Source: a virus. Taken from it: a DNA stretch of 64,000 nt. The stretch lies in IMG/VR virus record IMGVR_UViG_3300015371_000026, positions 3,392-67,391 of that record; one strand, given 5' to 3'. Positions within the stretch are counted from its first letter, which is position 1. Every line of letters starts with the position of its first letter. Of this stretch, positions 1-64,000 are shown one piece after another. The notes below the pieces were generated by a model. The model saw only the letters and a list, made by a program, of their open reading frames with translations, made no database searches and was not told the origin of the DNA. The position numbers were made by a program, and so were the translations under genes.

Positions 1-9
1 CACCGCCAT

Positions 10-255
10 GTGCGCGGGAAGGCGATCTCCATCTGGTGGCCCGACAAGCCGCGCCAGGATCTCTACGCGCTGCGCTTCGACGACCTCCTCGAGATCCCAC
101 CTGACATCAACGACAACATCGGGCTCGGTAAGGGCGACCCTGAGCCGATCGACGAGGACGACGCGGTGCGCTGTCTCGTCTGCGGCGGCGAGATCGGCGT
201 GAAGACGCGCAACTGTCGTCGGTGCGGGACGAAGGAGGGCGAGACACTTGCCTGA
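10..255 (+). CDS. Probably 5'-truncated small protein (SIWWP motif, C-terminal CxxC..CxxC)
   Basis: ORF at the window edge overlapping the next gene; resembles the K-SIW-x-P partners I recall upstream of GREB1-like phage genes. Confidence 0.5.
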   Translation: MRGKAISIWWPDKPRQDLYALRFDDLLEIPPDINDNIGLGKGDPEPIDEDDAVRCLVCGGEIGVKTRNCRRCGTKEGETLA

Positions 256-1192
256 TCGCGTGCTTCCGCGCTACCCGGTGTACGTGCCGTCGAAGGGTCG
301 CTACTCGGGCGCTCGACCGAAGACGGCGCTACGTCTGCTCAAGGACGGCGTCCCGTTTCGCGTCGTCGTCGAGGAAGCCGAGCGACGCGCGTACGAGCGC
401 ATGGTCGGCGCCAGTCGCGTGCTCGTGCTCCCGTTCAGCGATCTCGGGCAGGGGTCGATCCCGGCCCGTAACTGGATCATGGATCACGCCATCGCGGAGG
501 GGCACGAGCGCCACTGGCAGCTGGACGACAACATCATCGAGTTCCGTCGCCTGTATCGAGGCGACCGCTACCCGTGCTGCGCCGGTGTCGCGCTTCGCGC
601 CTGCGAGGACTTTACCGATCGTTACGAGAACATCGGGATCAGCGGGCTCAACTACCAGATGTTCGTGCCGCGCGACACGAGCGTCCCGTTCTATCTGAAC
701 GTCCACGTCTACAGCTGTACGCTGGTCAACAACGCGATCCCGCACCGCTGGCGCGGTCGCTACAACGAGGACACCGACCTGTGCTTGCAGGTGCTCGCCG
801 ACGGGTGGTGCACGGTGGCGCTCAACGTGTTCATGGCGAACAAGTCGCCGACCATGCGGATGAAGGGCGGGAACACCGACGAGCTATACGCGTCGGACGG
901 GCGGCTGGCGATGGCGCGCGCGCTCGAACGTCTCTGGGCTGGCACCGTGACTACAGATCGTCGCTGGCAGCGCCCGCAGCACGTGATCACGGACTCGTGG
1001 CGTAAGTTCGTCGCGTCGAAGGAGCCCGACCAGATCTCGCTCACCGACCTATACGAGGCGCTCGGGGAAGGACTCGAACTAAAGCTGAAGCCAGGTGTCG
1101 ATCTCTCCGCGCTTCCGGCGATCGACGAGTACGGGCTGCGTCTGCACAACACTCGACCGGCTCAGATGCCGATGGCGGAGGTGACGTCGTGA
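248..1192 (+). CDS. GREB1-like / TET-associated (TAGT) glycosyltransferase, putative DNA base modification
   Basis: Motifs YPVYVPSKGR, ARNWI, HWQLDDNI, VYSCTL, WRGRYNEDTDLCL, MKGGNTDELY. Confidence 0.75.
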   Translation: MPDRVLPRYPVYVPSKGRYSGARPKTALRLLKDGVPFRVVVEEAERRAYERMVGASRVLVLPFSDLGQGSIPARNWIMDHAIAEGHERHWQLDDNIIEFRRLYRGDRYPCCAGVALRACEDFTDRYENIGISGLNYQMFVPRDTSVPFYLNVHVYSCTLVNNAIPHRWRGRYNEDTDLCLQVLADGWCTVALNVFMANKSPTMRMKGGNTDELYASDGRLAMARALERLWAGTVTTDRRWQRPQHVITDSWRKFVASKEPDQISLTDLYEALGEGLELKLKPGVDLSALPAIDEYGLRLHNTRPAQMPMAEVTS

Positions 1193-1362
1193 GGAAAATC
1201 GAGAGCGAGCACGGGACAGTGGACAAACGAAAGGTCGACCGCTCGTTCGAGCAGGACGAGCAGCGCTGGATCGAGTCGTACGTCCACAACTCGGCGACGA
1301 AGATCGCAGAGCGCGCTCACGCCGCGCGCCTCGCGCTCCAGAACGGGAAGACCGAGACGTGA
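1189..1362 (+). CDS. Small hypothetical protein (57 aa)
   Basis: GTGA overlaps at both ends; fills the gap exactly. Confidence 0.5.
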   Translation: MRKIESEHGTVDKRKVDRSFEQDEQRWIESYVHNSATKIAERAHAARLALQNGKTET

Positions 1363-2186
1363 GCAAGCTGCTTCCGCTCTCGCCGTTCGAGATGCGCAAG
1401 CAGGATCTCTTCAGCGTGTTCATCTCTGACTGCTGCGACGCCGGACTCGACCCAGAGCAGATCAAGCGCTGGGCGCAGGAGTCAGAGCGCTACTACCGCG
1501 AGCCTGCGAAGTACGCCGACGAGCAGACCGCGCGGCGCTCGATGGAGGAGTACTGGTACGCGTCGCTCGACGAGGGCGAGCCCGCCTGGGAGGTGTACGC
1601 CACGACCGCGATGGTCGCCGATCTATGGGCGTGCTGGTCCGTCTACTCGCGCGGATACCTGCGCGCCCTTCATAGCGAGCGCGCGCTTCCGACCGGGTCG
1701 ATCATCGCCGACATCGGGTATCCGGTGAAGTGCGTCGTCGACCTCGGGTGCGGGATCGCGTACACCACAGCGGCGCTGAAGCGCATCTGGCCGCACGCCG
1801 ACGTGATCGGCACCAACCTGCTCTGCACACCGCAGGCCGACGTGGCGCTGCTCGTCGCCGAGCGGTATGACTTCGAGATCTCGGAGAGCATCGCTGACGT
1901 CGACCACGCAGACGTCGTGTTCGCGAGCGAATACTTCGAGCACTTCCAGCAGCCGGTTGCGCACCTCGAGGAGGTTCTGGCGCTCGAACCGCGGGCGCTG
2001 ATCACCGCGAACTGCTTCAGCGGAAGGTCGATCGGCCACTTCGACTCGTACATCGTGAACGGTCGCGACGTCTCGGGCCGCGCGACCAGCAGGGCGTTCG
2101 GCCTACTGCTGCGATCGAGCGGGTACGACCTTGTCGAGACGCGGCTGTGGAACAACAGGCCGACGTACTGGCGGCGCCGCTCGTGA
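1359..2186 (+). CDS. Class I SAM-dependent methyltransferase
   Basis: VVDLGCGIAY motif I; DVVFASEYFEHF. Confidence 0.75.
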   Translation: MSKLLPLSPFEMRKQDLFSVFISDCCDAGLDPEQIKRWAQESERYYREPAKYADEQTARRSMEEYWYASLDEGEPAWEVYATTAMVADLWACWSVYSRGYLRALHSERALPTGSIIADIGYPVKCVVDLGCGIAYTTAALKRIWPHADVIGTNLLCTPQADVALLVAERYDFEISESIADVDHADVVFASEYFEHFQQPVAHLEEVLALEPRALITANCFSGRSIGHFDSYIVNGRDVSGRATSRAFGLLLRSSGYDLVETRLWNNRPTYWRRRS

Positions 2187-2710
2187 CCGGGTGGATGTAC
2201 GGGGAGATGCCAGGAACGACACCGGGGCCGCCGCTGGGCGGTCGCAACGGCGAACTGCTTGCCGAGCTGTGCGGCCTGGACGACTACAACCACCTGCGCG
2301 ACATGTTCTGCGTGCGTAACCTCGTCCCGGCTCGACCCGACGACGGGCGCTGGCCCCGGCACGAGGCGCGCGTACGCGCCATGTTCCAGATCGCCGGATG
2401 GAGCGACGGAGACCAGATCGTCCTGCTCGGCGCCCACGTTCGAGACGCGTTCGGGCTCGATGGCAAACCCTTGACCTCGCTGGAGGTCCCGCTAACCAGC
2501 GGCCACCAGGCCGAGGTGCCGTCGGGGAGCGGCCCCCTGGGTGTTTCTGAGGGGGGCAGGCTAGGAACGGCTCCCACGGCTGTCGTCCATCTCGTCCCCC
2601 ACCCGAGCGGCCGCAATCGGTGGTGGAACGAGCCAGAGAACCGCGAGCGCGCATCGCGATTGCTCAAGAAAGTCGTTATGGTCGTGCGAGACGAGAGGAG
2701 CGCGAGGTGA
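2183..2710 (+). CDS. Uracil-DNA glycosylase superfamily protein
   Basis: GEMPG (motif A-like), IVLLG, PHPSGRN (motif B); GTG start overlapping the upstream stop. Confidence 0.7.
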   Translation: MTGWMYGEMPGTTPGPPLGGRNGELLAELCGLDDYNHLRDMFCVRNLVPARPDDGRWPRHEARVRAMFQIAGWSDGDQIVLLGAHVRDAFGLDGKPLTSLEVPLTSGHQAEVPSGSGPLGVSEGGRLGTAPTAVVHLVPHPSGRNRWWNEPENRERASRLLKKVVMVVRDERSAR

Positions 2711-2829
2711 GACCGGGCGATGCGAGACCTAGAGCGGGCACGACGTCGACGAGGCGCCGTTCCCGGTCGTGCGTCTGGCTATCCCCTCGCGCCGCTTACT
2801 AGCCAGCTACAGGAGGGAGACGATCGACT

Positions 2830-3081
2830 ATGTCGACGCCAGAACCGCAGCCCGAGCCTCAGGTCGACCTGGGCGACGACGAGAAGGGCACGCGCGAGTA
2901 CGTGATCCTCACGGAGTGGAAGGAGAGCGGTCGCGTCAAGGCGCGCAGTGACCGCGAGGCGCTGGAGAAGTTCATGTCCGACTCCGGTACAGACGAGGGG
3001 ACGTTCGCTGCTGTCACGGCGAGTCGCTGGAAGCCGCGCACAGTGAAGACGCAGACGAAGACCGCAAGGGTCTTCGAGTAG
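2830..3081 (+). CDS. Hypothetical protein
   Basis: ATG with AGGAGG upstream; followed by a hairpin. Confidence 0.6.
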   Translation: MSTPEPQPEPQVDLGDDEKGTREYVILTEWKESGRVKARSDREALEKFMSDSGTDEGTFAAVTASRWKPRTVKTQTKTARVFE

Positions 3082-3093
3082 CGCAGTAGCACC

Positions 3094-3144
3094 GACGAGA
3101 GAGGGTCGGCTCGTAGCGCGCCGACCCTCGTTTCTCGTCCTTTT
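3094..3144 (+). terminator. Intrinsic terminator-like hairpin
   Basis: GAGGGTCGGC/GCCGACCCTC 10-bp stem followed by a T-rich tract. Confidence 0.6.
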
Positions 3145-3224
3145 CGTACGACGTCCGGGCCTTCCCTCGAACCTCCCAGGGGTGGATTATCTCGTGGCCG
3201 CAGCGAAAACCTAGACCGGGCCGA

Positions 3225-3518
3225 GTGAACGACCGACTATCGCGCCTAGATCCGGCTGGCGACCTCGTCATCGATGCCGCGCTACGCGCTAACGGCGCAG
3301 AGCCGTTCGACGAGCGCGCCTGGCTGGCCACGGTCGGGTACGAGGACGAGCAGCGCGACCCTGACGACCGCGACTGGCTCGACCGCGTGTACGCGGCGAT
3401 GATGGCCACGAAGTCGCTACGCGTCTGTAAGGCGCTGCTACGCGGCGAGTCTGTTCATCGCTCCCAGCTCGACCCGTCCGCGGTGCGCGCGATCGAGCGC
3501 AGATCGAGACGGTCGTGA
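3225..3518 (+). CDS. Hypothetical protein
   Basis: First of a run of coupled ORFs (continuing 3515-3763, 3760-3963, 3960-4157, all with 4-nt overlaps). Confidence 0.5.
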   Translation: MNDRLSRLDPAGDLVIDAALRANGAEPFDERAWLATVGYEDEQRDPDDRDWLDRVYAAMMATKSLRVCKALLRGESVHRSQLDPSAVRAIERRSRRS

Positions 3519-4153
3519 GCGTCGCGTTCATCGAGTTCACCGGCGGCGGTCCCTGGGACGGGCAGATCATCGCGGCCGAGCACCCCGAGTACGAGTACAG
3601 AATCCCGCGCCCGAGCAGGTTCCCGGGCTTCGTCGGCGTGTGCGACGCGGACGACGTCGACGTGACCACGTTCGGGCGCTGCGACGCGTACCGGCGTGAC
3701 GGGCGACGCGCGCACATGGTCGGCGGCGCCACAGTCTGGTCGTACAGCTGGGAGCCGATGTGAGCGAGCTAGACGTCCATCGCGTCATCTGCCCGTATCG
3801 CGACATCGAACTCGACCGGCTGCGCGCAACGCGCGTCATCGCAGAGCAGACAGTGCTCGCGCTGCGGCGGATGCTGATCGCGACCGATCCGACGCTGCCG
3901 AACGAGTACGACGGCACAGCCTGGGCTGACTTAGAGCGCTTGCACCGAACGAAGGTCGCGTGAACGAGCTGTCGCTACGCAGAGTCACTGCGTGGATCGC
4001 GTTCCCTTCACGCCGCACCTGGGGCGAGTGCTGGTGGACCGCGCGAGACATCTGTCTTACGAACCAGCCTGAGCTGCCCGATCCACTTGAGGCGATTCGA
4101 CGCGAGCACGACCGTCGCATCGAACAGGCGTTCATCTTCGGGACGAGCGAGCG

Positions 4154-4540
4154 ATGAGGATCGACGACCCCGGCCACGAGTTCATGCTGCGCTGGCTCGA
4201 CACTGAGAAGGAGACAGAGGCGCGCTTGATCTTCGTCAAACGCGTCGGAGACGGCTACCCGGGCAACGAGCCGCCCGCACACCCAGGCACCAACTGCCAA
4301 GAGGTGATTCGTGCGCTGATCGCGCGCGTCCAGTATCTCGACAAGCAGATCCCGCACGTCGAGAACCGCACCATCCTCTACGCCCTGCGGCTCGCGCTTT
4401 ACAGCTTCGAGCTACGCGCGGCTGAGCGGCACGGACGACTCGAAGCGTTCGAGCGCGAGTTCAATCGCAGCGTGATCGAGACATACGCGACCTGCGCGAA
4501 GTGCGGCCATGTCGGCTGCGGCGGCGAGTGCCATGAGTGA
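4154..4540 (+). CDS. Tad1-like protein (possible immune-signal sponge)
   Basis: HEF..LIFVK..GTNCQEVIRALIARVQYL..EN..L..LRLAL..FE.RAAER parallels the Tad1 motif order; compared by eye only. Confidence 0.45.
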   Translation: MRIDDPGHEFMLRWLDTEKETEARLIFVKRVGDGYPGNEPPAHPGTNCQEVIRALIARVQYLDKQIPHVENRTILYALRLALYSFELRAAERHGRLEAFEREFNRSVIETYATCAKCGHVGCGGECHE

Positions 4541-4825
4541 GCGGGGCTACGAGCACATTCTCGTCGAGATGCCGCTGTGCGCGAGTGAGCGCGGTAGGCC
4601 GATGGTCGTTCTCCCTTGCAGTCGGTTTCGCGCGTACGCAGACGACATCTATCTCGATCTGCTCAAGCGCTACGCACTCGACACGCTAGAGCGTGCGCGG
4701 CGCGAGCACCACGGTGACCAGCTACAGCTCCCGAGTCTCGATCCTGACGACTGGTATCTCCGCTCGCGCACACGGCAGGTGCTCGGCTCGCTCTCAGAGG
4801 TGTACGAGATCGTCCCGCGGGAGGT

Positions 4826-6067
4826 ATGACCGTGCCGGACGAACTCTGGCGCCTACCCGATCTCCCGCTCGGCGCGGTCGCCGAGCCGATCCCGATCACG
4901 CCGAGCGAGGAGGGCGACCAGCGCGAGCGCGTCTTCGTCGACGCCAATGAGTTCGCCGAGAGCGAGATCGACGCGCCCGAGCCGCTGTGGGGAGACGACC
5001 AGGTCAACGCCATACCGGCTGGCGGGCTCGTGCTGCTCGCCGGACGGCCGGGCGCAGGCAAGACGACGGTGATCGTCGACCTGGCCTGCCACCTCGCCTG
5101 CGGCCTGTCCTGGCCGCCCGTCGACCCTGAGAACACGCGCGCACCGGCGTCGTTCCGCGCGCCGCGCCCGCTCCGCGTCGCCGTGGTCGAGAACGAGGGC
5201 CCGCAGGAGATGTTCAGGCAGAAGATCAAGGAGAAGCTGGACGTGTTCCCGCACCGGATCCCGCACCCGGACGAGAACACCGGATGCCTGGTCATCCAGA
5301 CGTGGCGCTGGGGCGCGTTCAGCTTCGCAGACCGCGACGCCGCTGAGAGCGCGCGGCGCGAACTCGACCAGCTCGACGTCGACGTCGTGTTCGGCGACCC
5401 GCTGGCGTCGCTCGGGCCGGAGGGCGTCGGAAGCCCCGCCGACACGCGCGACTTCGTCGCCCTGCTGCGCCCGCTCGGGCTGGGCCAGCGCCGCGCGTTC
5501 GTGTTCCTCCACCACTTCCGCGAGCGCGCCGAGCGCACCGAGGACGAGCTGGCCCGCATCAGCGGAGCCTGGGGCGGACACCTAGACACGCTGCTCACGC
5601 TCAGCGCCACCACCAGCGAGGACCGCGCGCGACTGGCCTGGCCGAAGCTGCGCTGGGCGAGACGGAAGAAACCAGCGCCGATCATCCTGGAAAAAGTATG
5701 GCGCACCGCGAGTTTCGAGGCCGTCAGCGAGGAGGGCGACGTCAGCGCCCTCGAACCCGTAGTGGCCGCCGCTTTAGCGGAGTCGCGCGAACAGAACTCG
5801 AAGCGTCACGGCTGGCTGACGGCGATCGAGCTAGGGAAGGTCACGCACAACAGACGCGTCGACGTCCAGAAGGCCCTCGAGGGAGCGCCGCACCTGTTCA
5901 GCCTCCGCGCGGGAGCGGACGCCAAGGCGATCGGCGGGCACGTCAACAGCAAGCTCTGGGGCCTGGCCGAGTGGGACGACGCCGTCCAACAACCTCTACG
6001 AGACGTCGACGAGGCGACAGGCGCGCTCTCGATCGACGAGGAGATCGACCTGGACCTCGGGCTATGA
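4826..6067 (+). CDS. AAA_25 / RepA-like SF4 helicase
   Basis: Walker A GRPGAGKT, VENEG, VVFGDPL, FLHHFRE, SGAWGG. Confidence 0.8.
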   Translation: MTVPDELWRLPDLPLGAVAEPIPITPSEEGDQRERVFVDANEFAESEIDAPEPLWGDDQVNAIPAGGLVLLAGRPGAGKTTVIVDLACHLACGLSWPPVDPENTRAPASFRAPRPLRVAVVENEGPQEMFRQKIKEKLDVFPHRIPHPDENTGCLVIQTWRWGAFSFADRDAAESARRELDQLDVDVVFGDPLASLGPEGVGSPADTRDFVALLRPLGLGQRRAFVFLHHFRERAERTEDELARISGAWGGHLDTLLTLSATTSEDRARLAWPKLRWARRKKPAPIILEKVWRTASFEAVSEEGDVSALEPVVAAALAESREQNSKRHGWLTAIELGKVTHNRRVDVQKALEGAPHLFSLRAGADAKAIGGHVNSKLWGLAEWDDAVQQPLRDVDEATGALSIDEEIDLDLGL

Positions 6068-6287
6068 CAACGAGAGGAGCTACCGGTGGAACGAGCTGTA
6101 TGCGACCTGCGCATCTGGATCGAGGGCGAGGACATCGCCGATCTATGGCGCAAGATGAAGTGGATCCGCGAGACGACCCTCTGCGTCGCGGGCGAGCTGG
6201 AGGAGGGGATCGATGTACGTCAGATCACGCCGCGACCTCCCAAGCGCTCGCGCGAGTTCAAGCCCACCTGGTGGGGTCAGCCTATGC

Positions 6288-6470
6288 TGTCCGGACAGTA
6301 TGGGACAGCACGATAAGTTGGGACAACACCTGTCCCGGTCTCCCGTCTGGACGTCGCTGTTGTCCTGTCCCAGGTTGTCTATGGGTGGGGTGCTATAGCA
6401 CCCACCCAAGGATGGGACAACACCGACTCGCAGACCCCGCTGATTCCGACGACTCGACTGGGACAACACC
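6288..6470. repeat. Putative replication origin with iterons
   Basis: TGGGACAACACC x3 (6319, 6413, 6459), inverted TGTCCC copies and the palindrome GGGTGC-TATA-GCACCC, downstream of the helicase. Confidence 0.6.
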
Positions 6471-6746
6471 GTGAGTCCGTGGCGCGACACCGCCGGGTGG
6501 GGGAGCGACGTGCCCGACCGCCTAGTCGAGGTCGCCGAGCGGGTCTGCACCGACCGCCAGCTCGAGGCGCTCCGGCTCGCCAGTCACGGATACGGGTACC
6601 GTCGCAGCGGGAAGATCCTCGGGATCAGCGCGTCAGCGGTGAGCGACCGCCTACAGAACGCCTACCTCAACATCCAGCGGGCGTACGACCTCGAGGACGA
6701 GACGATCGAGAAACTCCGGGAGATCGCGGGACAACGCACCCAGTGA
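6471..6746 (+). CDS. LuxR/sigma-region-4 type HTH regulator
   Basis: CTDRQLEALRL..GYGYRRSGKILGISASAVSDRL. Confidence 0.7.
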   Translation: MSPWRDTAGWGSDVPDRLVEVAERVCTDRQLEALRLASHGYGYRRSGKILGISASAVSDRLQNAYLNIQRAYDLEDETIEKLREIAGQRTQ

Positions 6747-7005
6747 CCGCACAGTTCATACACCTCCCAGAGAACGGAGCGCGCACGTGAACATTCTCGC
6801 GTCGAAGTTCAGACTGCACACCATCGCCAGAGAAGTCGAGCGCACCGTCGCACGCGCGGTGTTCGAGGCAGGAGCAGAGGCACCGCCCACCCCGACCAAC
6901 AGCCTCCCGCTCGACGCCAGGCGTCTCAGAGGGATCCCAGTCGTGGGCGGACGCGGATCGATGGGCGGCCACATCGACGGCACGAGGCCAGACCAGAGCA
7001 GCGCG

Positions 7006-7034
7006 TAGACAGCGCCGCTCTCCGACGCTACACT
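7006..7034 (+). promoter_or_regulatory. Sigma70-type promoter upstream of the late operon
   Basis: TAGACA-N17-TACACT. Confidence 0.6.
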
Positions 7035-7091
7035 GCGCGACGAGTAGGTCGGAAGGCTTACTCGCTCTACCCCTACCCGAACTGGCACTAC

Positions 7092-7120
7092 GGACGGCCA
7101 TCGCGCCGTCCTTTCTCTTT
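7092..7120 (+). terminator. Intrinsic terminator ending a short leader
   Basis: GGACGGC-CATCGC-GCCGTCC-TTTCTCTTT. Confidence 0.65.
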
Positions 7121-7427
7121 GCCTAAGCGCAGCTGCTCATGCGGTCGAGTCGTCGAGCGCGGCACACGGTGCCCAGAACACGCCCGCGCGCCTCGCGACC
7201 GGACGTACGGGAACAGCCGCATCATCGTCAGGTCGAGCGCGCTCGTGTGCTGGATCTGCGGAAAGCCGTTCAGCGAGGACAACCCGCCGACCGCCGACCA
7301 CTTCGTGCCGCGTGACCTCGGAGGCAGCGACGACGTCGCGAACATGCGACCCGCTCATCTCAGCTGCAACATCAGCCGCGGTCGCGCGATGATCACTGGG
7401 AAGGGGGGGAGTGGCCTCCGCCCATAG
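7119..7427 (+). CDS. HNH endonuclease (packaging-associated)
   Basis: CWICG..TADHFVP..GGS..NMRPAHLSCN; position upstream of TerL. Confidence 0.85.
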   Translation: MPKRSCSCGRVVERGTRCPEHARAPRDRTYGNSRIIVRSSALVCWICGKPFSEDNPPTADHFVPRDLGGSDDVANMRPAHLSCNISRGRAMITGKGGSGLRP

Positions 7428-7776
7428 CGCGTGGTTGCGCTGTCCTACCCTCGCCTCTCTCCGCGAGCGAAACTGCGTACGCGTGGTGGCTGGGCGCAGC
7501 TGATGCCGCTGTGAGCGCACTGTCCAGCGGCTCGGTGTTCTGCCACGTGTGCGGCGGCGATATGGCGGACGACTCGTGTACGTGCGGCCATGTGCGCTGC
7601 GCGTGCGGGGGCTGCGAGACGTGCGCCGTTCACTCGCGCCGCTGCTCGTCTGGCGTTAGGGTTCGTGGCGCAGCCTCCGTAGCGATCGCACGGAGCGGTG
7701 ATAGGCCGCACGACGGCGCTTTTGATCGGTACTCACCTCCCGGTCGGAGCGCCGTCGTCGTTCTGGGGGGCGCGTC

Positions 7777-9234
7777 GTGAGCGCGATGCTCGACTACGCG
7801 GTCGCGTACGACTTCGAGCAGTGGTCGAGCGCGATGACGCTCGATACGGGTGAGCGCTGGGTCGCGGAGGAGTTCCAGCTCGCTGTCGCAGCTGATCTGC
7901 TCGCGGGTGTGCAGGTGGTCTGGATGGTCGTGCCGGAGGGGAACACCAAGACGACGTTCGCGGCGGGCGTCGCGCTCCATCACATCGAGCGCAAGCGGCG
8001 CGGGTACGTGGCGGTGGCGGCGTCGTCGCGCGACCAGGCGGAGTGGCTCTGGCGTCAGGCGCAGGGGCTGGTGATCGACAGCGATCGTAACCACGAGTTC
8101 GTCTGCCTGGAGGGGTACCGGCGGATTAGGTACGACCGGAACGACTCGCGCATCCAGATCTTCGCGGCGGACGACCGCGGCGGGGACGGGGCGATCGCGT
8201 CGCTGTACATTCTCGACGAGCTGCACCGCCACAAGGACCTGGCGCTGTACAGGACGTGGCTCGGGAAGCTGAAGAAGCGGAACGCGCAGATGCTCGTGAT
8301 CAGCACCGCCGGCGAGGTGGGCGGCGAGTTCGAGGAGGAGCGCGACAGGTTCAGGCGCGGCGGGAACGTGACGCGGCGCGGGTGCTGGACGCGCGCGGAG
8401 CGCCCGAACGCTGTGCTCCACGACTGGCAGCTGAGCGAGGACGCGGACCCGGAGGACATGGTCGCCGTCAAGGCGGCGAACCCGTTCAGCGGCGTCACCG
8501 TCGAGACTCTGAGCGAGAAGCGCGCGCTGCCGGGGATGACGCTGGCTCACTGGATGCGCTACTCCTGCAACCGGCCGCAGCGCGGGGAGATGGCGGCGAT
8601 CACGGAGAGCGAGTGGTGGCGGGCGCGCGTCGACGAGATGATCCCGGAGGGCGAGCGCGTGCGGGCCGGTCTCGACCTGGGCTGGAAGCGGGACACGACC
8701 GCGCTGGTGCCGCTCTGGTCACCGAGTCGCGACGTGCGCCGGTTCGGCCCGGCGGTCGTGCTGGAGCCGCCCGACGACGGAGACCAGCTGGACGCGCACA
8801 AGGTGGAGCGGGCCCTCGAGGCTGTGCACGAGCGCAACCCGATCTGGCAGGTGGTGATGGACATGACCAACGGGGCGCAGCTCTCCCAGTGGATCGAGGC
8901 GAACCTGGGCGCGGAGGTCGTGGACCGCACGCAGTCCGACTCGTTCGCGGCGCTCGACTACGCGTATTTCATGGAGGGCCTGCGCGAGGGGTGGATCCAG
9001 CACCAGGGCGACGTCGACCTGACCGCGCACGCGCTGAACGCGATCGCCCAGGAACTCCCGAGCGGGAAGGTTCGCTTTCAGCGCCCGAAGGAGGGACGCC
9101 AGGTGAGAACACAGCTGCGCAGGCGGCGCGTGATCGACGCGCTCACCGCCGCGGCGATGGTGCATACGGCGTGCGCCGCGGAGTGGGGAGACCCGCCCGC
9201 GGGTGAGACCCAACCGATGTACGCGTTCGTATGA
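7777..9234 (+). CDS. terL: Terminase large subunit
   Basis: Walker A variant VPEGNTKTT, AASSRDQA, ILDELH, ISTAG, ANP, GLDLG..DTTA, IDALTAAAM. Confidence 0.9.
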   Translation: MSAMLDYAVAYDFEQWSSAMTLDTGERWVAEEFQLAVAADLLAGVQVVWMVVPEGNTKTTFAAGVALHHIERKRRGYVAVAASSRDQAEWLWRQAQGLVIDSDRNHEFVCLEGYRRIRYDRNDSRIQIFAADDRGGDGAIASLYILDELHRHKDLALYRTWLGKLKKRNAQMLVISTAGEVGGEFEEERDRFRRGGNVTRRGCWTRAERPNAVLHDWQLSEDADPEDMVAVKAANPFSGVTVETLSEKRALPGMTLAHWMRYSCNRPQRGEMAAITESEWWRARVDEMIPEGERVRAGLDLGWKRDTTALVPLWSPSRDVRRFGPAVVLEPPDDGDQLDAHKVERALEAVHERNPIWQVVMDMTNGAQLSQWIEANLGAEVVDRTQSDSFAALDYAYFMEGLREGWIQHQGDVDLTAHALNAIAQELPSGKVRFQRPKEGRQVRTQLRRRRVIDALTAAAMVHTACAAEWGDPPAGETQPMYAFV

Positions 9235-10679
9235 CCGCGCGCCGACAGTACGAGGACATCCCGGGCTCTGGCAGGATCGTGACCACGTCGACGCGCACGC
9301 TGAGCGCCAGCGAGCGCTCGCTGGAGCTGCGCGAGCGGAGCGACCCGATCCTGTCCATGGACGAGGTCGCCCAGCTGCTGACGTCGTTCCAGTACGGCGG
9401 CCTGCGCTACACGCTCCCCGGCGCGAGGCAGGAGGAGATCGGCGCCAACTACAGCGGGTTCGCGTCGCACGCGTTCGGGGCCTGCGTCCCGGTGTTCGCG
9501 TGTATCGCCGTGCGCATGTCGCTGTTCTCCGAGGCGCGCTTCCAGTGGCGGAACCTGCGCTCAGGCCACCCCGGGAAGATCTTCGGGACGAACGAGCTGG
9601 AGGTGCTGGAGCGACCGTGGCCGGGCGCGACGACCGGCGATCTGCTCTCGCGCATGGAACTCCACAACTGCATCGGCGGGAACGCGTTCGTGGCCCGCAC
9701 CGGGTCGCCGCCGCGTCTGGCGCTGCTGCGCCCAGACTGGGTGGACATCATCGTCGGGAGCGACGACCCGACCGCCGACGTCGGATCGTGGGACCCGGAG
9801 GCGATCGTCATGGGCTACGTCTACTACCCGGGCGGGCGCTACTCGGGGCGCGAGGCGCGCATCTACACGCCGCTCGAGGTCGCCCACTACGCGCCGCTGC
9901 CGGACCCGATGGCGCAGTTCAGAGGCATGAGCTGGCTGCAGCCCGTCGTGCGCGAGATCATGGCTGACAAAGCGACGACTGAGCACAAGCTGCGCTACTT
10001 CGAGCAGGGCGCGACCAAGAACCTGCTGGTCAAGTTCAACACGGACGACCTGGAGAAGTTCCGCAGCTGGACGGACGAGTTTCGCGAGCAGCACGAGGGG
10101 TCGCGTAACGCGTACAAGACACTGTTCCTGGCCATGGGGATGGACGTCGACACCATCGGCGACAACATGGAGCAGATCGACTTCAAGAAGACGCAGGGTG
10201 CTGGCGAGACGAGAATCGCAGCAGCCGCTGAGGTACCGCCGATCATCGTCGGCCTGAGCGAGGGGCTGGAGTCAGCGACGTACTCCAACTACGGCCAGGC
10301 TCGCAGGCGCTTCGCGGACGGCACCCTGCGCCACCTCTGGCGGAACGCGTGCGGCTCGCTGGAGCATCTGGTCGCGCCGCCGGGAGGGACGCAGCTCTGG
10401 TACGACGAGGCTGACATCCCGTTCCTGGCGGAGGACGCCAAGGACGCCGCGCAGGTGCTCGTGGCCCAGTCGACCGCGATCAAGACGCTGGTCGAGGCCG
10501 GGTACACGGTGGATAGCTCTCGCGATGCCGTCGTCTCGGGCGACCTGAGCACGCTTCAGCACTCGGGTCTGATCAGCGTCCAGCTTCAGAAGCCAGGCGA
10601 GAAGCCGACACCGGACAACAAGTCGAATGGCGCGGGTCAACCCGCGAACGTGCCCAGCCCGGGAGGGCAGGCGGCGTGA
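9231..10679 (+). CDS. Portal protein (HK97 family)
   Basis: VFACI, GNAF, LRPDWV, FRGMSWL, IAAAAEVPP..VG..ATYSN. Confidence 0.9.
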   Translation: MTARRQYEDIPGSGRIVTTSTRTLSASERSLELRERSDPILSMDEVAQLLTSFQYGGLRYTLPGARQEEIGANYSGFASHAFGACVPVFACIAVRMSLFSEARFQWRNLRSGHPGKIFGTNELEVLERPWPGATTGDLLSRMELHNCIGGNAFVARTGSPPRLALLRPDWVDIIVGSDDPTADVGSWDPEAIVMGYVYYPGGRYSGREARIYTPLEVAHYAPLPDPMAQFRGMSWLQPVVREIMADKATTEHKLRYFEQGATKNLLVKFNTDDLEKFRSWTDEFREQHEGSRNAYKTLFLAMGMDVDTIGDNMEQIDFKKTQGAGETRIAAAAEVPPIIVGLSEGLESATYSNYGQARRRFADGTLRHLWRNACGSLEHLVAPPGGTQLWYDEADIPFLAEDAKDAAQVLVAQSTAIKTLVEAGYTVDSSRDAVVSGDLSTLQHSGLISVQLQKPGEKPTPDNKSNGAGQPANVPSPGGQAA

Positions 10680-10722
10680 GCGCTGCCGGACGCGTGCGAG
10701 CGAAGGAAGGAGATCAGAACAG

Positions 10723-13700
10723 ATGAGCACAACGCAGCAGCGCGTCGATGACCCGGGCGACTTCTACCGGCCGCTGAACGAGATCCCGTCGTCTCTGCCG
10801 CGCGAGAACCTGCTGCGCGCGGTCGACGCCAGCGTGGAGTACGTCGAGCGCGCGGATCCCCAGGCGGGCGGGCCGCGTATCTTCGGGCACTTCGCGGTGT
10901 TCGACCAGTGGGCGCTGATCGACTCCGCGACCGAGGGCGTGTTCATGGAGCGCTTCGCGGCCGGGTCGCTGGCCAAGTCGCTGCGCGAAGGTCGCGACCG
11001 GATCAAGTGCATCATGCGGCACGGGACGAAGACGCCGCTGGGCGAACTCGTGCTCGGTCGGATCGTTCACCTCGAGGAGGACTCGACGTTCGAGGTCGAG
11101 CTGTTCCCCGAGCTGGAGCGCGAGGCGCCGCTGCTGATGGCGGGCCTGCGCGCGGGCGAATACTCGATGTCGTTCAAGTTCAGAGTGATCAAGTCGAACG
11201 ACGTCATGCGCCCAGCACGCTCGGCGTACAACCCGCGCGGGCTGCCGGAGCGCACCGTCACAGAAGCAGCTGTGCGCGAGTTCGGGCCGTGCACGTTCGC
11301 CGTCTACGAGGGAACCGCGCTCAGCATGCGCTCGATCACAGACGATGTCGTGCGCGAGCGGCTAACGATCCTCGACGAGCGCCACGAGGTCGGTCGCGCG
11401 CAGCAGGAGAACCGTCTGTACGAGCGCTCGCTCGACTACGTCGGGTCGAGCGTCTGGCTGCTGGAGCCCGACTCGCTGCGCACCATCGTCGGGATCCTCG
11501 CTGAGCGGCGCGAGGGGCATCGGGCCTCGCCGGAGGAGATCGCGGAGCGCATCGGCGCGCGCGCTGCTTCAGACGAGCCAGCAGATACCGGGCAGAAGGA
11601 CTCGGTCGCAGTGATCCCGATCACAGGGCCGCTGGTTCCCCACGGGAGCGGCATGAGCGCGACCAGCGTTCCGCTGCGCAGCGCGGAGACGATCCAGCAG
11701 GAGGTACGCGCAGCTGCGCTTGACCCAGAGATCGGCGCGATCATGCTCGACATCAACTCGCCCGGCGGAGCGGCGAAGATGATCCCGGAGCTGGCGGCGG
11801 AGATCGCCGCCGCGGGTCAGTCGAAGCCGGTGGTCGCGATGGCGAACACGCTCGCGGCGTCGGGCGCGTACTGGCTCGCGACAGCAGCAGACGAGATCGT
11901 CGCGTCACCGTCAGCTGAGGTCGGCTCGATCGGCGCGTACTCGGTCCACGAGGACGTCTCCGCGGCGATGGAGATGAAGGGCGAGCGGGTTACCCTCGTC
12001 TCGGCCGGTAAGTACAAGGTCGAGAAGAACCCGTTCGAGCCGCTGGACGAGGAGGCGCGCGCAGACATGCAGTCGCGCGTCGACGAGCTGTACAGCGAGT
12101 TCGTCAGCGCGGTCGCGAAGGGTCGCGGAGTCAAAGCGTCCGAGGTGCGCGCAGGGTTCGGGCAGGGCCGCACGGTGATGGCCAAGGCGGCGCTGAAGGA
12201 AGGCATGATCGACCGCATCGCGACGCGCGATCAGACCCTGACGCGTCTGCGCAAGGTCGCGACGGCGATCGTCGACGGCGACCGCGGCGCAGCTCAGGTC
12301 GAGTTCGACGCGCCTGACGAGATGGTCGGCCCCCTGTCGTTCGACTACTCGAAGCTACCGATCAAGGTCGTCCTCGACGCCGAGCGTCTCGGCGAGCAGC
12401 TAGCAGCGATCACAAGACGGAACGGCGAGACGTTCGCGACGGGCGGCGTCGTCGCCAGCGCGCGACCGGAGGCCGTCGTTCCGCTGACACATATTTCCGA
12501 GCCGGAGCCGTCCGCGGCCACCACTCAGGAACGGGCAGAGCCGGAGCCCTCAGAGGCCACCACTCACGACACGGCCGCGCAGGACGCGGCACACGGACCG
12601 GATGGGAAGGAGCAGCAAGTTATGTCCATTGTCGATGGGGAAGTTCACCTCACGATCGAGCAGGTGCGTGATCGCCTCGACTCGATCAAGGTGCGCTTTC
12701 AGGAGATCCACACCGAGTTCGGCGCTTCAGTGAAGCCCGACGCGGTCAACGAGGAGATCGACCAGCTCCTCAGCGAGCGCGATCGGTTGGAAGAGGCCCA
12801 GCGCGACTGGGAGCGGACGGCATCGATCCTCGAGAGCTACGCGACCCGTGAAGATCGACGCGACGGGAGCGAGCGCACCGGACGCCGCATCGGGAACGGC
12901 GGCATCCACTCGAACGTCGACCGGCACCCCGGTGTCCCGGCCGACATCTACAGCCTGGTTGAGTACGGGCGACTGAACAAGGCGGAGGACCTCATCCCCG
13001 CGCTCCGCGAGGGCGCGAAGATGGCGGTCGACCGCGCCGTGTTCTCGCACCCCGATGTCGAGAAGGCCGATCAGCAGGCGCGTATCGAGAAGCTGCTCGA
13101 CACGGTCGACAAGAAGCACGGTGCTCTCGCCGAGCTGATCCTGGCGACGGGATCACCAACGTACGAGCGCGCATTCGGGAAGACCCTGATGGGCGAAGGG
13201 CTCTCTCCCGAAGAGGAGCGCGCGATGTCGCTGACCACCACTGCTGGCGGCTTCGCGGTTCCGTACACGCTCGACCCGACGCTCATCCTGACGTCCAACG
13301 GTGTCGTCAACCCGCTGCGGGCCATCTCGCGGGTCGAGAACATCACCGTGAACGAGTGGCGCGGGCTGAGCACGGCGGGCATCGCCGCGGCGTACACCGC
13401 GGAAGCGACAGAGGCGACGGACGCGAACCCGGTGTTCGCACAGCCGACCGCCAACGTCGAGAAGGCGCAGGCGTTCATCCCGTTCTCCATCGAGATCGGA
13501 GAGGACTGGGGCCAGCTCCAGTCGCAGATGGCGCGTCTGTTCGCCGACGCCAAGGACACGCTCGAAGCCGACAAGTTCCTGAACGGCTTCGGCCACGCGT
13601 CCAACGTCCCGGAGGGTCTGCACACCGGCGCCACGGTCGTCGTCTCGACGGCGTCCGCGACGACGTTCACTGTCGCAGACCTTTACTCGCTGACGGAGGC

Positions 13701-14082
13701 TCTGCCGCCGCGGTTCGAGCCGAACGGCCGGATCGTCGGCAACCTCAAGCAGTTCAACCGCGTGCGTGCGTTCGACACGTCCGGTGGCGCTGCGCTCTGG
13801 GTTCAGCTGCGTGACTCGCTCCCGAGCGATCTCATCGGCTACCCGTCATACCGCTACAGCAACATGACCTCGACCATCGCGTCGGGCGCGACGATCCTGA
13901 CCTTCGGAGACTTCTCCGAGTTCCTGATCGTCGAGCGAATCGGGATGAGCATCGAGCTGATCCCGCATCTGTTCGGCAGCTCGAACAGGTTCCCGACCGG
14001 GCAGCGCGGGCTGTACGCCCACTGGCGCAACACCTCCAAGGTGCTGACCAACAAGGCGTTCGTCTCGCTGAAGGTCACGTAG
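10723..14082 (+). CDS. Polyprotein: HK97 prohead protease + S49 peptidase + linker + major capsid protein
   Basis: GHFAVFD, MSFKF, EFGPCTFAVY; LDINSPGG, AASGAYWLA, VGSIG, SAGKYK; AGGFAVP, PEG, FGDFS; ATG 10723 preceded by AAGGAG. Confidence 0.88.
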   Translation: MSTTQQRVDDPGDFYRPLNEIPSSLPRENLLRAVDASVEYVERADPQAGGPRIFGHFAVFDQWALIDSATEGVFMERFAAGSLAKSLREGRDRIKCIMRHGTKTPLGELVLGRIVHLEEDSTFEVELFPELEREAPLLMAGLRAGEYSMSFKFRVIKSNDVMRPARSAYNPRGLPERTVTEAAVREFGPCTFAVYEGTALSMRSITDDVVRERLTILDERHEVGRAQQENRLYERSLDYVGSSVWLLEPDSLRTIVGILAERREGHRASPEEIAERIGARAASDEPADTGQKDSVAVIPITGPLVPHGSGMSATSVPLRSAETIQQEVRAAALDPEIGAIMLDINSPGGAAKMIPELAAEIAAAGQSKPVVAMANTLAASGAYWLATAADEIVASPSAEVGSIGAYSVHEDVSAAMEMKGERVTLVSAGKYKVEKNPFEPLDEEARADMQSRVDELYSEFVSAVAKGRGVKASEVRAGFGQGRTVMAKAALKEGMIDRIATRDQTLTRLRKVATAIVDGDRGAAQVEFDAPDEMVGPLSFDYSKLPIKVVLDAERLGEQLAAITRRNGETFATGGVVASARPEAVVPLTHISEPEPSAATTQERAEPEPSEATTHDTAAQDAAHGPDGKEQQVMSIVDGEVHLTIEQVRDRLDSIKVRFQEIHTEFGASVKPDAVNEEIDQLLSERDRLEEAQRDWERTASILESYATREDRRDGSERTGRRIGNGGIHSNVDRHPGVPADIYSLVEYGRLNKAEDLIPALREGAKMAVDRAVFSHPDVEKADQQARIEKLLDTVDKKHGALAELILATGSPTYERAFGKTLMGEGLSPEEERAMSLTTTAGGFAVPYTLDPTLILTSNGVVNPLRAISRVENITVNEWRGLSTAGIAAAYTAEATEATDANPVFAQPTANVEKAQAFIPFSIEIGEDWGQLQSQMARLFADAKDTLEADKFLNGFGHASNVPEGLHTGATVVVSTASATTFTVADLYSLTEALPPRFEPNGRIVGNLKQFNRVRAFDTSGGAALWVQLRDSLPSDLIGYPSYRYSNMTSTIASGATILTFGDFSEFLIVERIGMSIELIPHLFGSSNRFPTGQRGLYAHWRNTSKVLTNKAFVSLKVT

Positions 14083-14159
14083 TAACCGCACGATCTGGGA
14101 CGGGGGTGCGGCCCGGCGCTCCCGTCCCAGAACCTAACCGGGTCGAAAGGAAAGGGCAG

Positions 14160-14354
14160 ATGACCAAGATCTACGTACCGAAGGAATCGTTCATCACTCC
14201 TATCGTCGATGACGACGGCAACTCGCGTGAGCACAACTTTCGCGAGGGACGTACGACAGTCGAGGAAGGGCATCCGGTGATGCGCGGGCGCGAGCAGCTG
14301 TTTCGCGAGATGACGATCGACTACCCTGCGCCGCGCAAGGTCGTGAACAAGTGA
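14160..14354 (+). CDS. Small post-capsid protein
   Basis: ATG with purine-rich RBS; coupled to the next gene. Confidence 0.6.
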   Translation: MTKIYVPKESFITPIVDDDGNSREHNFREGRTTVEEGHPVMRGREQLFREMTIDYPAPRKVVNK

Positions 14355-15598
14355 AGATCCTTCTCCACTCGAACGCCCCCTGGGCGCACACCGGCTACGG
14401 CCAGCAGACCGCGCAGCTCGCGACGCGTCTGCGCGACGCCGGTCACGAGGTCGCGCTCTCGACCTTCTACGGCCTCGAGGGCGCGGAGATGGAGTGGGGC
14501 GGGATGCGTGTCTTCCCCACCGACCATACGAAGTTCGGGAAGGCGATGCTCCCGTACTACGTCGGCGAGATCGCCGGTCGTGACACCGATCCGCGCGAGG
14601 TGCTCGTGCTGACGCTGATGGACGTCTGGGCGCTCACAGCGCAGTCCCTGTCGCGTCTGCGACTGGCCAGCTGGACGCCCGTCGACCACGAGCCGATGCC
14701 GCCGCGTCTGGGCGAATACTTCGCCTCCACTGGCGCGCGCCCGATCGCGATGAGTCGATTCGGGGAGACGCAGCTGAAGGAGGCCGGGTTCGACCCGCTC
14801 TACGCGCCGCACGCTGTCGACACGAACGTGATGCGCCCGCTGGGCGGACGCGACGAGCTACGGCGCGCGCTGAAGGTGCCGGAAGACGCGTTCGTGGTCG
14901 GGATGGTCGCCAACAACAAGGGCACCGGCCCGCCGCGCAAGGCGTTCCCGCAGGTCATGCAGGCGTTCTCGATCTTTCACCGCGACCATCCCGACTCTGT
15001 GCTCTATCTCCACTCAGAGGTGTTCGGGCTCGACGCCGGTGTCAACCTGCTGGCGCTCGCGCGCATCTGCGGGATCCCTGATACGGCGCTGGCCACGACC
15101 GATCAGCTGCGTATGCATCTCGGCATTCCCGGCGAGGCGATGGCAGCTGTGTACAACGTCTTCGATGTGCTCGCGAACCCGAGCTACGGGGAGGGATTCG
15201 GAATCCCGATCATCGAGGCGCAGGCGTGTGGCGTCCCGGTGATCGTCAACGACTGCACGTCGATGCCCGAGCTGCTCGGCGCAGGATGGCTCGTCGACGG
15301 CGACGACTTCTACGACCCGCCTCACGGCGCCTGGTACAAGTGCCCGTCTGTCGCGGAGATCTACCAGGCTATTGAGCAGGCGTACGAGACGCGCGGCGAC
15401 CAGCAGCTGCGCGAGCAGGCGCGCGAGTTCGCGCTCGCGTACGACGCGGATTGCGTCTTCGCCGAGTACTGGACACCGGTGCTTGACCAGCTGGAGCTGC
15501 CGCGCGAGATCGGGCCGCTCGTGATCGCAGAGCAGAACGGGCTGAATCGCGAACAGCGGCGCGCAGCCGCGAAGCAGCGGCAGAAGCAGAAGGTGTGA
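14351..15598 (+). CDS. GT-B (family 4) glycosyltransferase
   Basis: SNAPW..TGYGQQT, RKAF, NPSYGEGFGIPIIEAQACGVPVI. Confidence 0.9.
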   Translation: MKILLHSNAPWAHTGYGQQTAQLATRLRDAGHEVALSTFYGLEGAEMEWGGMRVFPTDHTKFGKAMLPYYVGEIAGRDTDPREVLVLTLMDVWALTAQSLSRLRLASWTPVDHEPMPPRLGEYFASTGARPIAMSRFGETQLKEAGFDPLYAPHAVDTNVMRPLGGRDELRRALKVPEDAFVVGMVANNKGTGPPRKAFPQVMQAFSIFHRDHPDSVLYLHSEVFGLDAGVNLLALARICGIPDTALATTDQLRMHLGIPGEAMAAVYNVFDVLANPSYGEGFGIPIIEAQACGVPVIVNDCTSMPELLGAGWLVDGDDFYDPPHGAWYKCPSVAEIYQAIEQAYETRGDQQLREQAREFALAYDADCVFAEYWTPVLDQLELPREIGPLVIAEQNGLNREQRRAAAKQRQKQKV

Positions 15599-15714
15599 CG
15601 ACCGCCGCGCTGGTCATCGCGCTCGTCTCGCTGATCGTCGCGCTGGCGCAGCTGGTTGTGACGTTCCTGCTCGTGCTCCCGCGGATCGAGCGGCTTCACC
15701 CGAAGAACCCGTGA
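15595..15714 (+). CDS. Single-TM peptide (39 aa)
   Basis: MTTAALVIALVSLIVALAQLVVTFLLVLP; overlaps both neighbours. Confidence 0.55.
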   Translation: MTTAALVIALVSLIVALAQLVVTFLLVLPRIERLHPKNP

Positions 15715-16385
15715 TGGACATCGCCGTACTGACACTGACCCGCGACCGGCTCGACTACACCCGCCACTGCTTCGCGTCGCTAATGGAGCACGCCGGGTGC
15801 GACTTCGACTGGTACGTGCTCGACAACGGGTCGAAGGACGGGACGGTTCAGTGGCTGCGCGAGCGTCTTCCGTACGCGTGCGTGGTCGCGCTTCAGGAGA
15901 ACGTCGGCATCTGTCGCGGCCTGAACTTCATGCTGGACAACTACTGCGACGCAGCTCAGTACGACGTCGTCGTGCGCTTCGACAATGACTGCGAGGTCGT
16001 CGACCGCGGGACGCTCCAGAGAGTGGCGACGCTGGCGTATCAGTCTCAGGCGATCGTCTCTCCGCGTGTGCGCGGGCTGCGCAACCCGCCGCCGACGATC
16101 GAGGAGCGCGAACTCGATGGAGAGGTGTTCGACGAGACGACGATCTTGGGCGGGATCTTTATGGCGATCCCGGCGCGTCTGCTCTCAGCTGACGGCTATC
16201 GCTTCGACGAGCAGCAGCCGCTCTGGGCCGGCGACGAGCTGATTACGACCTGGCATCGCGCGCGCGGCGGGCGCTGCGGCTACATGCGCGACGTCGAGGT
16301 CAACCACTATGAGACGACAGACGGGCAGCACCGCCAGTACCCGTGGTACTTCGAGCGGCGTGTCCTCGAAGGCGGCCCGGTGTGA
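15714..16385 (+). CDS. GT-A (family 2) glycosyltransferase
   Basis: VLDNGSKDGT, ENVGI, FDNDC. Confidence 0.85.
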   Translation: MDIAVLTLTRDRLDYTRHCFASLMEHAGCDFDWYVLDNGSKDGTVQWLRERLPYACVVALQENVGICRGLNFMLDNYCDAAQYDVVVRFDNDCEVVDRGTLQRVATLAYQSQAIVSPRVRGLRNPPPTIEERELDGEVFDETTILGGIFMAIPARLLSADGYRFDEQQPLWAGDELITTWHRARGGRCGYMRDVEVNHYETTDGQHRQYPWYFERRVLEGGPV

Positions 16386-16942
16386 TCATCGATTTCGACG
16401 ACTTCTGGCAGAACAACCACCGGCTCGATCTGCTCGAACGTCTTCACGGCGCGAACTCGTCTTTTCGTTGCACGCTGTTCGCGATCCCGGGTCTGGGCGG
16501 GCCGGACGGCTCGTTCTGGAGCAGCGTCCCAGACTGGTGTGAGCTAGCGGTGCACGGGTGGTTCCACGGTGAGCCCGCGACTGAATGTCTGAGCTGGGAC
16601 TACTGGCGGATGCGCGACGTCATCGAGTGGCGACCCGAACGGTTCGTGCGCGGCTTCAAAGCACCCGGCTGGCAGATCTCAGACGAGTGCTACACAGCGC
16701 TGCTCGACTGCGGATGGTGGGTCGCAGATCAGCCGTACAACGACGCGCGTCGTCCTCGCGGGTTACGCGTTCATCGTCTCGGCGACGGCGAGCACTGGCA
16801 CGGGCATATCCAGAACGTCTGCGGGAACGGGATCGAGGAGCGCTTCGACGAACTGCTCGCGCTGGTCGAATCGACAGACCAGTTCTCGTTCGTCTCCGAG
16901 ACTGTGCACGAGTGGCGTCCGGCTCTCGCAGGAGTGTCGTGA
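16382..16942 (+). CDS. Polysaccharide deacetylase-like protein (NodB/DUF2334)
   Basis: IDFDDF, TLFAIP, LAVHGWFH, GFKAPGW. Confidence 0.75.
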   Translation: MIIDFDDFWQNNHRLDLLERLHGANSSFRCTLFAIPGLGGPDGSFWSSVPDWCELAVHGWFHGEPATECLSWDYWRMRDVIEWRPERFVRGFKAPGWQISDECYTALLDCGWWVADQPYNDARRPRGLRVHRLGDGEHWHGHIQNVCGNGIEERFDELLALVESTDQFSFVSETVHEWRPALAGVS

Positions 16943-17658
16943 AGATCAGCGCTGACGCGAGCGCGGCGTTGCTGACGTCTCTCCTTCACGCGCGCTCAGC
17001 CTTCATCTACGCGCGCATCGGCGACGGCGACATCTACTGCGCATTCTCGCTCCCGCCGTACGGCGACGGAAGCGGCGAGAACACGAACGGCGAGCGCGCG
17101 CAGCCGTGGCTGGGCGAGCGTGTGCGCGGCTCGATTCGCACGATCGCGCGTCTACCGATGCCCGTCTACTTCGGCGACTACCTCTCGCGCGCACCGGGTG
17201 GCGAAGGGCTCGACGAGCGCTGGTCGGAGATGCTCGACTGGCTACACAAGCGGCCGATGATCCACGTCGAGGCACTGTTGATCCATCGTCGCTCGCTCCA
17301 GCTGGCGCAGTTCTATCGCGATCTCGCCAAGGACGATCGCCCGAAGGTCTACGTCTCAGCTGAACGCATGACGTCCGCGGCGCTCGCGCTCGGTGCTGAC
17401 CATCTCGTGATCCCAGAGTCGAACGCGTACGAGCAGACGCGCAGCATCGCCGAGCGCATTCGCAACAGCTCGTGGGAGATCGTGCTCTACTCGGCCGGGT
17501 ACGCGACGAAGCCGATCATGGCTGCCGCCTGGTCGCCGGAGCGCACTCAGATCGACCTCGGGTCCGCGCTCGATCCCGTCTACGTCGGCGCGACGCGTAC
17601 CGGCCAGCTGTCGAAGCACGACGCGGGCGAGTTCTTCTCAGAGGCGATCGCGGCGTGA
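16939..17658 (+). CDS. GT-D fold (DUF1792-like) glycosyltransferase
   Basis: YARIGDGD, LYSAG.ATK, IDLGSALDP. Confidence 0.65.
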   Translation: MKISADASAALLTSLLHARSAFIYARIGDGDIYCAFSLPPYGDGSGENTNGERAQPWLGERVRGSIRTIARLPMPVYFGDYLSRAPGGEGLDERWSEMLDWLHKRPMIHVEALLIHRRSLQLAQFYRDLAKDDRPKVYVSAERMTSAALALGADHLVIPESNAYEQTRSIAERIRNSSWEIVLYSAGYATKPIMAAAWSPERTQIDLGSALDPVYVGATRTGQLSKHDAGEFFSEAIAA

Positions 17659-18338
17659 AGCTCGACATCGTTCTCCTCCAGTGCGGACTACCGATGCTGA
17701 CGCAGCGGTGTCTCGCGAGTATCGTGAGTCATGCGCCCTGGGCCAGGGTCATCTTGGTCGACAACGGCAGCCCTCGCGACGATCTCGTGTCGACCATGCG
17801 CTGCGTCTCGCATGCGTTTCCAGTTGTCGCGAACGATGAGAACCTCGGCTTTGCACGTGCTGTCAACCAGGGGATCAGGTTGAGCGACGCCGACTACGTC
17901 TGTATCCAGAACAACGACACGATCATGTACGAGGGCGGCTATGAGCGCATGATCGCTCACCTAGAGGAGCACGCACCGCGACTCGGTCTGATCGGGCCGA
18001 TGACGAACAACGCAGACAGCGTCCAGCGCGGCGACGGAAACGGGCGCGGCGTCCAGATCGTCAACGGCCTGGTCGCGTTCTTCTGCACCGTGATCCCGCG
18101 TCGCGTGATCGACGACGTCGGCCTGCTCAGCGAGGAGTACGGGATGGGCTACGGCGAGGACAACGACTACTGCATCCGGCTACGCGACGCGGGCTACCGT
18201 CTCGGGATCGCGCGCGACGTCTTCGTCCATCACGACCACCACGCCACGTATCGCGCGCTGATCGGGGACGACGGGATCGACCGGCTCGGCGTCGAGAACT
18301 CAGAGCGCCTGATGGCCAAGCACGGGAGACTGGAGTGA
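17655..18338 (+). CDS. GT2 glycosyltransferase
   Basis: VDNGS, NLGFARAVNQG, QNND, EDNDYC. Confidence 0.88.
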   Translation: MKLDIVLLQCGLPMLTQRCLASIVSHAPWARVILVDNGSPRDDLVSTMRCVSHAFPVVANDENLGFARAVNQGIRLSDADYVCIQNNDTIMYEGGYERMIAHLEEHAPRLGLIGPMTNNADSVQRGDGNGRGVQIVNGLVAFFCTVIPRRVIDDVGLLSEEYGMGYGEDNDYCIRLRDAGYRLGIARDVFVHHDHHATYRALIGDDGIDRLGVENSERLMAKHGRLE

Positions 18339-18922
18339 GCGGCATCGACGAGTCGCGCTTTACGAACGCGACGAAGACGTGCCCGCACCCAGAGCGCTGG
18401 ACGTCACACGACGGCGACTCGTCAGAGGTCGAGGTGTCCGATCTCGCATGGGGGCTTGTGCGCGCCGTCCAGCCGCAGTTCGCGATCGAGACAGGGACAG
18501 CGTACGGGCAGACGACCAGACGCATCGGCGAAGCGCTCGCGTCGAACTCTCCCATCGGCGTGCTGATGGCGTTCGAGAACGATGCGGAGCGTGCAGCGAC
18601 GACGCGCGACAACTGCTTCGGTCTCCCCGTCATGGTGATGGAGAAGGACTCGACGAGCTACCTCCCGCCTGAGGAGATCGTCATTGACTTCAGCTGGTTC
18701 GACACATGGTCGGAGCTACGCATCCCCGAGTTCTGGCACTTCCGTCCGCGCATGCGCCAGGGGTCGATCGTCTGTTTTCACGACACAGCACCCGGTCACG
18801 GCGCGAACAGGATGCCGAGCGGTCGCGACACGCGCACAGAGATCGAGGTCGAGCTGCGCAGCGCCATTCGCTTCGTCCATCTTCCGACGCCGCGCGGGGT
18901 GACGATCGGAGAGGTGCTGTGA
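18335..18922 (+). CDS. SAM methyltransferase (Methyltransf_24-like)
   Basis: IETGTAYG, IDFSWFD, CFHDT. Confidence 0.75.
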   Translation: MSGIDESRFTNATKTCPHPERWTSHDGDSSEVEVSDLAWGLVRAVQPQFAIETGTAYGQTTRRIGEALASNSPIGVLMAFENDAERAATTRDNCFGLPVMVMEKDSTSYLPPEEIVIDFSWFDTWSELRIPEFWHFRPRMRQGSIVCFHDTAPGHGANRMPSGRDTRTEIEVELRSAIRFVHLPTPRGVTIGEVL

Positions 18923-19500
18923 GCGAAGCGGCTGCTCTAGCTGCTGAGGCTGTGCGCGGCGGCGCGTCGCAGAAGGCGAGCGAGCTAGCCCCGCTGATCG
19001 AGACGCTGCTCGAACTTGACCCGAAGGTCATCCTGGAGATCGGGTCGAGCGACGGCGGCACCCTACGGTGCTGGCGCCTCGTCGCGCCGCGCGCGTTCAT
19101 TCTCAGCGTCTCGCTCCCAGACGGGCCGTACGGCGGCGGCCATCCGCGCGACGTTGACGCGCACGTCATCGCCGGAGACTCGCACGACATGTCCTCGTAC
19201 GAACTCGTTATCGGCGCGCTCGACGGGCGTATGGTCGACTTCTTGTTCCTCGACGGCGATCACACGTTCAGCGGCATCCGGAGCGACTACCACTGCTACG
19301 GCCCGCTGGTTCGACGCGGTGGGATCATCGCGCTCCACGACATTCTCCCTCACGTCGGAGACACTGTTCAGGTCGATCGCTTCTGGGAGCGCCTCAAGTC
19401 GATGCCTGCCACGTACAGTCGAGTCGACGAGCACGTCAGCCCAGACGAGCTACGCGCTGAGTACGGCCAGTGGGGCGGGATCGGGGTGGTGCACAAGTGA
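18919..19500 (+). CDS. SAM methyltransferase (Methyltransf_24)
   Basis: LEIGSSDGGT, GDSH, DFLFLDGDH, GGIIALHDI. Confidence 0.85.
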   Translation: MSEAAALAAEAVRGGASQKASELAPLIETLLELDPKVILEIGSSDGGTLRCWRLVAPRAFILSVSLPDGPYGGGHPRDVDAHVIAGDSHDMSSYELVIGALDGRMVDFLFLDGDHTFSGIRSDYHCYGPLVRRGGIIALHDILPHVGDTVQVDRFWERLKSMPATYSRVDEHVSPDELRAEYGQWGGIGVVHK

Positions 19501-20729
19501 GCGACGACGTGCGCGTTAGCGTGATCATCCCGACGATCGGACGCGAGACGCTACAGCGCGCGCTCGACTCGGTAGCAGACGCAGACGAGATCATCCTCGT
19601 GCACGACACTGACAACAAGGTGCGAGTCGCGACCTACTCAGCTGGAGAGAACTGCGTAGACGTCGTGCTCTCGGCGATGCAGGGTGGCGATCACGGCTAC
19701 CCAGCCCGTATGATCGGGATGCGCTACGCCTCCGGTACGCATCTCGCGTTCCTCGACGACGACGACGTCTACCTCCCCGGTGCGATCGACGCGATGCGCG
19801 AGCGCGCGTGCGACGTACCTGTCATCTTCCGAATGCGGCACCCAGAGCACGGCGTCCTCTGGCGTACTCCTGTCCTCCAGTTCGCCAACGTCGGTACGCC
19901 GATGTTCCTGGTGCCGAATGTCCCCGCTCGACTAGGTGCGTGGGCCGCACACGCACCCGCTCTCCCAGAGCCGGGCGGGGACTACACGTTCATCAGCGGC
20001 TGCGTCGAGCGGATGGGTCAGCCAGAGTGGGACGAGCGCGTCGTCGCAGAAGTCAGGCCGCACGAGCTAGCGACAGTCTCAGTCGTGACACCGTGGCGCG
20101 ACCATCCCGAGCTGAGCGAGGACTACTGGGAGGCGATCCGAGCCGGTCGACCTGACGAAGTCATCATCGTCGACAATGCCAGCGACCCGCCCGTCTCGAT
20201 GCCGACCTGGGTGACATCGTATGAGGATCGCGTTCAGATCCTTCGCTGCGGCGAGAACGAGGGATTTGCGCGCGCGTCGAACCTCGGGCTGCACGCCGCG
20301 AGGAGCGACGCTGTGCTGTTCCTGAACAACGACATCGTCTGCGGGCGCGACGACTGGCTATACAACCTCAAGAGCCAGCTCGAACCAGGCGTGATCGTTA
20401 GCGCGCGCATTCGCTGGGACAAGCACGGCGACGTCGACGGTCGCCCGTACCCGTACGCCGAGGGATGGTGCCTGCTCGCGATGCGCGACGAGCTGCTTGC
20501 GCTCGGCGGCTTCGACGATCGCCTGCAGGAGCCCGCGTACTACTCAGACAACATTCTCAGCTTTCGTGCGCGCATGGCAGGGATGACGCTGCGCGAGGTG
20601 AAGATCGGTCTGCGTCATCTCGTCGGCGCGACAGCGGGCGGGCCAGAGAGTCCCGAGAAGCGCGCCGCGATTGACCACAACTTCGAGATCTACCGGGCCA
20701 CGGTGCGAGAGGTCATGGTGCCTGCGTGA
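19497..20729 (+). CDS. Tandem double GT2 glycosyltransferase
   Basis: SVIIPT..FLDDDD, then SVVTP..VDNAS..FLNND. Confidence 0.85.
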   Translation: MSDDVRVSVIIPTIGRETLQRALDSVADADEIILVHDTDNKVRVATYSAGENCVDVVLSAMQGGDHGYPARMIGMRYASGTHLAFLDDDDVYLPGAIDAMRERACDVPVIFRMRHPEHGVLWRTPVLQFANVGTPMFLVPNVPARLGAWAAHAPALPEPGGDYTFISGCVERMGQPEWDERVVAEVRPHELATVSVVTPWRDHPELSEDYWEAIRAGRPDEVIIVDNASDPPVSMPTWVTSYEDRVQILRCGENEGFARASNLGLHAARSDAVLFLNNDIVCGRDDWLYNLKSQLEPGVIVSARIRWDKHGDVDGRPYPYAEGWCLLAMRDELLALGGFDDRLQEPAYYSDNILSFRARMAGMTLREVKIGLRHLVGATAGGPESPEKRAAIDHNFEIYRATVREVMVPA

Positions 20730-20955
20730 TCCGCGAGGAGCTGTTGGAAGCAGTGGAGAAGGAGCACCGCGCAGAGGTCGGTAAGCTCAAGCTCCAGCTC
20801 GTCGTTTATCGACGCGCGCTCGTCGACGCTGGTGTCGATCCTCCTGACATGGACGGCGACGATCTTCTCCAGCTCTGGCAGTCGTACGCAGACGTCGCGC
20901 GAGCGACGGGAGACTTCGTTGTGAAACTCGGACCAGCAAAGGAGATGCTCGACAG

Positions 20956-21777
20956 GTGGACGTAGAACAGCTCAACCCTCCGACCGAGGCTGTAGTCGAG
21001 ACAACGCCGATCGCACCGCGTGCGACGCCCGAGCAGCGCGATCAGTACCCGCCGGGCATGGTGTTCGTGCCCTGCCACGATCTCGCGCGCTACCACGGAT
21101 TCACGAACGACCTCGTGCTGCTCGACGTACCCGACGGCACAGAGATCAACTTCACGCGCAGCAGCTCGATCGTCCAGAACTTCAACCTCGGCGTCGAGAC
21201 GATGCTACAGAGCCAGGCGCAGTGGATGTGGGTGATCGGCGACGACCACATGTTCGGGCGCGACGTCGTACTACGTCTGCTGAAGCACGACGTCGACATC
21301 GTCGCTCCGCTCTGCGTCAGGCGCGGACCGCCGTTCACGCTCGTCGCGTTCGACGAGGCGGGGAGCAAGGTCGACGCAGACGGAAACCCGCTGTACCACA
21401 TGCTCGATATGGACGACCTCCCCGATCACGGGCTCATGCCCATTCCCGCGACCGGCTCGGCCGGGATGCTGATTAAGCGCAGCGTCTTCGAGGCGCTGGA
21501 GCCGCCGTGGTTCCGCAACGGCGACCTCGTCACCGTCAACGAGGACGTCATCTTCTGCGAGCGCGTGCGCGAGGAGCTAGGCCTAACGGTTTGGCTCGAC
21601 GTCGACACGTACATCGGGCACCTGGGCACGTTCTGCGCGATGCCGATGCACCAGGACGGTCGCTGGGGGCTGATGTTCGACTTCCTCGGCCGCGGAGAGA
21701 ATCGCATCTTCTTGCCCGGCGGAGTTAAGCCAGGCGACCCTAGGCGCGGCGTAACGACCGCGAGTGGTAAGTGGTAG
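20956..21777 (+). CDS. GT-A fold glycosyltransferase-like protein
   Basis: IGDDH, GSAGMLIKRSVFE, NEDVIFC. Confidence 0.75.
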   Translation: MDVEQLNPPTEAVVETTPIAPRATPEQRDQYPPGMVFVPCHDLARYHGFTNDLVLLDVPDGTEINFTRSSSIVQNFNLGVETMLQSQAQWMWVIGDDHMFGRDVVLRLLKHDVDIVAPLCVRRGPPFTLVAFDEAGSKVDADGNPLYHMLDMDDLPDHGLMPIPATGSAGMLIKRSVFEALEPPWFRNGDLVTVNEDVIFCERVREELGLTVWLDVDTYIGHLGTFCAMPMHQDGRWGLMFDFLGRGENRIFLPGGVKPGDPRRGVTTASGKW

Positions 21778-21980
21778 ACCCGACGATCAGCGGCCACCCT
21801 GCGCTGGAGCTGCCGAACGGCAGGGACCAGCCGGTGGTGATCACCGTATGCGCAGAGTGCGGCGCCATGCGCACGGTTCTGTTCCTGTCGAAAGACAGGT
21901 GGTTCTGTTTCAAGTGCCGGGCCGAGGGGGCAGCGCCCCCGAACATGTTCCCGCTCGCCTAACTAGAAGGAGGCTCACCC

Positions 21981-22418
21981 ATGGCTGAGATCTGGCCCGA
22001 CGAGGGTCTTACAGCCGCGCTCAACTACTTCCCGACGAACAACTCGGCGCTTCCGGCCAACACCTGGCTCGCCCTGTTTACCGCGTTCACCGCGAGCACG
22101 GTCGGGAACACCGACAGCACGATCGCGTCGTACACGGAGCCCTCTGGCGGCGCGTACGCACGCCAGACGATCAGCTCAGTTTCGTGGGCTGACGCATCGG
22201 CGACGTCTCCTGTCGGCGACGGCAAGAAGTCGGTCTGCTCCCAGATCACGTTCGCGACCGCGACGGCGAGCTGGGGCACGATCAACGGCTTCACGCTTGC
22301 AGGCGCACTCACCACGGGGTTCGCGTACTTCGCAGCGAACTTCGACGACACGACCGCGGTGCCGATCACGAGCAACGACGTGATCAAGATCACACCGGCG
22401 ATCCAGTACAACCACTAG
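21981..22418 (+). CDS. Virion structural protein (fibre/decoration-associated)
   Basis: YARQTI..W, ITFATATASWGTI pattern common in phage structural regions; AGGAGG RBS. Confidence 0.6.
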   Translation: MAEIWPDEGLTAALNYFPTNNSALPANTWLALFTAFTASTVGNTDSTIASYTEPSGGAYARQTISSVSWADASATSPVGDGKKSVCSQITFATATASWGTINGFTLAGALTTGFAYFAANFDDTTAVPITSNDVIKITPAIQYNH

Positions 22419-22427
22419 GTCTCGACC

Positions 22428-22832
22428 GTGTCCGACGACTACACTCGTCAGGGCGAGACCTTTCGAGCCGTCGACCGCGGCAGCAAGCTTTTCCCGACTG
22501 TTGCTGTGGTCGACGGCGCGGAGTTGGTGCCGACGCTTACCGGCGCTACCGTCGTCTACACGGTCGACGACAGCCCAGCGGTCGCGCTCGACCCGCCAGA
22601 CGCCGGAGCGCACGTCTGCTGGGTTCGCGTCTGGCATGCCACGCAGGACTCCACGAAGCGGCTCTACTACCGGCGCGACGGGACTGCGCCGACAGCGGAC
22701 GGTGCGAACGCCGAGGGGTTCCTGCTCCACGCCGAGGGTCGCATGGTCAGGCTCGCGACCCTGACGAACTTCAAGATGATCAGCGAGACGGGTGCCGCCC
22801 ATACCGTCTTCGCGGAGTTCTCTAACACGTGA
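22428..22832 (+). CDS. Hypothetical protein
   Basis: ORF in the structural operon; DGTAPT motif. Confidence 0.5.
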   Translation: MSDDYTRQGETFRAVDRGSKLFPTVAVVDGAELVPTLTGATVVYTVDDSPAVALDPPDAGAHVCWVRVWHATQDSTKRLYYRRDGTAPTADGANAEGFLLHAEGRMVRLATLTNFKMISETGAAHTVFAEFSNT

Positions 22833-22841
22833 GGGGGAACG

Positions 22842-23537
22842 ATGGTCCGTAGCCGCTACGCGATAGGACTCGCGCTGATGCTCCTACTCGGAGCCGGGGT
22901 CGCTGCAGCGGTCGTTACCGGCAGCTCTGCAGACTCTGTCTCAGCCTGCGCTACAGCGACAGCGCACGGTACGACGGTGAGTGGCCATACGCTCGCTGTC
23001 GACGGTGCGCCGGTCACGACGATCGCTGGCGTGATCATTCCTGACGCTGTCGCGACGAGCTGCGCAACGACAGATAACTCGACGACGACAGTGACCGTTA
23101 CAGCGACCACTACTCTGCCGACGACGACCACCACGCCGACGACGACCACGACTCCTACTACCTCGACCGTCGCCGACACGCAGCCGCCGGCTGTGCCGCA
23201 GGGCCAGACCGCCGTGCCGACTCAGACGACGATCCTGATGGCATGGCGCGCGTCGACAGACAACGTCGGCGTAGCGGGCTACGAGATCTATCTGAACGAC
23301 GTCGTGATCGCCACGACGCAGGCGCTTCAGTACACGTATACGGGCCTGCTCTGCGGAGTGTCGTACAAGCTCGGGCTTACGGCGTACGACGCTGCAGGGA
23401 ACCGCTCGGACGTGCGTTACGCGCAGGGCCCGATCACGACGCTGGCGTGCTCGCCGACGACGACAGCGCCTACATCGACAGCGACTACGACGACGCAGAC
23501 GGGCACAGCAGTCGCGAACGTCTGGGTGTCGCCATGA
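22842..23537 (+). CDS. Signal peptide/TM + Thr-rich stalk + fibronectin III domain protein
   Basis: Hydrophobic N-terminus, TTTTPTTTT, DTQPP..W.ASTDNVGVAGY..AYDAAGN. Confidence 0.75.
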   Translation: MVRSRYAIGLALMLLLGAGVAAAVVTGSSADSVSACATATAHGTTVSGHTLAVDGAPVTTIAGVIIPDAVATSCATTDNSTTTVTVTATTTLPTTTTTPTTTTTPTTSTVADTQPPAVPQGQTAVPTQTTILMAWRASTDNVGVAGYEIYLNDVVIATTQALQYTYTGLLCGVSYKLGLTAYDAAGNRSDVRYAQGPITTLACSPTTTAPTSTATTTTQTGTAVANVWVSP

Positions 23538-24925
23538 GCGTTATCGCGTACCCGTATCCGGGCAGGCTCCGCGGCTGGCTGGCGCGGCTCGCGCGAGCGG
23601 GCGCAGTCGTCGGCGTAGGCTCAGCGATCGCCGCCGGAGCGTACGTCGGTAGCGCCTACCTGACCAACAGCTTCCCGTTCGGGCCGCCTCCCGTAGCAGG
23701 AGCAGCGAACGTCTGGGTGAACACGAGCGCCGGGAGCTGTACTCGCTCGTCGACGCAGGTGGCGTACTCGTCTACGACAGCGTGCGGCTCGTACGACGCG
23801 GCCTGGGACGTTGCGCTAGCGGGCGACCTCATCCGCGTCAAGAACGGCAGCTACGGAGCGCAGAACGTTACCGGCAACAAGACCTCGGAGACGAAGATCG
23901 TCGGCGAGTCGAAGTCTGGAGTAACGATCAGCGGCGCTACTGCCGCCTGCTTCCCGCCCAGTAACCCAAGCAACGACTCGATGATGTGCGCGATGGCGAA
24001 CCACATGACGATCGAGAACATGACGATCAACGCTGGCACCAACACGAACGGCGGCGGCGCGGCGCTCGGCTCTCAGATTTGCGCCGAGAACGTCACCTAC
24101 AACAACGTCGACATTCTCGGCTACTTCCCCGACATCTCGATCGGGCTCGACTACCCCGGCTACTGCCCAGGTAGGGGCGCGTTCTTCCACTGGAACGGCG
24201 GCGTAGACGGCAGCCCGGGGATGCCAGCTCGGCTGTGCAGCGCCTCGTCGGGCTGGGATGCTGGCGAGCCGATCTGGAGCCACGGGATCACCAACATGAC
24301 TATCGAGGGGGTCACGTTCAATACGCAGACCGTTTCGTACGCGGGCGTCTGCGCCGACCCGAACAACTCGCACCTAGAGTTCATCCGCATCGACCAAGGC
24401 TCAGACGACTTCACTCTGCGCAACAGCGTCTTCAAGCCCGGGTCTGACGCAGGCTCGGGGTACATCTTCGGCAACGGCGTCGGCGGCACGAACCGCGGCG
24501 TCATCGTCGGCAACTACTTCGCCGATAACAACGGCGGCACCTGGATTCAGGCCGGGGGAGCGGAGTGCGACTGGACGATCGCGTACAACACGTTCTCCGG
24601 CGACGACGGGCCGAGTATGAACTGCACCGCGTTTCCGTGGGTCGGCAACGTCGGGCCAGCCAGCTCCTACCCAGGCTGCGCGGGCACGCACACGAAGAAC
24701 GTCTGGGGCGGCACAGGCTCATGCGGTACGGACACGTTCACGACCGGCAGCCTCGGAGTCGATGCGACGGGGCACCTGACGGCGGGCTCGATCGCCATCG
24801 ACGCGGGTGAGACGCCTGGCGCCTCGGACCTCTGTACAGATCCCGCCTACCTGAACTCCAGAGACATCGACGGCGACGTGCGTCCGAACGGCTCGGTGTG
24901 CGACGCCGGAGCGGACGAGCGCTAA
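23534..24925 (+). CDS. Pectin-lyase-like beta-helix protein
   Basis: GDLIRVKNGSY, Asn-rich coils, GSIAIDAG..DIDG..R..CDAGADE C-terminus; N-terminal hydrophobic segment. Confidence 0.65.
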   Translation: MSVIAYPYPGRLRGWLARLARAGAVVGVGSAIAAGAYVGSAYLTNSFPFGPPPVAGAANVWVNTSAGSCTRSSTQVAYSSTTACGSYDAAWDVALAGDLIRVKNGSYGAQNVTGNKTSETKIVGESKSGVTISGATAACFPPSNPSNDSMMCAMANHMTIENMTINAGTNTNGGGAALGSQICAENVTYNNVDILGYFPDISIGLDYPGYCPGRGAFFHWNGGVDGSPGMPARLCSASSGWDAGEPIWSHGITNMTIEGVTFNTQTVSYAGVCADPNNSHLEFIRIDQGSDDFTLRNSVFKPGSDAGSGYIFGNGVGGTNRGVIVGNYFADNNGGTWIQAGGAECDWTIAYNTFSGDDGPSMNCTAFPWVGNVGPASSYPGCAGTHTKNVWGGTGSCGTDTFTTGSLGVDATGHLTAGSIAIDAGETPGASDLCTDPAYLNSRDIDGDVRPNGSVCDAGADER

Positions 24926-25653
24926 TGGCGTACCGGCTAACAGGCACAGACCCGTTCGTCCGCTTCTCGATCGGTGCGTTCAACGGGTACTCGATGGAGA
25001 GCGACGTCATGTCAGCCGCCGCGCTGCTGAAGCGCCGGTCGGCGACGGCGTGGCACGGCATCCACGTCGTCGATGACGGGACTACCTCCCCGTACACGTA
25101 CATCGACGAGTTCAACCCGTCGGATCAGTTAGTGGGCGGCCCGGACGGCGTCACGACCTCGGTGCAGACCTTCAACGACACCACGAACTGGATGATTGTC
25201 GGGTTCACGAAGGCTGCTGGTACGGGCGCGGGCATCGCCTGGACGTGGAGGTGGAAGATCGGCGCCGGGGCCTGGTCGTCCGAGGCTGACACCTACTCTG
25301 GCAGAACGTCGAGCGCCGGGTCAGGGTACAGACACATCATCGGCAACGAGCCCGCGCTCGGCGACGATGCTGACTTCGACATCGTCTGCGCTGGCCTGAT
25401 CAAATCGCAGCTGTCGCAGGCGAGTTTTGAGAGCCTCGACATGTCGTCGTTCAGCACCTGGACATCTGTGTTTACGGGCGCGGGCGCGTGGCTGATCGGC
25501 TTCCAGGCGATCGGCAGCCTGAGCGATAACACCGGCAACGGCGGCAACGAACTCTCTCGCTCAGCGGGGATCACGGTCGTCTCAGATCCGCCGGGCTGGT
25601 CGTGGGGAGCAGACCCTCTAGCAAAATCTGGACTAGGGATCATCGGGCCGTAG
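24925..25653 (+). CDS. Beta-sandwich (LamG-like) virion protein
   Basis: Beta-rich; TAATG coupling; ends in one fibre-type repeat (AKSGLGIIGP). Confidence 0.5.
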   Translation: MAYRLTGTDPFVRFSIGAFNGYSMESDVMSAAALLKRRSATAWHGIHVVDDGTTSPYTYIDEFNPSDQLVGGPDGVTTSVQTFNDTTNWMIVGFTKAAGTGAGIAWTWRWKIGAGAWSSEADTYSGRTSSAGSGYRHIIGNEPALGDDADFDIVCAGLIKSQLSQASFESLDMSSFSTWTSVFTGAGAWLIGFQAIGSLSDNTGNGGNELSRSAGITVVSDPPGWSWGADPLAKSGLGIIGP

Positions 25654-26289
25654 ATGCCCAACGCTGTCGCCCACGACGTCTCGACTGCGTCGCACACCGC
25701 CGGTAACTCCAGCATCAGCCAGGCGTCGTTTACCTGGAACCACACCGGTGGCGGGAGCGCGCGTGCAGTTCTGATCTTCGTGATCGAGGCGCCGTCTGCG
25801 ACGAGCGTGGTCACGAGCGTCACCTACGGCGGTACTGCCGTGCCCGCGATTAGCGGTGCCTCTGCCGCCGATACGGCCACAGAGCCGGGACGTGTTACCG
25901 CGTACCTGCTCGACAACCTCGGCGGGCTCGGCAAGACGGGGACGCAGGCTGTCGTCGTCAACCGCTCCAACACGACGCAGCGCGTCTGGGCCGTGGCGAT
26001 CACAGTCACGTGCCCAGACCCGGTGATCCCCGTCGCGATAACTCTGCGCCAGGAGAACGCGCAGGCTGACGCGAACGCGCGCGCAGTAGACGACGGGACG
26101 CGCGGCGCGAACTCCCTACGGGCGATGGCCTGCTACTCGGGCGCAAGCGCTGCTCCGGGTGCTGATACAGGCTCGACGTCGATCCTCGCGAACGCGTTCG
26201 GGGCGGCGTACTCCGGCACAGCTGTGCGCGAGACGACGCCCGGGCAGGGGTCGCGTAACGTCGGAGTCACCGGCGCGAGCGACGACTAG
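25654..26289 (+). CDS. Beta-rich virion protein (may read through into 26290-28179)
   Basis: SFTWNHT, SVTYGG motifs; the frame stays open after the TAG. Confidence 0.6.
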   Translation: MPNAVAHDVSTASHTAGNSSISQASFTWNHTGGGSARAVLIFVIEAPSATSVVTSVTYGGTAVPAISGASAADTATEPGRVTAYLLDNLGGLGKTGTQAVVVNRSNTTQRVWAVAITVTCPDPVIPVAITLRQENAQADANARAVDDGTRGANSLRAMACYSGASAAPGADTGSTSILANAFGAAYSGTAVRETTPGQGSRNVGVTGASDD

Positions 26290-26373
26290 GCTGCCGTCTA
26301 CCTCGCGCTCGTCTCCGCGTATCGGGATGAGGCGGGCCTCGGCATCAAGCGGCACCTCGGTAGCGGCGTCGAT

Positions 26374-28179
26374 GTGCCTCCGCCGAAGGTCGCGCAGAAG
26401 GCCGGTAGCGGCGTCATGGCGTTCTCCGCTGGAGGGAGCGGCGGCGTCCCGAAGGTCGCGGTCAAGACCGGCTTCGGTCGCATGGGCGCGCCGATCACCG
26501 GCGGCCCTGTTACGAAAACCGGCGCTGGCGTACAGGAGCACGCAGGCTCGGGCGCTGACGCGGCGCTCTGGGTCGACTCCGGCGCTGGCGTACAGGTACG
26601 CGCAGGTAGCGCAGCGGACGCAGCCACCTTCGTGGAGAGCGGCTCAGCGACGAGCCCGCGCTCGGGCGTCGCTGCCGACGAGATCCTGTGGGTCGACAGC
26701 GGCGCTGGCGTATCTCCTCGCGTCGCTTCTGGTGCGAGCCAGAGGATCCTCGGCGGGAAGAGCGGCGCTGGTGTCAGCGAGCGCGTAGCAGCGGGCGTCG
26801 ACGCAGAGCTGTTCGTTGAAGCGGGCGCGGGCTCCTCTGATCGCGTAGCGAGCGGCGTCGATGCGGCGACATTTGTCGAGAGCGGGAGCGGTGTCTCTGC
26901 GCGATCGGGTGGCGGCGTCGCTTCTCGCGCAGGGGCGATCAGCAAGTCGGGCGCTGGCGTCACAGCGCTGTCGGGCTCCGCGGCCGACGCAGCGACGTTC
27001 GTCGAGAGCGGCGCTGGCGTTTTGGTCAGGATCAGTTCTGGCGCAGACGAGTCAGACTTCATCGAGAGCGGCTCCGCTATCAGTCCGCGTAGCGCTTCTG
27101 GGGCGCGCGTCAGCGGCGGTGGCGCGGTCTACACCAAGACCGGCTTCGGCCGGATGGGTGCTCGACTCCCGATCTCGACGACCGGCGCTGGCGTCCTCGT
27201 ACGCGCGGCATCGGGTACGTCGCAGAAGATCAGCGGCGGTCTCTCCGGATCTGGAACCGGTGTCTCAGTACGCACCGGCTCGTCTGCTCGCGCAGTCATC
27301 TTCTCCCGTTCTAGCTGGCCGGGGAGCGATACACCTGAGCCCCCGTTCCTCGAAGGCGACCACCCGCCGAACATCGTCTTCGCCGCGTCCGGCGTGTCGC
27401 AGAAGGTCGGTGCCGCGAACCAGAAGGCTGGAGCGGGCGTCAGCGATCGGATCGGCTCGGGCGCAGACGCGGTCGTCTATGCCAAGAGCGGCGCGGGCGT
27501 TAGCGCACGTGTAGCTAGTGGTCAAGATGCAGCCGCCTGGGCAAAGACAGGCTCGGGTGTTCTGTCAGAGACAGGCGGCGCTACAGCCACCAAGGCCGGG
27601 CAGAACGCGAAGGCGGGAACAGGAACTAGCCCGCGAGTTGCCGCTGGCGTAGACGCAGAGACGTTCGTCGAGTCGGGGCAGGGGCAGCTACTCAGAATCG
27701 GATCGGCCGCAGACGCGGTTACGTTCAGCGAGAGCGGGTCAGGTGTTAGCCCGCGCGTCGCGAGCGGAACGTCGACGAAGGGCGCGACGATCGTCAAGAG
27801 CGGCTCAGCGACGGCAATCTTCACTGGCGGCGCGACGCGACTACGCGAGCGCTACCGGGCAAACACAGCGCTCAGCACATTCACCGGAGGCGCATCGGAC
27901 GCGGCGACGTTCTTCCGGACCGGGCGCGGCGAGATCGACCGCAAGGCGAGCGGTGCTGACGCGACGCTCTATCAGAAGCGCGGCACCGCGCTCGCGACAT
28001 TCGCTGGCGCGGGCGTCTCTCAGCCGGTCACGTTCCTCGCTGGGAGACCTCCACACACGCCCCGTACTCGCATGATCATCCGCGCGAACGGGTCGACGCG
28101 CGTCCGTAGCACCGGGCGCACATTCGTCACTCTCGGTAGCAGCGGCGGCAGCTCCCCGTACGACGAGGGGAGCGGCTAG
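26374..28179 (+). CDS. Fibre-like protein with about 20-aa Gly/Ala/Ser repeats
   Basis: Many copies of FVESGAGVSxRVASGADAAT; true start uncertain. Confidence 0.7.
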   Translation: MPPPKVAQKAGSGVMAFSAGGSGGVPKVAVKTGFGRMGAPITGGPVTKTGAGVQEHAGSGADAALWVDSGAGVQVRAGSAADAATFVESGSATSPRSGVAADEILWVDSGAGVSPRVASGASQRILGGKSGAGVSERVAAGVDAELFVEAGAGSSDRVASGVDAATFVESGSGVSARSGGGVASRAGAISKSGAGVTALSGSAADAATFVESGAGVLVRISSGADESDFIESGSAISPRSASGARVSGGGAVYTKTGFGRMGARLPISTTGAGVLVRAASGTSQKISGGLSGSGTGVSVRTGSSARAVIFSRSSWPGSDTPEPPFLEGDHPPNIVFAASGVSQKVGAANQKAGAGVSDRIGSGADAVVYAKSGAGVSARVASGQDAAAWAKTGSGVLSETGGATATKAGQNAKAGTGTSPRVAAGVDAETFVESGQGQLLRIGSAADAVTFSESGSGVSPRVASGTSTKGATIVKSGSATAIFTGGATRLRERYRANTALSTFTGGASDAATFFRTGRGEIDRKASGADATLYQKRGTALATFAGAGVSQPVTFLAGRPPHTPRTRMIIRANGSTRVRSTGRTFVTLGSSGGSSPYDEGSG

Positions 28180-28857
28180 ATGCCTGGGCAGGTGATCCGC
28201 AGTTTCACCGTGATCGTCGGCGGCGTCGATATCTCCGATCACGTGAACGCGCTCGCTGTCGAGGCAAGCAGAGACACGTTCGACATGACGCCGCAGGGAT
28301 CGCCCGGAAGATTCCAAGACGTCGGCGTGCCAGACGGAGTGATCGCCGTAGCGTTCTTGCAAGACTGGTATCTCGACTCGCTGCTCTACCCGGTGCTGTC
28401 GAGCCCGACCGCTCCGACAGTGAGCGCGTCGCTACCAGGCAGCTCGACCTGGACGATCGAGGGAGCGACCGTCGTCGGCTACAGACCGCTCGACGGGGAT
28501 ATCGGCGCGGCGGGTCGGACGCAGGTCAACTTTCTCGGCGCGCTCACGCTCGGCGGCGGCGAGCACGCAGAAACCGGCGCTGGCGTCTCTCCGCATATCG
28601 CCTCCGGATCGCGCGTCGGCGGGTCGATCGCGTTCATCAAGACCGGCGCTGGCGTTGTAGTGCGAGCAGCGGGCGGCGTGCGCGCAGCGGTCTATGTCGA
28701 GAACGGCGCGGGCGTGCTCGTCCGCTCGGCGTCTGGCGCTCGCGCTGGTACCGCGATTCTCAAAGCAGGGACTGGACTACAGGTGCGCGCAGCGTCAGGA
28801 GCAGACGCGGGGATCTTCGCTGAGACGGGGATCGGCGCGATGGGAGCTACGCATTGA
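28180..28857 (+). CDS. Tail-tube paralogue fused to fibre repeats
   Basis: N-terminus aligns by eye to 30262-30681; C-terminus carries ETGAGV repeats. Confidence 0.6.
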   Translation: MPGQVIRSFTVIVGGVDISDHVNALAVEASRDTFDMTPQGSPGRFQDVGVPDGVIAVAFLQDWYLDSLLYPVLSSPTAPTVSASLPGSSTWTIEGATVVGYRPLDGDIGAAGRTQVNFLGALTLGGGEHAETGAGVSPHIASGSRVGGSIAFIKTGAGVVVRAAGGVRAAVYVENGAGVLVRSASGARAGTAILKAGTGLQVRAASGADAGIFAETGIGAMGATH

Positions 28858-28878
28858 GAGAGGAGGCAACGTCACACC

Positions 28879-29832
28879 ATGCCAGACCCTGACTTCACGA
28901 TCGGACAGGGCGACAGCGCGGCGGTCTTGACAGGCATCGTGCTCGACCAGCAAGAGCAGCCGGTCAACATCAACGGTGCTGCGCTGCTGCTGCGCGTCGC
29001 GCCGATCGGCGGCGGCTCGCTAATCGTCTCCGGCACGGCGCATGTCGACCAGGTTGGCGACGGCTCAGACGGCACGCGCGGAGACTGGTCGTACGAGTGG
29101 AAGACCGGCGAGACCGATGTCCCCGGGTTCTACCTAGGGCAGCTCGAAGTGACGTTCCAGGGCGGGCTGACGCAGACGTTCCCAGAGCCCGGGTTCATGC
29201 TGATCAAGATCGAGGACCAACTCCCGCTCGCGCCCGCGTACATCACGCGCGAGGAGCTGAAGCTGTCGCGCGAGATGACCGGGTACGCGTTCGAGGATCA
29301 CGAGATCGACATCGCGATCGGCGCGGCGTCGCGCGTGATCGACGACGCGACAGGTCGGCGCTACTTCGCTGACGCTGTCGCGACGAACGAGCGTCTGTAC
29401 TCGGCGCGCTCGTGGCGTCGCGTCGAGATCGACGACCTGATCGAGCTGACATCGTTGGAAGTCGACCGCGACGGCGACGGCGACTACGAGGAGGTCTGGA
29501 GCGCAGACCGCTACCTACTCAACCCAGCTAACGCACCGGCTGACGGAAAGCCGTGGGACGAGATCGCCGTGCGCACTGAGAGCGGCTGGACGTTCCCGCT
29601 CGGAGCGAATCGCATCCGCGTCACAGGGAAGTTCGGCTGGAAGGCCGTGCCGCCCGAGCTGAAGATGGCCGCGAGCATTCTCGCGCAGCGATACGTGCTT
29701 CGCCTACGGCAGGCACCGTTCGGGATCGTCTCAGCCGGGATGGAGTCTGGTGCGCTGATGCGGATCGCGCGCAACGATCCCGACGTCGCGCCGGTGCTCG
29801 ACACGTTCACTCGCAAGACCCCGTTCATCTAA
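28879..29832 (+). CDS. BppU-like domain fused to head-tail connector
   Basis: IGQGD..YEW.TGETDVPG.Y..EVTF..TFP, then YITREELK..AASRVID..TGR..FGW.AVP. Confidence 0.7.
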   Translation: MPDPDFTIGQGDSAAVLTGIVLDQQEQPVNINGAALLLRVAPIGGGSLIVSGTAHVDQVGDGSDGTRGDWSYEWKTGETDVPGFYLGQLEVTFQGGLTQTFPEPGFMLIKIEDQLPLAPAYITREELKLSREMTGYAFEDHEIDIAIGAASRVIDDATGRRYFADAVATNERLYSARSWRRVEIDDLIELTSLEVDRDGDGDYEEVWSADRYLLNPANAPADGKPWDEIAVRTESGWTFPLGANRIRVTGKFGWKAVPPELKMAASILAQRYVLRLRQAPFGIVSAGMESGALMRIARNDPDVAPVLDTFTRKTPFI

Positions 29833-30243
29833 ATGGCAGACATGGAAGCAATCGCGAAGGCGCTCGCCGCGAATCTCTCGACGGCGACCGGCGTTCAGGT
29901 CACGCCGTACGTGCTGACTAACCCAGGCTCGCCGACGTCGCACGTGTTCCCGAGTGCGATCGAGTACGACCTGGCCGGGTCGCGCGGTCTCGACCGCTGG
30001 ATCTTCACCTGCCAGGTGATGATCGGTCTTGCGAGCGACATCGGCGCGCAGCTGACGCTGTACAAATATCTGTCAGAAGAACGCTCAGTGAAGACAGCGG
30101 TCGAATCTGATCCGCAGCTGGGCGGGAGAGTTGCTGATCTGCGCGTCACACGCTGCGGCGGCGTTCAGTTCCTGACAGTCGAAGGTCGCGGTCCGTACGT
30201 TGCCGCGGAATGGTCCATCGAGGTCTACGTACCGGGCGCGTAG
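29833..30243 (+). CDS. Tail terminator/completion protein
   Basis: Position; SVKTAVESDPQLGG.V. Confidence 0.65.
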   Translation: MADMEAIAKALAANLSTATGVQVTPYVLTNPGSPTSHVFPSAIEYDLAGSRGLDRWIFTCQVMIGLASDIGAQLTLYKYLSEERSVKTAVESDPQLGGRVADLRVTRCGGVQFLTVEGRGPYVAAEWSIEVYVPGA

Positions 30244-30261
30244 TCAGAAGGGAAGGAGCAC

Positions 30262-30681
30262 ATGCCCTACAACCCGTTCGTGATCCGCAACCCGGCGATC
30301 AAGATCAACAGCGTTGATCTCAGCAGCTGGGTCGGAGAGGTCGCAGTCGACATGACTGCCGACGACGTCGACGTGACGGCGTCAGGTGCCGGAGGCAAGC
30401 AGCGTCTCCTCGGTATCCGCGACGACTCGTTCAAGCTCACTGTCTTCTCCGACTTCGGAGCAGGCGCGATCGACCAGACACTCTGGCCGCTGTTCAACGG
30501 TGGCTCGCTGTTCCTGGTCGAGGTGTGGGCATCGGGCACCGTCTCGTCGACGCTCAACCCGAAGTACAGCGGAACCTGCATCCTGACCAATTACTCGCCG
30601 ATCTCGGGCGCGATCGGCGACGCCGCAAAGACCGACATCACTCTGCCGGTTCAGGGCGTTATCGCACGCGCCACTACATGA
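30262..30681 (+). CDS. Major tail tube protein
   Basis: INSVDLS, DVTA.G, NPKYSG, G.IGD; AAGGAG RBS. Confidence 0.75.
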   Translation: MPYNPFVIRNPAIKINSVDLSSWVGEVAVDMTADDVDVTASGAGGKQRLLGIRDDSFKLTVFSDFGAGAIDQTLWPLFNGGSLFLVEVWASGTVSSTLNPKYSGTCILTNYSPISGAIGDAAKTDITLPVQGVIARATT

Positions 30682-31192
30682 GCATCAAGATCGACGGGAT
30701 CCCGGGTCTGGACGGCGAGTACCCGCTGGATCTGTCGACGCTCAAGAACAAGGACTTCCGTCGCGTCAAGCAGATGACGGGAGTCCGCGCGATGGAGATG
30801 GAAGAGGCGCTAGAGCACGGCGACAACGATGTGCTCGTCGCGTTCGCTGCCATCGCACTGGAGCGCTCGGGTACGCGCTTCCTCGAAGAACAGCTCTGGG
30901 AGGGTCCGATCGGTTCATGCACGTTCGTCGAAGACGTACAGCCGGAGGTGCGCGAACCCGAGGACCCTACCCCGAGCGAACAGCCGCCCTTGAACGAGCC
31001 AGACGAAGGCACTTCTGGCGGAACTGGCGAGCAACCTGGGGGCGATACCCCTCAGACGTAGACGCCGAGTGGTTCTGGTACGCGATGGTCGGGCACGTTT
31101 GCGGACTAGGACCACTCGATCTACGCGAGCTAACACCGGCGCAGATGATGAGCTGTGCAGAGCTAATCGAGGAGGCCACGCGTAGGAGATGA
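30678..31192 (+). CDS. Tail assembly chaperone pair (30678-31061 plus a -1 frame extension to 31192)
   Basis: Lies between tube and tape measure; overlapping -1 frame ORF ending LRELTPAQMM; probable shift near GACCCTAC at about 30964. Confidence 0.6.
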
Positions 31193-31596
31193 ACTTCAGA
31201 GTGTTCACACGCGGCTTCGGTTCCACAGCTCGCGCGTTCGCGAAGGTCGAGATCACTGTCGACCCGCTGCTGTCGCGCGAGCTACGTATCGCCGCCGAAC
31301 CTGTGAAGGAGGCGGTGAAGCAGAAGGCGATGCAGTGGGGCCAGGCTGGCGCGACACAGTCGCAGACCGCTCGTGGCGTACGTGTCTCGCGACACGGGTT
31401 GGAGGTACGTGTCGAGCAGGCCGGGCCGAAGTCGAGCAACGTACCGCTGCGCCGACCGAACTACGGCGGCGTCCAGATGCGCCACTTCTTCATGCCTGCG
31501 CTGGAGGAGCATCAGGACGAAGTCGTGCAGGGAGTCGAGCTGATCATCGACGGTCTGATCGCCGAGTCGATGGCGCTCGGGCTAACGAAAGACTGA
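31189..31596 (+). CDS. HK97 gp10-like neck protein
   Basis: HFFMPALEE C-terminal motif. Confidence 0.55.
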   Translation: MNFRVFTRGFGSTARAFAKVEITVDPLLSRELRIAAEPVKEAVKQKAMQWGQAGATQSQTARGVRVSRHGLEVRVEQAGPKSSNVPLRRPNYGGVQMRHFFMPALEEHQDEVVQGVELIIDGLIAESMALGLTKD

Positions 31597-31597
31597 C

Positions 31598-34500
31598 ATG
31601 GCCGTAAAGACCATCTTCGTCAACATTCTCGCGAACGCCAACCAGTTTAAACGTGAGCTGCGCGGCGCCGTCATCGCGACGAACGAGGCGAACATCGGTC
31701 TCAAGCGGTACGGCAAGGCAGCTGGTGTCGCCGGGGTCGCGCTCGGCGCCGGTCTGGTCGTCGGTCTGGAGAAGTCCGCGAAGGCCGCGATGGTTGCGCA
31801 GGAGCAGACCGCTCGACTCGACCAGGCGTTTCGTCGCTCGCATGTCGCGATGTCTGACTTTACGGGCCAGATCGACAAGGCCGAGAAGTCGTCGCGCAAC
31901 CTGGGCTTCACGAACGCTGCTGTACGCAACTCGCTCGGCTCGCTTGTGATCGCGACTCACAGCGGCAGGAAGGCGATCGCTGATCTGTCGGTGGCAGAAG
32001 ATCTCGCGCGCTTCAAGCACGTCGATCTCGCGACTGCGACGAAGTCTCTGACGATGGCGATGGCCGGGTCGCAGCGCGCGCTCAAGCAGCTCGGCATCAA
32101 CGTCCCGAAGGTGACGACCGCGCAGGACGCGGCACGCAAGGCGTACGACGCGGCGCGCGAGGCGATCAAACGCCACTACGACGGGATGGGCAAGCTGACG
32201 GAGGCGCAGAAGGAGCAGCGCCAGAAGGCGCTCGATCTGGCCAAGTCGAAGTACGACGGCGCGAAGGCTGACGCGAAGGTCACCGACTCGCAGTCGACCG
32301 CAGCGAAGGTGATCGCGAAGGTGCGCGACCTGATGCACGGACAGGCGGAGGCATACTCGAAGACAGCGGGCGGCGCGATGGAGAAGTACCGCGCGCAGAT
32401 GGACAACCTGAAAGAGGTGATGGGCAAGGCGGTGCTACCGGCTATATCGGCGATCGCTGGTGCTCTCGCGAAGTTCTTGGGTGTGCTCTCTGATCACCCG
32501 ACGCTGCTGAAGGCGCTCGCGCTCGGACTCGGGATCATGGCGGTCGCGATGATGGCGGCGGGCGCTGCGTCGTTCTTCGCGTCGTCTGCGTTGTTCACGA
32601 CAACGATCGCCGTCGGCGCGCTTGAAGTCTCGCTGCTCCCGCTCGTCGCAGCGTTCGCTGTCGTCGCAGCTGCCGTCTACCTCGGGATCAAGTACTGGCC
32701 GCAGATCAAGGACGCGATGGAAGCTGTGTGGCAGTGGATCAAGAGCACGTTCGTCCCGATCTGGGAGACGCTGCGCGACGCGGCGGTTACAGCGTGGGAG
32801 AAGATCAAGAACGCGCTCGTCACTACGTGGGAGGCGATCAAGACAGCTGCGACGGTCGCGTGGGAGGCGATCAAGACGGTGATCACCACTGTCTGGAACT
32901 CGATCGTCTGGGTCTTCGAGCACCTGACGATCGCCGGTCTGATCCTGTCCCACTGGAACCAGATCAAGACGTTCACTGTCGACGTCTTCAACGCCATCGT
33001 CGGGTTCTTCAGTGCGCTACCCGGTCGTATCGCCGACGCGTTCGTCACCGCGTGGGAGGCGGTGAAGGGGAGACTGAGCGGCGCGTTCGACTGGCTGAAG
33101 ACGCACGCCGGTCAGGTCATTAGCGGTGTCGTCGGCACGTTCACGTCTCTGCCTGGAAAGATCGGCGACGCGATCGGCGGTGCCATGCACTTTCTGAAGG
33201 AAAAGATCGAGTCACTGTTCGCCTGGAAGACGGTCGTCGGCTGGGTCGAGCACGCACTCGGCTTCTCTGAGCACTCCGAGTTCTTCGGTGACATCGGTAT
33301 GAAGATCGTGCGAAGCATCGCGCGTGGTGTCGGTGAGGCGAAGGACCTACTCGTGAACGCGATCGAGAAGATCGCTGGGAGTCTCAACCCGTTCAGCGGA
33401 GGGTTGCAGGGCGGCGGCGTGAGCGGGAAGGGCGGCACCGGTGTTCCTACGGGCGGCGGCTCTACTCTTCCGCTGCTGCTGTCGTGGGCAAAGCAGGAGG
33501 GCATCGCTGTTACCTCGACGACGTCGGGTAACCACGTGAAGGGCAGCTTCCACTATCAGGGACGGGCGATCGACGTATCTGGATCAGCGCCGATGATGGC
33601 GAAGTTCTTCCTCGACACGATCAAGCGGTTCGGCGTCGGCAGGATCAAAGAGTTGTTCTACGACCCAATGGGCTACTTCGTCGACAACGGTCGAGCTGTG
33701 AGGGGCGCCATCGGCGGGCACTCTGACCACGTCCATCTCGCGCTCGCCGCTGGTGGGATCGCGAACAAAGCGACGATGGCGCTGATCGGCGAGGCTGGCC
33801 CTGAGGCGGTTGTCCCGCTGCGACGCTGGGAGCAGGGCTGGCAGGAGGTCAAGCAGTCGCAGGACGACGGCTGGCGACAGCTGAGCAAGTCATACGCAGA
33901 CGGCGAGGCCGAGGCGCGCGAGCGCGACGTGCGTAACGCAGCGCAGTCTGAGACGCAGACGCGGGTCACGCAAGAGCAGCTAGCAGACATGATCGCGAAC
34001 ATTCAGGCGCTCCCGCCGGGGTTCAACGAGGCGCTCGGGATCTTCGGCATGACCCAGCAGGTGAACGACGAGACGAATACGACGAGCGTCACCGACTCTG
34101 TCGACACCGCGTCTGTCGAGTCGTCGAGTTGGCTCTCGAAGATCTTCGACGCTGTACAGCCGCTGAACGACTCGCTCAAGAACATCGCCGATATTCTGTC
34201 GAATAGAGGCGGCGGCGGCGGCGGCAGCGGCGGCGGCGGCAGCGGCAGAGGCGGCGGCGGCGGCGGCGACGGCGGCGGCAGCGGCGGAGCCGGACAGTTC
34301 ACTCAGATCTACCCAGAGGACGCCGGGTTCGTTCAGGTCGGCGGCGGCGTCGGCGACACCGGCTTGTTCGGCGGCGGCGGTGCTAAGACGTCGGGCGTCT
34401 CCTCTGCGCTCGCCGCGCTCGGTACGCTCTCGCCTCCGCACGGGATGCACCGCGACGGCCCGTTCTGGTATTCGGTCGAAGGGTCGAAGGGAATGCCCGC

Positions 34501-34864
34501 GCCGCTGATCCCGAATATCTCGAACTGGCTCAAGCAGTACACCGGGCGCGGACTTTCACCAGCGCAAGCGATCGGGATCAACAAGTGGTGGCCCGCGCAC
34601 TACCCGCAGATCGTCAAGGGCATGGCGCGCGGCGGCGTCTTCACGAAGCCGTGGGCGGGAATGATGAGCGTCGCTGAGCGCGGGCCAGAGGGCTTCGTCC
34701 CGCTCGGTCGCGGCGACAGTCTCGGCGGCGAGGTGCACATCCATCTACACGGCGGCACGTACATCGGCGGCAGGCCGGAGCAGATCGCGCGCGACCTAGA
34801 GGGCCCGCTGCGGCAGGCGCTCTACCGCACGAAGAACAACAACGGGTCGCTGGAGTTCGGCTAG
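31598..34864 (+). CDS. Tape measure protein with a putative Zn-peptidase-like cell-wall domain
   Basis: Ala-rich helices, 11-aa W repeats, H..GSFHYQGRAID..GGHSDHVH. Confidence 0.88.
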   Translation: MAVKTIFVNILANANQFKRELRGAVIATNEANIGLKRYGKAAGVAGVALGAGLVVGLEKSAKAAMVAQEQTARLDQAFRRSHVAMSDFTGQIDKAEKSSRNLGFTNAAVRNSLGSLVIATHSGRKAIADLSVAEDLARFKHVDLATATKSLTMAMAGSQRALKQLGINVPKVTTAQDAARKAYDAAREAIKRHYDGMGKLTEAQKEQRQKALDLAKSKYDGAKADAKVTDSQSTAAKVIAKVRDLMHGQAEAYSKTAGGAMEKYRAQMDNLKEVMGKAVLPAISAIAGALAKFLGVLSDHPTLLKALALGLGIMAVAMMAAGAASFFASSALFTTTIAVGALEVSLLPLVAAFAVVAAAVYLGIKYWPQIKDAMEAVWQWIKSTFVPIWETLRDAAVTAWEKIKNALVTTWEAIKTAATVAWEAIKTVITTVWNSIVWVFEHLTIAGLILSHWNQIKTFTVDVFNAIVGFFSALPGRIADAFVTAWEAVKGRLSGAFDWLKTHAGQVISGVVGTFTSLPGKIGDAIGGAMHFLKEKIESLFAWKTVVGWVEHALGFSEHSEFFGDIGMKIVRSIARGVGEAKDLLVNAIEKIAGSLNPFSGGLQGGGVSGKGGTGVPTGGGSTLPLLLSWAKQEGIAVTSTTSGNHVKGSFHYQGRAIDVSGSAPMMAKFFLDTIKRFGVGRIKELFYDPMGYFVDNGRAVRGAIGGHSDHVHLALAAGGIANKATMALIGEAGPEAVVPLRRWEQGWQEVKQSQDDGWRQLSKSYADGEAEARERDVRNAAQSETQTRVTQEQLADMIANIQALPPGFNEALGIFGMTQQVNDETNTTSVTDSVDTASVESSSWLSKIFDAVQPLNDSLKNIADILSNRGGGGGGSGGGGSGRGGGGGGDGGGSGGAGQFTQIYPEDAGFVQVGGGVGDTGLFGGGGAKTSGVSSALAALGTLSPPHGMHRDGPFWYSVEGSKGMPAPLIPNISNWLKQYTGRGLSPAQAIGINKWWPAHYPQIVKGMARGGVFTKPWAGMMSVAERGPEGFVPLGRGDSLGGEVHIHLHGGTYIGGRPEQIARDLEGPLRQALYRTKNNNGSLEFG

Positions 34865-37429
34865 ATGACGACGTTCCAGAAGGCCAACGCTGGTCTTCTG
34901 GTGCGGGGCGGTGCGGGCGCATGGATGACGCCGCCGAAGTGGTCGGGCCGCGCGGGCATGGCGCAGCTGATCAGCGAGGTCGACTGGCTCGGCAACCCGA
35001 CGGCTCCGTATCGCGACCAGGTGCAGTACGCCGACGGCTGTACGAGCTACTGGCGCTTCGCGTCTGAGTCGCAGTTTCCAGACGAGCAGGGCATAGGAAC
35101 GGGCACGATCAACGGCGGGACGCGCGTCAATCCCGGATTACTCCCGTACGATCCCGACCCGGCGCTGACGTTCAACGGCAGTAGCCAGTACGCGAACGTC
35201 GTCGGCCCGTACAACCAGGCGGGCTCATGGTCTGTCATGGGCTGGCTGCGCTTCGCGTCGCTTCCCGGTGCGCTCAAGCCGATCTTCGCCAAGGACGCGT
35301 ACAAGCTGGAGATCGACTCGGGCGGACACCTGGTGTTCACCGTGATCAACCACGTATCGGGCGGCTCGACGATGACGCAGGTGACGAGTCATACGGTGCT
35401 GACCGCGAACACGATCTACCACGTCGCCTGTACCCATGTGTCCGGGGTCGGGATCAATCTCTACATCAACGGCGTGCTCGACAACACCGCCGCACATACG
35501 ATCGGGGCGGAGTTGTGGGGGTTGCCGCTGCTGTTCGGCGCTCGCCACTCCGGCACCTCTCCGTCGTTCGGAACGGTTGGCACCTCCACGATAGGCGGCT
35601 CGACCGCCTACACGATCACCGCGCCAGCGAGCATCGCCAGCGGCGACCTGCTCGTGGCGTACCTGTTCGGAGCGCCAGGTGCGGGGCAAGCGCTGGTGAC
35701 TGCTGTACCGGCAGGCTGGATCCGGCTCGACTCGTCGATCAATGTGCTCGGCACTGGTGAGTTCAACGAGCTGTACTACAAGATCGCCGGAGCGGGTGAC
35801 GTAGGTGCGGGGTCGTACACGTGGACGACGAACATCAACGTGTTCGGCAGCGGGAGCATCACGCGATTCACCGGCGTGGACACGACCAGCCCCTTCGCCA
35901 ATCCTCCCTACGCGCTCGTTAGCAACGTGACGAACCACTCCGGCGGGACGAACGTCCCTCTGTGCGACGATACGCTCGCTGTCGCATACATCGGGGCTAG
36001 CAGCGGGGCGTTCTCATCGAGCATCGGCACAGAACGCTATGACTTCTCTGGGCAGGGCAACTACGCGATGTACACGCTGGCTGTGGGTGCGGCGGCGACA
36101 ACGGAGTTTGTGATCAGCGGTGCCGGTCCGGCTAACGACATCGTCCGCACCCTGTTCCTGAAGGGCCCCGACGCTCAAGACTTCAACGCTGTCACGCTCG
36201 ACGAGTGGTCGTTCCACACGATCGCGCTTAGCGCAGACGGCGTGCGCGGCTACTACGAGGCGAGGCTCTCGGGTGTCGCTCGCTGGGAGGAGCTGCTGCA
36301 CAACAACCTCCCCGACGTGCGCACGCTCCAGTTCCAGTACGGGCGACAGTACGAGCTGAACAGGATGGAAGGCGGAGGCGGGAGCGCGCCGATCAAGAAC
36401 CAGACGCGCGACTACGACCCAGCGAACACCAACTCTGCGCACTACCCGTACGTCAAGCCGAACCGCAAGATCCGCTTCCGCGCCTACTACAGCGGGCGCT
36501 ACTACCCGCTGTTCCAGGGACTCGTCGAGCGCTGGCCGTCGAGCTGGGATCAGCCCTCGTACGACGAGATGAAGGTCACGCTAGCGGACGGTTTCAGACA
36601 GCTCCAACGCGCGGGCGTCTCGGGTCAGCTCAGCGCAGCACAGAGCGGCGCGCAGATCAACGAGCTGCTCCGACGCGCGCTCTGGTCGCAGAGCAACCGC
36701 GCCATTGACCCGGGCTTCTACACGATGGCCGCCGACACGTCGCCCGGCATCGCTGAGGCGAAAGGGCTGATCGAAGACATCGCCGACTCCGAGCTGGGGA
36801 TCTTCTTCATCGACCACACGCAGCCGGGGTCGCCCGCGACCCACCACGACAGTCGACACCGCTGGACTGTGTCGCGCAGCTCAGTCGCGCAGGCGACGTT
36901 CGCAGACGACGGGAGCGGCATCTACTTCCAGCAGCTCGACCCGTCCGACGACGACGACAACATGGCGAACGAGTGGCAGGTCACGTCCGCGAACGGTACG
37001 CTCGGGTCCGCGGTCGATCCCGTCTCTCGCGTCGAGAACTACCCCGTAACCAAGACGCGCTCGACACGGTTGGACAACCCGCTCGACGCAGAGGCGCAGG
37101 CGCGAGCGCTACTGCTCGACACCGCGCGCCCGATGCTGCGCTTCGACAAACTCGTCGTGCGCATGGGCGGGAATACCGCAGCGATCGTCTGGCAAACATG
37201 CCTGTCCCTCGCGATCAGCGACCTCGTGCTCGTCGTCAAGTCGCCTGTGCCGTCCGCTGGCGGGTCGACGATCACGCGCTACTGCTTCATCGAGGGCATC
37301 GGCTGGGACATCCAGCCGAACTACTGGGAGGTCAGCTACCAGCTCTCGCCGCAGGGGACGCTGCCGTTCATCGACGCGGCGCTGCTACTCGAACCCGTCT
37401 CGTACTGGCGGTTCGACACCACCACCTAG
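34865..37429 (+). CDS. Minor tail protein with inserted LamG and beta-sandwich domains
   Basis: SYWRF, WSVMGW, YHVA, LYING; GRQYELNR, DSELG.FFID. Confidence 0.75.
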   Translation: MTTFQKANAGLLVRGGAGAWMTPPKWSGRAGMAQLISEVDWLGNPTAPYRDQVQYADGCTSYWRFASESQFPDEQGIGTGTINGGTRVNPGLLPYDPDPALTFNGSSQYANVVGPYNQAGSWSVMGWLRFASLPGALKPIFAKDAYKLEIDSGGHLVFTVINHVSGGSTMTQVTSHTVLTANTIYHVACTHVSGVGINLYINGVLDNTAAHTIGAELWGLPLLFGARHSGTSPSFGTVGTSTIGGSTAYTITAPASIASGDLLVAYLFGAPGAGQALVTAVPAGWIRLDSSINVLGTGEFNELYYKIAGAGDVGAGSYTWTTNINVFGSGSITRFTGVDTTSPFANPPYALVSNVTNHSGGTNVPLCDDTLAVAYIGASSGAFSSSIGTERYDFSGQGNYAMYTLAVGAAATTEFVISGAGPANDIVRTLFLKGPDAQDFNAVTLDEWSFHTIALSADGVRGYYEARLSGVARWEELLHNNLPDVRTLQFQYGRQYELNRMEGGGGSAPIKNQTRDYDPANTNSAHYPYVKPNRKIRFRAYYSGRYYPLFQGLVERWPSSWDQPSYDEMKVTLADGFRQLQRAGVSGQLSAAQSGAQINELLRRALWSQSNRAIDPGFYTMAADTSPGIAEAKGLIEDIADSELGIFFIDHTQPGSPATHHDSRHRWTVSRSSVAQATFADDGSGIYFQQLDPSDDDDNMANEWQVTSANGTLGSAVDPVSRVENYPVTKTRSTRLDNPLDAEAQARALLLDTARPMLRFDKLVVRMGGNTAAIVWQTCLSLAISDLVLVVKSPVPSAGGSTITRYCFIEGIGWDIQPNYWEVSYQLSPQGTLPFIDAALLLEPVSYWRFDTTT

Positions 37430-38602
37430 ATGGACGACGTACTTAGAAGAAACCCAGCCGTAGTGACCGGCAGCCCGTCGCTGCAGACCGGCCCGCTGAC
37501 GCTCCCGTCGCAGGGGCTTCGGCTCGCTGGGACAGACACGTGGGTGGTCGCCGACTCTCCGTCGTCGTCGCTCCCTGTCGGAGACGGAGTCGCGGGCGGC
37601 ATGACGATCGCGGGATGGGTGCGCGTCACCTCCTGGCCCGCGTCGCTCAAGAACCTGCTCGCGAAGTCTGGCAGCTACGGGGTTGCGATGACGACAGCCG
37701 GGAAGATCGAGCTGACGTTCGCGAACGGAGCGAACTCGGTGACGCTCGATTCGCTCGCCGTGCTCCAGACGAACGTCTGGTACCACGTCGCGTGCGTCTA
37801 CAACGGCGGCTATCTCGGGCCTCCCAAGTTCGGGAAGACAGTCGCGGGCGCAGGTGGCATCGGTATCCCCGGCGACTACCGAGCTGGCGCAGCGCAGGGG
37901 AGCGCCAACAACCTGCAGGTGTGCAGGTTCCAGGCCCTAGAGCGCGGCCAGGTGACGCAGCTCTCGCTGCGCCTGTCGATCGAGGCGAGCGCGCCGTACG
38001 CGCAGGACGTCGCGGCGGTCGCCTACGCAGACGCGGCTGGTCCCGCGCCGGGAGCGAAGCTCGCGCAGTCAGACGGGCAGTACCTCGTCTCGACGACGTT
38101 CGGCGGACCGATCCCGCTCAACAACGTCGGCTCAGTCTGGGTCGTCTTCCCCGTCGACTTTCTAATCGCGCAGGGCATCTACTACTGGCTCGGGTTCGCG
38201 GGCGGCGCGATCCACGCGAGCGACACCACCGTGCTGATCATCAGCGACGACGCCACGGGCGGCACGCGCAAGATCAAGCACTCCCAGGTGAGCGTCGGCG
38301 CGACGGGCCCGGCGTCGCAGGCTGTCGCAGATCCGTTCGGGACAGCGGCGAGCAGTGACGCTGTCAACTTCGACGTCTTCGCTGACTACACGCCGACGGG
38401 CCGTACCGGCGCTGAGCAGCTCGCGCTGATCTACATCAACGGCGCGCTCGACAACTCGACGAGCTACGGGCACGGGATCGCAGATAGCGCGAACGCGCTG
38501 CAGCACGCCTCCGGCGACGCGGCCTGCGACCTCAAGGACTGGATGATCTGGGACAGGCCGCTCGCGCCGAACGAGATCGCGCGCCTGTACGCGTGCCGCT
38601 GA
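37430..38602 (+). CDS. LamG-domain tail protein (domain begins in the upstream ORF)
   Basis: TIAGWV, WYHVACVYNG, IYINGALD, IWDRPL...EI..LY. Confidence 0.7.
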   Translation: MDDVLRRNPAVVTGSPSLQTGPLTLPSQGLRLAGTDTWVVADSPSSSLPVGDGVAGGMTIAGWVRVTSWPASLKNLLAKSGSYGVAMTTAGKIELTFANGANSVTLDSLAVLQTNVWYHVACVYNGGYLGPPKFGKTVAGAGGIGIPGDYRAGAAQGSANNLQVCRFQALERGQVTQLSLRLSIEASAPYAQDVAAVAYADAAGPAPGAKLAQSDGQYLVSTTFGGPIPLNNVGSVWVVFPVDFLIAQGIYYWLGFAGGAIHASDTTVLIISDDATGGTRKIKHSQVSVGATGPASQAVADPFGTAASSDAVNFDVFADYTPTGRTGAEQLALIYINGALDNSTSYGHGIADSANALQHASGDAACDLKDWMIWDRPLAPNEIARLYACR

Positions 38603-38843
38603 TGCAGAGGCTTCGCTTCCAGCCGGTCAGCGACGCACAGCGCGTAGAGGAGCAGGAGCGCTTAGAGGCGTGCGAGCGTATGCGTGGGCGGATCGACGAC
38701 CTGCTCGCCGCCGCGGACCTGATCGACTCGGGCATAGCTACAGCGCAGCAGCAGCGAGACGCGCTCGTGATGTCGCTGCGCGGTGTCGCGCACATGGCCC
38801 GCTACCTGCTCGGCCAGTACGCCGACTATTGAGAGGAGCCACG

Positions 38844-39593
38844 TTGCGTCGACTTTCGCTAACCACTCCACACATGCACGGACCCGACGTGCTCGCGCTC
38901 CAGCACCTGCTAGAGCAGCGCGGCTACCTCGCGGCGAATCTCGACGACGGGGAGTACGGCCCCGTCACTGCGCAGGCCGTTTATCGCGCCAAGTACTGGC
39001 TCGGCTATCGCAGCCCCGACCACTCGGCTGGACCGATGCTCGTCTCGTACCTGAAGCGTGAGCGCAAGCCGACGCTGCTGATGGCTCGACGCACGCTGCT
39101 GCGCAGGCGGAAGCGAAAAGACAAGCCGCTGCGCCTGAAGGCGCTCTCGCGGCTGAAGACGCACATCGGGGAGAAGGAGCACCCGCCGGGTTCTAACCGT
39201 ATGCCTTGGGCGACGGGATGGTACGGACTCGTCGGGCCCTGGTGCGCGATGGCGGTCAGCCACGCGTACGTCGAGGCTGGCTCGAAGGCCTTTCGGCAGG
39301 GACGTCGATACGCCTACGTGCCGTACATCGTCGAAGACGCGCGAGCTGGTCGCAACAACCTCGCGCTCACGCATCTACCTATGCCCGGCGACATCGTCTG
39401 TTACGACTGGGACGGCGATCACCGCGCTGACCACACCGGGCTGTTCGACGGCTGGATCGCCGGAGCGGAGGGTTCAGAGTTCAACGCCATCGAGGCGAAC
39501 ACCGGCGTAGGAAACGACAGCAACGGAGGAGAAGTTATGAGCAGGCAGCGCAAGATCAGTCAGGTGCAAGCGTTCGTTCACGTGGGAGCGTAG
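38844..39593 (+). CDS. Endolysin: peptidoglycan-binding domain + CHAP
   Basis: GPDVLALQ..DGEYGP.T; PWCAMAVS, PGDIV, DHTG, IEANT; TTG start with GAGGAG. Confidence 0.85.
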   Translation: MRRLSLTTPHMHGPDVLALQHLLEQRGYLAANLDDGEYGPVTAQAVYRAKYWLGYRSPDHSAGPMLVSYLKRERKPTLLMARRTLLRRRKRKDKPLRLKALSRLKTHIGEKEHPPGSNRMPWATGWYGLVGPWCAMAVSHAYVEAGSKAFRQGRRYAYVPYIVEDARAGRNNLALTHLPMPGDIVCYDWDGDHRADHTGLFDGWIAGAEGSEFNAIEANTGVGNDSNGGEVMSRQRKISQVQAFVHVGA

Positions 39594-39596
39594 GCC

Positions 39597-40058
39597 ATGT
39601 ACGGGGTCTACTGGCTAGCGGCGCTCCGCTTCAGCGACACGATCACTCTCGGCAGCATCATCGTCGGGCTGCTACTCGGCGTAACCGGGCTGGCTGTGTT
39701 CGCGTACGGCGCGCGATGGAAGGCCGCATACGAGACGGAGCGAGTAACAGCCAAATCGCTGGAGGAGGGGAGGCTCGCCTTTCAGCAGCGCAGCGAGCGC
39801 GTCGAGGCCGATCTACGCGAAGCGCTCGAACAGGCGCTCGATCTGCGCGCGAGGATCAAACAGCTAGAGCAGGCAACTGATCTGACTGGAGCGGTGGAGC
39901 AGATGCACGCCGAGCACCACGAGATCCTCTTGAAGATCGAGAACCTGACGCAGGTGCTGCGCGTTATCGAGAGCAGGTTCCCGATGCAGGAGCGCAGAGC
40001 TGGCGACGACGCGCCCGGGCACCCTCGACGCAGAGAGATGGACGGGGACGATCACTAA
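39597..40058 (+). CDS. Membrane-anchored coiled-coil lysis-region protein
   Basis: One TM segment then heptad pattern. Confidence 0.6.
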   Translation: MYGVYWLAALRFSDTITLGSIIVGLLLGVTGLAVFAYGARWKAAYETERVTAKSLEEGRLAFQQRSERVEADLREALEQALDLRARIKQLEQATDLTGAVEQMHAEHHEILLKIENLTQVLRVIESRFPMQERRAGDDAPGHPRRREMDGDDH

Positions 40059-40080
40059 CAGCAAAGAAAGGAGCGCAGGC

Positions 40081-40308
40081 ATGGGCAACCTAGTGCAGTT
40101 GTGGAAGACGAGCCCGGTGCTGCGGTTCGTCGTGCGTACAGTCGTCGTGGCTGTCGCTGGCTACATCGTCGCGTCGCTGAAGGAGGGCATCACCGACTGG
40201 CGCTCGTTCGTCGGCGGCGCGCTGACAGCGGCGATCACCGCGCTCGTCGGGCTGGTGACTCCGGTCGAGCCGAAGGTCGGGCCGGTCAAGACAGAGGTCT
40301 CCGGCTGA
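40081..40308 (+). CDS. Holin-like 2-TM protein
   Basis: Two hydrophobic helices; near the endolysin; AAGGAG RBS. Confidence 0.65.
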   Translation: MGNLVQLWKTSPVLRFVVRTVVVAVAGYIVASLKEGITDWRSFVGGALTAAITALVGLVTPVEPKVGPVKTEVSG

Positions 40309-40627
40309 AGAAAGGCGTGGCGTGCCGGAGACGACAACTCGTCTTGAGCCCGTCCAGACGTACCGGCAGCGGGTGCTGCGCGAGCTGGGGTTCACGCAGC
40401 GCGAGCGCTCGTCGCTGCTCGCCAGGATCGAGCGGGGCGAGCTACGCCTCGAGGACGTGCGCCAGGCAGTCGAGCGGGGCTGCTCGCTAGGTCTCGCGTA
40501 CCGGATCTATCGCTAAAGCACCCGCGGACAGCTGCCACCCGGCCGAGGCGCTCGCGTAGGGTAGGCCCCTGGCGTCTCCGACGGGGGGCAGGCCGAGAAC
40601 CGTTCCTACGAAGGAAAGGAGCAGGAC

Positions 40628-41086
40628 GTGGACGAAACGACCACAGACCGGCCGGAGGATGAGCAGCCCCTTCCGGACGCGCCGCCGCCGAACCCGGAGC
40701 CGGTCGAGCCGAAGGAGCCCGAGCCGAACGTCGAGCCAGCGCCGGACGAGCCGAAGGAGCCCGAGCCGAACGTCGACCCGGCGCCGGACGACCAGCAGCC
40801 TAAAGCGTCTTCGGGCGTCGAGCCGCATCCCGTCCACTCAGACGCACCAGCTGCTGCGACGTCGCCGTACGACACCACCCCCGAGGGAGGGTCGCAGGCG
40901 CTTCGAGGCGTCTCGGACGCGTTCCCGGGGAACGACTCCGCGCTCGACTACGCGCGATCGCTGATGGCCGATCCGGAGATCGACGCGCCTGACGGGCTCA
41001 CGTACGACGACGCGCGCACGATCCGCGAGACTGTGCTCGGGCGGCGCGCCGTAGACCAGCTCGGGTACCCGGTCGAGTCCGTCTGA
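40628..41086 (+). CDS. Acidic Pro/Glu-repeat protein
   Basis: EPKEPEPNV(E/D)PAPD x2 (42-bp period); AAGGAG RBS. Confidence 0.6.
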   Translation: MDETTTDRPEDEQPLPDAPPPNPEPVEPKEPEPNVEPAPDEPKEPEPNVDPAPDDQQPKASSGVEPHPVHSDAPAAATSPYDTTPEGGSQALRGVSDAFPGNDSALDYARSLMADPEIDAPDGLTYDDARTIRETVLGRRAVDQLGYPVESV

Positions 41087-41092
41087 CGGCAT

Positions 41093-41135
41093 AAAAAAAG
41101 GCGCCCCCAGCCCGCTTTCGGGCCAGGGGCGCTTT
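41093..41135. terminator. Terminator between convergent operons
   Basis: A7-GGCGCCCC...GGGGCGC-TTT hairpin. Confidence 0.7.
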
Positions 41136-41142
41136 CCTTCGA

Positions 41143-41349
41143 TCAGGTGGTGACCTCGTCGGCATCACGCATCTTTCTCTGGATGTACTGGCGAATGTCC
41201 TCGCGCAGATACGCCTGGATCGCACGACGCGTGTGCCAGGCGATCGGAAGATCCGTGTCCTGCGCGAGTCGAACGAGCGCCTTGTGGTCGGCGTCGTCAA
41301 CGTCGGTCCGGACAGGATGCCGCTTGAGGTCTCGCTGTAGCTTCGTCAT
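41143..41349 (-). CDS. Ribbon-helix-helix DNA-binding protein
   Basis: VRTDVDDADHKALVRLA..IAWHTRRAIQAYL. Confidence 0.65.
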   Translation of the reverse strand: MTKLQRDLKRHPVRTDVDDADHKALVRLAQDTDLPIAWHTRRAIQAYLREDIRQYIQRKMRDADEVTT

Positions 41350-42330
41350 CTAGTTCTCCTTTCTGCGATGGACAGGCCTGCCGATCCAGGGCGCACCAGG
41401 CGGGCCCTTCACGTACGGTTCGATGTACGTCGCTGGTCGCGGGCTGTGTCTATGTTCTCGACACGTGCACAGCGACTCACCTCCGTCGATGTGTCGCCAG
41501 TGGCCCGAAACGAGCCAGCGAACGTGGTACGTCCGACCGGCACCAGTCTGCGGCTGCTCGCCCGCGTACGTCAGGTCGACGTAGTACAGTTTCGGCATCC
41601 GTGGTGCCCAGCGCTCGCGCTCGATCCGCTTACGCTGATGTCTCGGGAGCGTGATCTCCCGCTTCGGCACAGATCGAGCTGTGATCAGATGCGCACCGTT
41701 CACCGCTAGCTGAAGCAGCGCGTGAAGGTGCCCGTCGTGCCAGTCGCCCGATACCTTCCGCGGGCTGATGATCTCGTTCGGCGTTAGATGAAACGCCATC
41801 GTGATCATCGAGCGCGAGATAGGGACGGGCTTCTGACGTCTCTCGACGATCTCTGTGGTTCGCTGAAACGGCACGAAGATCTGCCATTCCTGACCTCTGA
41901 CGACCTCGTTGATCGCGACGCCGAGCACGTCGATCACGTCGCGTGAGCCGTCGTCGTTCTCGTCGAGCCAGCTGGTGTACATACCAGGCTGGACGCTTCC
42001 GTCGTCGTACGTGTGCTGCGTCTCGATCCAGATACGTCGAAACGGCAGCGGCGGAAACGACGGGAGCGCCGGAGGCATAGACTCGATCGCCTCGTACGTC
42101 TGCTCTTGATCGACGATGTAGTAGCTCGCTGTTCGCAGCATGGCGTATAGCCCTTCGTGCCAGCTGCTCGCCTCCTCGAGCGTCGGCACCCACATCGGGT
42201 CGAGTGCCTGGGTCACGATCCCCTCGTCGACCGGTGTTCGCTCATGCATCACCTGAAGCAGGAGATGGGCGGCGAGTAGACGCTCGCCGCCCGGCCCTGC
42301 TCCGGCAGCGGGTGCGTGTTCGCTAGCCAC
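41350..42330 (-). CDS. Conserved phage protein (VxGHWR...PYVKGP)
   Basis: RWLVSGHWR, YIEPYVKGPPGAP. Confidence 0.6.
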   Translation of the reverse strand: MASEHAPAAGAGPGGERLLAAHLLLQVMHERTPVDEGIVTQALDPMWVPTLEEASSWHEGLYAMLRTASYYIVDQEQTYEAIESMPPALPSFPPLPFRRIWIETQHTYDDGSVQPGMYTSWLDENDDGSRDVIDVLGVAINEVVRGQEWQIFVPFQRTTEIVERRQKPVPISRSMITMAFHLTPNEIISPRKVSGDWHDGHLHALLQLAVNGAHLITARSVPKREITLPRHQRKRIERERWAPRMPKLYYVDLTYAGEQPQTGAGRTYHVRWLVSGHWRHIDGGESLCTCREHRHSPRPATYIEPYVKGPPGAPWIGRPVHRRKEN

Positions 42331-42856
42331 GGAGGATCACCCGCCAGATCTCGTCGAGCAGCTTCTCCTGCCAGTCATCGTCTGGTACCTCGACGAGTTC
42401 GACGAACAGCTCCATCGGGACGTCGACTGTCGTCTCGTACGCACCTTCCTCGACGTCGCGATCCACCAGCTTGAGATGACCGTGGCAGCGCATGTGCGCG
42501 GCGACGTCCTCTCCCTGCGCGTGCCGATGGATCAGCACTGGCCGCAGGATGTGAAACCCGAACGGGTCGAGTCGCCTGATCGTGTCCGTTTTGAGCTGGC
42601 GGTTGGTAGTCACGCCCTTCCGCCAGAGCCGCGATCGCGATCAGCTCGCGCGTATTCGCGACGCGCGGGCTCAGCGACAGTCCCATTGAGATGTCGTTGG
42701 ACTGTTGTTCGTGCGCTTCTCGTTGCTCCGGCGTTAGGTCGCGCAGGTAGCGCAGTGCCTGCTGTGACTGCTCGATCTGCTCGTCGTCGAGACCGCTGTC
42801 GCGCAGTATCTCGATGAACTCCGGGTCGTCGGGATCTTCGTCGTGGTCGTATGGGT

Positions 42857-43300
42857 TCATCTCCTCACCTCCGATCTCTCGATCTGACCATCCGGCCAGA
42901 CGATCGCGTGCTCGCGCCCGACCTTGCGCGCGTACCTGATCGTCGCCCACGTCCCCGAGCGCTGCTCCTCGCGATCGAGATGCGGCGTCGTGAACAGAAC
43001 GTGGCAGACGTCGACGATGTCGCGGTTACGGTCGAGCGGCGGAAGCCCGCGCAGGACTCGCTCGCCCTCGATCTTCTCCGCGATCTTGCGCGGGTCGACA
43101 CCGACGGCTGGATGGCGCACCAGCTTGTACCCGAGCCAGCGCGCCAGCGCAGCCGCCTCTTGGTCGGCCCCGACACACCCGCCGTGGTGGAACTCGTCCA
43201 CGTACGGCGTGACGAGCGTGTCGTCGAGCAGCGTGACGAGCGCCTGTCGTTGGGCATGGGTCGTGCCCGCGCTCGTCCCGCTGAAGCCGACGATGACCAT
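42857..43300 (-). CDS. SLOG/DprA-like nucleotide-binding protein
   Basis: VGFSGT, FHHGGCVGAD, RNRDIV, SGTWATIRYA. Confidence 0.7.
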   Translation of the reverse strand: MVIVGFSGTSAGTTHAQRQALVTLLDDTLVTPYVDEFHHGGCVGADQEAAALARWLGYKLVRHPAVGVDPRKIAEKIEGERVLRGLPPLDRNRDIVDVCHVLFTTPHLDREEQRSGTWATIRYARKVGREHAIVWPDGQIERSEVRR

Positions 43301-43301
43301 G

Positions 43302-43502
43302 TCAGCTCACCTCCACCCAGCGCATGCACGTCTGAAGGAGATGGTCGTAGTCGCCGTTCGTGGCCTCGGCCATGAACTCGTCACGCTCATCCTTCGACAC
43401 ACCGGCGCGCCTCATCGCACCGGTGACGTTCCCGAGAATCGCGAACGCGTTCCCGTCTTTGCCGCTCAGCTGCACCTCGATCTCTGGGTGCCTGACTTCC
43501 AT
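43302..43502 (-). CDS. Conserved small phage protein
   Basis: LSGKDGNAFAILG..ATNGDYDHLL. Confidence 0.7.
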   Translation of the reverse strand: MEVRHPEIEVQLSGKDGNAFAILGNVTGAMRRAGVSKDERDEFMAEATNGDYDHLLQTCMRWVEVS

Positions 43503-43738
43503 CGTTCTCACCTCTTTCTGTCGGACGTCGCGCTGATTAGCTCGACGCCTGTGTCGTACGACTGCAGCTCGCACTGGATCTGGGCCGCCTGGCGTCCTAG
43601 CTCGAACGCGTCCTCGCCCTCCAGCTCGTAGACGATCGTCCCCTCGTGATCCATCGAGACGATGCGCCCATAGCCGGTAAGTACCTGCGCAAGCTGCTGG
43701 ATCGTGTTGCTCTTGACCAGCACAGTTCGCTTCATAGC

Positions 43739-44203
43739 TCACCTCTTTCTGTTCGCGACGCCGTACTGCCAAGCGCGTCGCATCATCGTGTACCCGATCG
43801 GGCCCGCGACCTGTGAACGATCAGCGATCGCGGTGCCCAGATGAAGCAGCTGACTGTCGTCGATCCTCGACAGCGAGCCTGCGAGCGTTTTCCCGAGCGT
43901 CCCGTTCAGCATCTGCTCGCCGTCAGACGAGAGACGCCACGTGCCCTGGTCGCGCTCGTGTCGCTCGACGACGCCGAAGCGCCGCATCCACGACAATCTG
44001 ACGCCGACGCAGCGCACCGCGTGGACGCGCCGGTCGTCGTCAGACATGATCCCGCTTCCGAACGCCTTGACGGCGACGTCTAGGTTGGTCGCCCAGCCGT
44101 CACCGTCGCCGACGTCGACGATCAGCCCGAGCAGATCGCGGTCGCTGTACGCCGCGAGCCGCAGACTTTCCTCTCGACGCACTCGTCTAGGACTTCGCGC
44201 CAT
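43739..44203 (-). CDS. Winged-helix-like protein
   Basis: RLSWMRRFGVVER..WRLS; array RBS. Confidence 0.5.
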   Translation of the reverse strand: MARSPRRVRREESLRLAAYSDRDLLGLIVDVGDGDGWATNLDVAVKAFGSGIMSDDDRRVHAVRCVGVRLSWMRRFGVVERHERDQGTWRLSSDGEQMLNGTLGKTLAGSLSRIDDSQLLHLGTAIADRSQVAGPIGYTMMRRAWQYGVANRKR

Positions 44204-44660
44204 TGCTGCTCACCTCCTCGTTTGTCCAGAGCGCGTACAGCGGGCGCGTGCCGCGTACACCCTCCATCACACCCGCGCGACGGATCACGTTCCCGTCAGC
44301 GAGCGCTGCTAGCGCACGCCCGACCGATGACGACCCAAGTGCTGGGACGTCTTCTGCGATCCGGCTCGTCCCCGCTGGTTCACCGATCCTGCGCATCGCA
44401 GCGAGGATCTCGTCGACACGCTCGTCGGCGATCCCATCGACTGGGTAGCGCTTCTCTTTGCGCCGTCTCGGCTTCTCACGCTTCGGCTTCTCGCGCGGCG
44501 TCTTCGGCTCTGCGCTTCGCAGCACAGCGTCGAGTGTCTTCATCTGCTCGCGCTTCTCAACGATCTCGCGCTGCAGCACGTCGATCTCGCGTTCGAGCTG
44601 TGCTCGCGCCTCGCGTAGAGGCGCGATCGTCTGCTCGATGATCTGCTGTACGTCTGTCAT
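44187..44660 (-). CDS. Coiled-coil + winged-helix protein
   Basis: N-terminal heptads; SSVGRALAALA.GNVIRR. Confidence 0.55.
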   Translation of the reverse strand: MTDVQQIIEQTIAPLREARAQLEREIDVLQREIVEKREQMKTLDAVLRSAEPKTPREKPKREKPRRRKEKRYPVDGIADERVDEILAAMRRIGEPAGTSRIAEDVPALGSSSVGRALAALADGNVIRRAGVMEGVRGTRPLYALWTNEEVSSNGAKS

Positions 44661-44874
44661 GCCCTCACCTCCGTATCGACGATCTCGCGCATCTTGACGA
44701 CGAGCAGCTTCAGCTCGTCTTCGACAGCCTTGTGATAGTCGGCTCGTCTGAACATCTCGGATCGTCCGATCGGATAATCCGAGTCGTTCGCTTGACGAAC
44801 GAGTCTCGCCGCTTGCTGGCTGTGCACGTGTCGTCGCTCATCGACGACTGTGATCAGCATGTCAGCTAGCTCGC

Positions 44875-45579
44875 TCATGTCACTCCCACCTCCTCGGGTT
44901 CGTCGAGCGTCCGGTCTTCACCGGCGCGCACGACCTTGACCAGCCGGAGCCCGCGCTCCTCGAGCGCGTCCAGCTCCTCCTCGCTCTCGTCGCCCTTGAC
45001 GACGTACTCGACCGCCGTCGGCATGAAGAACGTGATCACGCCGGGTGACTCGGTGTAGCCAGTGCCTCTGCATGCCTCGCAAGCGGGGTCTGGCAGCTCT
45101 GCACCGAACTCGTGGCGCGGGCAGTGACACGTCTGCCGGATCGCTTTCGGATGCGCGAGCGCCACCCAGTGCTCGCCGACCTTGAAGCCGCGCGGCACCG
45201 CCGGGATGCGGCGCGAGACGCCCATGCGGGCAGCCTCGTCCATGAACTCGCGCGGCGTCTTGTAGTACGCCTCGCCGATCCAGATCAGACCAGCACGCTC
45301 GCCCTCGCTCCACTTCTCGCGAAGCATCGGGCCGCCCAGCGGGCAGATCTGGTTGTGTAGCGACGAGCCGTGATCACGCGGCCCAAGCAGCGGATCCGGC
45401 AGGATCCACGTGAAGCCGCGCGACTGCTTCACTCCCTCGCCGCACGTCGGACAGACATGCAGCGGGATCGGCAGCAGCTCGCACGGCTCGCTCAGCTTCC
45501 CGCTGACCATGTACAAGCCGCCGCCCTTGCGATACCCGCACCCGCGAGCACCTTCGACCGATGTGTGTACGGTCGCCAT
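44875..45579 (-). CDS. Cys-rich conserved phage protein
   Basis: RGCGYRKGGGLY, several CxxC, GVSRRI. Confidence 0.65.
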   Translation of the reverse strand: MATVHTSVEGARGCGYRKGGGLYMVSGKLSEPCELLPIPLHVCPTCGEGVKQSRGFTWILPDPLLGPRDHGSSLHNQICPLGGPMLREKWSEGERAGLIWIGEAYYKTPREFMDEAARMGVSRRIPAVPRGFKVGEHWVALAHPKAIRQTCHCPRHEFGAELPDPACEACRGTGYTESPGVITFFMPTAVEYVVKGDESEEELDALEERGLRLVKVVRAGEDRTLDEPEEVGVT

Positions 45580-46215
45580 CTAGCTCACCTCCATGTATGC
45601 GTTCCATCTGTCGATCGGGATTGCTGCTTTCTGACCCGCACGTGCAAGCGCTTCGTACACCTCACGCACGAAGAACTCTGCAAGGTTGCGCGGTCCTTCC
45701 CGATCGAGCACTGGCAGGTTCGCGATCCAGAACATCTGCTCGACTGAGACGTCAATCCAGTCTTCGCCCCAGAACTCAGTCGGTTGACTCAGCAGTTCAG
45801 CGACGTACGACGCTGAGGCCAGTTCGAGCTGAACGAAGTTACGATCAGTCTCGAACGGGTTCGGCGGATCACCGATCAACCCGGTCTGTGCGTAGAAGCG
45901 CGACCCGCCGACGTCGTACTCGTCGTCAGTACCGATCCACAGCTCAGGCTCAGAGCTTGTGAACGCGAATCGTGTTGCGTCGAGCACGCGCCCGTCTGCG
46001 AGTCGCACCCATGAGTGCTGCTGTGCAGCGCCCGAGCCGACGTTGTCGAAGTAGCTCCCGGGCGTGATCTTCCCGAGAAAGTGGCCGCGCTCGACGCGCG
46101 CACCGTCGATCTCCTCTGCGAGCTGTGTGCTGACGCCGTGACATTGTCCCGCCCAGCGTGCACTCGAACCAGCGATCGCTTCTGCTTGCTTCATCGTTAG
46201 TTCGTCGACGTTCAT
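45580..46215 (-). CDS. Hypothetical protein, possible papain/transglutaminase-like Cys-His-Asp fold
   Basis: GQCHG..HSWV..VLDAT. Confidence 0.45.
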   Translation of the reverse strand: MNVDELTMKQAEAIAGSSARWAGQCHGVSTQLAEEIDGARVERGHFLGKITPGSYFDNVGSGAAQQHSWVRLADGRVLDATRFAFTSSEPELWIGTDDEYDVGGSRFYAQTGLIGDPPNPFETDRNFVQLELASASYVAELLSQPTEFWGEDWIDVSVEQMFWIANLPVLDREGPRNLAEFFVREVYEALARAGQKAAIPIDRWNAYMEVS

Positions 46216-46223
46216 CTCTCACC

Positions 46224-46382
46224 TCACTTCCAGAGTCGGTACCAGAAGCCCGCTCGCGCGAGAGTCCGGCCGACCACCTTGTTCTTCGCGCGTCGAGCGA
46301 TCCGCTTCGGATCACCGCTCGACAGCGCCCGCATGTCCGCGCTCAGTCGCGCGGCCTTGAACAGCGCGCTGGTCAGACTCAT
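46224..46382 (-). CDS. Small basic protein (52 aa)
   Basis: MSLTSALFKAARLSAD..GDPKRIARRAKNK; fills the gap with overlaps. Confidence 0.6.
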   Translation of the reverse strand: MSLTSALFKAARLSADMRALSSGDPKRIARRAKNKVVGRTLARAGFWYRLWK

Positions 46383-46817
46383 AGGACCGGCCAGCCTTCC
46401 ATGACGCTCGCGATGTTGGTCTTGAGCGTGTTCTGGCAGACGCCGCAGAGATCAGCGCGCAGCGTCGTCGATCCCAGCTTCAGATGGACGACGTTACTGA
46501 TACGTACGTACTCGCTCGACCCGCCAGCGTCCTTGACCTGCTCGAACTCCTCGCGCGGGATCTCTCGCCCGCACCTGTCACAGTTCATCGTCAACATCTC
46601 TGTCTCGCCTCCCAGCACCTAATGCACTCGCGCTCGCGACGATGCGGCTGACGGGCGACCAGCAACGGTCGACCGTCCTGATCCTCTACGTCGCCGCAGA
46701 CGTCACAGCGCCCGAAGTAGTACTGCGTCGCGTTGCGCTTCCACGCTTCGCGCGCAGCGAGTTCGACTGCGGACATCCTTCTCACCTCCGTACGACATTT
46801 TACCAGACGCGTACGCG

Positions 46818-47591
46818 TTAGCTGTCGGCGTACGTCTTGCGTACCTCGTCCCAGTGGACTACGCCGAGCAGTTTTCGCACCGTCTCGCGCGTCGTCGGCC
46901 AGCCGCGCTCGCGCAGCTCGTCCTTCAGCGCCAGGTACTCGTCCACGGTTGGGAAGTGGCCTAGCCTCTCGCGCGCGTACGCGAGAGCGCTGAGCGCGTC
47001 CTCGCGCGAGTAGCGTCGCCACGCGTCCGGGAGCGGGACGCCAGCCTCGCTGCAGTAGCGCTCCCAGCTCCCGAACCGGCGCACGACGATCTCGCGCATC
47101 GGTCGCAGCCCGCGTCGATCCCACTCGTTCAGCGTCGGCGTGTGCCCGAGTCGTAGCCGCTCGACGCGTAGTCGACCGAGCATCTCCTCGCGCGAGTAAC
47201 GCAGCCGGCGCTCTGAGCGTCCCGACTCTTGGTGATCGGGCTGGATGCAGTTCACCTCTCCGCACGTCGGCCAGACGTCGATCGCTCGCGACAGCTTGAT
47301 CTTCGTCTCGTGCTCGAACAGCCACCTGCGCGGGACGCGCGAGCGTCCGTCGTTACGCACGAACGTGCTCGGCCCGCGCCAGTACAGATGGAGATCCGGC
47401 CCCTGGATCGTCCAGGCGCGGAAGCGCTCCTCCTCGTTACGGATACGCGTCTCTAACGAGTCGGGGTCGCGACCCTCCGCGACTGCCTGCCTGAACCAGT
47501 GCTCGAACAGCTGCACGCGGCGCGACTGGCCCACGGTCGGGTCGAGACTCGCCGCGCGCAGCTCCTTCAGTAGATCGAGCGACGACGTCAT
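46818..47591 (-). CDS. HNH-like protein with two homing-endonuclease-associated repeats
   Basis: CGEVNCIQPDH; YSREE..LGHTPT..EW and YSRED..LGHFPT..EY. Confidence 0.7.
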   Translation of the reverse strand: MTSSLDLLKELRAASLDPTVGQSRRVQLFEHWFRQAVAEGRDPDSLETRIRNEEERFRAWTIQGPDLHLYWRGPSTFVRNDGRSRVPRRWLFEHETKIKLSRAIDVWPTCGEVNCIQPDHQESGRSERRLRYSREEMLGRLRVERLRLGHTPTLNEWDRRGLRPMREIVVRRFGSWERYCSEAGVPLPDAWRRYSREDALSALAYARERLGHFPTVDEYLALKDELRERGWPTTRETVRKLLGVVHWDEVRKTYADS

Positions 47592-48530
47592 CGCGCGAGC
47601 CCGAGCTTGTCCAGCGCGCGGCTCTCCAGCTCCGCGCGCAGCTCGGGCGACAGCTCTGACGGGTCGCCGTACAGGTAGCCGAGCGAACTCTGCTCGCCGC
47701 ACGTCTCGACGGACGTATGGGAGAGGTACCAGTCCAGCGGGCTCTCGACCTCGAGCGTCCTCAGCAGATGAAACACCGAGTAGCTCATCTTCGGGTACTC
47801 GTCGCCGCACATGCGCTGGCGTAGCTCGGCGTTGTACGTCTCTGGCGTGAAGCCGTACTCGGCGAGCACGCGCAGCTTCCAGATCTGATGCGACCGCTCG
47901 ATCAGCGGACCGCAGTCTGCGTCGTAGCCCATCGCGTCGTACGGATCGGGCTGCGTCTCAGCCAGCCAGATTCGGCTAGCCGCCTTGCTCAGATTGTCGG
48001 TAGCACCGAACATCTGACCTCACCTCCTGGTTCGAGTACGCGGATGCGCACTGAGCAACGCCCCACCGCAGGAAGGGCGCTACTCGCTACGTGACCGCGG
48101 TCACAGCTTCGTTCAGCAGCCAGCTCGACGCTCAGCCGCCTGTTCTGCCCACATGTCGTGCATGTCGCGCGCGTCTTCTTCCGAGAGGATTCTCGACGGG
48201 TCGACGCGCGAGAGATCGGGACGACCGCACTTCGGGCACAGCCCGCGGTTCGCCATGTCGCGCTCCATCGTGTGCATCAGCGACGCGTGGTCCTCGTCGT
48301 CGATGATGTTCTCCTGCAGCCACTCGCTATCGAACACGAGTCCCTCGCGCGACGAGCGACCGTCGTCGATCCGGTTATACAGATCCCAGAGCTGGTCGTC
48401 GTAGTCGGCGAACCCGAACAGCTGGCCGCAGCCGCTGCACGGTGTTCCGTGATCGAGGTCTCCGCCGGTTTCGAGCAGCCGTGCGTTGTACCGCTCCTCC
48501 TCGTAGTCGCGCTGTTCGTCGTTGTCCATC

Positions 48531-49058
48531 TCACCTCACTCCTTCCGCCAGCAGCGGGTCGACCGCCGTGGCCGTGTACATCGGACGATACGTCCCGACC
48601 GGCGCGGCGACGCCGATCGGCCCGACCACCATCTCGTACTGGGCCTGTGCCTGCGCTGCGCTCATGCTCCAGTACGTTCGCAGCGACCAGCGCAGCATGA
48701 CGACCGACCCGAGGTCGGCGTTCTGCTCGTCGTGCTCGTTGAACGCCACGTGCCAGAACTCGTGGTACAAGACGCGCGCTGCCGTCGCCCAGGACAACTG
48801 CATGCGCGGGTCGATGTCACCTGGCTTCCCGTGAAGCAGAAGATCAGCCGCCCATCCCGCGAGCGTGATTCCCTGCTTCCGGTCGCCTGCGTACGCGCAG
48901 CTGTTGTCGTAGCTCCACGTGTACACGGGCATGTCCAGCGGCAGTTTCGCTTCGAGCGCGGGCGACTCGACGCGCCCGTACTCATCTGCGTGTGCAGCCT
49001 GTACGCCGCCAGCGAGTGCGAGCGCGACGACGCAGCCGATGACGAGTAGCTTCGTCAT
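48531..49058 (-). CDS. Secreted HExxH protein
   Basis: Signal peptide ending AAHA; VLYHEFWH..E..AD. Confidence 0.55.
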   Translation of the reverse strand: MTKLLVIGCVVALALAGGVQAAHADEYGRVESPALEAKLPLDMPVYTWSYDNSCAYAGDRKQGITLAGWAADLLLHGKPGDIDPRMQLSWATAARVLYHEFWHVAFNEHDEQNADLGSVVMLRWSLRTYWSMSAAQAQAQYEMVVGPIGVAAPVGTYRPMYTATAVDPLLAEGVR

Positions 49059-49078
49059 CTCTCTCACCTCTTCCCTTC

Positions 49079-49143
49079 GGACTCATCGGTGCGGCCAAGT
49101 AGCCGCAGACGCGCGAACGTCTCAGCGCTCGCGCGTTTCGTCC
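49079..49143 (-). ncRNA. Hammerhead ribozyme, type II (CCGAUGA core variant)
   Basis: GGAC GAA ACGCGCGAGCG cugaga CGUUCGCGCGU C UGCGGC uacuug GCCGCA CCGAUGA GUCC; intergenic. Confidence 0.8.
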
Positions 49144-49958
49144 TTAGTAGTCCTCGTCCCAGCGCTCGCCCGCGTAGAGCGGGTCGAAGTCGCTCGGCTG
49201 GAGAACCGGATACCGCTCGTTGATCCGCTCTTGCTCGTCCAGGCGCTCGTCCCAGTGCTTGTCGCATCGCGGGAACTGGCGACCGGTCGGCGACAGCGCC
49301 ATCCTGTACTCGACGGCGCCCTCGCAGCCCTCCGGACCGTCCAGGCATCTCAGCTGCTCATCCATCTCAGCTCACCTCCTCCGCTTCGTCCTCGTCGATC
49401 TCTCCCATGTCGAGCAGCATCGCTGCCGCCTCGTGGACGTCGTCGGCGAGACCGCCCTCGACGAGCGCGTCCGCCTTCTCCTGCGGGGTCATGTCGTCCC
49501 CGTACGCCATCGCTCTCACCTCTCCTCGGGCGGGACGTACTCGTCGTCGAAGCCGTCGCGGAACCCGACAGACGCCATGCAGTCCTCGCACCACTCGGTC
49601 GGAACCGGCGCGTGTCTACGCGCCAGCGCCAGCGACTCATGGGAGCAGACCGCGCCGTGCTCGACGCAGATCGTCTCCCACCTGTTCCACGCGATTCCCT
49701 GTTCACGCGCCTCGGCCCGCTCGAAGTCGTCGACTCCGCGGTCGACGATCTGGACGAGTGTGCCAGTCTCGCGGGCGCGTCTCTCTTGAACTAGCCGCTC
49801 CATCGCTCTCACCTCTCTCGTTGTAAGCGTCTCCCTCGTGGCCGAAGCTACCCCCGACGAACTTATTCAGGGGGCCTCTAGGGCCCGAGCGAGCCAGCTG
49901 CTGGCAGCCGTTTTCGGCCTGCTAGGCCAGGTGCACCGACTACCCCGCGCAGCCTGGC

Positions 49959-50798
49959 TCAGTCGGCGTCGAACGTCTCGACGTAGATCGGCGAGATGCC
50001 GAAGAACCGCTCTGTCTCCTCGCGTGCCCGCTCGCTACCGCCAGGAATCCCTCTGCTGTAGCGATCGCGCTTCATGAACAGCCTGTAGCCCGTCCCGAAC
50101 CCGCTCGGTGTGAACGAGTACGCGCTCCCGCTCGCCAGCGTTCGCGTCACCTCCTGCTTGCGCTCCGGCGTCACCTCGAACGGGATACCCGGTACTCGCT
50201 CCGACTGCGCGAGACGCGCGCGCGCCTCGGGGATGCGCACCTCGAGGATCTGCTTGATCGTGTGATTCGCCTGCTCGATCACGTCAGCCTTCGCGATCTT
50301 GCTCGCAGAGAGCTGACGCTTCGTGTAGACGACCTTCGTCCCCGCACCGTCGGCGGAGTCCCAGACGATCGTCGTCTCGTCGGAGTACGAGTCCTTGCGG
50401 TTCTCGCCGAACTCGCGATACCCTGGCCCCTGCGTAACTGTGCCGAGCATCTTCGACTTCCCGTGGACGACGCGATCGCCTGCGCGCGGCGCGTCGATCC
50501 ACTTGCGCGGGTTGTCGATGTAGAACGAGTCCTCGACGCCGTAGCGGTCGAACGTGCGCCGACCGAGCGGAGTGTCGAAGCTGACGTGCCCAGACGCGAG
50601 CGAGTAGCTGTCGCGACTGTTCGGGTAGAAGTTGATGAGGATCTCGACGTCGGGCGAAGTGAGCGCCAGCACCTTGAACGCTGGCATCCAGTTCGTCTTC
50701 GGCTCGACTCGTACCTCACGCTCGAACCCTTCCGGTGTCTCGATCTCGCGCAGCATGCGCGCGACCGTCGGTACTGACTGCGTCTTCTGTGCTGCCAT
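49959..50798 (-). CDS. Hypothetical protein
   Basis: ATG 50798 with array RBS; C-terminal FTPSGFGTGY. Confidence 0.6.
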   Translation of the reverse strand: MAAQKTQSVPTVARMLREIETPEGFEREVRVEPKTNWMPAFKVLALTSPDVEILINFYPNSRDSYSLASGHVSFDTPLGRRTFDRYGVEDSFYIDNPRKWIDAPRAGDRVVHGKSKMLGTVTQGPGYREFGENRKDSYSDETTIVWDSADGAGTKVVYTKRQLSASKIAKADVIEQANHTIKQILEVRIPEARARLAQSERVPGIPFEVTPERKQEVTRTLASGSAYSFTPSGFGTGYRLFMKRDRYSRGIPGGSERAREETERFFGISPIYVETFDAD

Positions 50799-51595
50799 CG
50801 TGCTCACCTCCAGCTTTCTGCGTACTCGCGCGGGTAGCACCACTTCGCCGCCGCCCACGCGTAGTCGCTGATGACTTCGGCCTCAAGATGAGACCACTTC
50901 GGGTCTGCAAGCAGCTCGTCGAGCATCGCGTCTTTCGCAGCTTCGAGATCACCCGCCCGACGACCGATGTCGAGTAGACGCTCGCGATCGCCACGGTCAA
51001 GCTTCACGTATGTCGGCAACTTCGCCATCGCTCACCTCACTCTGTCGTGGTAGTAGACGTTCCAGCCGTCCCAGCGCACGCGGCCGTCCGTCGCCTTCTC
51101 GACTCGCCGCAGCACCTTGCGCGCAGCGTCCATCTCGCTGTACTCCGGCTCGTCGGCGTTCGCGCCCAGGCACCACATCGCGTACTCGGCCAGCACGCAC
51201 GCAGCCTCGTCCGAGGGCAGCTCCAGCCGTAGGCTGTAGCCGCGCCCTCTCGTGATCCGGCGAGCCGCCAGCCAGGCGACGCGCAACTCCCGCGCGCCGC
51301 GCTCGATCTCGGGCTCGTCAGTGTACTGCTGTCCGGCCATGACGCCGGTGCCGCTGAAGTACGTCTCGAACGCTCCTGGCACGTCGATCTGCATCTCACT
51401 CACCCCTCTCCTCGTCTTCGACTTCGAGTCGAACGACCAGACACTCGCCGCGCTGGCCGTGCTCGCTCGCCTCGCGATGCAGCGTGCGCACCGCCGTCTT
51501 CATGCCCTGCTCGTCTTCCGCAGTGGCGCGATCGCCGCTGACCGAATGAACGATCACGTACATCGTGCTCACCTCCCTGTTGCTCGTCTTCCAGA

Positions 51596-51642
51596 TGACC
51601 CCCGATCGGAGTCGAACCGATCGTTGTCGAACCGTCGGGGTC
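51596..51642 (-). ncRNA. tRNA-like minihelix (acceptor-like stem + T arm)
   Basis: GACCCC..CGAUCGG UUCGACU CCGAUCG GGGGUC A; intergenic. Confidence 0.45.
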
Positions 51643-54160
51643 GCTGCGAGCGACTAGCGCTCGCTTTCCTCAAGCTGCTGGATCTCCGCGTGCGTCTCGC
51701 GCAGCTCAGCTGCCTTGCGCTCGAACTCGTCTGCGATCGTCAGCAGGTTGTCCCCGTTGATCTCCCAGCCGAGATCTTCGCGCCAGTTGCCGCGACGCAG
51801 TACGACGATCGCCTGGCCCATGACTGTCTCGCTCAGCGTCATCGCGATCACTGCTCCTTTACGACGACGTGGAACTGTCGCCCGTCGCGCAGATGAACGA
51901 CGAACCCGCTATCGCGAGTCATCCACGTTCCGCCCGCGTAGTTCTCGGTCGTCGCCTCTTCCAGCTCGTCGACGTCGATCGAGCTGTCGACGTCCTCGGG
52001 ATGCCCGATCGCCTTGTCGACGACCTCCTGCAGAAACATCGCGAACTCGACCTCGGTGAGCGTCTGCTCGTCCTCGTCGGGCTCGTCTTCGCGTGAGTAG
52101 AAGTCGTACATCGCTCTCACCTCTCCGGAATGTTGTACTGGACGTTGAACTCGTACGTCGCGCGCGCCTCTGTTAGCTCGACGCGTGACGCGATCCACAC
52201 CATCTGATCGGTGCGCGTGTTGATCTCGACGAAGTACCGATACCCGGCGGCGACGACCGTCGTGATCTCGCCAGCGTCGGGCTGATCTTTCCAGTCCCAG
52301 ACGATCGGGACGATGTCGATTCGCTCGTTCATCTCAGCTCACCTCGCCTGGGTAACCGTCGGCGACGCAGCTCGGGCAGACGGGTCCGTACTCGTCGACG
52401 CTCCACTGGCCGCACTTGCAAAGGCCAGCCTGCTCGTTCAAGCCGACGGCGATCTTCGACGCCAGCTCGACCATCTTGGCGTAGCGCGCGGCCGCGACCG
52501 GCGAGACGCTTCCGTGCGCCTGCCAGTTCACCTCTGCGCCCTTCAGCTCTCCGCCGAAGCGCTCCTCTGGCTTCCAGATCTCGACCTTCGCCAGCGGTGT
52601 CGCGGGCTGCTCGTTCGGCCACAGCTCCAGCGAGTAGTGGCTTCCGTCCTCGATCTTGTACAGCGTCGTGTTCTCGTCCTTACTGATGACGATTAGCTCC
52701 TTCATCGTTCCTCACCTCCCTGCGCGCTCGCGCGCGCGTCGACTTTTGTTGTGCGTCTCTCGCACCGGGCCGCTCCGGTCAGAGCCGGAGTCGACCGCTA
52801 CGGCCGCAGTCATCGCAGACTTCCGCGCCGTAGCTCGACCAGCTCGAACTGGTCGAGATCGTCTCTACTGGCGTAGTGGAGCGCGAGCGTGTCGCGACCG
52901 CGCTGGATCGCCTCGACGTACGTTTGCGCGATCACGTCTGTTGTACGTCCGAACCCCATGCGCTCGTGGCGCCAGGCCAGCTTCCATTCGTAGGCTCGGT
53001 CTCTCATCGTTCTCACCTCTCCTCTGCGATGTCGACGAAGTCGACGCCGCTTCCGTAGGGATAGCCGTTGACGACGCTCGCGTGAACAAGCTCGTCGCCG
53101 CGCGTGTACAGCGTGACGCGGAGCCCGTTCGTCGCGAGCGCTCGCGCGTTCTCTGCCACGACCGCGTTCGCGCGCTTCGAGTACAGGATCGCGTAGGCGT
53201 GACCGAACCCGTGAAGACCGTCGCCGTGGGTACGAACGCCGAAGTCCTTGTAGCAGCCTGCTCGACGATCGCTGCGCCAACGAAGTCCGAGCGCGCTCAG
53301 CTCGTCGCGGATCTTCTGTGCCTGGAGCGTGATCATCGCTCTCACCTCTCGTCGTAGTAGTGGTCGACCATCTCGACGTGCACGGGCGTCTCCACTCGCG
53401 GGAACGCCTCCGCCCAGGAGACGACTCGCCCGTCCGGCATCCGGACGGCGTTGATCGCGACGTCGTACGCCGCGTCGATGTGCTGCTTCTTCTTCATCGT
53501 TCTCACCTCGCCTCGCGCGTACGCGCGTCTACGAACAGGCGCTCTCGATCTCGAAGCGCTCGTCCTCGGTCATCGTCTTCCACACTTTCCGGATGCGCGC
53601 CTCGATCCCCGTGCGGAACTGCAGCGGGCGCGTTCGAGCCTCGAATACCAGCTTCCAGTATGTCTCGACGTTCGTCATCGTGCTCACCTCTCCTCGATCT
53701 CGTAGGACGCTGCCTTGCGACTGTCGCCACCAGCGACGTCGCGGCGCGCGTTCAGATTGCGTCGACGCAAAAGATCCTGCGCCATCAGCTCGACGTTCTC
53801 GCGCGAACTCGCGATACGAAGACGCGCGCTGCCGATCTGCTCTCCGTCCTTCGTCAGAAGTTTGATCAGGTACTTCATCGTCGCTCACCTCTCAGTCTCT
53901 CTCGTCGATCTGCTCGCCCTTGCACCGGAACTTCCAGCAGCAAAGACCCGTCAGTACGATGTACAGCTCGATAGCGATCAGAACGATCATCGCTCTCACC
54001 TCTCCTCGCGGTCGAGCAGAACGTGCAGGCTCGACCAGTTGTGCATGAAGTCGTGCGCCCAGCTTGAAACGTCCAGCAGCATAAGCGCGACGTGCGCGCC
54101 GTGGATGACGAACTCGAACATGTGTCTCGCTCCGTTCCGCAGGCGACGTTTGCGCCCGCT

Positions 54161-54219
54161 CGAAGTTTCGGCCGTGCTCTCGGCCATCGTCAGCGCGCCA
54201 GCGTTAGGCGCGGACTTCG
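54161..54219 (-). ncRNA. Hammerhead ribozyme, type III
   Basis: CGAAGU C CGCGCC uaacgcu GGCGCG CUGACGA u GGCCG agagca CGGCC GAA ACUUCG. Confidence 0.85.
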
Positions 54220-54643
54220 TTCGTAACTCATCTGCCACATTCCGAGACTCGCGCGCGTCGCGTCTTATCTACTCGGCCGACTAACGACGCGTCCTGCACT
54301 CGCTGGCGTCTTCGCCGCGCGTCACCGCTTCGTTCGTTCGCTCTCGCTCGTTCGGCTCGTCAGCCTGCCCCGGCTCTCGTGCATCCGGGCGGCTCGCTTC
54401 TCGCGCGCGAGTCTCGTACTGCGTGTGACGCTCGCTCGTCTCGCGTCGTTCGTTAGTGGCTTCGTCATCTGTTATCCGGCTTTCGTTAGTTGGGCTATCG
54501 AGGGAGTCGCGCGTTCGACTCGGAATCTCGATCCCCGCTACTCGCCGGTGACCGCGGGGGGCTGTTCTCGGGAGGTCGCCCCTTCACCTTATGGCCCTCG
54601 TCTCGCGCTCTCTCGCTCTCTCTCCTCTCTCTCGACTAGCTAC

Positions 54644-54672
54644 ATCGTACGTCTTACGTACGAATCTGTATA
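54644..54672 (-). promoter_or_regulatory. Leftward promoter with overlapping inverted repeat (operator candidate)
   Basis: TATACA-N17-TACGAT on the minus strand; TCGTACGT-ctt-ACGTACGA at 54645-54663; locally AT-rich. Confidence 0.5.
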
Positions 54673-54778
54673 CGAAGAATCTACGTATGGCTCTAAGGAA
54701 ATCTATGGAAATAGCGACTTTTTTGGACGAGGAATGGCTCGCCAAGCGCTCTCGCGTCTGGGATACTGCGTCGACTCG

Positions 54779-54970
54779 ATGAGCCAGAACGACCTCTCCA
54801 GCGAGCCCGTCTTCGAGGCGTACGTGGGCGCACCGTGCGAGCGCGAGCTACACCAAGCGCTGACGAAGATCGCGCGACGTAACGACCGCAGTCTCGCCGC
54901 AGAGATCAGACGCGCGCTACGACGACACGTCGAGCGGGAAACGCCGGAGCTACCGGCGGCAACGGCATGA
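54779..54970 (+). CDS. Arc/RHH-type regulator
   Basis: ELHQALTKIARRNDRSLAAEIRRAL. Confidence 0.7.
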   Translation: MSQNDLSSEPVFEAYVGAPCERELHQALTKIARRNDRSLAAEIRRALRRHVERETPELPAATA

Positions 54971-56115
54971 ACACAGCGACGACGAACGTCACTGACGTCT
55001 CACCCGTCGAGGCGAATCGCGTCAACGCATACGTGACGACGACGCGGCGTGGTCGCTACTACTCGTGGCGTGACGAGAACTTCTGGAGCGTCACGACGAT
55101 GATCAACGGCGGCGTTCCGAAGGGCGACGTACTCGTCAACTGGGCCAAGAAGTTCACAGCTGAGTACGCGTGCGACAACTTCGAGCAGCTGCGCCAACTT
55201 CTAACGCCGCGCGGCGGTAGTTCGCGCGACATCGACCTCGAACTCGCTGCCGCACAGATCGAGGCGATCGCGCGTCTCGTCGAGATCGCGCGTACGAGTA
55301 ACGTCGAAATCGACCGCGAACTCGCGCTGGCGCAGCTTCGCGCCGTCGCTGTCGCGCTTCAGTCGCGCGGCGGGTACGTCGACAGGGACGCAGCTGTCCA
55401 GTGGCTGAAGGACGCCGCGTATCGCGACCGCGATCGCAAAGGCCAGCTCGGCGAGAAGATCCACGACGCCATCGAGGCGTACGTGCTCGGCCAGCCGTTT
55501 CCGAAGTGGACGCCCGACATTCTCCCGCGTATGAACGCGTTCGAGCGGTTCCTGGCACGCTACGAACCGAACTACGAGATCGGGATGACAGAGGCGTCGG
55601 TGTTCAATCGGTCTCACCGCTACGCCGGTCGCGCCGACACAGTCTTCGAGATCGGACGAGGTCCGCATAAAGGACGACGCGTGCTGAACGACTACAAGTC
55701 TGGCGGGAAGGACGTCTACCCAGAAGCCGCGCTTCAGCTCGCTGCGTATCGTCGCGCAGAGTTCGTCGGTGCGCCAGACGGCTCGGAGCAGCCGATGCCG
55801 CCTGTCGACATGACTACGGTGCTCTGGCTGCCTGACGACGGCGAGTTCCGACTGGTCGAGGTCGCGACGACAGACGACGTCTTCCGCGCGTTCCTATACG
55901 TGCGCGAGAACTATCGCTGGGCTGACTCGATCAGTAAAGGTGTCGTGCTCGGAAACGTCGCGAGCGACCCGCCGCAGCCAGCATCTGACGCTGAGCGCGA
56001 ACTCGCGAACGAGCTAGCACGTTCTGATTCGCCCCACGGCGAAGAGGGGGAGGGCGAGGCCAGCGCTGGCGGCGAACAGGTCATCGCTCTCCCCCTCCCC
56101 CCGGAGAAGACGTGA
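54967..56115 (+). CDS. PD-(D/E)xK exonuclease (RecE/Cas4-like)
   Basis: SVTT, G.KIHDAIE, YAGRAD, DYKSG, QLAAY. Confidence 0.8.
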   Translation: MNTATTNVTDVSPVEANRVNAYVTTTRRGRYYSWRDENFWSVTTMINGGVPKGDVLVNWAKKFTAEYACDNFEQLRQLLTPRGGSSRDIDLELAAAQIEAIARLVEIARTSNVEIDRELALAQLRAVAVALQSRGGYVDRDAAVQWLKDAAYRDRDRKGQLGEKIHDAIEAYVLGQPFPKWTPDILPRMNAFERFLARYEPNYEIGMTEASVFNRSHRYAGRADTVFEIGRGPHKGRRVLNDYKSGGKDVYPEAALQLAAYRRAEFVGAPDGSEQPMPPVDMTTVLWLPDDGEFRLVEVATTDDVFRAFLYVRENYRWADSISKGVVLGNVASDPPQPASDAERELANELARSDSPHGEEGEGEASAGGEQVIALPLPPEKT

Positions 56116-56344
56116 GCGACGAGCTGCGCTACTCGGCGACGGTGACGTTCCGCGCGGACGGGGAGGAGTGCACGACGGTCGGGTGGGGAAGGACTCGTAC
56201 CGACGCGATCGACCACGCGCGCGCGCAGGCGAATCGTCGCGAGCAGCGAGACTGGATCCCGATTCTCGTCTCGACGATCGACAGCATCTACGCCGACCTG
56301 ATGGGACGACCGCAGCTCCCGCAGCAGCGCGGAGAACGAACGAC

Positions 56345-57496
56345 GTGAGCCCGATCATCGACATCCAGCGGCGCATGGCCGAACTCGGGCGCATCAGGCT
56401 CGGGACGAAGGGCCCGAAGGGCGAGCCGAAGAAACTGGACACGTTCCGTCTAACCAGCGCCGGGAAGGAGCTGCTGGAGAGCGCCGCAGCGATCTACGGC
56501 GGCGAGGTGCGCCCGTGGACGACCGCGCCGGACGAGGGCCAGTGGGAGCTGATCACCGAGACGAACTCGATGCGCATTCTGATGCCGCCAACGTTCAACG
56601 AGATCGACGGGTCGCCGAGCCACGCGTGGTCGCAGTGGTACGAGCTGTGGTCGCGCGGCGGATGCCAGCGTCGCTGCGACGGGCAGACCGAGTACCTCTC
56701 CGGAGGCCCGTGCATGTGCACGCCTGAGCCCGACGAGCGCGACTGCGAAGTCGTGACCCAGTTCAACATGATCCTGCCCGACGTGGCCGGTCTCGGCGTC
56801 TGGCGTCTGCGCACCGGCGGCTACTACGCGGCGACCGAGACGATCGGGACGCTGGCGCTGCTCGAACGCGCGGCTCAGGAGCACGAGTTCATCCCGGCGG
56901 TGCTGCGGATGGAGCAGCGCTCGGTGAAGCGCCCGAACGAGCCGCCCCGCCGCTTCGTCGTCCCGGTGATCGACCTACCAGATACACGCGTCGCAGATCT
57001 TCTCCCAGCGTCGGTGCGCGCACTGACCCCGGCGCGCTCGACGGACGAGAGACCGGCCCTCCCTGCCAGCTCGCCACCTCTCCCCGCTGGCGAGGGGGCC
57101 GGTTTCGAGAACGACTCGGCGTCGCGCTTCGACTGGGAACCAGCTGACCTACCTGAGCCTGGGCCCGACGCGGGCGGAGAGGGAGTGGCAAACGCCGTCG
57201 AGACACCTGCGGTAAACGTCTCGTTAGAGCACGCGGATCTGGTTGCTGCAGACGAGCCGGTTCTGCACTCGCCGCCCTCTCCGCCGACGTCGACGCCTGT
57301 CGCTACCGAGATTCTGGACGAGCTGATCAACGAGCGTAAGCAGCAGATCTCTGAGGTGCTTGACCAGCTCGGTCAGACGGACTCGATGTCGACGGTCGAG
57401 AAGGTCGGGGAGCAGTACGAGCCGAGCGCGTATCTCGACTGGCTCGATCGCCAGCTCGAACGCGCGCGCGCCAAGCTGGTCGAGGCGAGCGCGTGA
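56345..57496 (+). CDS. Gp3-like recombination / single-strand annealing family protein
   Basis: ELGRIRLG, FRLTS, GCQRRCDG, GLGVWRL.T.GYYAA.E; next to the exonuclease. Confidence 0.7.
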   Translation: MSPIIDIQRRMAELGRIRLGTKGPKGEPKKLDTFRLTSAGKELLESAAAIYGGEVRPWTTAPDEGQWELITETNSMRILMPPTFNEIDGSPSHAWSQWYELWSRGGCQRRCDGQTEYLSGGPCMCTPEPDERDCEVVTQFNMILPDVAGLGVWRLRTGGYYAATETIGTLALLERAAQEHEFIPAVLRMEQRSVKRPNEPPRRFVVPVIDLPDTRVADLLPASVRALTPARSTDERPALPASSPPLPAGEGAGFENDSASRFDWEPADLPEPGPDAGGEGVANAVETPAVNVSLEHADLVAADEPVLHSPPSPPTSTPVATEILDELINERKQQISEVLDQLGQTDSMSTVEKVGEQYEPSAYLDWLDRQLERARAKLVEASA

Positions 57497-58429
57497 ACTG
57501 CCCGCACTGTGGGCATCCGCTGGCGTGGCACGACGAGTACGGGATCTGTCGACCGCGAGTGATGATCGATGCGTCGCAGTGTTACGGGAACGTCGTCGCC
57601 GGACGCTGTACGTACGGCTGCGTGATCCCGGTCGATACTGACGATCTAGCGCACCCGGAGGGCGCGACAGCGTCGTGGGACTATCCATGAAAGGAGAGGT
57701 GAGAGATGCAGGAGAGGTTGCTACCGGCTAGGTACTACGAGCCGAGCGCAGACGAGCACGAGAGGACGATCAACGCGTCGCCGCACGTCGACCGCAGGCG
57801 CTCAGGGCGCGAGCTGTTCGGGCAGGCTGAGGAGCTAGCGTCGGCGCTTCACGAGGCGCACGTGCTAGGCGACGAGCTGCTGGAGCGCTTCGAGCGGATC
57901 GACATGGCGCGACGTGCGCTGGAGCCGCTGGGTCTACTGACTGCTGTCGAGTTCTGCGAGCCGGTGCAGGCAGCGCTTCGGAAGTGGCGGGCTGAGTCGC
58001 GCAGCGTCTTCGACCTGCCCGCGTTCATGTGCGGAGAGCCGGAGTGAGTCGAGCTGATCACACATTCCAGTTCACAGCGTCAGCGATCGCGTCAGCGGCG
58101 CACGACGAAGCTGTGTATCACGCCGAGCGCGCGAAGTACTGGCAGGGAGAGCAGCAGAAGGCCGCCGCGCATATTCGCGAGACGGCGACGGTCGTCGTCA
58201 GCGAGGCGCCTGTTACGGGCGGCTTTCGTATGCACGTCGGGGTCGACTACGGCGACGCAGGTGACTACTTGCGGCTAGGCGAGGCGTACGAGAAGTGGCA
58301 GTCGCATCGCGACGCAGCGGAGCGGTTCCGTAGCGACGCCGAGGTGTACGGCACGCAGGGTGATCGTGTCTACGAGCTGAGTCTCGACGACGTTCACCAC
58401 TTTCGACTTCACGGAGGTGAGAGAGAGAC

Positions 58430-58783
58430 GTGAGGATCTTGTTCGTCACTATCGCGAGCATCGTCGCGGCCTGGGCGCTCTACTGGGCGAGCGGCGCTCA
58501 GGCGCGCGGCGAGTTCAAGCGCGAGGTCCCGTTCTGGTGGCTGCGTCAGGCGCTCTGCGTTCATCACCGCGAGGGGAGCTGGCGCGACCCTCACGCGCCG
58601 TACTACGGCGGTATGCAGATGGACCTCCAGTTCGCGCGCACGTACGGAGGCTGGATGCTGCGCCACCACGGCACGCCAGACCACTGGTCGCCGCGCGCAC
58701 AGCTGATCGTCGCGCATCGCGGCTGGTTGCATCGCGGCTGGTGGCCCTGGCCGAACACGGCGCGCGCCTGCGGGTTGCTCTGA
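58430..58783 (+). CDS. Secreted Rpf-like lytic transglycosylase
   Basis: Signal peptide; CVHHREG, YYGGMQMD, W...AQL, WPNTARACG. Confidence 0.7.
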   Translation: MRILFVTIASIVAAWALYWASGAQARGEFKREVPFWWLRQALCVHHREGSWRDPHAPYYGGMQMDLQFARTYGGWMLRHHGTPDHWSPRAQLIVAHRGWLHRGWWPWPNTARACGLL

Positions 58784-59298
58784 TGCGCACGCCGATCCGT
58801 CTCGAAACCCTCGACAACGAGCACGCCGTCTTTCGCGGGAGTGCAGAGGAGACGTTCACGCGCACGAGTCTCGTCGGCGAGGTCGAACTCAGTCAGCACT
58901 ATCCGGCTGTGATGCTCCAGCGCAGCATCTGGGAAGACATCGGTCGTCCCGTCGCGATGATGCTGACGCTCGAAGCGATCGAGGTGAATGTGTGACTCAC
59001 TACGCGACAGCGCGAACGAGAGATCCCGTGGTCTCTCTCTCGGGCTGCCGGGTAGGCCGCTACTCGACAGCCCACACCAAGCGAAGGAGTTCGACATGAT
59101 CAGCGAGCAGCTGAGAGACGAGATCGTCGCGAACCATCGCGACAACCCGCGTCACGGATCAGACTGTCCAGTTTGTCGAGCGACGGAGGAGGTGAAGGAT
59201 GCGCATGAGGTTGTTGGGCCTGCTGATAGTCGCACTCGGGATCGCGGCGGTGATGGGCGGCGGGTCCGGCTTCAACTAGGTCACGCGGAGAGGGACGC

Positions 59299-59745
59299 AT
59301 GACCGAAGCGCTGGTCGACGTGGTCGTCTACGGGGAAGCTGTGCCAGCTGGGGCTTTGGCGGCTGGGTTTCGCGGAGACGGCCGCGTCTTCCTGCGCCAT
59401 CGCGGCGGCGCTGAACTCGACTCGTGGAAGCGCTCGATCAAAGACGCAGCCGGTACGGCGATGGAGGGGCGCGCGCCGACGCGCGACGCTGTCTACGTCT
59501 CGCTGCGTTTCTTGGCGAAGCGACCGGCTGGCCACTACGGGAAGCGCGGGCTGCGCCCGAGCGCTCCGAAGTTTCCGACCAAGCGCAGCGTCGCAGACGC
59601 AGACAAGCTGACGCGCGCAGTGCTCGACGCGCTGACTGGCATCGTCTACGCAGACGACTCGCAGGTGGTCGAGATGGTGGTCAGCCGCTACTACGCAGAC
59701 GGCTCGCCTGTGCGCTGCGAGATCGTCGTCAGAGGTGTCGAGTGA
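59299..59745 (+). CDS. rusA: RusA-like Holliday junction resolvase
   Basis: DADKLTRAVLDALTGIVYADDSQV. Confidence 0.85.
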   Translation: MTEALVDVVVYGEAVPAGALAAGFRGDGRVFLRHRGGAELDSWKRSIKDAAGTAMEGRAPTRDAVYVSLRFLAKRPAGHYGKRGLRPSAPKFPTKRSVADADKLTRAVLDALTGIVYADDSQVVEMVVSRYYADGSPVRCEIVVRGVE

Positions 59746-60786
59746 ACGACGACCAGCTAGAGCTGGACGCGCAGATGCGCGCGATGGGACGTACAGCACT
59801 CCAGATCTTCCGCGGTGCGCGCGAGGACGGCTCGCTCGTCGAGGCGTTCTGGGCTACCGCCGCGTTCTTCGTCGCGGCGTTCAAGCAGAACGAGGAGTGA
59901 GTTGAGCGCGATCGCACACATACGGATCGAGAAGCCGAGTCTGTCTAGGCCAGGGCAGCCGCATATCATGCACAACGACCGGGTCATCGCAGTTGGCGAC
60001 GACGGCACGGAGGTCGACATCAGTTCGATAGTCACGGCATGGCATGAGCACAACGTCGTCGGCGAGGCGCGCACGCTGGAGCTGATCGTGCTCTGCTCGC
60101 ACGTCGTCCAGAGAGAGCACGACAACCAGATCGTCGTGACTGGGTACGTCGATAAGGAGGCAAAGTGAGTCAGTTCGCGATCAACTTCACGGTCTGGGCG
60201 GTCGGCTGGCTCGGCATGTTCTGCGCGCTCGAAGGGCCCGCTGCGTTCTGGCCTAGATGTCCGTGGGATACGTTCTCGCGCTTCGTCTGGGACGCGCAGG
60301 CGCGCTGGGACTTTCTGACGGTCGCGGTCGTCGCGATCATCGGCATCCTGGCGTCGCACCTGATCCGCTTCAGGGGGATCGAGGAGGGCGATCGCAAGAC
60401 GGTCAAGCAGGCCGTCGTCGAGGCGAAGATCATCCACGCGCACAAGGTGCTGGCGAAGCACCAGCCGAACGTGGTGGGTGCATGACGCGCTACTTCCAGC
60501 TCGACATCACAGACGAAGGCAACGGCGCGCCGTTCGACGGGCGCTGGGAAGACTGGCCCGACGAGGGTGGCGACGCGACCCATATCGGCGACCCGAGCGT
60601 GCGCTGCGGCGTCTACTTCGACACCGAGCGCTGCTGCGTCGTCATGTACTACGAGCGTCTACGCGACGACGCTCCACCTGTCGTGTTCGAGGAGAGTGAA
60701 CAGCAACAAGTGCGGATACGCGACATCGACGGCCGAACACGCGGCGAGCCGACTAACTCGCCGCTGATCGGTGGCAAGGAGCAGAC

Positions 60787-61434
60787 GTGAAAGCAGCGCT
60801 CGTACTCCCCGGCGGGAACATCTGGCCGCCGCAGCAGAAGGCGCATGACCTCGGCGCCGACCGGATCGGCTGGACGAGCAAGGACCCGCAGATCGACCCG
60901 GCGACGAACGGCGGCGTTAACGTCATGGAAGCGGTGCGCGCGAACGGGTTCACGCTGTTCTTGATGCGTGCGCTCTGGAACTGGGGCGGCTCGCCCGAAG
61001 CGTGGGCTGACGACTTCCGAGCTGACCTGAAGCGGCTCGACATGCTCTCGACGATGACGCTACCGGGCAACATTCCGAAGCACAGCGCGCGCCAGTGCGC
61101 GATCAACGCCGACCTCGAAGTCGACGACTCAGAGTGGGTCTTTCGCGCGCTCGCGCAGCTACTCTCGGTGCTACCCGGACGCGGCATCACCTGGTCGATG
61201 CAGCCGCACAAGGGCGGGATCATCAGCGACACGCTGCGCGACCTGATCAACAAGAGCCAGTGGATCACCGTCGCGCCGTACACGTACCGGAACAACATGC
61301 AGCGCTGTAGCGAGCGCTGGGTCGTCGACGACCTGATCGCGCGCGGGATCAAGCCTGAGAAGATCCTCTGCTACTACCGCGACGTCTGCGAGGGCTGGAA
61401 CGGGTTGCTGTGGGATCTGGTGCAGATCACGTGA
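60787..61434 (+). CDS. Hypothetical protein
   Basis: 215-aa ORF with AAGGAG RBS. Confidence 0.55.
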   Translation: MKAALVLPGGNIWPPQQKAHDLGADRIGWTSKDPQIDPATNGGVNVMEAVRANGFTLFLMRALWNWGGSPEAWADDFRADLKRLDMLSTMTLPGNIPKHSARQCAINADLEVDDSEWVFRALAQLLSVLPGRGITWSMQPHKGGIISDTLRDLINKSQWITVAPYTYRNNMQRCSERWVVDDLIARGIKPEKILCYYRDVCEGWNGLLWDLVQIT

Positions 61435-61459
61435 GCAAGCGACCGTCCTGGTTCGGCGT

Positions 61460-62164
61460 GTGAGCGAAGCCGTCCGTATCCCCGACGTCGCTGGCGAGAT
61501 CCTCGGCTGGAAAGCGCTTAGGTACTTTGGCGGCACTGGTGGCGTGCTGCAGTCACCGATGCAGACGATGACCTGGAGCAAGACGTCGTGGACGAACGCG
61601 CGATGCAACGGGGGCCACCACTTCACCGCGGCGCTCGCGACGGCGATCGGAGGGGCGTTGCCACCGCACGAGATTCCAGAAAAGGAGTGCTCGTGCGGCA
61701 TCTACGCAGTCGCAGACGCGCTCGACGCGATGACGTACTTTCGCGGTAGCAACTACGTGCTCGCGCGCGCCGCTCTCTCAGGCAAAGTCATTCCGGGCGC
61801 GAAAGGCTGGCGCGCAGAACGCGCGCGTATCCACTCGATCGCACGCGTCGGGGAATCGTTCGTGCTCGACATGCTCGCACGCGAGTACGGCGTCGAGGTC
61901 GTCGAGCCGCCCTTTCGACCCGACGAAGGTCGCCGTCTATCTCTCCCAGCGACAATCAGACTTAGCGGCCGCGACGGCCAAGTTTACGGCGAGCATCACG
62001 CAACTGCAGAAGTCGATCGCCTCCGCGGTCGAGCCGTTCTCGACTCTCCTGCTCGCTTTGACGCAGGAGGCTACGAGATCACGATCAAAGAGTGGGACAT
62101 CGGATCGCTCACCCTCGCGGAAGGGGACAAGCTCATCTTCACATTCACAGTGAACCATCTCTGA
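61460..62164 (+). CDS. Conserved protein with CxCGIYA motif
   Basis: ILGWK, ECSCGIYA, G.VI.G..GWRAERA. Confidence 0.6.
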   Translation: MSEAVRIPDVAGEILGWKALRYFGGTGGVLQSPMQTMTWSKTSWTNARCNGGHHFTAALATAIGGALPPHEIPEKECSCGIYAVADALDAMTYFRGSNYVLARAALSGKVIPGAKGWRAERARIHSIARVGESFVLDMLAREYGVEVVEPPFRPDEGRRLSLPATIRLSGRDGQVYGEHHATAEVDRLRGRAVLDSPARFDAGGYEITIKEWDIGSLTLAEGDKLIFTFTVNHL

Positions 62165-62292
62165 TGGACATCGGCACAGAAGAACCAGCGATCATCGTCG
62201 AGCCGGTCGAGGACCCGTTCGAGCGCGAAGCGCCGAGCGAGCCCGAACCCGTACGGACGCCCGAGCGCGAGCCAGAGAAGGTACCCGCGTGA
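62164..62292 (+). CDS. Pro/Glu-rich peptide (42 aa)
   Basis: MDIGTEEPAIIVEPVEDP...EKVPA; TGATG and GTGA overlaps. Confidence 0.6.
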   Translation: MDIGTEEPAIIVEPVEDPFEREAPSEPEPVRTPEREPEKVPA

Positions 62293-62787
62293 TCGTCGCC
62301 GCTGTCGAGCGAGAGCACATCGAGGGACTGGTCGACCTGGCCGAGATGACCTCTCCCGGCGATCTAGGAGTGACCTTGATAGCGCGCAAGGTCGGGTGGA
62401 AGATCGACGTCTCGCTCCTCGTCGCTGACGTCGACGAGCGCTACGCACCGCCGCTACCTCGAAGCGCAGTGAATCTCATCGACCCTTATCGACTGTTCGG
62501 GTTCCCGGTCGTCTCGCGCGAGTGCATTACAGTCGAGCGTGCTGAGCGATGAGCGAGATGCCCGACCCGCAGCCCAGCCTCCCGTTCGGGACGACAGACG
62601 ACGACATCAACTCGCTCTGGGCGATGGACTGCCCGGCCTGCCAGGGACGCGGCTGGATGCACGCAGTCGAAGCGTACGAGTTCCGCGGCACGTACAAGGG
62701 GCGCGACAAGACCGGCGTCGTGCGCAGCGACGAGCGCGAACCATGCCCGAACTGCGGCGGCAGCGGCGGAGTGGAGATCCCGTTCTG

Positions 62788-63165
62788 ATGAAGCAAGTCC
62801 CAGGCACATGGGAGCACGGCGAACCGCCCGCACCGCAGCAGATACCGCGATCGGAAGCTGGTCCCGTGCTGCGCGGTCTCGAAGCAGAGGGCGCGCTGTA
62901 CGTGCGTCTCTATCGGATGGGCGAGTGCGCGATCGTCGTCTCGCGCGAACCGTGCGGACCAGGAGGTTCGTACGCGTGGCATCTCTCGATCTCTCACCTC
63001 GATCGACATCCGAGCTGGGACGAGATCAAAGCTGCACGCTACTGGCTGCTGCCTGACGCGCTGATGTTCGCGATGCTGCTACCGCCGAGCGAGGAGTATT
63101 TCAACCTGCCCGCGCAGGATCACGTCTTTCACATGTACGAGATCCCAGACCCGGAGATGTCGTGA
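62788..63165 (+). CDS. Conserved phage protein
   Basis: WHLSISH..RHPSWDEIK..LPP.EEY.N..FH. Confidence 0.7.
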   Translation: MKQVPGTWEHGEPPAPQQIPRSEAGPVLRGLEAEGALYVRLYRMGECAIVVSREPCGPGGSYAWHLSISHLDRHPSWDEIKAARYWLLPDALMFAMLLPPSEEYFNLPAQDHVFHMYEIPDPEMS

Positions 63166-63888
63166 CTGATCTCAACCCGGAACAGCGCCCCACCTTTGTA
63201 ACAGAATGGAGGACAGCATGAGCAGCCACTACCACGAGCCGAGTTGTCGATGCGATCAGTGTGCGCCCCGCGCTGGCTCTGTCGGGGTCGCACCGAGAGA
63301 CGCGGACTTTCCTCCGGGCTTCAAATGGAATGAGGAGGAAGGGAGGCCTGTCTTTGCCCCACCGCCCATGAGTCCCGAGGACATTGAGAAGCAGTTGCGG
63401 GTACTCGCGCCGACGTTGGATCGGGCGGAGGAGTTGCTGTGGCAGGCTGGGCATCCGCGTATCGCCGAGCAGCTTCACTCCGAGATTCGTCAACTCTTTC
63501 TCCAGGCAAGGATTTTGTGGCCCGAGGCTACGGGTGACTGATCTCAACCCGGAACAGGGCACCACGACCCCGGCTTTCGACGGCTGCGAGCTTCCGCCTG
63601 ATCTCTGGAACGAGGAAGGCTCGCGCGTCTGGATCCGCTACGACCTCTGCGAGAACGCGGCTAAGGCCCGTTACAAGGCGTGGAAGGGGATCGGCCTGCC
63701 GATTGGCTTCGCACCTCCTGACGGCGACTCCGATCTGATCGACCTACGGGTGCGCGTCGTCTGGGCGAGGTTCGCCCCGGACGATCCCGTGTGGGACGAG
63801 TGGCCGTGGAAGATGTGCGGCCGTGACGACCACGGCGCGGTGAAGTTCTGGGAGGTTGCGGCCGATGCGTGATCTCAACCCGGAACAG
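63162..63888 (+). repeat. Direct repeats at gene junctions
   Basis: GTGACTGATCTCAACCCGGAACAG at 63162-63185 and 63534-63557; last 19 nt again at 63870-63888. Confidence 0.9.
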
Positions 63889-64000
63889 GTGCGGGGAATC
63901 ATCGAAGCCACGTGGCGATTGAACACGTCCGCCATTCACTCGCCGGTCAGCATGGACGAGGTGCGCGCGTTGGCTCAGTCTTGGCTGGCTCAGGGGGAAG

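Follow-up and report, generated by a model that had tools for sequence, protein, structure and literature searches.

This locus raises the question of what two hammerhead motifs, placed on the coding strand of a viral operon and bracketing 5.1 kb of small genes, would do to the mRNA that carries them. The window, by which we mean the whole stretch of 64,000 nucleotides that was analysed, derives from a complete, 67-kb virus record with a GC content of 65%, and the virus, a soil phage, looks actinobacteriophage-like. We consider it reasonably probable that the leftward operon carries two genuine hammerheads, whose putative cleavage would divide its mRNA into linear segments protected by hairpins, with stability and translation uncoupled.

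The leftward operon

Contiguous minus-strand open reading frames (ORFs) with high GC3 make up a leftward operon of small genes, which extends for approximately 13 kb from 54.3 to 41.1 kb. Both hammerhead motifs, HH1 (type II) and HH2 (type III), lie within this one minus-strand gene block, the end of which is marked by a single strong intrinsic terminator with a 14-bp stem and a T-run (minus strand, 41101..41132). In a simple U-tract scan of positions 41000–55500, this site (41132–41101) is the only terminator-like site on the minus strand, with no U-tract terminator preceding it between 54.3 and 41.1 kb. Internal terminators that keep one transcript from spanning both sites would, by the sequence-only reading, refute the proposal; between the two cut sites, no minus-strand U-tract terminator was detected by the simple scan. 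The gene block is presumably a single transcript that runs through both motifs. Stable hairpins in the operon spacers 52706–52850 (z = −2.4) and 49810–49958 (z = −1.6) could act as U-less terminators, which are common in Actinobacteria, and some transcripts could in this way end before HH1. The tRNA-like spacers described earlier did not hold up, as neither ARAGORN nor Rfam detects anything tRNA-like in the operon spacers.

No minus-strand promoter is found by a standard scan. A consensus-type match (TATACA, 17 nt, TACGAT) on the minus strand at 54644..54677 is a weak candidate for a leftward promoter, which, if used, might put HH2 approximately 430 nt into the leader. The candidate site is located in a long noncoding divergent region.

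Cleavage at both predicted sites would release the minus-strand RNA 49108..54212, for which the proposed length of 5,105 nt is arithmetically correct (54212 to 49108). This segment comprises approximately 18 small ORF-based gene calls of 32–279 amino acids, with high GC3 and Shine–Dalgarno (SD)-like sequences, so that the earlier count of more than 15 small genes is a fair one. Nearly all of these ORFs are without known families; in the segment, no Pfam or PHROG match is found other than phrog_6230, in a 73-amino-acid protein. The part of the operon distal to HH1 (minus strand, 41133..49107) is likewise composed of unbroken high-GC3 ORFs and encodes an HNH_repeat protein at 46818–47591. The 5.1-kb piece does not stand alone as a unit, since the operon extends beyond HH1 for approximately 8 kb, as far as the 41.1-kb terminator.

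Architecture of the two motifs

A relaxed hammerhead descriptor, which allows any base at core position 4 and an optional 1-nt insertion after A9, gives two matches on the minus strand, HH1 and HH2, and none on the plus strand (128 kb, both strands). Both matches lie on the coding strand and outside ORFs. The presence of two same-strand hammerhead motifs at the cut sites given in the sequence-only reading is thus confirmed as a sequence observation.

HH1 (minus strand, 49079..49143) was assigned to type II by the descriptor match, alignment to RF02276, the minimum free energy (MFE) fold and family comparison. It is composed, in order, of GGAC, GAA, the stem III hairpin, C17, the stem I hairpin, CCGAUGA and GUCC, with stems I, II and III of 7, 4 and 11 bp, all contiguous from the core by the descriptor. 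The motif possesses GAAA, A15.1 paired to U16.1, and GUC ahead of the predicted cut, which falls after C49108, between 49108 and 49107. The core CCGAUGA fits six of the seven consensus positions, and the deviation is U4C, a change reported to be weakly active. HH1 fills an intergenic spacer, beginning one base past the stop of the gene for the 73-amino-acid protein (49365→49144) and ending 20 nt upstream of the ATG at 49058. In isolation it folds as a three-way hammerhead junction (MFE of −36 kcal/mol, z = −2.9). Loop I can pair over 5 bp with the tail in the SD region; such helices are no longer family-wide than with shuffled tails, and no signal of a loop I–tail pseudoknot above shuffled tails is present across 122 family members.

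HH2 (minus strand, 54161..54219) lies within the 5′ leader, and 40 nt separate it from the operon's first ATG, at 54121. It was assigned to type III from its sequence, the descriptor match, the MFE fold and the recurrence of its variant. Its elements are CGAAGU-C17, the stem I hairpin, CUGACGA followed by an extra U, the stem II hairpin and GAA-ACUUCG, and its stems I, II and III, contiguous from the core by the descriptor, comprise 6, 5 and 6 bp. The core CUGACGA fits at all seven positions and is followed by one extra unpaired U, after A9 and before stem II. GAAA and the A15.1–U16.1 pair are present, and the cut is predicted after C54213 at a GUC site, leaving 54212 as the new 5′ end. Folded alone, HH2 has the three-way junction as its MFE structure; in a 141-nt context, stem III gives way to an alternative. 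Between the loops, only a 3-bp GCU/AGC match is available, as read from the sequence.

Hammerheads make up Rfam clan CL00010. At the gathering score, no Rfam family is detected in the whole window. HH1 scores 20.7 bits with RF02276 (gathering score of 37; per-genome E = 0.0032), and HH2 has no match to RF00008, RF00163 or RF02276 even at E ≤ 10. The gathering score is a detection threshold and not a biochemical criterion. If the two motifs cleave, ribozymes of this kind with a core change that is tolerated escape the standard Rfam thresholds, and annotation pipelines and descriptor searches could allow for U4C and for an extra U after A9.

Recurrence of the core variants in other viruses

Viral sequences were surveyed with patterns derived from HH1 and HH2 themselves. 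The HH1-like pattern matched at least 120 viral loci; among the matches listed, 269 structured hammerheads are present in 128 viral loci. Among the type II motifs listed, position 4 is U in 238 of 252 and C in 14, and never A or G. The stem I hairpin, 18 nt in HH1, is 17 or 18 nt long in 119 of 122 matches (a subset of those listed). The HH2-like pattern, which required an extra nucleotide after A9 and left stems I and III unspecified, matched eight viral loci; stems I and III form in all eight, with differing sequences, and the extra base is U in seven and A in one of these pattern-selected loci.

Two or more hammerheads are present in 55 of the 128 loci, on the same strand throughout in 54 (among the matches listed), and three of the listed loci (L012, L058 and L063) carry hammerheads of both types, III and II, on a single strand. 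The spacing between hammerheads in the 128 loci has a median of 609 nt and a maximum of 4,475 nt, in loci of at most 15 kb that under-sample long spacings. Family tails often carry AAGGAG. This survey suggests that U4C (approximately 5% among the surveyed type II motifs, a proportion that is not a census given the origin of the patterns and the limit on the matches listed) and the extra U after A9 are recurrent in viral hammerheads. For the locus itself, no relative with this region, and so no orthologue suited to conservation or covariation analysis, was found. Contigs from other samples are identical in sequence across both motifs, and the spacer is lacking in Cluster L mycobacteriophages that have homologues of the upstream gene.

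In a section of Perreault et al. 2011 (PMC3088659), U4C, at the uridine-turn position, is said to 'considerably decrease[s] activity in vitro'. Given this weakening change, HH1 cutting is probably slow or partial, with full-length and cut forms coexisting, and a discrete doubly cut product may be a minor species. A milder novel reading takes the U4C core as a selected 'slow' setting, which would determine how much of the operon RNA is full-length relative to the split form.

Alternatively, HH2 alone would be active and HH1 a decayed or practically inactive relic, so that the leader would be trimmed, no discrete 5.1-kb species would arise and the HH1 hairpins would now be at most ordinary structure. 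We regard this as unlikely, although it draws on the lowered activity just described, on an Rfam score of 20.7 of the 37 bits needed, on C4 being a minority state (14 of the 252 type II motifs listed) and on the U-to-C transition being the easiest step of decay. The C4 copies elsewhere could themselves be recently decayed rather than tolerated ribozymes. However, three perfect long stems (7, 4 and 11 bp) are not expected of a drifting relic, and the C4 variants in other viruses also keep intact stems, some of them in same-strand arrays (L055, L111 and L125). The absence of A4 and G4 among the matches listed likewise argues against decay, as does a U4C viroid hammerhead that works in vivo (PMC3088659, in part).

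Expectation by chance

In 150 dinucleotide shuffles, the relaxed descriptor gave a mean of 0.2 matches per window, with 125 shuffles giving none. None of the 30 shuffled matches reached summed stems of 17 bp, compared with 17 bp observed for HH2 and 22 bp for HH1. The two motifs are therefore improbable by chance, and we consider it most improbable that neither is a ribozyme and that both are look-alikes arising on ordinary hairpins between genes, for instance U-less terminators, RNase III sites or attenuators. Such an origin would fit the position of both motifs under the Rfam thresholds, the stable hairpins in other operon spacers and the richness of high-GC intergenic regions in hairpins, which shuffles under-represent; a spurious hammerhead-like match also occurs elsewhere in the genome, as a chance RF02276 match of 16.7 bits at 62734–62803, 4 bits below HH1. 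It would not readily explain why each motif combines CNGANGA, GAAA, A15.1–U16.1 and GUC with three uninterrupted stems at exact junction spacing, nor why both deviations are those that recur in well-formed viral hammerheads. The placement is also typical of the family (right after a stop codon, right before a ribosome-binding site, or in a leader), in which AAGGAG is frequent in the tails.

Predicted processing of the operon mRNA

With two genuine hammerheads as the preferred reading, the motifs and their placement suggest that the long mRNA is probably cut into pieces by the two putative ribozymes. HH2 would remove the primary 5′ end, leaving an mRNA that starts with a 5′-OH, after which come the hairpins of stems I and II. 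HH1, 5.1 kb downstream of HH2, would split the polycistronic RNA in two. The proximal 5.1-kb part would end in the 11-bp hairpin of stem III and bear a 2′,3′-cyclic phosphate there, and the distal part of approximately 8 kb would start with a 5′-OH, the stem I hairpin and the SD sequence of a 175-amino-acid gene. Hammerhead cleavage leaves 5′-OH and 2′,3′-cyclic phosphate ends, and the ends proposed in the sequence-only reading agree with this established chemistry. If both motifs cleave, the locus would be a case in which ribozymes process an operon made up of small and unknown genes of early type, in a lineage that is actinophage-like and high in GC.

Hammerhead products are substrates of RtcB, and the predicted ends of the 5,105-nt RNA fit RtcB chemistry. 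Ligation by an RtcB-type ligase after both cuts would give the circular or specially stabilised multi-gene mRNA that had been proposed for this segment, and RtcB was detected in 10 of 14 control genomes, including that of Corynebacterium glutamicum. If true, a host RtcB-type ligase would close a segment of approximately 18 genes into an exonuclease-proof, translatable circular phage mRNA, and no phage would previously have been known to have a circular polycistronic mRNA delimited by ribozymes.

The pairing of the ends is, however, at background: the duplex energy of the 5′ and 3′ ends is −73.1, compared with −65.8 ± 8.1 for random internal pieces, 19% of which are equal or better, and the gain on cofolding is only 2.5 kcal/mol. 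With the stem III strand of HH2, the 3′ end can form only two contiguous pairs, so that stem III cannot be rebuilt; RtcB was not found in the virus record; and the operon continues beyond HH1. The two motifs are also unlike in type and sequence, in contrast to the repeats of rolling-circle RNAs and retrozymes. Hammerhead-flanked retrozyme RNAs are circularised in the way envisaged (PMC7229834, in part), but a section of Perreault et al. 2011 (PMC3088659) states that circular or spliced products of prophage hammerhead clusters were sought and none detected. Circularisation is thus unsupported here, and we find it barely credible.

Comparison with known systems

In retrozymes and viroid-like circular RNAs, hammerhead cleavage is followed by joining by tRNA ligase or RtcB, according to a portion of PMC7229834. 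As in retrozymes, two same-strand hammerheads bracket an RNA with 5′-OH and 2′,3′-cyclic phosphate ends, which are predicted for the present locus. Those RNAs are small, and repeated copies of one ribozyme flank them and hold the ends together, whereas the present locus has a 5.1-kb coding segment, two unlike ribozyme motifs and no end pairing.

Natural viroid and satellite RNA hammerheads in which an additional nucleotide separates A9 from G10.1 were reportedly described by De la Pena and Flores in 2001, and on that account the extra unpaired residue of HH2 occupies the identical core position. The core substitution of HH1 is identical to that of a U4C viroid hammerhead, which is less active in vitro, yet sufficient in vivo and able to support infectivity (Ambros and Flores 1998, cited in a section of PMC3088659). 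That hammerhead differs from HH1 in its viroid rolling-circle context, its hammerhead type and its tertiary contacts.

In prophages, multiple hammerheads flank genes or short gene blocks, for which processing of long transcripts was proposed, and tandem prophage hammerheads cleave in vitro within polycistronic fragments of about 2 kb (Perreault et al. 2011, PLoS Comput Biol 7:e1002031, PMC3088659, in part). The sequence-only reading could match the locus to no described phage system, but this precedent supplies one; the locus is not a new kind of system, since both phage gene-block hammerheads and the idea of a circular product date from 2011. It shares with the prophage clusters, as far as the relevant sections describe them, several hammerheads in one polycistronic phage unit and on its coding strand, spacers beside genes of unknown function, the type II architecture, rare core variants and the proposed processing into shorter mRNAs. 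It differs from clustered phage hammerheads in the 5.1-kb spacing that spans approximately 18 genes, in having one putative ribozyme in the operon leader, in the core variant carried by both motifs and in a host lineage that looks actinobacterial.

HHphage, a variant hammerhead of the haloviruses HF1 and HF2, is located 13 nt ahead of the gene that opens an early polycistronic transcript, and the mapped 5′ end of this transcript lies at most 3 nt from the cut site (Perreault et al. 2011, PMC3088659, in part). In that description HHphage depends on salt and carries an insertion of 2 nt close to C3 and stem I, whereas in HH2 the addition is one U after A9, and the distance to the first ATG downstream is 40 nt. 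HHphage and HH2 are alike as core-variant hammerheads that occupy the 5′ leader in a phage operon of early type, and the position of the HHphage transcript 5′ end near the cut site matches the role proposed for HH2.

Two hammerhead motifs on the coding strand of the leftward operon

Two hammerhead motifs, the same-strand pair of the sequence-only reading, lie on the minus strand of the window, which is the coding strand here. HH1 (49143–49079, minus strand) has a type II architecture, with stem II open and stems III and I closed as hairpins; it reads GGAC-GAA, the stem III hairpin (ACGCGCG...CGCGCGU), C, the stem I hairpin (UGCGGC UACUUG GCCGCA), CCGAUGA and GUCC. Its core carries C rather than U at position 4, and the predicted cut follows C49108, at a GUC cleavage triplet. 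The motif starts one base past the stop codon of a 73-amino-acid gene; 20 nt, with a Shine–Dalgarno (SD)-like GAGG among them, separate its end from the ATG of the following gene.

HH2 (54219–54161, minus strand) is of type III and is composed of CGAAGU, C, a hairpin (CGCGCC UAACGCU GGCGCG), CUGACGA, U, a second hairpin (GGCCG AGAGCA CGGCC), GAA and ACUUCG. The additional U between A9 and stem II is its core deviation. Its predicted cut after C54213 leaves a downstream RNA beginning at 54212, and the operon's first ATG, at 54121 behind a GGAG, sits 40 nt downstream of the motif. An 80-codon open reading frame (ORF), with a GTG start at 54238, overlaps HH2; because GC content at third codon positions (GC3) rises from 0.80 for the whole ORF to 0.90 from the ATG at 54121, the part upstream of 54121 is taken as non-coding. 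The predicted product (54212–49108) is 5105 nt long and carries about 18 ORF-based gene calls, in agreement with the length and the more than 15 small genes first claimed for it.

Chance expectation, folding and Rfam scores

A descriptor covering all three hammerhead topologies was run over the window. Matches had to contain CNGANGA, after whose A9 one inserted base was allowed, GAAA in which A15.1 pairs with U16.1, and UH at the cleavage position, with stems no shorter than 4/3/3 bp and unbroken from the core outward. HH1 and HH2 were the only matches, with none on the plus strand. Across 150 dinucleotide-preserving shuffles the mean was 0.2 matches per window (none in 125, one in 21, two in 3 and three in 1), and none of the 30 shuffled matches reached 17 summed stem pairs, the values observed for HH1 and HH2 being 22 and 17, respectively; this test overstates significance somewhat, because real intergenic DNA contains hairpins that the shuffles do not reproduce. 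Folded alone, each motif adopts the hammerhead junction as its minimum free energy (MFE) structure (HH1, −36.0 kcal/mol, z = −2.9; HH2, −28.8 kcal/mol, z = −1.3). When HH2 is folded within a 141-nt stretch, stems I and II persist in the MFE structure and stem III is replaced.

Across the window, no match to an Rfam family attained the gathering score, and at E ≤ 10 the whole window yielded just four weak unrelated matches and no other ribozyme class. HH1 scores 20.7 bits against the 37 required for RF02276, with E = 0.0032 for the Hammerhead_II model in a search of the virus record alone; for HH2, relaxing the cutoff to E ≤ 10 still gave no match to RF00008, RF00163 or RF02276. A third RF02276 match (62734–62803, plus strand, 16.7 bits) was rejected as a chance match: it has mispaired stems, U16.1 is missing, GAAA is replaced by GAAC, and the site is a TGATGA junction of stop and start codons within coding sequence.

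At least one of the motifs is very probably a true hammerhead sequence, and both are very likely hammerhead-derived. That both cleave in vivo is somewhat more likely than not.

Both core variants recur among viral hammerheads

Both candidate ribozymes escape the Rfam thresholds, and the two core variants that set them apart recur in other viral hammerheads. Two motif patterns were used to scan IMG/VR. The HH1-like pattern fixed the stem II and core of HH1, placing no constraint on positions 4 and 7 or on either hairpin and its length; it matched at least 120 loci. A first script returned 122 structured matches in 80 loci among the matches listed, an undercount because it saw one split per start position. 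Of these listed matches, 114 have U at position 4 and 8 have C (in 7 distinct sequences); neither A nor G occurs there, and the stem I hairpin is 17 or 18 nt long in 119 of the 122 listed, that of HH1 being 18 nt. Type II hammerheads with a GGAC/GUCC stem II are very abundant in viral contigs (loci L009–L128).

A general descriptor was applied to 128 loci (1.16 Mb). Among the matches listed, 269 hammerheads have 14 or more stem pairs in sum, and all but one of the 128 loci contain at least one of them. Position 4 of the type II copies listed is U in 238 of 252 and C in 14, and never A or G, proportions that are indicative only because the loci were ascertained with patterns derived from HH1 and HH2. 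On these listed counts U4C looks like a recurrent natural variant; the C4 copies in other viruses could also have decayed recently rather than be tolerated. The variant 'considerably decreases activity in vitro', with activity in vivo still sufficient for viroid infectivity, according to Perreault et al. 2011 (PMC3088659), citing Ambros & Flores 1998.

The HH2-like pattern, which required one extra base after A9 and the GGCC stem II of HH2, matched eight loci. All eight form stem I (6–7 bp) and stem III (4–6 bp), though neither was specified by the pattern, and their stem sequences differ, as does locus GC content (0.39–0.68). The extra base is U in seven and A in one, and six read CUGACGA-U-GGCC exactly as HH2 does. 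A type III hammerhead in which an unpaired base is added between A9 and stem II is recurrent among viral loci (L129–L136). Viroid and satellite hammerheads include natural examples of an extra nucleotide between A9 and G10.1; a literature search for the phrase 'extra nucleotide between A9 and G10.1' gave no match.

Genome setting and transcription of the operon

The virus record (67,391 bp, IMG/VR) has direct terminal repeats and is judged complete; the window spans its bases 3392–67391 and has a GC content of 65.5%. GC3-based ORF calling and strand skews place genes on the plus strand over 1–41 kb, small minus-strand genes from about 54.1 down to 41.1 kb (the leftward operon), and plus-strand genes again from about 54.97 kb. 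Plus-strand genes include those for the terminase large subunit, the portal and a glycosyltransferase, the last a group 1 enzyme encoded at 14351–15598 among the structural genes. The host is likely actinobacterial, since the portal resembles those of Gordonia phages (about 46% identity) and one small protein belongs to a family known from cluster L mycobacteriophages. Almost all genes of the leftward operon lack family matches; its distal part encodes an HNH_repeat protein (homing-endonuclease-associated repeat; 46818–47591, minus strand). A Gp3-like protein and an exonuclease-family protein (phrog_298) are encoded at the start of the rightward operon.

Internal terminators had been named as a bar to one transcript spanning both motifs. 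The minus-strand terminator scan found none between them, and the sole terminator-like site in 41000–55500 is a strong one at 41132–41101 (14-bp stem and T-run). The two operons are separated by about 750 bp of non-coding sequence (54220–54966), in which plus-strand ORFs have low GC3 (0.52–0.63) and the minus strand has an AT-richer stretch near 54640–54700 and a purine (GA)-rich run near 54600–54640. This divergent region may hold promoters or an origin. A standard promoter scan of the minus strand found none; a looser scan gave one weak candidate, TATACA and TACGAT separated by 17 nt (54677–54644, minus strand).

Three spacers on the minus strand form stable multi-hairpin structures, at 52706–52850 (z = −2.4), 49810–49958 (z = −1.6) and 48014–48112 (z = −2.4). 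These are probably what the sequence-only reading had called tRNA-like and pseudoknot spacers; the tRNA-like part is not supported, as ARAGORN found no tRNA or tmRNA in the operon spacers and Rfam no match in them. The hairpins may serve as attenuators, RNase sites or terminators that lack a U-tract. Such U-less terminators are common in Actinobacteria, and if the spacer hairpins acted in this way, part of the transcripts would stop short of HH1.

Relatives and strain variation

Megablast of 48000–56000 against phages, tblastn with TerL, and a related-locus search with 178- and 442-amino-acid proteins found no relatives. Apart from itself, a 175-amino-acid protein matched a single protein, 41% identical and encoded on a 1.2-kb contig, and the Gp3-like protein had distant matches only, in Streptomyces and other phages. 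In cluster L mycobacteriophages, homologues of the 73-amino-acid gene adjoin the next gene, the spacer and hammerhead being absent. Six of the scanned loci (L032, L074, L083, L086, L099 and L103) share two proteins with the window: its 382-amino-acid exonuclease-family protein is 28–32% identical to those of L074, L083, L086 and L103, and its 854-amino-acid protein about 23% identical to those of L032, L086, L099 and L103. These loci are uninformative, because they represent a single phage lineage (40% GC) with an identical type II hammerhead.

Among the sequencing runs listed as containing the region, none is of RNA. DNA contigs from four other sequencing runs are identical to the window where they cover the motifs (X2 and X4 over HH1, X2 over HH2). 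Contigs from three other runs (X2, X4 and X7) have single-base deletions at 53557, 53560 and 53563, which represent an in-frame strain variant because a net three bases are lost inside a small minus-strand ORF (about 53678 to 53503).

Proposed fate of the RNA

Leftward transcription would probably start in the divergent region, at about 54220–54966. Cleavage at HH2 would remove the primary 5′ end. The resulting mRNA would start with a 5′-OH, 92 nt ahead of its first ATG, and directly after it would come the hairpins of stems I and II. Cleavage at HH1 would split this RNA into an upstream 5.1-kb part, ending in the 11-bp stem III hairpin and a cyclic phosphate, and a downstream part of about 8 kb, starting with a 5′-OH, the 7-bp stem I hairpin and the SD. 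HH1 cutting is probably slow or partial because of U4C. A test for a pseudoknot between loop I and the tail gave no signal above shuffled tails. RNase E and RNase J, which depend on the 5′ end, act poorly on RNAs that have 5′-OH ends and terminal hairpins, as do 3′ exonucleases, from which we infer separately stabilised linear segments.

One possibility raised in the sequence-only reading was that the 5105-nt segment is a circular mRNA, its ends being of the kind that RtcB-type ligases join; we regard circularisation as very improbable. RtcB is absent from the virus record, and pairing of the product ends lies within background: the first and last 100 nt give −73.1 kcal/mol, against −65.8 ± 8.1 kcal/mol for the 5′ end with random internal pieces (19% of controls equal it), and cofolding gains just 2.5 kcal/mol. 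The 3′ end of the product (…CGCGCGUC) forms at most two contiguous pairs with the ACUUCG strand of HH2, so no hybrid hammerhead could hold the ends together. Circles made by ribozymes and RtcB are described for retrozymes, small RNAs bracketed by repeats of a single ribozyme (PMC7229834), an architecture that differs from that of the 5.1-kb segment.

Comparison with described phage hammerhead arrays

Linear segments released by hammerheads accord with the suggestion of Perreault et al. 2011 (PMC3088659) that hammerheads flanking single genes or small blocks of genes in prophages imply long transcripts processed into operon- or gene-length mRNAs. Those authors also sought spliced or circular products and detected none. 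The same source reports three tandem arrangements that cleaved in vitro within fragments of about 2 kb and, in a halovirus, a variant hammerhead that precedes the first gene of an early transcript by 13 nt; this transcript has its mapped 5′ end no more than 3 nt from the cut. The arrangement in the window, for which the sequence-only reading had found no described phage counterpart, thus already has one there.

Among the matches listed in the surveyed loci, 55 of the 128 loci contain two or more hammerheads (12 in one locus of at most 15 kb), and in 54 of these 55 all lie on one strand. Mixed types occur in six of the listed loci, three of which (L012, L058 and L063) combine type III and type II on the same strand. 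Spacing among the matches listed has a median of 609 nt and a maximum of 4475 nt, reaching at least 4 kb in 2 of 141 cases; the 5.1-kb spacing of the window is at the long end by comparison, and long spacings are under-sampled in loci of up to about 15 kb. The hammerhead pair of the window belongs to an already described kind of system rather than to a new one.

Follow-up and report, generated by a model that had tools for sequence, protein, structure and literature searches.

In hammerhead ribozymes the U at position 4 of the core (U4) is part of the catalytic U-turn, and cleavage follows an established chemistry that leaves a 2',3'-cyclic phosphate on one product and a 5'-hydroxyl on the other. 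The closest described relatives of the element reported here are the type II hammerheads of bacteria and phages, which make up the Rfam family RF02276 and are described by Perreault et al. (PMC3088659). The majority of these have a pseudoknot of at least 4 bp between loop I and the 3' tail, which is not obligatory (PMC3088659). The same paper states that a change of U4 to C (U4C) "considerably decreases activity in vitro", and matches deviating from the core were rejected there unless they had been shown to be active. Its primer table includes an Aedes construct written "cCgauga", and its figure of inactive variants contains two Aedes structures, one of which may carry C4 (PMC3088659). Roberts et al. 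(2023; PMC9901934) likewise report low activity for mutations of the CUGA turn. A natural viroid variant with U4C (Ambros and Flores 1998, cited by PMC3088659) is weak in vitro and viable in vivo. In the haloviruses HF1 and HF2, a hammerhead called HHphage has a variant core and lies only a few bases ahead of a start codon on a polycistronic early transcript, and a 5' end has been mapped near its cut site (PMC3088659). In prophages and phages, clustered hammerheads of mixed types flank genes, and processing into gene-length mRNAs was suggested in 2011 (PMC3088659). According to Perreault et al., the function of phage hammerheads is unclear and some copies are perhaps inactive (PMC3088659). The kind of element reported here and its placement have therefore been in print since 2011, and the U4C variant is in print for a viroid. 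A phage class of hammerheads with C at position 4 (C4) was not found described in the literature searched, of which Dataset S1 of Perreault et al. may still contain C4 rows, and PMC13481778 has no passage on core variants.

The element lies in a 64,000-nucleotide stretch of viral DNA, referred to as the window, which comprises bases 3392–67391 of a 67,391-base IMG/VR virus record with direct terminal repeats. The window has a G+C content of 65%. As judged by third-position GC, the plus strand carries long genes from ~0 to 41 kb and the minus strand a run of small genes from ~42 to 54 kb. Within this run, the element is preceded by a gene for a 73-amino acid protein (49144..49365, minus strand) which matches phrog_6230, a family of unknown function, as well as phage proteins. 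Its relatives in a phage collection are 84 distant records, all below 60% identity, and hypothetical proteins of Mycobacterium and Gordonia phages share ~45% identity with it; since its relatives belong to such phages, the source virus is an uncultivated, actinophage-like soil phage. DNA contigs from four public sequencing runs carry the phage unchanged, two of the runs being labelled rhizosphere metagenome and two having a coded organism label; no RNA run with this phage was listed among the public ones. Over the hammerhead the contigs of all four runs are identical in sequence, with no variants.

The gene that follows the element (48531..49058, minus strand) is an open reading frame of 175 amino acids, with its ATG at 49058–49056 behind AGAGGUGA. 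It had been described as a secreted HExxH gene in a sequence-only reading of the window that preceded this analysis; the hydrophobic N-terminus and an HEFWH motif are indeed present in the protein, but it matches no Pfam or PHROG family. When seven neighbouring proteins were compared with Pfam and PHROGs, the match of the 73-amino acid protein to phrog_6230 was the only one. An 8-bp hairpin, GAUGACGA-AGCUAC-UCGUCAUC (49038–49059, minus strand), encloses the AUG of the 175-amino acid gene, so that this start codon is predicted to be base-paired; the same hairpin also gave weak look-alike matches to SIB_RNA and SNORD60 in the Rfam scan. Elsewhere on this strand, a 145-nt non-coding gap between the genes for a 299-amino acid and a 98-amino acid protein (49813–49958, minus strand) contains two GC-rich hairpins, GGCCUAGCAGGCC and GGGCCCUAGAGGCCCC. 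This gap has no Rfam match, and its sequence is identical in the one other contig found. No terminator-like sites were found on the minus strand between 47500 and 55500.

The whole motif is 65 nt long and runs from 49143 to 49079 on the minus strand, where it reads GGAC GAA A-CGCGCGAGCG CUGAGA CGUUCGCGCG-U C / UGCGGC UACUUG GCCGCA CCGAUGA GUCC, with the slash at the predicted cut. The TAA stop codon of the 73-amino acid gene is at 49146–49144, and the 5' strand of stem II, GGAC (49143–49140), begins one base past it. Next come G12, A13 and A14 of the core (GAA, 49139–49137), which align to the GAAA of RF02276. Stem-loop III (49136–49109), which is apparent in the sequence, the predicted fold and a motif descriptor alike, consists of the A15.1–U16.1 pair and ten further pairs; its 5' strand is ACGCGCGAGCG (49136–49126), its 3' strand CGUUCGCGCGU (49119–49109), and the loop between them CUGAGA (49125–49120). 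C17 is at 49108, and by hammerhead numbering the scissile bond should be on its 3' side (49108/49107), which is where the sequence-only reading had correctly placed the cut. Stem-loop I (49107–49090), again seen in sequence, fold and descriptor, has the strands UGCGGC (49107–49102) and GCCGCA (49095–49090) around the loop UACUUG (49101–49096), giving six Watson-Crick pairs, with U-G as a possible seventh. The second core strand, C3 to A9, is CCGAUGA (49089–49083), and both the sequence and the alignment to RF02276 show that the consensus U of position 4 is replaced by C (49088). The motif closes with GUCC (49082–49079), the 3' strand of a stem II of 4 bp that includes G10.1–C11.1. A spacer (49078–49059) with the Shine-Dalgarno-like AGAGGUGA at 49071–49064 follows, so that 20 bases lie between the end of the element and the ATG of the 175-amino acid gene; the GAGGUGAG motif is also found ahead of neighbouring genes. 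All the structural items previously listed for this element, namely an 11-bp stem III, GUC, a 6-bp stem I and a GGAC/GUCC stem II, were found in the sequence.

The comparison with described hammerheads is close in most respects. The three-helix junction of type II is there, stems I and III ending in loops and stem II being open, and so are G12, A13 and A14, the A15.1–U16.1 pair, H17 at the cleavage site and the standard pairs next to the core, G10.1–C11.1 and U1.1–A2.1. Topology, GAAA, A15.1–U16.1, GUC and G10.1–C11.1 are all as described for RF02276 (PMC3088659), and six of the seven letters of CUGAUGA are shared. In the core strand C3 U4 G5 A6 N7 G8 A9, only position 4 departs, being C, and the other six letters fit. 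As is the case for type II hammerheads of other phages, the element is intergenic, on the coding strand, in an early operon, and has a hammerhead of a different type nearby. It differs from RF02276 in having C4, in scoring 20.7 bits against a gathering cut-off of 37, in having no supported pseudoknot, and in a stem III of 11 bp where the Rfam model has 6. As it departs at U4 and stays below the Rfam threshold, the element is filed here as a C4-variant member of type II and not as a canonical one. The viroid U4C variant has the same single core change; however, in that case an RNA replicon processes its own multimers, whereas the present case concerns the mRNA of a DNA phage, and topology and stems are different. 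HHphage shares with the window element a variant core and a place shortly before a start codon in the early polycistronic RNA of a phage, but has another core variation and comes from another host domain.

Folding of an 81-nt stretch gave a minimum free energy structure that is exactly the three-way junction (-37 kcal/mol, z -3.45, one of 200 shuffles as good). In a context of 171 nt, stems I and III persist and the 4-bp stem II is absent from the minimum free energy structure. An Rfam search for type II hammerheads had been proposed as a check on the element, and on this check it falls short: on 261 nt, RF02276 gives 20.7 bits with an E-value of 0.054, below the gathering threshold. Over the whole window there are no gathering-level Rfam matches at all, and an E-value scan of the full window returned four weak, unrelated matches with neither of the two hammerheads among them. 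Both surfaced in Rfam only when small regions were scanned.

Further hammerheads with C4 were sought with the pattern GGACGAAAC-N-GTC-N-CCGATGAGTCC, which fixes the core and stem II only and leaves stems I and III free. In viral_contigs this pattern occurs in 23 stretches with 16 distinct sequences, and all 23 parse as stem III, C17 and stem I, with stem sequences that differ from one another in a compensating manner. A pattern allowing U4, A4 or G4 gave at least 138 stretches in the same collection, and among the matches listed there are 80 loci (78 distinct), all of them with U4; a pattern for A4 or G4 alone gave none, and neither did a pattern with G5A. Two stretches of a single sequence matched a pattern with A6G, but this sequence does not fold and lies in an apparent P-loop coding region, and it was set aside as a chance match. 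C4 is the only one of the single core changes tested that occurs. Its share of the subclass with a GGAC/GUCC stem II is at most about one in seven, the U4 count being a lower bound. In genome_contigs, which is far larger, the C4 pattern occurs in 27 stretches, and seven of these fold as hammerheads: they come from Saccharopolyspora, Actinophytocola and five metagenome-assembled genomes (actinomycete/Actinomycetota, Rhodothermales, Acidobacteriota and Alphaproteobacteria). The other 20 do not fold in this way; they exemplify chance matches, and their exclusion shows that the parse discriminates. When 20 C4 loci were scanned with Rfam, all were below the cut-off of 37, the best reaching 25 bits. 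Because C4 recurs with covarying stems while the other core variants are absent, it is a tolerated minority variant and not a defect of one copy. On one viral contig (L056, L057) there are even two different C4 type II elements, ~740 nt apart and flanking a short block, so that C4 is not a one-off defect there either.

The window element, the 16 viral sequences and the seven genomic ones, the last having been chosen by the parse, make 24 distinct elements. Across these, 96.1% of cells pair, compared with 29–39% when the partners are slid, 10 of the 16 pairs change on both sides, and the covariation score was reached by none of 500 shuffles. A set without such selection, consisting of the window element and every viral match with none dropped (17 distinct sequences), gives the same picture over the first five pairs: stem I is 100% paired and stem III 95%, against 56% and 68% with permuted partners (counted with an anchored script; a MAFFT alignment had GUC out of register). 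The proposal of the sequence-only reading that a type II hammerhead with CCGAUGA fills the gap between a stop codon and the next ribosome binding site is thus borne out by the anatomy together with the covarying C4 set.

Persistence of the element can be followed in five related contigs (L051, L055, L062, L064 and L066), in which the C4 element and the ribosome binding site are 100% identical while both flanks are variable. In a sixth copy, L220, stem III has a compensating swap of G-C to C-G relative to the five. Taken together, the identity among five contigs and the swap in the sixth would point to selection within a C4 lineage. The same five contigs have a second conserved non-coding block (CUCUGGCCAGGAAGUCGAAAGG...GGUCUGCCGGCAACCGCA) with variable flanks upstream of the C4 hammerhead, at columns ~330–400 of their alignment.

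As to placement, in 15 of the 24 elements an open reading frame (at least 50 open codons) stops no more than 10 nt upstream, and in 20 of the 24 one starts 11–35 nt downstream. Members of the C4 class are accordingly compact intercistronic spacers on the coding strand, as in the window. It is worth noting that C4 and U4 elements also differ in composition. The base 5' of GGAC is A in 18/24 C4 elements and in 75/75 U4 elements among the matches listed, the base 3' of GUCC is A in 7/24 and 63/75 respectively, and C4 loci are richer in G+C (63% versus 52% for U4 among the matches listed). These differences may reflect a correlated change or may come from lineage sampling, the latter because the U4 set is confined to the matches listed out of at least 138.

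The sequence-only reading had also suggested that a 3' GAAG pairs with the CUU of loop I. This suggestion fared less well: the contact amounts to CUU/AAG, 3 bp only, which is at chance level against permuted tails. With 12 settings for each set, C4 or U4, complementarity between loop I and the tail never rose above the permuted-tail null.

The 175-amino acid protein has no relative in the phage collection or in viral_contigs. For the 73-amino acid protein, there are 23 viral loci at 47–94% identity in viral_contigs, but none of the 23 has a hammerhead after the stop codon of the homologue, and the downstream genes differ in all of them. When these 23 records and the record of the window were scanned with RF02276, matches elsewhere scored at most 16.7 bits; the best eight were inspected and had no full core, and control genomes also give RF02276 matches at about the 16.7-bit level. 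A pattern for close relatives of the element had no matches in viral_contigs, and in metagenome_contigs it matched a single contig, which aligns over ~1,640 bases at 100% identity and is the identical phage. With no diverged orthologue found, covariation is readable for the class only. Covariation among related phages, which had been named as a check, is therefore present in the C4 class, but at the locus itself the only other copy is identical. In run X2, contigs agree with the window upward of 49146 and are unlike it below. The boundary at the stop codon (49144–49146) thus looks mosaic, and the hammerhead and the 175-amino acid HEFWH gene look like a module without counterpart in relatives. 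Absence of the element and the following gene from relatives would fit a gained module.

The other hammerhead of this phage, which had been noted before the type II element, is of type III and lies at 54220..54160 on the minus strand, with the canonical core CUGACGA / GAAA / GUC and an extra U after A9, so that it is near-canonical. On 221 nt, RF00008 gives it 35.5 bits (cut-off 48.5) with an E-value of 2.3e-6. Its cut is predicted at 54213/54212, and the element lies 39 nt before an ATG at 54121, which probably places it in the leader of the minus-strand early operon. Prefiltered searches of the whole record with RF00008 missed it and with RF00163 gave nothing, which is a limitation of the prefilter and not evidence. 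The two elements do differ as had been claimed, in topology and in all stem sequences. Independent acquisition, as proposed in the same reading, would fit these differences as well as the absence of the module from relatives; together with the selection for cleavage proposed alongside it, it counts as conjecture here. A distance of 5.1 kb separates the predicted cuts, with type III upstream on the shared minus strand, so that two hammerheads on one strand flank a block of genes; between them the minus strand showed no terminator-like site. This spacing is longer than the "close proximity" spoken of in the relevant passage of PMC3088659.

Three things are established: that the motif is there, that it is improbable by chance, and that it belongs to a covarying class which shares its place between cistrons. 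Cleavage, its rate and any effect on the fate of the mRNA are what these observations lead us to infer, and the account that is probably correct is that of a self-cleaving type II hammerhead, belonging to a recurrent CCGAUGA subclass, which processes an early polycistronic RNA. The element would be transcribed within the minus-strand early polycistronic RNA, fold to the three-helix junction and cut itself 3' of C17 (49108/49107), with C4 probably making the reaction slower than in a U4 hammerhead. The upstream piece would then carry the 11-bp stem III hairpin and a 2',3'-cyclic phosphate at its end, and the downstream piece would start with a 5'-hydroxyl and the stem I hairpin, 50 nt (49107–49058) before the AUG of the 175-amino acid gene. 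With the type III hammerhead at 54220..54160 cutting as well, a block of early genes of ~5.1 kb would be excised, and excision could give the downstream message a stability and translation of its own. Several points weigh against this account: Rfam calls neither the element nor the 20 C4 loci scanned, no diverged copy of the locus was found in the collections searched, U4C lowers activity in vitro (PMC3088659), no pseudoknot of loop I with the tail is supported, and the 4-bp stem II, absent from the predicted fold in the 171-nt context, would be melted by ribosomes that terminate at the stop codon just before it.

Two ordinary intergenic hairpins might by chance lie beside GAAA, GUC and a near-CUGAUGA, and some observations are in line with this: an Rfam E-value of 0.054 on 261 nt is non-significant for a 64-kb window, and 20 of the 27 genome_contigs matches to the C4 pattern do not fold as hammerheads. 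A loose descriptor, which left positions 4 and 7 free and covered each of the three topologies, also matched 334 times in 300 dinucleotide shuffles of the window, or ~1.1 weak matches per shuffle. In the real window, however, this descriptor finds the element with stems of 11, 7 and 4 bp (a sum of 22), next to two trivial matches of 8–9 bp. Among the shuffles there were three matches with at least 5/5/4 bp, two with a sum of at least 18 and none with a sum of 21 or more, so that none of the 300 reaches the 22 paired positions observed. All 23 viral matches to the C4 pattern fold, whereas four control core variants gave none, none, none and one non-folding match. The element also fits precisely between a stop codon and a ribosome binding site on the coding strand, as the class does, and there is a second hammerhead in the same operon. 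In the window, a covariance model built from the 23 other C4 elements has a single match, at 49145..49077 (62.3 bits, E-value 2e-16); part of this score is circular, since the element's own core and stem II had served to fetch the set. Chance resemblance is thereby left very improbable, and the element is confirmed as real.

A more serious competitor, although still an unlikely one, is a relic derived from a hammerhead, in which the fold is kept without a useful rate of cutting and the two GC-rich hairpins serve as intercistronic structure, e.g. as a barrier to 3' exonucleases or as an RNase entry site. Mutation of U4, a base of the catalytic U-turn, lowers activity (PMC3088659, PMC9901934), an Aedes C4 construct was made and two Aedes variants are among the inactive examples (PMC3088659), and the element itself scores below the Rfam cut-off and has a weak stem II in the 171-nt context. 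Against this, no other core letter is changed in any of the 24 distinct C4 elements, and versions with A4, G4, A5 or G6 are absent from the same collection; this argues against a relic because those letters would drift too if there were no need for catalysis, with the reservation that the C4 pattern required the rest of the core, making relics with two changes invisible to it. The identity of the C4 element across five diverged contigs also speaks against a relic. A different way to read the class, and a distinctly doubtful one, is that C4 marks a functionally distinct, tuned subclass which cuts more slowly or in a condition-dependent manner and so times the processing of early transcripts in GC-rich phages. 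Dependence on pH or metal ion is suggested by the fact that C lacks the N3-H donor of the U-turn, and the frequent replacement of the A after GUCC, which is kept in only 7/24 C4 elements compared with 63/75 U4 elements among the matches listed, was counted toward this reading. Finally, the ribozyme could be regulated, with translation of the upstream gene setting folding and cutting, or with pairing of loop I to the Shine-Dalgarno sequence as a link to downstream translation. Stem II opens right behind the stop codon, one base past the TAA; 15 of the 24 class members are within 10 nt of a stop codon; and as read from the sequence, the UACUU of loop I can pair with the AGGUG of the ribosome binding site. 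However, neither the C4 nor the U4 set shows more complementarity of loop I to the first 6, 10 or 20 bases of the tail than permuted tails do, and phage operons are tightly packed in general, which makes regulation of this kind highly improbable. Processing of the early RNA by a self-cleaving hammerhead thus stays the preferred reading.

For phage biology, the finding adds one more phage to those with several hammerheads inside an operon, and leaves the understanding of what phage hammerheads are for unchanged. More is gained for the ribozyme family. At least 24 distinct natural U4C hammerheads are missed by Rfam thresholds (20 were scanned, at 25 bits or less), and C is tolerated in nature at position 4 of the "invariant" core, whereas A, G and substitutions at adjacent positions were not seen in the collection searched. 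This set of C4 elements is useful for studying how the U-turn accommodates a C, and for ribozyme searches that are less blind to core variants.

What the first reader, a model, noticed from the sequence alone, without database searches (positions are those of the whole stretch)
54161..54219. Type III hammerhead ribozyme at the head of the leftward small-gene operon
Seen: the minus strand reads CGAAGUC-CGCGCC-uaacgcu-GGCGCG-CUGACGA-u-GGCCG-agagca-CGGCC-GAA-ACUUCG. That gives three perfect stems, a CUGANGA/GAAA core, a GUC cleavage triad and complementary loops (GCU/AGC). Known: this is the hammerhead consensus, and hammerheads occur in some phages with mostly unknown roles. Inferred: cleavage between 54213 and 54212 cuts the long leader off and gives the polycistronic mRNA a 5'-OH end about 90 nt before the first ATG (54121).
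Basis: partly seen in the sequence, partly recalled or inferred. Interest (0 to 1): 0.85.

Follow-up and report, generated by a model that had tools for sequence, protein, structure and literature searches.

The report
Hammerhead ribozyme before phage small-gene operon
A complete self-cutting hammerhead RNA motif sits just upstream of the first gene of a leftward block of small genes in an uncultured soil phage; it looks genuine, but such ribozymes are already well known in phages.

Summary
The minus strand of 54161-54219 reads exactly as reported and folds on its own into the three-way junction. All hammerhead core bases are present, with one extra U after A9. Rfam Hammerhead_3 matches end to end at 35.5 bits. 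That is below its 48.5-bit cut-off, and Rfam's speed filters missed it in longer searches. A model built from 19 type III hammerheads of unrelated viral contigs scores it 63.5 bits, against 12.6 for the next best place in the window. No random 64-kb sequence out of 300 gave stems this good.

The host genome is a complete 67-kb uncultured virus, seemingly an actinophage, from rhizosphere metagenomes. The site lies 39 nt before the first ATG of the leftward small-gene run.

Most likely the RNA cuts itself between 54213 and 54212. That would remove the leader and leave an mRNA with a 5'-OH end capped by the stem I hairpin. Neither cleavage nor transcription was tested: no RNA data and no close relatives exist.

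Phage hammerheads before genes were described in 2011 (PMC3088659), so this is a new member of a known kind. This scan has flagged many phage hammerheads on other DNA.

The parts
54161..54219 (-). Complete type III hammerhead ribozyme motif (59 nt)
   Evidence: Sequence. Minimum-energy fold equals the three-way junction. Rfam RF00008 35.5 bits over the full model. Own model R1 63.5 bits, E 2.4e-15, filters off.
54213..54215 (-). GUC triad (G16.2 U16.1 C17). Predicted scission is 3' of C54213, between 54213 and 54212.
   Evidence: Position in the Rfam and R1 alignments. Cleavage itself is inferred from hammerhead chemistry, not tested.
54194..54212 (-). Stem I hairpin: CGCGCC, loop UAACGCU, GGCGCG. 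It becomes the extreme 5' end of the downstream product.
   Evidence: The fold of the predicted 3' product keeps this hairpin at nt 1-19.
54186..54193 (-). Core CUGACGA (C3-A9) plus one extra U before G10.1
   Evidence: the U is an insertion relative to the Rfam consensus. My search pattern allowed any one base at this position, and all 22 distinct type III examples from viral contigs carry one: U in 16, A in 5, G in 1.
54170..54185 (-). Stem II hairpin: GGCCG, loop AGAGCA, CGGCC. AGC in the loop is complementary to GCU of loop I.
54161..54169 (-). G12 A13 A14, then A15.1 and the 3' strand of stem III (ACUUCG)
54139..54159 (-). Small hairpin between the ribozyme and the ribosome-binding site
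   Evidence: Fold of 54122-54160 (-12.9 kcal/mol, z -0.70, so not better than shuffles). The layout resembles RiboJ; significance is unproven.
54130..54133 (-). GGAG Shine-Dalgarno-like motif, 8 nt before the ATG at 54121
   Evidence: Read.
53996..54121 (-). First small ORF of the leftward run (41 aa, no family match)
   Evidence: A GTG at 54238 would extend this frame through the ribozyme (80 aa) but has no obvious SD.
54220..54640 (-). Putative purine-rich, non-coding leader that would be cut off (extent inferred)
   Evidence: No Rfam match of note. A 20-nt inverted repeat lies at 54238-54257 / 54402-54421. Strong A-over-T skew on this strand. The start point is not mapped.
54640..54740 (.). 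Low-GC block (0.40-0.45 against about 0.64), the likely divergent promoter zone
   Evidence: The sigma-70 scan found no promoter, so this is inference.
49072..49143 (-). Possible second, type II hammerhead-like element with core CCGAUGA (U4 to C). Membership is not established.
   Evidence: RF02276 20.7 bits (cut-off 37), E 0.031 in 151 nt. RF00008 14.5 bits. R1 11.1 bits. It folds as a three-way junction, -36.0 kcal/mol, z -2.91.

Best explanation
This is a genuine cis-acting type III hammerhead ribozyme in the 5' untranslated region of the leftward small-gene operon of an uncultured phage. The phage is probably an actinophage.

Proposed mechanism. Leftward transcription starts somewhere upstream, probably in the low-GC block near 54640-54740. 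Once the 3' strand of stem III (54166-54161) has been made, the 59-nt motif folds. The GCU/AGC contact between loops I and II holds stems I and II side by side, and the RNA cuts itself 3' of C54213.

The upstream piece (the leader) ends in a 2',3'-cyclic phosphate. It keeps only 7 nt of the ribozyme.

The downstream piece is the polycistronic mRNA. It starts at 54212 with a 5'-OH that is base-paired from its very first nucleotide in the GC-rich stem I hairpin. Then follow stem II, a small hairpin, GGAG and the ATG at 54121.

The net effect is a fixed, structured 5' end for the operon mRNA, independent of where transcription began. That end probably protects the mRNA from 5'-end-dependent decay. 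This would make the element a natural counterpart of the synthetic RiboJ insulator.

Shown here: the motif, its fold, its statistical significance, its position and its strand context. Inferred: transcription, cleavage, leader length and the effect on stability.
For: Motif:
- Full core and three perfect stems.
- RF00008 35.5 bits end to end.
- Model R1, built from 19 type III hammerheads of viral contigs with no detectable protein similarity to this phage (0 tblastn hits), scores it 63.5 bits against 12.6 for the next best place in the window.
- 0 of 300 random windows give comparable stems.

Class. The pattern CTGANGANGGCC..GGCCGAAAC gave at least 118 viral-contig stretches. My script classed 24 of the 125 contig motif instances as type III, with the same build as here. 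They have a 5-7 bp stem I and one extra base after A9; many also share a loop I of about 7 nt, such as UAAUGCU.
- Stems I and III covary in the 19-sequence alignment: 93.4% of cells paired, 0 of 500 shuffles as high.
- Loops I and II have at least 3 contiguous Watson-Crick pairs in 15 of 23 distinct sequences. Shuffled loops give a mean of 7.5, with a maximum of 15 in 200 rounds. The pairs covary: GCU/AGC, UCCU/AGGA, GCC/GGC, and the swapped AGCA/UGCU.

Context:
- By a crude rule, 22 of the 24 contig examples have a start codon opening an ORF of at least 30 aa within 46 nt downstream, and 17 of 24 have an SD-like motif.
- A cultured Pseudomonas phage (PQ287641.1) has the same kind of element (60.7 bits) 15 nt before an annotated small CDS.
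- In this window, ORFs and strand skews show leftward coding from 54121 down to about 41350.

Precedent, from passages read:
- Phage and prophage hammerheads flank genes and cleave in vitro and in E. coli. In haloviruses HF1/HF2 a hammerhead lies 13 nt before the first ORF of an early polycistronic transcript whose mapped 5' end is within 3 nt of the cleavage site (PMC3088659).
- RiboJ (a type III ribozyme plus a hairpin before the RBS) standardises 5' ends and raised transcript abundance about twofold (PMC6206723).
- The predicted 3' product keeps the stem I hairpin at its first nucleotide.
Against: - The Rfam score is below the gathering cut-off (35.5 against 48.5).
- R1's seeds were fished with a pattern copied from this site's core and stem II, so about 19 nt of the 63.5-bit match is by construction. 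The seeds were also selected for paired stems, which inflates.
- No conservation test was possible. The only other copy found is 100% identical, and the contigs of four further runs show no variant.
- 80 loci around exonuclease homologues (27-50% identity) contain no hammerhead by my descriptor or by R1 with default filters.
- No RNA run holds the region, and no promoter was found.
- In long-context folds (441 nt and 141 nt) stems I and II persist but stem III is replaced by other pairings.
- A GTG at 54238 opens a frame that runs through the ribozyme into the first ORF.
- In Bacillus subtilis the 5'-OH product of the glmS ribozyme is degraded by RNase J1 (PMC3328962, passage read), so a 5'-OH end need not stabilise.
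Confidence: 0.7

Rival explanations
1. The ribozyme lowers expression rather than protecting it. Cleavage exposes a 5'-OH end that a 5'-to-3' exonuclease of the RNase J type attacks, as happens after glmS ribozyme cleavage. The hammerhead would then set or limit the level of the small-gene operon.
For: In B. subtilis, RNase J1 degrades the glmS downstream product because of its 5'-OH end (PMC3328962, passage read). That actinobacteria possess RNase J is established knowledge that I recall; no call tested it.
Against: The 5'-OH nucleotide is paired from position 1 in a 6-bp GC hairpin. By general knowledge, such a hairpin hinders 5'-end-dependent nucleases. The synthetic analogue RiboJ raised transcript abundance (PMC6206723). 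A constitutive ribozyme would be a wasteful way to lower expression.
Confidence: 0.12
2. The point of the cut is the upstream piece. The roughly 430-nt purine-rich leader would be released as a separate non-coding RNA, with its 3' end (2',3'-cyclic phosphate) made by the ribozyme.
For: The stretch between the low-GC block and the ribozyme has no convincing gene. It contains a 20-nt, 90% complementary inverted repeat at 54238-54257 / 54402-54421. The 441-nt fold has z -2.21.
Against: No Rfam family matches the leader. No relatives exist to test conservation. A type III ribozyme leaves almost no structure on the upstream fragment's 3' end, so that fragment should be the less protected product (inference).
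Confidence: 0.08
3. The element works as a pair with the hammerhead-like motif at 49072-49143. Two cuts would release a 5.1-kb multi-gene RNA with 5'-OH and cyclic-phosphate ends, possibly for separate stability control or ligation.
For: A type II-like three-way junction lies on the same strand between a stop codon and the next RBS: RF02276 20.7 bits, E 0.031, fold z -2.91. Multiple hammerheads flanking gene blocks are described in prophages (PMC3088659).
Against: The second motif has C in place of the conserved U4 and scores far below the family cut-off of 37. The section on core variants in PMC3088659 that I read lists no U4 variant. Those authors looked for spliced or circular products and found none.
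Confidence: 0.06
4. The motif is inert: a relic or chance match that is not transcribed, misfolds in context, or lies inside a coding frame starting at the GTG at 54238.
For: It scores below the Rfam cut-off. There is no expression evidence. Long-context folds lose stem III. An 80-aa frame spans it. It is absent near the exonuclease gene in 80 distant relatives.
Against: 0 of 300 random windows give such stems. Every core base is intact. The loop-loop complementarity fits the covarying class. Its position before an SD and ATG matches 22 of 24 independent examples.
Confidence: 0.06

Closest known systems
Type III hammerhead ribozymes (Rfam RF00008, clan CL00010)
   Same: Open stem III, closed stems I and II. 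Core C3-A9, G12-A14, A15.1-U16.1 and C17 are all present. The alignment covers the full model.
   Different: 35.5 bits against a 48.5-bit cut-off. It has a 7-nt loop I (6 nt count as an insertion), an extra U between A9 and G10.1, and GC-rich stems, unlike the consensus of the Rfam model. From recall, that model derives largely from viroid and satellite RNAs. The context is a DNA phage mRNA leader, not a rolling-circle replicon.
Phage and prophage hammerheads flanking genes, including 'HHphage' of haloviruses HF1/HF2 (Perreault et al. 2011, PMC3088659)
   Same: An intergenic, same-strand position just before a gene in a phage, with small non-conserved ORFs downstream. In HF1/HF2 the ribozyme precedes the first ORF of an early polycistronic transcript and matches its mapped 5' end. 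[quoted passage not shown]
   Different: Here there is a single canonical copy at the operon head, behind a leader of several hundred nt, rather than tandem copies between genes. The HF1/HF2 element is a core variant in an archaeal virus. Activity was shown for some of theirs and for none here.
Unannotated type III hammerheads in 24 IMG/VR contigs and in Pseudomonas phage HHBS51_1 (PQ287641.1, 6132-6188)
   Same: Same build: the contig examples have a 5-7 bp stem I, all carry an extra base after A9 and the GGCC stem II, several have complementary loops, and the ribozyme lies 0-46 nt before a start codon. Loop II AGAGCA is identical in L065/L069.
   Different: The host phages are unrelated (0 tblastn hits). 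Most of those copies look intercistronic (for the cultured phage; the crude upstream-stop distances), whereas this one follows a long non-coding stretch.
RiboJ synthetic insulator (sTRSV type III hammerhead plus a 23-nt hairpin before the RBS; PMC6206723)
   Same: The order of parts is the same: type III hammerhead, hairpin, RBS, gene. Cleavage removes any upstream leader and leaves a structured 5' end.
   Different: RiboJ is engineered. The hairpin here is not better than shuffled sequence (z -0.70). No effect on expression has been measured here.
glmS ribozyme
   Same: A self-cleaving RNA in a bacterial 5' UTR that yields a 5'-OH mRNA.
   Different: It has a different fold and is ligand-dependent, and its product is destabilised by RNase J1. 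Nothing suggests ligand control here.

Membership tests
Hammerhead ribozyme, type III (RF00008) | Three helices around a junction, with stem III open and stems I and II capped by loops | tested here: met
   Sequence. The minimum-energy and centroid fold of the 59-mer. Rfam and R1 alignments.
Hammerhead ribozyme, type III (RF00008) | Conserved core C3 U4 G5 A6 N7 G8 A9 and G12 A13 A14 | tested here: met
   CUGACGA at 54193-54187 and GAA at 54169-54167. One extra U lies after A9. An extra base at that position occurs in natural hammerheads: I saw only the title of De la Pena and Flores 2001 in a reference list, and it is present in all 22 distinct contig examples, where my pattern allowed it.
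Hammerhead ribozyme, type III (RF00008) | A15.1-U16.1 pair, G10.1-C11.1 pair, and a non-G residue at position 17 before the scissile bond | tested here: met
   A54166-U54214, G54185-C54170 and C17 = C54213.
Hammerhead ribozyme, type III (RF00008) | Score at or above Rfam's gathering cut-off (48.5 bits) | tested here: not met
   35.5 bits. Nothing reached the gathering threshold on the whole window.
Hammerhead ribozyme, type III (RF00008) | Tertiary contact between stems/loops I and II needed for fast cleavage | tested here: inconclusive
   GCU/AGC gives 3 Watson-Crick pairs here. In the class, 15 of 23 have at least 3 pairs (shuffled mean 7.5, maximum 15 in 200 rounds), with covarying pairs. 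No structural or kinetic test was made.
Hammerhead ribozyme, type III (RF00008) | Site-specific self-cleavage giving 2',3'-cyclic phosphate and 5'-OH ends | not testable with these tools
   No RNA run holds the region. A bench assay is needed.
Hammerhead ribozyme, type III (RF00008) | Conservation with compensatory changes at the same locus in related genomes | tested here: inconclusive
   No close relatives: 0 in viral contigs and only a 100% identical copy in metagenome contigs. 80 distant loci have no hammerhead near the exonuclease gene. Covariation was seen only across unrelated phages of the same ribozyme subclass.
Phage/prophage gene-flanking hammerheads (Perreault et al. 2011) | Intergenic, on the coding strand, immediately upstream of a phage gene | tested here: met
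   39 nt before the ATG at 54121, with GGAG 8 nt before the ATG and leftward ORFs downstream. The record is a complete virus with terminal repeats.
Phage/prophage gene-flanking hammerheads (Perreault et al. 2011) | Several hammerheads bracketing genes or gene blocks | tested here: inconclusive
   There is only one canonical copy in the genome. CTGANGAN{8,40}GAAA matches twice, and the other match is not a hammerhead by my descriptor. R1's next best score is 12.6 bits. One U4-to-C type II-like candidate lies at 49072-49143.
One-ribozyme, many-substrate-site arrangements noted earlier in this scan | Repeated copies of the ribozyme's substrate half before downstream genes | tested here: not met
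   The 13-mer substrate with up to 3 mismatches gave 103 matches against 87.5 +/- 8.7 expected (5 of 100 shuffles reach it), with no cluster on the minus strand of the operon. The 10-mer gave 48 against 29 expected, but the matches are scattered over both strands.

The most novel reading that the evidence does not exclude
The canonical type III hammerhead at the operon head and the U4-to-C type II-like element 5.1 kb downstream are both active. Together they would carve out a defined multi-gene early RNA (54212 to about 49108) with 5'-OH and 2',3'-cyclic-phosphate ends. Its stability, or its ligation by an RtcB-type enzyme, would then be controlled separately from the rest of the transcript. 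That would also make U4C a naturally tolerated core variant.
Probability: 0.06. Interest if true: 0.6.

Novelty: new member of a known kind. Interest (0 to 1): 0.3.

Why it matters
The biological role of the many hammerheads in phage genomes is still open. The reviews I read say so (PMC6155905 and PMC6765202).

This copy is a clean case for testing one idea. It is a single, full-consensus ribozyme at the very head of a long operon of small unknown genes. Its architecture (ribozyme, hairpin, RBS) is the one synthetic biologists built as RiboJ.

If cleavage fixes and protects the mRNA 5' end, that would show that phages use ribozymes as natural 5' insulators. On its own, however, it adds one more example to a class described in 2011.

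A practical by-product concerns method. Rfam's filters, and the loose first look of the genome search, miss such GC-rich phage hammerheads unless very short stretches are searched. The same subclass is unannotated in at least one cultured Pseudomonas phage.

Tried and rejected
1. Rfam at gathering threshold on the whole window gave 0 matches. The E-value mode on 701 nt did not list the hammerhead. Only the 81-nt search did.

2. The genome search with RF00008 on the phage's own genome missed the site. It reported only a 14.5-bit match at window 49041-49115.

3. Close relatives. megablast of 52000-56000 against GenBank phages gave no match. The search for related loci with the exonuclease in viral contigs gave none. 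In metagenome contigs it gave one locus, 100% identical over 7025 nt. No covariation test at the orthologous locus was therefore possible.

4. Distant relatives. 80 loci (896,178 nt) around exonuclease homologues gave 0 descriptor hits and 0 R1 hits at E<=1 with default filters. The filters may miss weak matches.

5. Expression. No RNA holder was listed. Contigs of 4 DNA runs were laid and showed no variant letters. Several short, unlike pieces with loose ends came from other organisms.

6. Promoter and terminator scan of 53800-55100 found none.

7. 'Cleavage frees the start codon from pairing with the leader'. The 141-nt fold suggested it. However, the duplex energy of the 29 nt before the ribozyme against the 70 nt after it is not unusual: z -0.94 here, mean z 0.02, and 0 of 23 below -2 across the class. 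Rejected.

8. 'One ribozyme, many substrate sites', a lead from earlier notes. There is no array of substrate-like sites. In addition, a type III product keeps stem I closed, so it has no free arm. Rejected.

9. The leftward-operon proteins gave no informative family. In PHROGs, 8 of 10 had no match and 2 matched families of unknown function. In Pfam, 0 of the 8 leftward ORFs queried had a match (whose ninth query was the + strand ORF 54425-54970).

10. Rows dropped. Of the 22 distinct type III sequences from contigs, L096 (20-nt loop I) was left out of A1. L016 and L048 (misaligned by MAFFT) were left out of A2 and so of R1, leaving 19 of 22.

11. Supplementary files of papers were not opened. 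Figures S4-S8 of PMC3088659 may list type III examples or core variants that bear on the extra U and on U4C.

Full report
**The observation.**
- Stem III: CGAAGU (54219-54214) pairs with ACUUCG (54166-54161).
- C17 is C54213.
- Stem I: CGCGCC / GGCGCG (54212-54207 / 54199-54194), with loop UAACGCU.
- Core: CUGACGA (54193-54187), followed by one extra U (54186).
- Stem II: GGCCG / CGGCC (54185-54181 / 54174-54170), with loop AGAGCA.
- GAA lies at 54169-54167.

Folded alone, the 59-mer adopts precisely this three-way junction as both its minimum-energy and centroid structure (-24.9 kcal/mol, z -2.19).

**Is it more than chance?** Rfam gave nothing at gathering threshold on the whole window. It also gave nothing for this site in a 701-nt E-value search. 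On 81 nt, Hammerhead_3 (RF00008) aligned over all 54 model positions at 35.5 bits, E 8.3e-7, against a family cut-off of 48.5. So the score is below the curated threshold but far above noise, and the longer E-value search lost it to speed filters.

I wrote a descriptor for all three hammerhead topologies: a strict core, stems of at least 4/3/3, and an optional extra base after A9. It finds this one site in the window. It finds 14 sites in 300 random 64-kb sequences with the window's dinucleotide make-up, none of them with stems of at least 6/5/6. It finds 0 in 896 kb of other phage DNA.

**An independent model.** There were 126 motif instances in those loci plus the window. My script classed 25 of them as type III (24 contig instances plus the window), 95 as type I, and left 6 unclassed.

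The contig type III examples are built like this one. They have a 5-7 bp stem I and one extra base after A9. Many have a loop I of about 7 nt such as UAAUGCU or UGAUGCU, and loop II is AGAGCA in L065/L069.

None of these contigs shares detectable protein similarity with the window (empty tblastn result at E<=1e-5).

From 19 of the 22 distinct contig sequences I built model R1. L096, L016 and L048 were dropped for alignment reasons. With filters off, R1 scores the site at 63.5 bits (E 2.4e-15). The next best place in the window scores 12.6 bits.

Two caveats apply. The seeds were fished with a pattern copied from this site's core and stem II, so roughly 19 nt match by construction. My script also required paired stems, which inflates the covariation count (93.4% of cells paired; 0 of 500 shuffles as high; all 6 stem I pairs and 4 of 6 stem III pairs change on both sides).

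**Loop contact.** 15 of 23 distinct sequences have at least 3 contiguous Watson-Crick pairs between loops I and II; shuffled loops give a mean of 7.5 and a maximum of 15 in 200 rounds. 7 of 23 have at least 4 pairs, against 7% in cross-paired controls. The paired triplets covary: UGCU/AGCA, swapped AGCA/UGCU, UCCU/AGGA and GCC/GGC. Perreault et al. showed that such Watson-Crick contacts between stems I and II are common and needed for fast cleavage (PMC3088659, passages read).

**Surroundings.** The window is bases 3392-67391 of a 67,391-bp IMG/VR virus record with direct terminal repeats, rated complete. It encodes the following:
- a portal protein;
- a fused S49 protease and major capsid protein;
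- a LamG-domain protein;
- a Gp3-like protein;
- a Cas4/RecE-like exonuclease at 54967-56115.

The exonuclease's best tblastn hits are Arthrobacter, Microbacterium and Streptomyces phages at 27-38% identity. GC is about 64%. Near-identical DNA occurs in several rhizosphere metagenome runs. An actinobacterial host is therefore an inference.

Coding and strand skews run leftward from 54121 to about 41350 and rightward from about 54780. The leftward ORFs are small and match no informative family. [quoted passage not shown]

The ribozyme ends 39 nt before the ATG at 54121, with GGAG 8 nt before the ATG. Upstream on the same strand there is no convincing gene until a low-GC block at 54640-54740 (GC 0.40-0.45), which I take as the likely divergent promoter zone. 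The sigma-70 scan found nothing.

The + strand ORF ending at 54970 has a weak ribbon-helix-helix match in its C-terminus. It overlaps the exonuclease start by ATGA.

**Context in the class.** By a crude rule, 22 of the 24 contig type III examples have a start codon opening an ORF of at least 30 aa within 46 nt downstream. 17 of 24 have an SD-like motif. By eye, many show a plain SD plus ATG.

A blastn search of the site against GenBank phages found two Pseudomonas phages covering 80% of the query. In HHBS51_1 the R1 match (60.7 bits) lies 15 nt before annotated CDS0023, within a run of small hypothetical genes, and it is not annotated.

**Mechanism.** I commit to co-transcriptional self-cleavage between 54213 and 54212. 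Because the topology is type III, nearly the whole ribozyme stays on the downstream product. That mRNA begins with a 5'-OH cytidine paired from its first nucleotide in a 6-bp GC hairpin. The leader keeps only 7 nt of stem III and a cyclic phosphate.

The result is a defined, structured 5' end whatever the transcription start. This is the logic of the synthetic RiboJ part, a type III hammerhead plus a hairpin before the RBS, which standardises 5' ends and raised transcript abundance about twofold (PMC6206723, passages read).

The closest natural precedent is the HF1/HF2 halovirus hammerhead. It lies 13 nt before the first ORF of an early polycistronic transcript whose 5' end was mapped to within 3 nt of the cleavage site (PMC3088659).

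Transcription, cleavage, leader length and the stability effect are all inferred.

**Results against the reading.**
- The score is below the Rfam cut-off.
- There are no close relatives: one identical metagenome contig, no variants in four runs, and 80 distant loci without a hammerhead.
- There is no RNA evidence.
- Longer folds keep stems I and II but replace stem III.
- A GTG at 54238 opens a frame through the element.
- A 5'-OH end can also be a degradation signal, as with the glmS ribozyme and RNase J1 (PMC3328962).

**Rivals tested.** Pairing between the leader and the start region is not better than shuffles here (z -0.94) or across the class (mean z 0.02). There is no array of substrate-like sites for trans cleavage.

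A second hammerhead-like element lies at 49072-49143. It is type II in order, with core CCGAUGA. It scores RF02276 20.7 bits at E 0.031 and folds as a three-way junction (z -2.91). It could bracket a 5.1-kb block, but its U4-to-C change and low score leave it unproven.

**Comparison and novelty.** By anatomy this is a type III hammerhead. It fails only the Rfam score threshold among the features I could test.

Hammerheads in phages and prophages, placed before genes and thought to process polycistronic RNAs, have been known since 2011 (PMC3088659). Later reviews still call their role open (PMC6155905, PMC6765202). This scan has also noted many phage hammerheads on other DNA.

The finding is therefore a new member of a known kind. 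Its modest extra interest lies in its position at the operon head and its RiboJ-like layout.

Noticed in passing
window 49072-49143 (-): A type II hammerhead-like three-way junction between a TAA stop (49146-49144) and the next RBS/ATG. Its core is CCGAUGA (C where U4 is conserved). RF02276 20.7 bits against a cut-off of 37, E 0.031. Fold -36.0 kcal/mol, z -2.91.
   Followed up: partly
window 54238-54257, 54402-54421, 54508-54526: A motif of about 20 nt (core CGAGACTCGCGCGCG) occurs once in one orientation and twice inverted within the putative leader or divergent control region: 90% and 79% complementary. It could be an RNA stem or operator sites for the neighbouring RHH-like protein.
   Followed up: no
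window 54780-54970 (+), within ORF 54425-54970: The C-terminal 35 residues or so give weak ribbon-helix-helix matches (FitA-like RHH E 0.0016, RHH_1 E 0.0069, both below cut-off). The ORF end overlaps the exonuclease start by ATGA. It may be a small regulator heading the rightward operon.
   Followed up: no
window 10627-14082 (+): A single 1151-aa ORF combines Peptidase_S49 (residues 398-544) and Phage_capsid (874-1149). This looks like a fused prohead protease and major capsid protein.
   Followed up: no
L014, L036, L050, L064, L091, L095 (IMG/VR contigs): Two or three near-identical hammerheads with an open stem I lie on one strand of the same contig, spaced from about 300 nt to about 3.3 kb. 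This fits the gene-flanking arrays of Perreault et al. 2011.
   Followed up: no
L202 1503-1559 (PQ287641.1, 6132-6188): Cultured Pseudomonas phage HHBS51_1 carries an unannotated type III hammerhead (R1 60.7 bits, GUA site) between CDS0022 and CDS0023, 15 nt before the latter's start.
   Followed up: partly
window 54161-54219 (method): The 35.5-bit Hammerhead_3 match appears only when about 80 nt are searched. The 701-nt E-value run did not list it, and the loose first look of the genome search did not find it. The whole-window gathering run could not list it, since it is under the cut-off. GC-rich phage hammerheads may be systematically under-called.
   Followed up: partly

Follow-up and report, generated by a model that had tools for sequence, protein, structure and literature searches.

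Genes and signals at the divergent junction

The window analysed here is a 64-kb stretch of DNA, positions 3392-67391 of a virus record that is 67,391 bp long and carries direct terminal repeats; its GC content is ~65%. Structural genes run rightward over roughly 1-40 kb, a block of mostly small genes runs leftward between about 41.3 kb and 54.1 kb, and a second rightward block begins at 54734 on the plus strand. This block opens with a ribbon-helix-helix (RHH) gene of the CopG/Arc-like type (54734-54970, plus strand), followed by a Cas4/RecB-type exonuclease (54967-56115, rightward; PHROG 298, E 9e-31) and then by a PF18897 Gp3-like protein. The matches of the RHH protein to PF01402 (19.8 bits) and PF22513 (20.5 bits) each fall slightly short of the respective cut-off; the protein is a candidate regulator of the divergent junction. 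Since the exonuclease is at most 38% identical to those of the best database phages, whose hosts are Arthrobacter, Microbacterium and Streptomyces, the junction appears to belong to a novel actinophage-like genome. Matching contigs were found in four metagenome runs of rhizosphere and soil DNA; none of the runs listed for this sequence is recorded as RNA. When the four contigs were compared with 53000-56000, the sole listed difference fell at 53833, outside the leader described below, which is unchanged.

The first leftward gene (53996-54121, minus strand) has 41 codons and no assigned function. An N-terminal extension of 39 codons (54122-54238, to a GTG at 54238) has a coding score of -0.01 and a GC3 of 0.69; the 41-codon core has a coding score of 0.39 and a GC3 of 0.88. 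The core begins at ATG 54121, which lies 4 nt past an upstream GGAGCGAG and is most likely the start of the gene. The 80-aa form of this ORF gave no Pfam and no PHROG match.

The divergent junction itself, 54122-54733, contains no credible gene. On this point the original prediction was right: no ORF in this interval has both a start codon and coding-like codon use. One frame without a start codon stays open for about 100 codons (54583 to 54283), because U is scarce on this strand and stop codons require U. By codon statistics, the region is non-coding. No reverse transcriptase or repeat array was found nearby, and a retron, a DGR or a CRISPR-like element was rejected; a MITE-like insertion with the inverted repeat described below as its ends was also rejected, as there is no target duplication in its flanks and no second copy.

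At the right-hand side of the junction lies an AT-rich island (54616-54750), where GC falls to its lowest value in the 64-kb window (36.7% over 60 nt). Read from the sequence, it contains a perfect 19-bp palindrome at 54645-54663, and the start of the RHH gene is 70 nt away from this palindrome. Every rightward neighbour lies on the opposite strand, so any leftward transcript carrying the ribozyme described below would have to begin inside the junction or antisense to the RHH gene. A leftward promoter had been predicted here. This was not recovered by a consensus scan for sigma-70-type promoters, which gave 0 promoter-like sites in 53500-55200, and the only candidates come from a looser search for the actinobacterial -10 hexamer TANNNT on the minus strand of 54200-54760. 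Such hexamers begin at 54705, 54683, 54649 and 54591, the first three of them within the AT-rich island. The minus strand has no such hexamer from 54590 to the ribozyme, nor does the plus strand within 54500-54800. One of them, TACGAT at 54649-54644, would place the transcription start near 54637, the right-hand limit of the leader as originally predicted. Depending on the candidate -10 used, we infer an untranslated leader of about 365-480 nt; with a start near 54637, this proposed leader RNA would extend over 425 nt (54213-54637, minus strand). The location of the promoter is only a guess.

No terminator-like site was found in 53500-55200, and the leader, with 9% U, has no U-runs. This leaves the earlier suggestion of an antitermination RNA without an intrinsic terminator in that interval, and a transcription attenuator or antiterminator leader was rejected for the same reason.

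A type III hammerhead and its subfamily

A type III hammerhead lies on the minus strand at 54160-54220, where the non-coding stretch ends on the left, and matches RF00008 over the full model. In a search of 121 nt with lax filters, the match scored 35.5 bits (E 1.2e-6), below the Rfam gathering threshold of 48.5 bits. The hammerhead was missed both by Rfam at the gathering threshold over the whole 64-kb window, which gave 0 matches, and by Rfam on 3 kb at E<=10, which gave one chance match only.

The three helices surround a complete catalytic core. Stem III is open and has 6 bp (54219-54214 with 54166-54161), and is followed by the GUC cleavage site, with the predicted cut after C 54213. Stem I (54212-54207 with 54199-54194, 6 bp) is loop-closed and leads into the core segment CUGACGA (54193-54187); stem II (54185-54181 with 54174-54170, 5 bp) is also loop-closed and leads into the core segment GAA (54169-54167). 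All of the conserved core is present, namely C3 U4 G5 A6 N7 G8 A9, G12 A13 A14, A15.1-U16.1 and H17. The sole deviation from the hammerhead consensus is an insertion next to the core, an extra U (54186) between A9 and G10.1. Consistent with the assignment, the minimum free energy (MFE) structure of the isolated 81 nt is the type III hammerhead, with three helices round the core. The methods given in one published hammerhead screen would flag such an extra nucleotide beside stem II (PMC3088659).

There is one hammerhead in the window. A descriptor scan found exactly one, and a model of the subfamily described below, run over the window with filters off, found a single copy; its next-best matches, at 15.3 and 11.3 bits, have no intact core. 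Two sites elsewhere in the window were rejected as hammerheads since their cores are not intact, one at 49041-49115 and the other at 50925-50984. The first of these came from an RF00008 profile search of the record itself (14.5 bits), which overlooked 54160-54220.

By sequence and family, the ribozyme is judged genuine, and its self-cleavage is predicted on the same basis. Because the hammerhead sits between the leader and the first gene, a leftward transcript reaching that gene would have to be cut after 54213. The original prediction had the hammerhead making the 3' end of the upstream RNA; the ribozyme is indeed in the required place, and the cleavage itself is a prediction.

To find relatives, we ran a search pattern combining core, extra position and stem II against public collections. 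There were 4 matches in viral contigs and more than 108 in metagenome contigs. Most of the listed metagenome matches were low-GC contigs with a repeated element of other topology, and these were set aside; prokaryote contigs gave three loci of 21-35 bits and no convincing type III copy. The subfamily thus assembled has at least 10 type III copies, including that of the window (the others listed are L067-L070, L076, L128, L148, L162 and L170). All nine of these others fold as type III hammerheads, although their stem I and stem III sequences differ from those of the window, and all nine have an extra pyrimidine after A9, which is U in seven and C in two. L076 has one mismatch in stem I.

The stems were examined in a MAFFT alignment of 8 of the 10 listed copies; L067 and L068, which have a longer stem I and were shifted by MAFFT, were omitted. 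In this alignment, 98.5% of 136 cells pair. Changes on both sides of a pair occur at all six pairs of stem I and at four of the six pairs of stem III. None of 500 shuffles matches these pairing statistics, and slid partners pair in 33-48% of cells. Stem II is invariant and uninformative here, being fixed by the search pattern. A model built from the eight sequences recovers the left-out L067 and L068, each at 54 bits. Stems I and III therefore covary across the subfamily.

The genomic neighbourhood of the ten listed copies is constant on one side of the ribozyme and variable on the other. Downstream, an ORF start (ATG or GTG, at least 30 codons) lies 13-70 nt past the GAAAC in all ten, often preceded by a GGAG-type, Shine-Dalgarno-like motif; several of these ORFs are long and coding-type in GC3, and the proteins encoded 3' of the ribozymes are mutually unrelated. 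Upstream, L069, L162 and L148 have a gene on the same strand that stops shortly before the ribozyme, as does L068 judging by frame periodicity, while L067, L076 and L128 have at least 200 nt of non-coding sequence, amounting in L067 to about 1.1 kb without periodicity and including in L076 divergent genes and AT-rich islands. This classification omits L070, which is ambiguous, and L170, which is near a contig end. Because the ORF start is constant while the upstream content varies, what is conserved beside the subfamily ribozyme is the gene start that follows it, rather than an RNA that precedes it.

Similarity between the window and the nine other listed ribozyme loci is limited to the ribozyme, and none of the nine has a homologue of the leader. 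The long-range helix and the U-poor upstream region described below do not occur together at any of the eight other listed loci tested. In L069 there is no more than a local hairpin of 14 nt, a length attained by 0 of 100 shuffles, and the upstream region of L162, with 11% U, is largely coding sequence. Our search of the actinobacteriophage and mycobacteriophage literature found no relevant report of a hammerhead; the published hammerhead list of PMC3088659 is outside this comparison.

Composition, folding and conservation of the leader

On the minus strand from 54637 to 54213, the putative leader RNA contains 155 G, 117 A, 115 C and 38 U out of 425 nt. Purines thus make up 64% of it and U 9%. 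The five 300-nt windows with least U on the minus strand of the 64-kb window all fall in the leader. A similarly T-poor stretch is present on the plus strand near 40.5 kb. At the proposed 5' end of the leader is a GA-rich polypurine tract (54598-54637, minus strand), which as DNA is a mirror repeat.

The repeated purine-rich motif of the original prediction was also confirmed. TTCGTTAGT, which corresponds to ACUAACGAA in the minus-strand RNA, has exactly two perfect copies, at 54449-54457 and 54482-54490. With at most one mismatch, TTCGTTAGT has nine matches in the 64-kb window, five of which fall in 54216-54490, one of them inverted. Motif and repeat scans place the ACUAACGAA / ACGAACGAA motifs of the minus strand at 54482-54490, 54449-54457, 54329-54337 and 54216-54224, with a complementary copy at 54280-54288. 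Their spacing is irregular (113, 116 and 33 nt).

The most prominent structural feature is a long-range helix, which had been described as a 14-bp stem. This stem is real and slightly longer: the inverted repeat 54238-54257 / 54402-54421 is 20 nt long, 18 of its 20 positions (90%) are complementary, and 15 Watson-Crick pairs are contiguous. In 300 dinucleotide shuffles of the 425 nt, none reached 15 contiguous pairs, and the maximum was 11. The two mismatches are non-pairing on either strand. On the minus strand, the helix closes a 184-nt domain (54238-54421). A third copy of the repeat, at 54508-54526, is a weaker, inverted and partial partner (79%), and is contained in a local hairpin of the centroid structure (54496-54533, minus strand).

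The term structured, applied earlier to the whole leader, holds for one part of it. For the whole 425 nt, the MFE is -152.9 kcal/mol with a z of -0.98, and 15 of 100 shuffles are as stable; in sliding 120-nt windows of the minus strand, z ranges from -1.4 to +1.7. By comparison, a 188-nt segment around the domain, picked after the repeat was seen, has a z of -4.08 when folded as the minus strand and of -3.95 as the plus strand, with 0 of 200 shuffles as stable in either case. These folding models suggest that the leader as a whole is not a structured RNA and that structure is confined to the long-stem domain. They also indicate that a very stable domain can form in the leader RNA. Because the plus strand is equally stable, selection of the domain at the RNA level is unsupported; as modelled, its stability does not single out RNA, rather than DNA, as the selected object.

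The long helix pairs with probability 1.0 in every transcript context examined. Over 331 nt, the MFE structure (z -2.07) contains the closed domain, the hammerhead in its native fold and the hairpin before the ribosome-binding site (RBS), side by side. The hammerhead is more sensitive to its surroundings: stem III has a mean pairing probability of 0.94 when the 83-nt ribozyme is folded by itself, 0.20 in a 319-nt transcript and 0.00-0.47 in five transcripts of at least 457 nt. What lowers the probability of the hammerhead stems in the long transcripts is a competing helix formed by 54600-54617 with 54200-54215. For a 488-nt RNA, enforcing the hammerhead costs 2.9 kcal/mol relative to the free MFE, a difference that the error of the model covers.

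We found no relatives of the leader. An Rfam scan, which had been proposed as a check, gave no family for 54215-54740 under lax filters, the best match being at chance level (E 4.4). Neither complementarity to the rest of the window nor repetition within it rose above chance (best E 0.15). A DNA search of 54100-54800 in a phage database gave no match, and a search of viral contigs via the exonuclease and the Gp3-like protein gave no close relatives; among 5.8 billion proteins, homologues of the exonuclease are at most 58% identical. For distant relatives, an alignment of 32 exonuclease homologues led to 64 viral loci, which share with the window only the exonuclease and Gp3-like pair. None of the 64 has the leader (nhmmer gave nothing, and the best blastn E was 0.008), the hammerhead or the leftward genes, and the closest ones have no strand switch upstream of the exonuclease. 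The pair ACTAACGAA...ACTAACGAA occurs at 117 or more loci in viral contigs; those listed have at most 55% GC, and none is leader-like. On sequence comparison, the leader would thus rank as an orphan in the collections searched.

Proposed removal of the leader and rival explanations

We favour, with confidence a little above even, the explanation that the leftward small-gene operon opens with this stretch as a long untranslated 5' leader, which a RiboJ-like hammerhead insulator removes. Transcription would start in the AT-rich island, at about 54637-54693, and run leftward through the U-poor, purine-rich leader, the last 184 nt of which would be locked into a domain by the GC-rich 15-bp helix. 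At 18 nt past this domain, the type III hammerhead would fold and cut co-transcriptionally after C54213, as expected from its intact core and family membership. The upstream product would be a leader fragment ending in a 2',3'-cyclic phosphate. The downstream product would be the operon mRNA, carrying a 5'-OH, the stem I and stem II hairpins and a 91-nt 5' UTR before ATG 54121; the portion of this UTR past the ribozyme (54122-54159, minus strand) contains a small hairpin followed by the RBS GGAGCGAG at 54133-54126. In this way, the ribozyme may give the mRNA a fixed 5' end regardless of promoter or leader, as a counterpart of RiboJ.

Under this explanation, our guess is that the composition of the leader and its closed domain are traits of a long untranslated spacer over regulatory DNA. 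We further guess that they could exclude terminators, reduce Rho and RNase sites and spare the folding of the ribozyme from interference. A passive spacer would nevertheless need neither a 15-bp helix nor so extreme a depletion of U nor clustered motifs. The consequence of the cut for expression of the operon could go either way. In some Gram-positive bacteria, RNAs with a 5'-OH are substrates of RNase J, as known from work on the glmS ribozyme, and the 5'-OH might also mark the present mRNA for RNase J.

The excess of features over a spacer's needs leaves room for three other explanations, one placing the function in the DNA, one in the released RNA and one in control of the ribozyme by the leader. 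We regard it as rather unlikely, if worth keeping in view, that the features act as DNA, forming operators or an origin-like region between divergent operons, possibly bound by the adjacent RHH protein. The sites would be the 19-bp copies at 54239-54257, 54402-54421 and 54508-54526, CGTTAGT-type motifs in both orientations and the palindrome of the island, and the leader RNA would arise only because transcription happens to pass through the control region, the ribozyme then discarding it. The strand symmetry of the inverted repeat and of the domain's stability, with both mismatches non-pairing on either strand, points in this direction, as do the third, inverted partial copy, the position of the AT-rich island as the lowest-GC stretch of the window and the RHH gene beginning 70 nt from the palindrome. 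However, the site occurs elsewhere in the window at no more than chance frequency (10 matches vs 15.3 expected), the motif spacing is irregular and unlike that of iterons, and Pfam/PHROG-type annotation of the neighbours identified no replication initiator near the junction. Protein-binding sites also do not account for the strand asymmetry in composition (U 9%, purine 64%). This explanation is compatible with removal of the leader and not exclusive of it.

A stand-alone function of the released RNA, as originally predicted, we consider unlikely: the ~425-nt molecule would be a phage non-coding RNA (ncRNA), possibly a sponge or decoy via its ACUAACGAA / ACGAACGAA motifs, with a 3' end made by the hammerhead and protected by the cyclic phosphate and the nearby 15-bp helix. 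In favour of such an RNA, the leader has the lowest U among 300-nt windows of the minus strand. The helix far beyond chance (0/300 shuffles), the stability of the 184-nt domain (z -4.08) and the clustering of five of the nine motif matches of the window within 275 nt also speak for it, and theta ribozymes beside phage tRNAs are a reported precedent for a ribozyme-defined 3' end (PMC10879173). Against it stand the orphan status of the leader, which has no homologue in the collections searched and no Rfam family, the whole-leader z of -0.98, the equal stability of the domain on the plus strand and complementarity to other phage transcripts that is not above chance (best E 0.15). The subfamily also argues against it, as the ribozyme goes with downstream genes and not with upstream RNAs. 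We therefore find no support for an independent function of the released leader RNA, in the loci searched or in Rfam. A more specific form, in which a U-poor, nuclease-resistant RNA of ~425 nt accumulates early and titrates a host or phage RNA-binding factor via its four to five ACUAACGAA-type motifs, is slightly more doubtful again.

In the third explanation, based on the competing helix, the leader gates the ribozyme: 54600-54617 would pair with 54200-54215, cleavage would be conditional and the element would be a cis-regulatory switch. The probability of stems I and III is 0.00-0.18 in three transcripts from 54637, compared with 0.94-0.98 in the ribozyme alone, and the competing helix uses the 5' end of the leader. 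However, the difference of 2.9 kcal/mol is within model error for a 488-nt RNA, the predictions describe equilibrium and not co-transcriptional folding, Rfam reveals no ligand-binding or known switch motif, and the alternative helices have no homologues for comparison. We consider gating very improbable. With other 5' ends, the values for the two stems are higher, at 0.32/0.36 from 54693 and 0.47/0.96 from 54578.

If removal of the leader is the correct explanation, the locus would be a clean natural example of the design engineered as RiboJ, in which the operon mRNA is uncoupled from a long, regulation-heavy leader. The leader would be important only if its RNA accumulates; should the released RNA be functional, the hammerhead would define the 3' end of a trans-acting ncRNA of a bacterial virus, as a counterpart of tRNA processing by theta ribozymes. 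The subfamily has its own significance. With its extra pyrimidine after A9 and its fixed stem II, it escapes routine annotation by falling below the Rfam threshold and filters, so that counts of ribozyme-processed 5' ends in high-GC phages may be too low.

Judged from its sequence, the site is best described as a further phage hammerhead that would process a transcript, here with an unusual orphan leader. It resembles the phage and prophage type III hammerheads of RF00008 as described by Perreault et al. 2011 (PMC3088659) in its core, three-helix topology, open stem III, GUC site and intergenic phage position, and in the proposed role, since the prophage hammerheads that flank genes were proposed there to cut long phage transcripts into mRNAs. 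Unlike the hammerheads described in that report, it stands alone at the head of an operon, after a long non-coding leader, rather than being one of several flanking genes; it has the extra U between A9 and G10.1, scores below Rfam gathering and is missed by default filters. An extra residue at the same core position is found in the (+) hammerhead of CChMVd (PMC3705267), where it is reported to be tolerated and where a U raises the trans-cleaving rate 3-4-fold, a figure that belongs to CChMVd and not to the phage subfamily; CChMVd is, moreover, a viroid, and its natural extra residue is A.

Theta (HDV-like) ribozymes at phage tRNAs, as reported in PMC10879173, offer a parallel in that a small ribozyme would define the 3' end of an upstream ncRNA. 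They belong to another ribozyme class, however, and the reported ones follow a recognisable tRNA, whereas here the upstream RNA is an orphan of no family; the type III hammerhead also leaves seven of its own nucleotides on the upstream product. A functional analogue is the engineered RiboJ, a hammerhead with a downstream hairpin, which is reported to make transcripts uniform in C. glutamicum, an actinobacterium (PMC8942793). In both, a hammerhead in the 5' UTR removes, or is predicted to remove, everything upstream and leaves a fixed mRNA 5' end, then a hairpin and an RBS, with the present ribozyme ending 38 nt before ATG 54121. Unlike RiboJ, the present ribozyme is natural, and by analogy with RiboJ it may insulate the operon mRNA from the leader that precedes it.

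Palindromes and start signals at the divergent junction

The AT-rich island (54616-54750) of the divergent junction (54122-54733) contains a perfect 19-bp palindrome (8-3-8; 54645-54663), which overlaps the candidate -10 hexamer TACGAT on the minus strand (54649-54644) and lies 70 nt upstream of the start of the ribbon-helix-helix (RHH) gene (54734-54970, plus strand). This palindrome is likely an operator. Immediately to the right of it are more palindromes, of 6 bp each (GTATAC and TACGTA). At the RHH gene start, AGGA directly abuts the ATG, and a search of the plus strand ahead of the rightward RHH-exonuclease operon (54500-54800) for a TANNNT hexamer returned none.

Features of the leader and similar stretches

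The proposed untranslated minus-strand leader (54637 to 54213) includes a possible upstream ORF of 30 codons (54495-54587, minus strand), which starts with GTG and has GAGGG 7 nt before the start. With a codon score of -0.47 and a GC3 of 0.68, this ORF does not look coding. Adjoining the AT-rich island on its left is a polypurine/polypyrimidine mirror repeat of ~40 bp (54598-54637); such mirror tracts can form triplex DNA.

A motif that occurs in both orientations within the leader is also the half-site of ACTAACG-N5-CGTTAGT palindromes in L268 and L290, two low-GC viral contigs. There the palindromes lie between TTGACA and TATAAT-like hexamers, an arrangement that looks operator-like; the half-site identity with the leader motif is probably a coincidence. 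Elsewhere in the window, a crude codon-score gene caller left further long stretches without a coding-like ORF (7009-7776, 2187-2829 and 62789-64000), similar in length to the junction.

The hammerhead subfamily and a low-GC repeated element

The type III hammerhead (54160-54220, minus strand) belongs to a subfamily with copies at L067:7664-7743, L068:2951-3016, L069:9180-9243, L070:6699-6763, L076:1731-1794, L128:610-674, L148:252-315, L162:10345-10408 and L170:1574-1638, on phage-like contigs of high or mid GC. All copies carry one additional pyrimidine following A9, each has an ORF start 13-70 nt downstream, and stem II (GGCCG/CGGCC) is invariant, as fixed by the search pattern. The window copy falls short of Rfam's gathering score, and default filters do not pick it up. 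It has loop sequences in common with the L128 copy, from which a loop-loop pairing of 3 bp (GCU to AGC) might arise.

The core and stem II pattern is also found in more than 100 low-GC (31-47%) metagenome contigs, which make up most of L071-L178. In these contigs it lies inside a repeated element, at times present as two copies in opposite orientation with a few hundred bases between them, and its topology is type I-like, unlike that of the type III subfamily.
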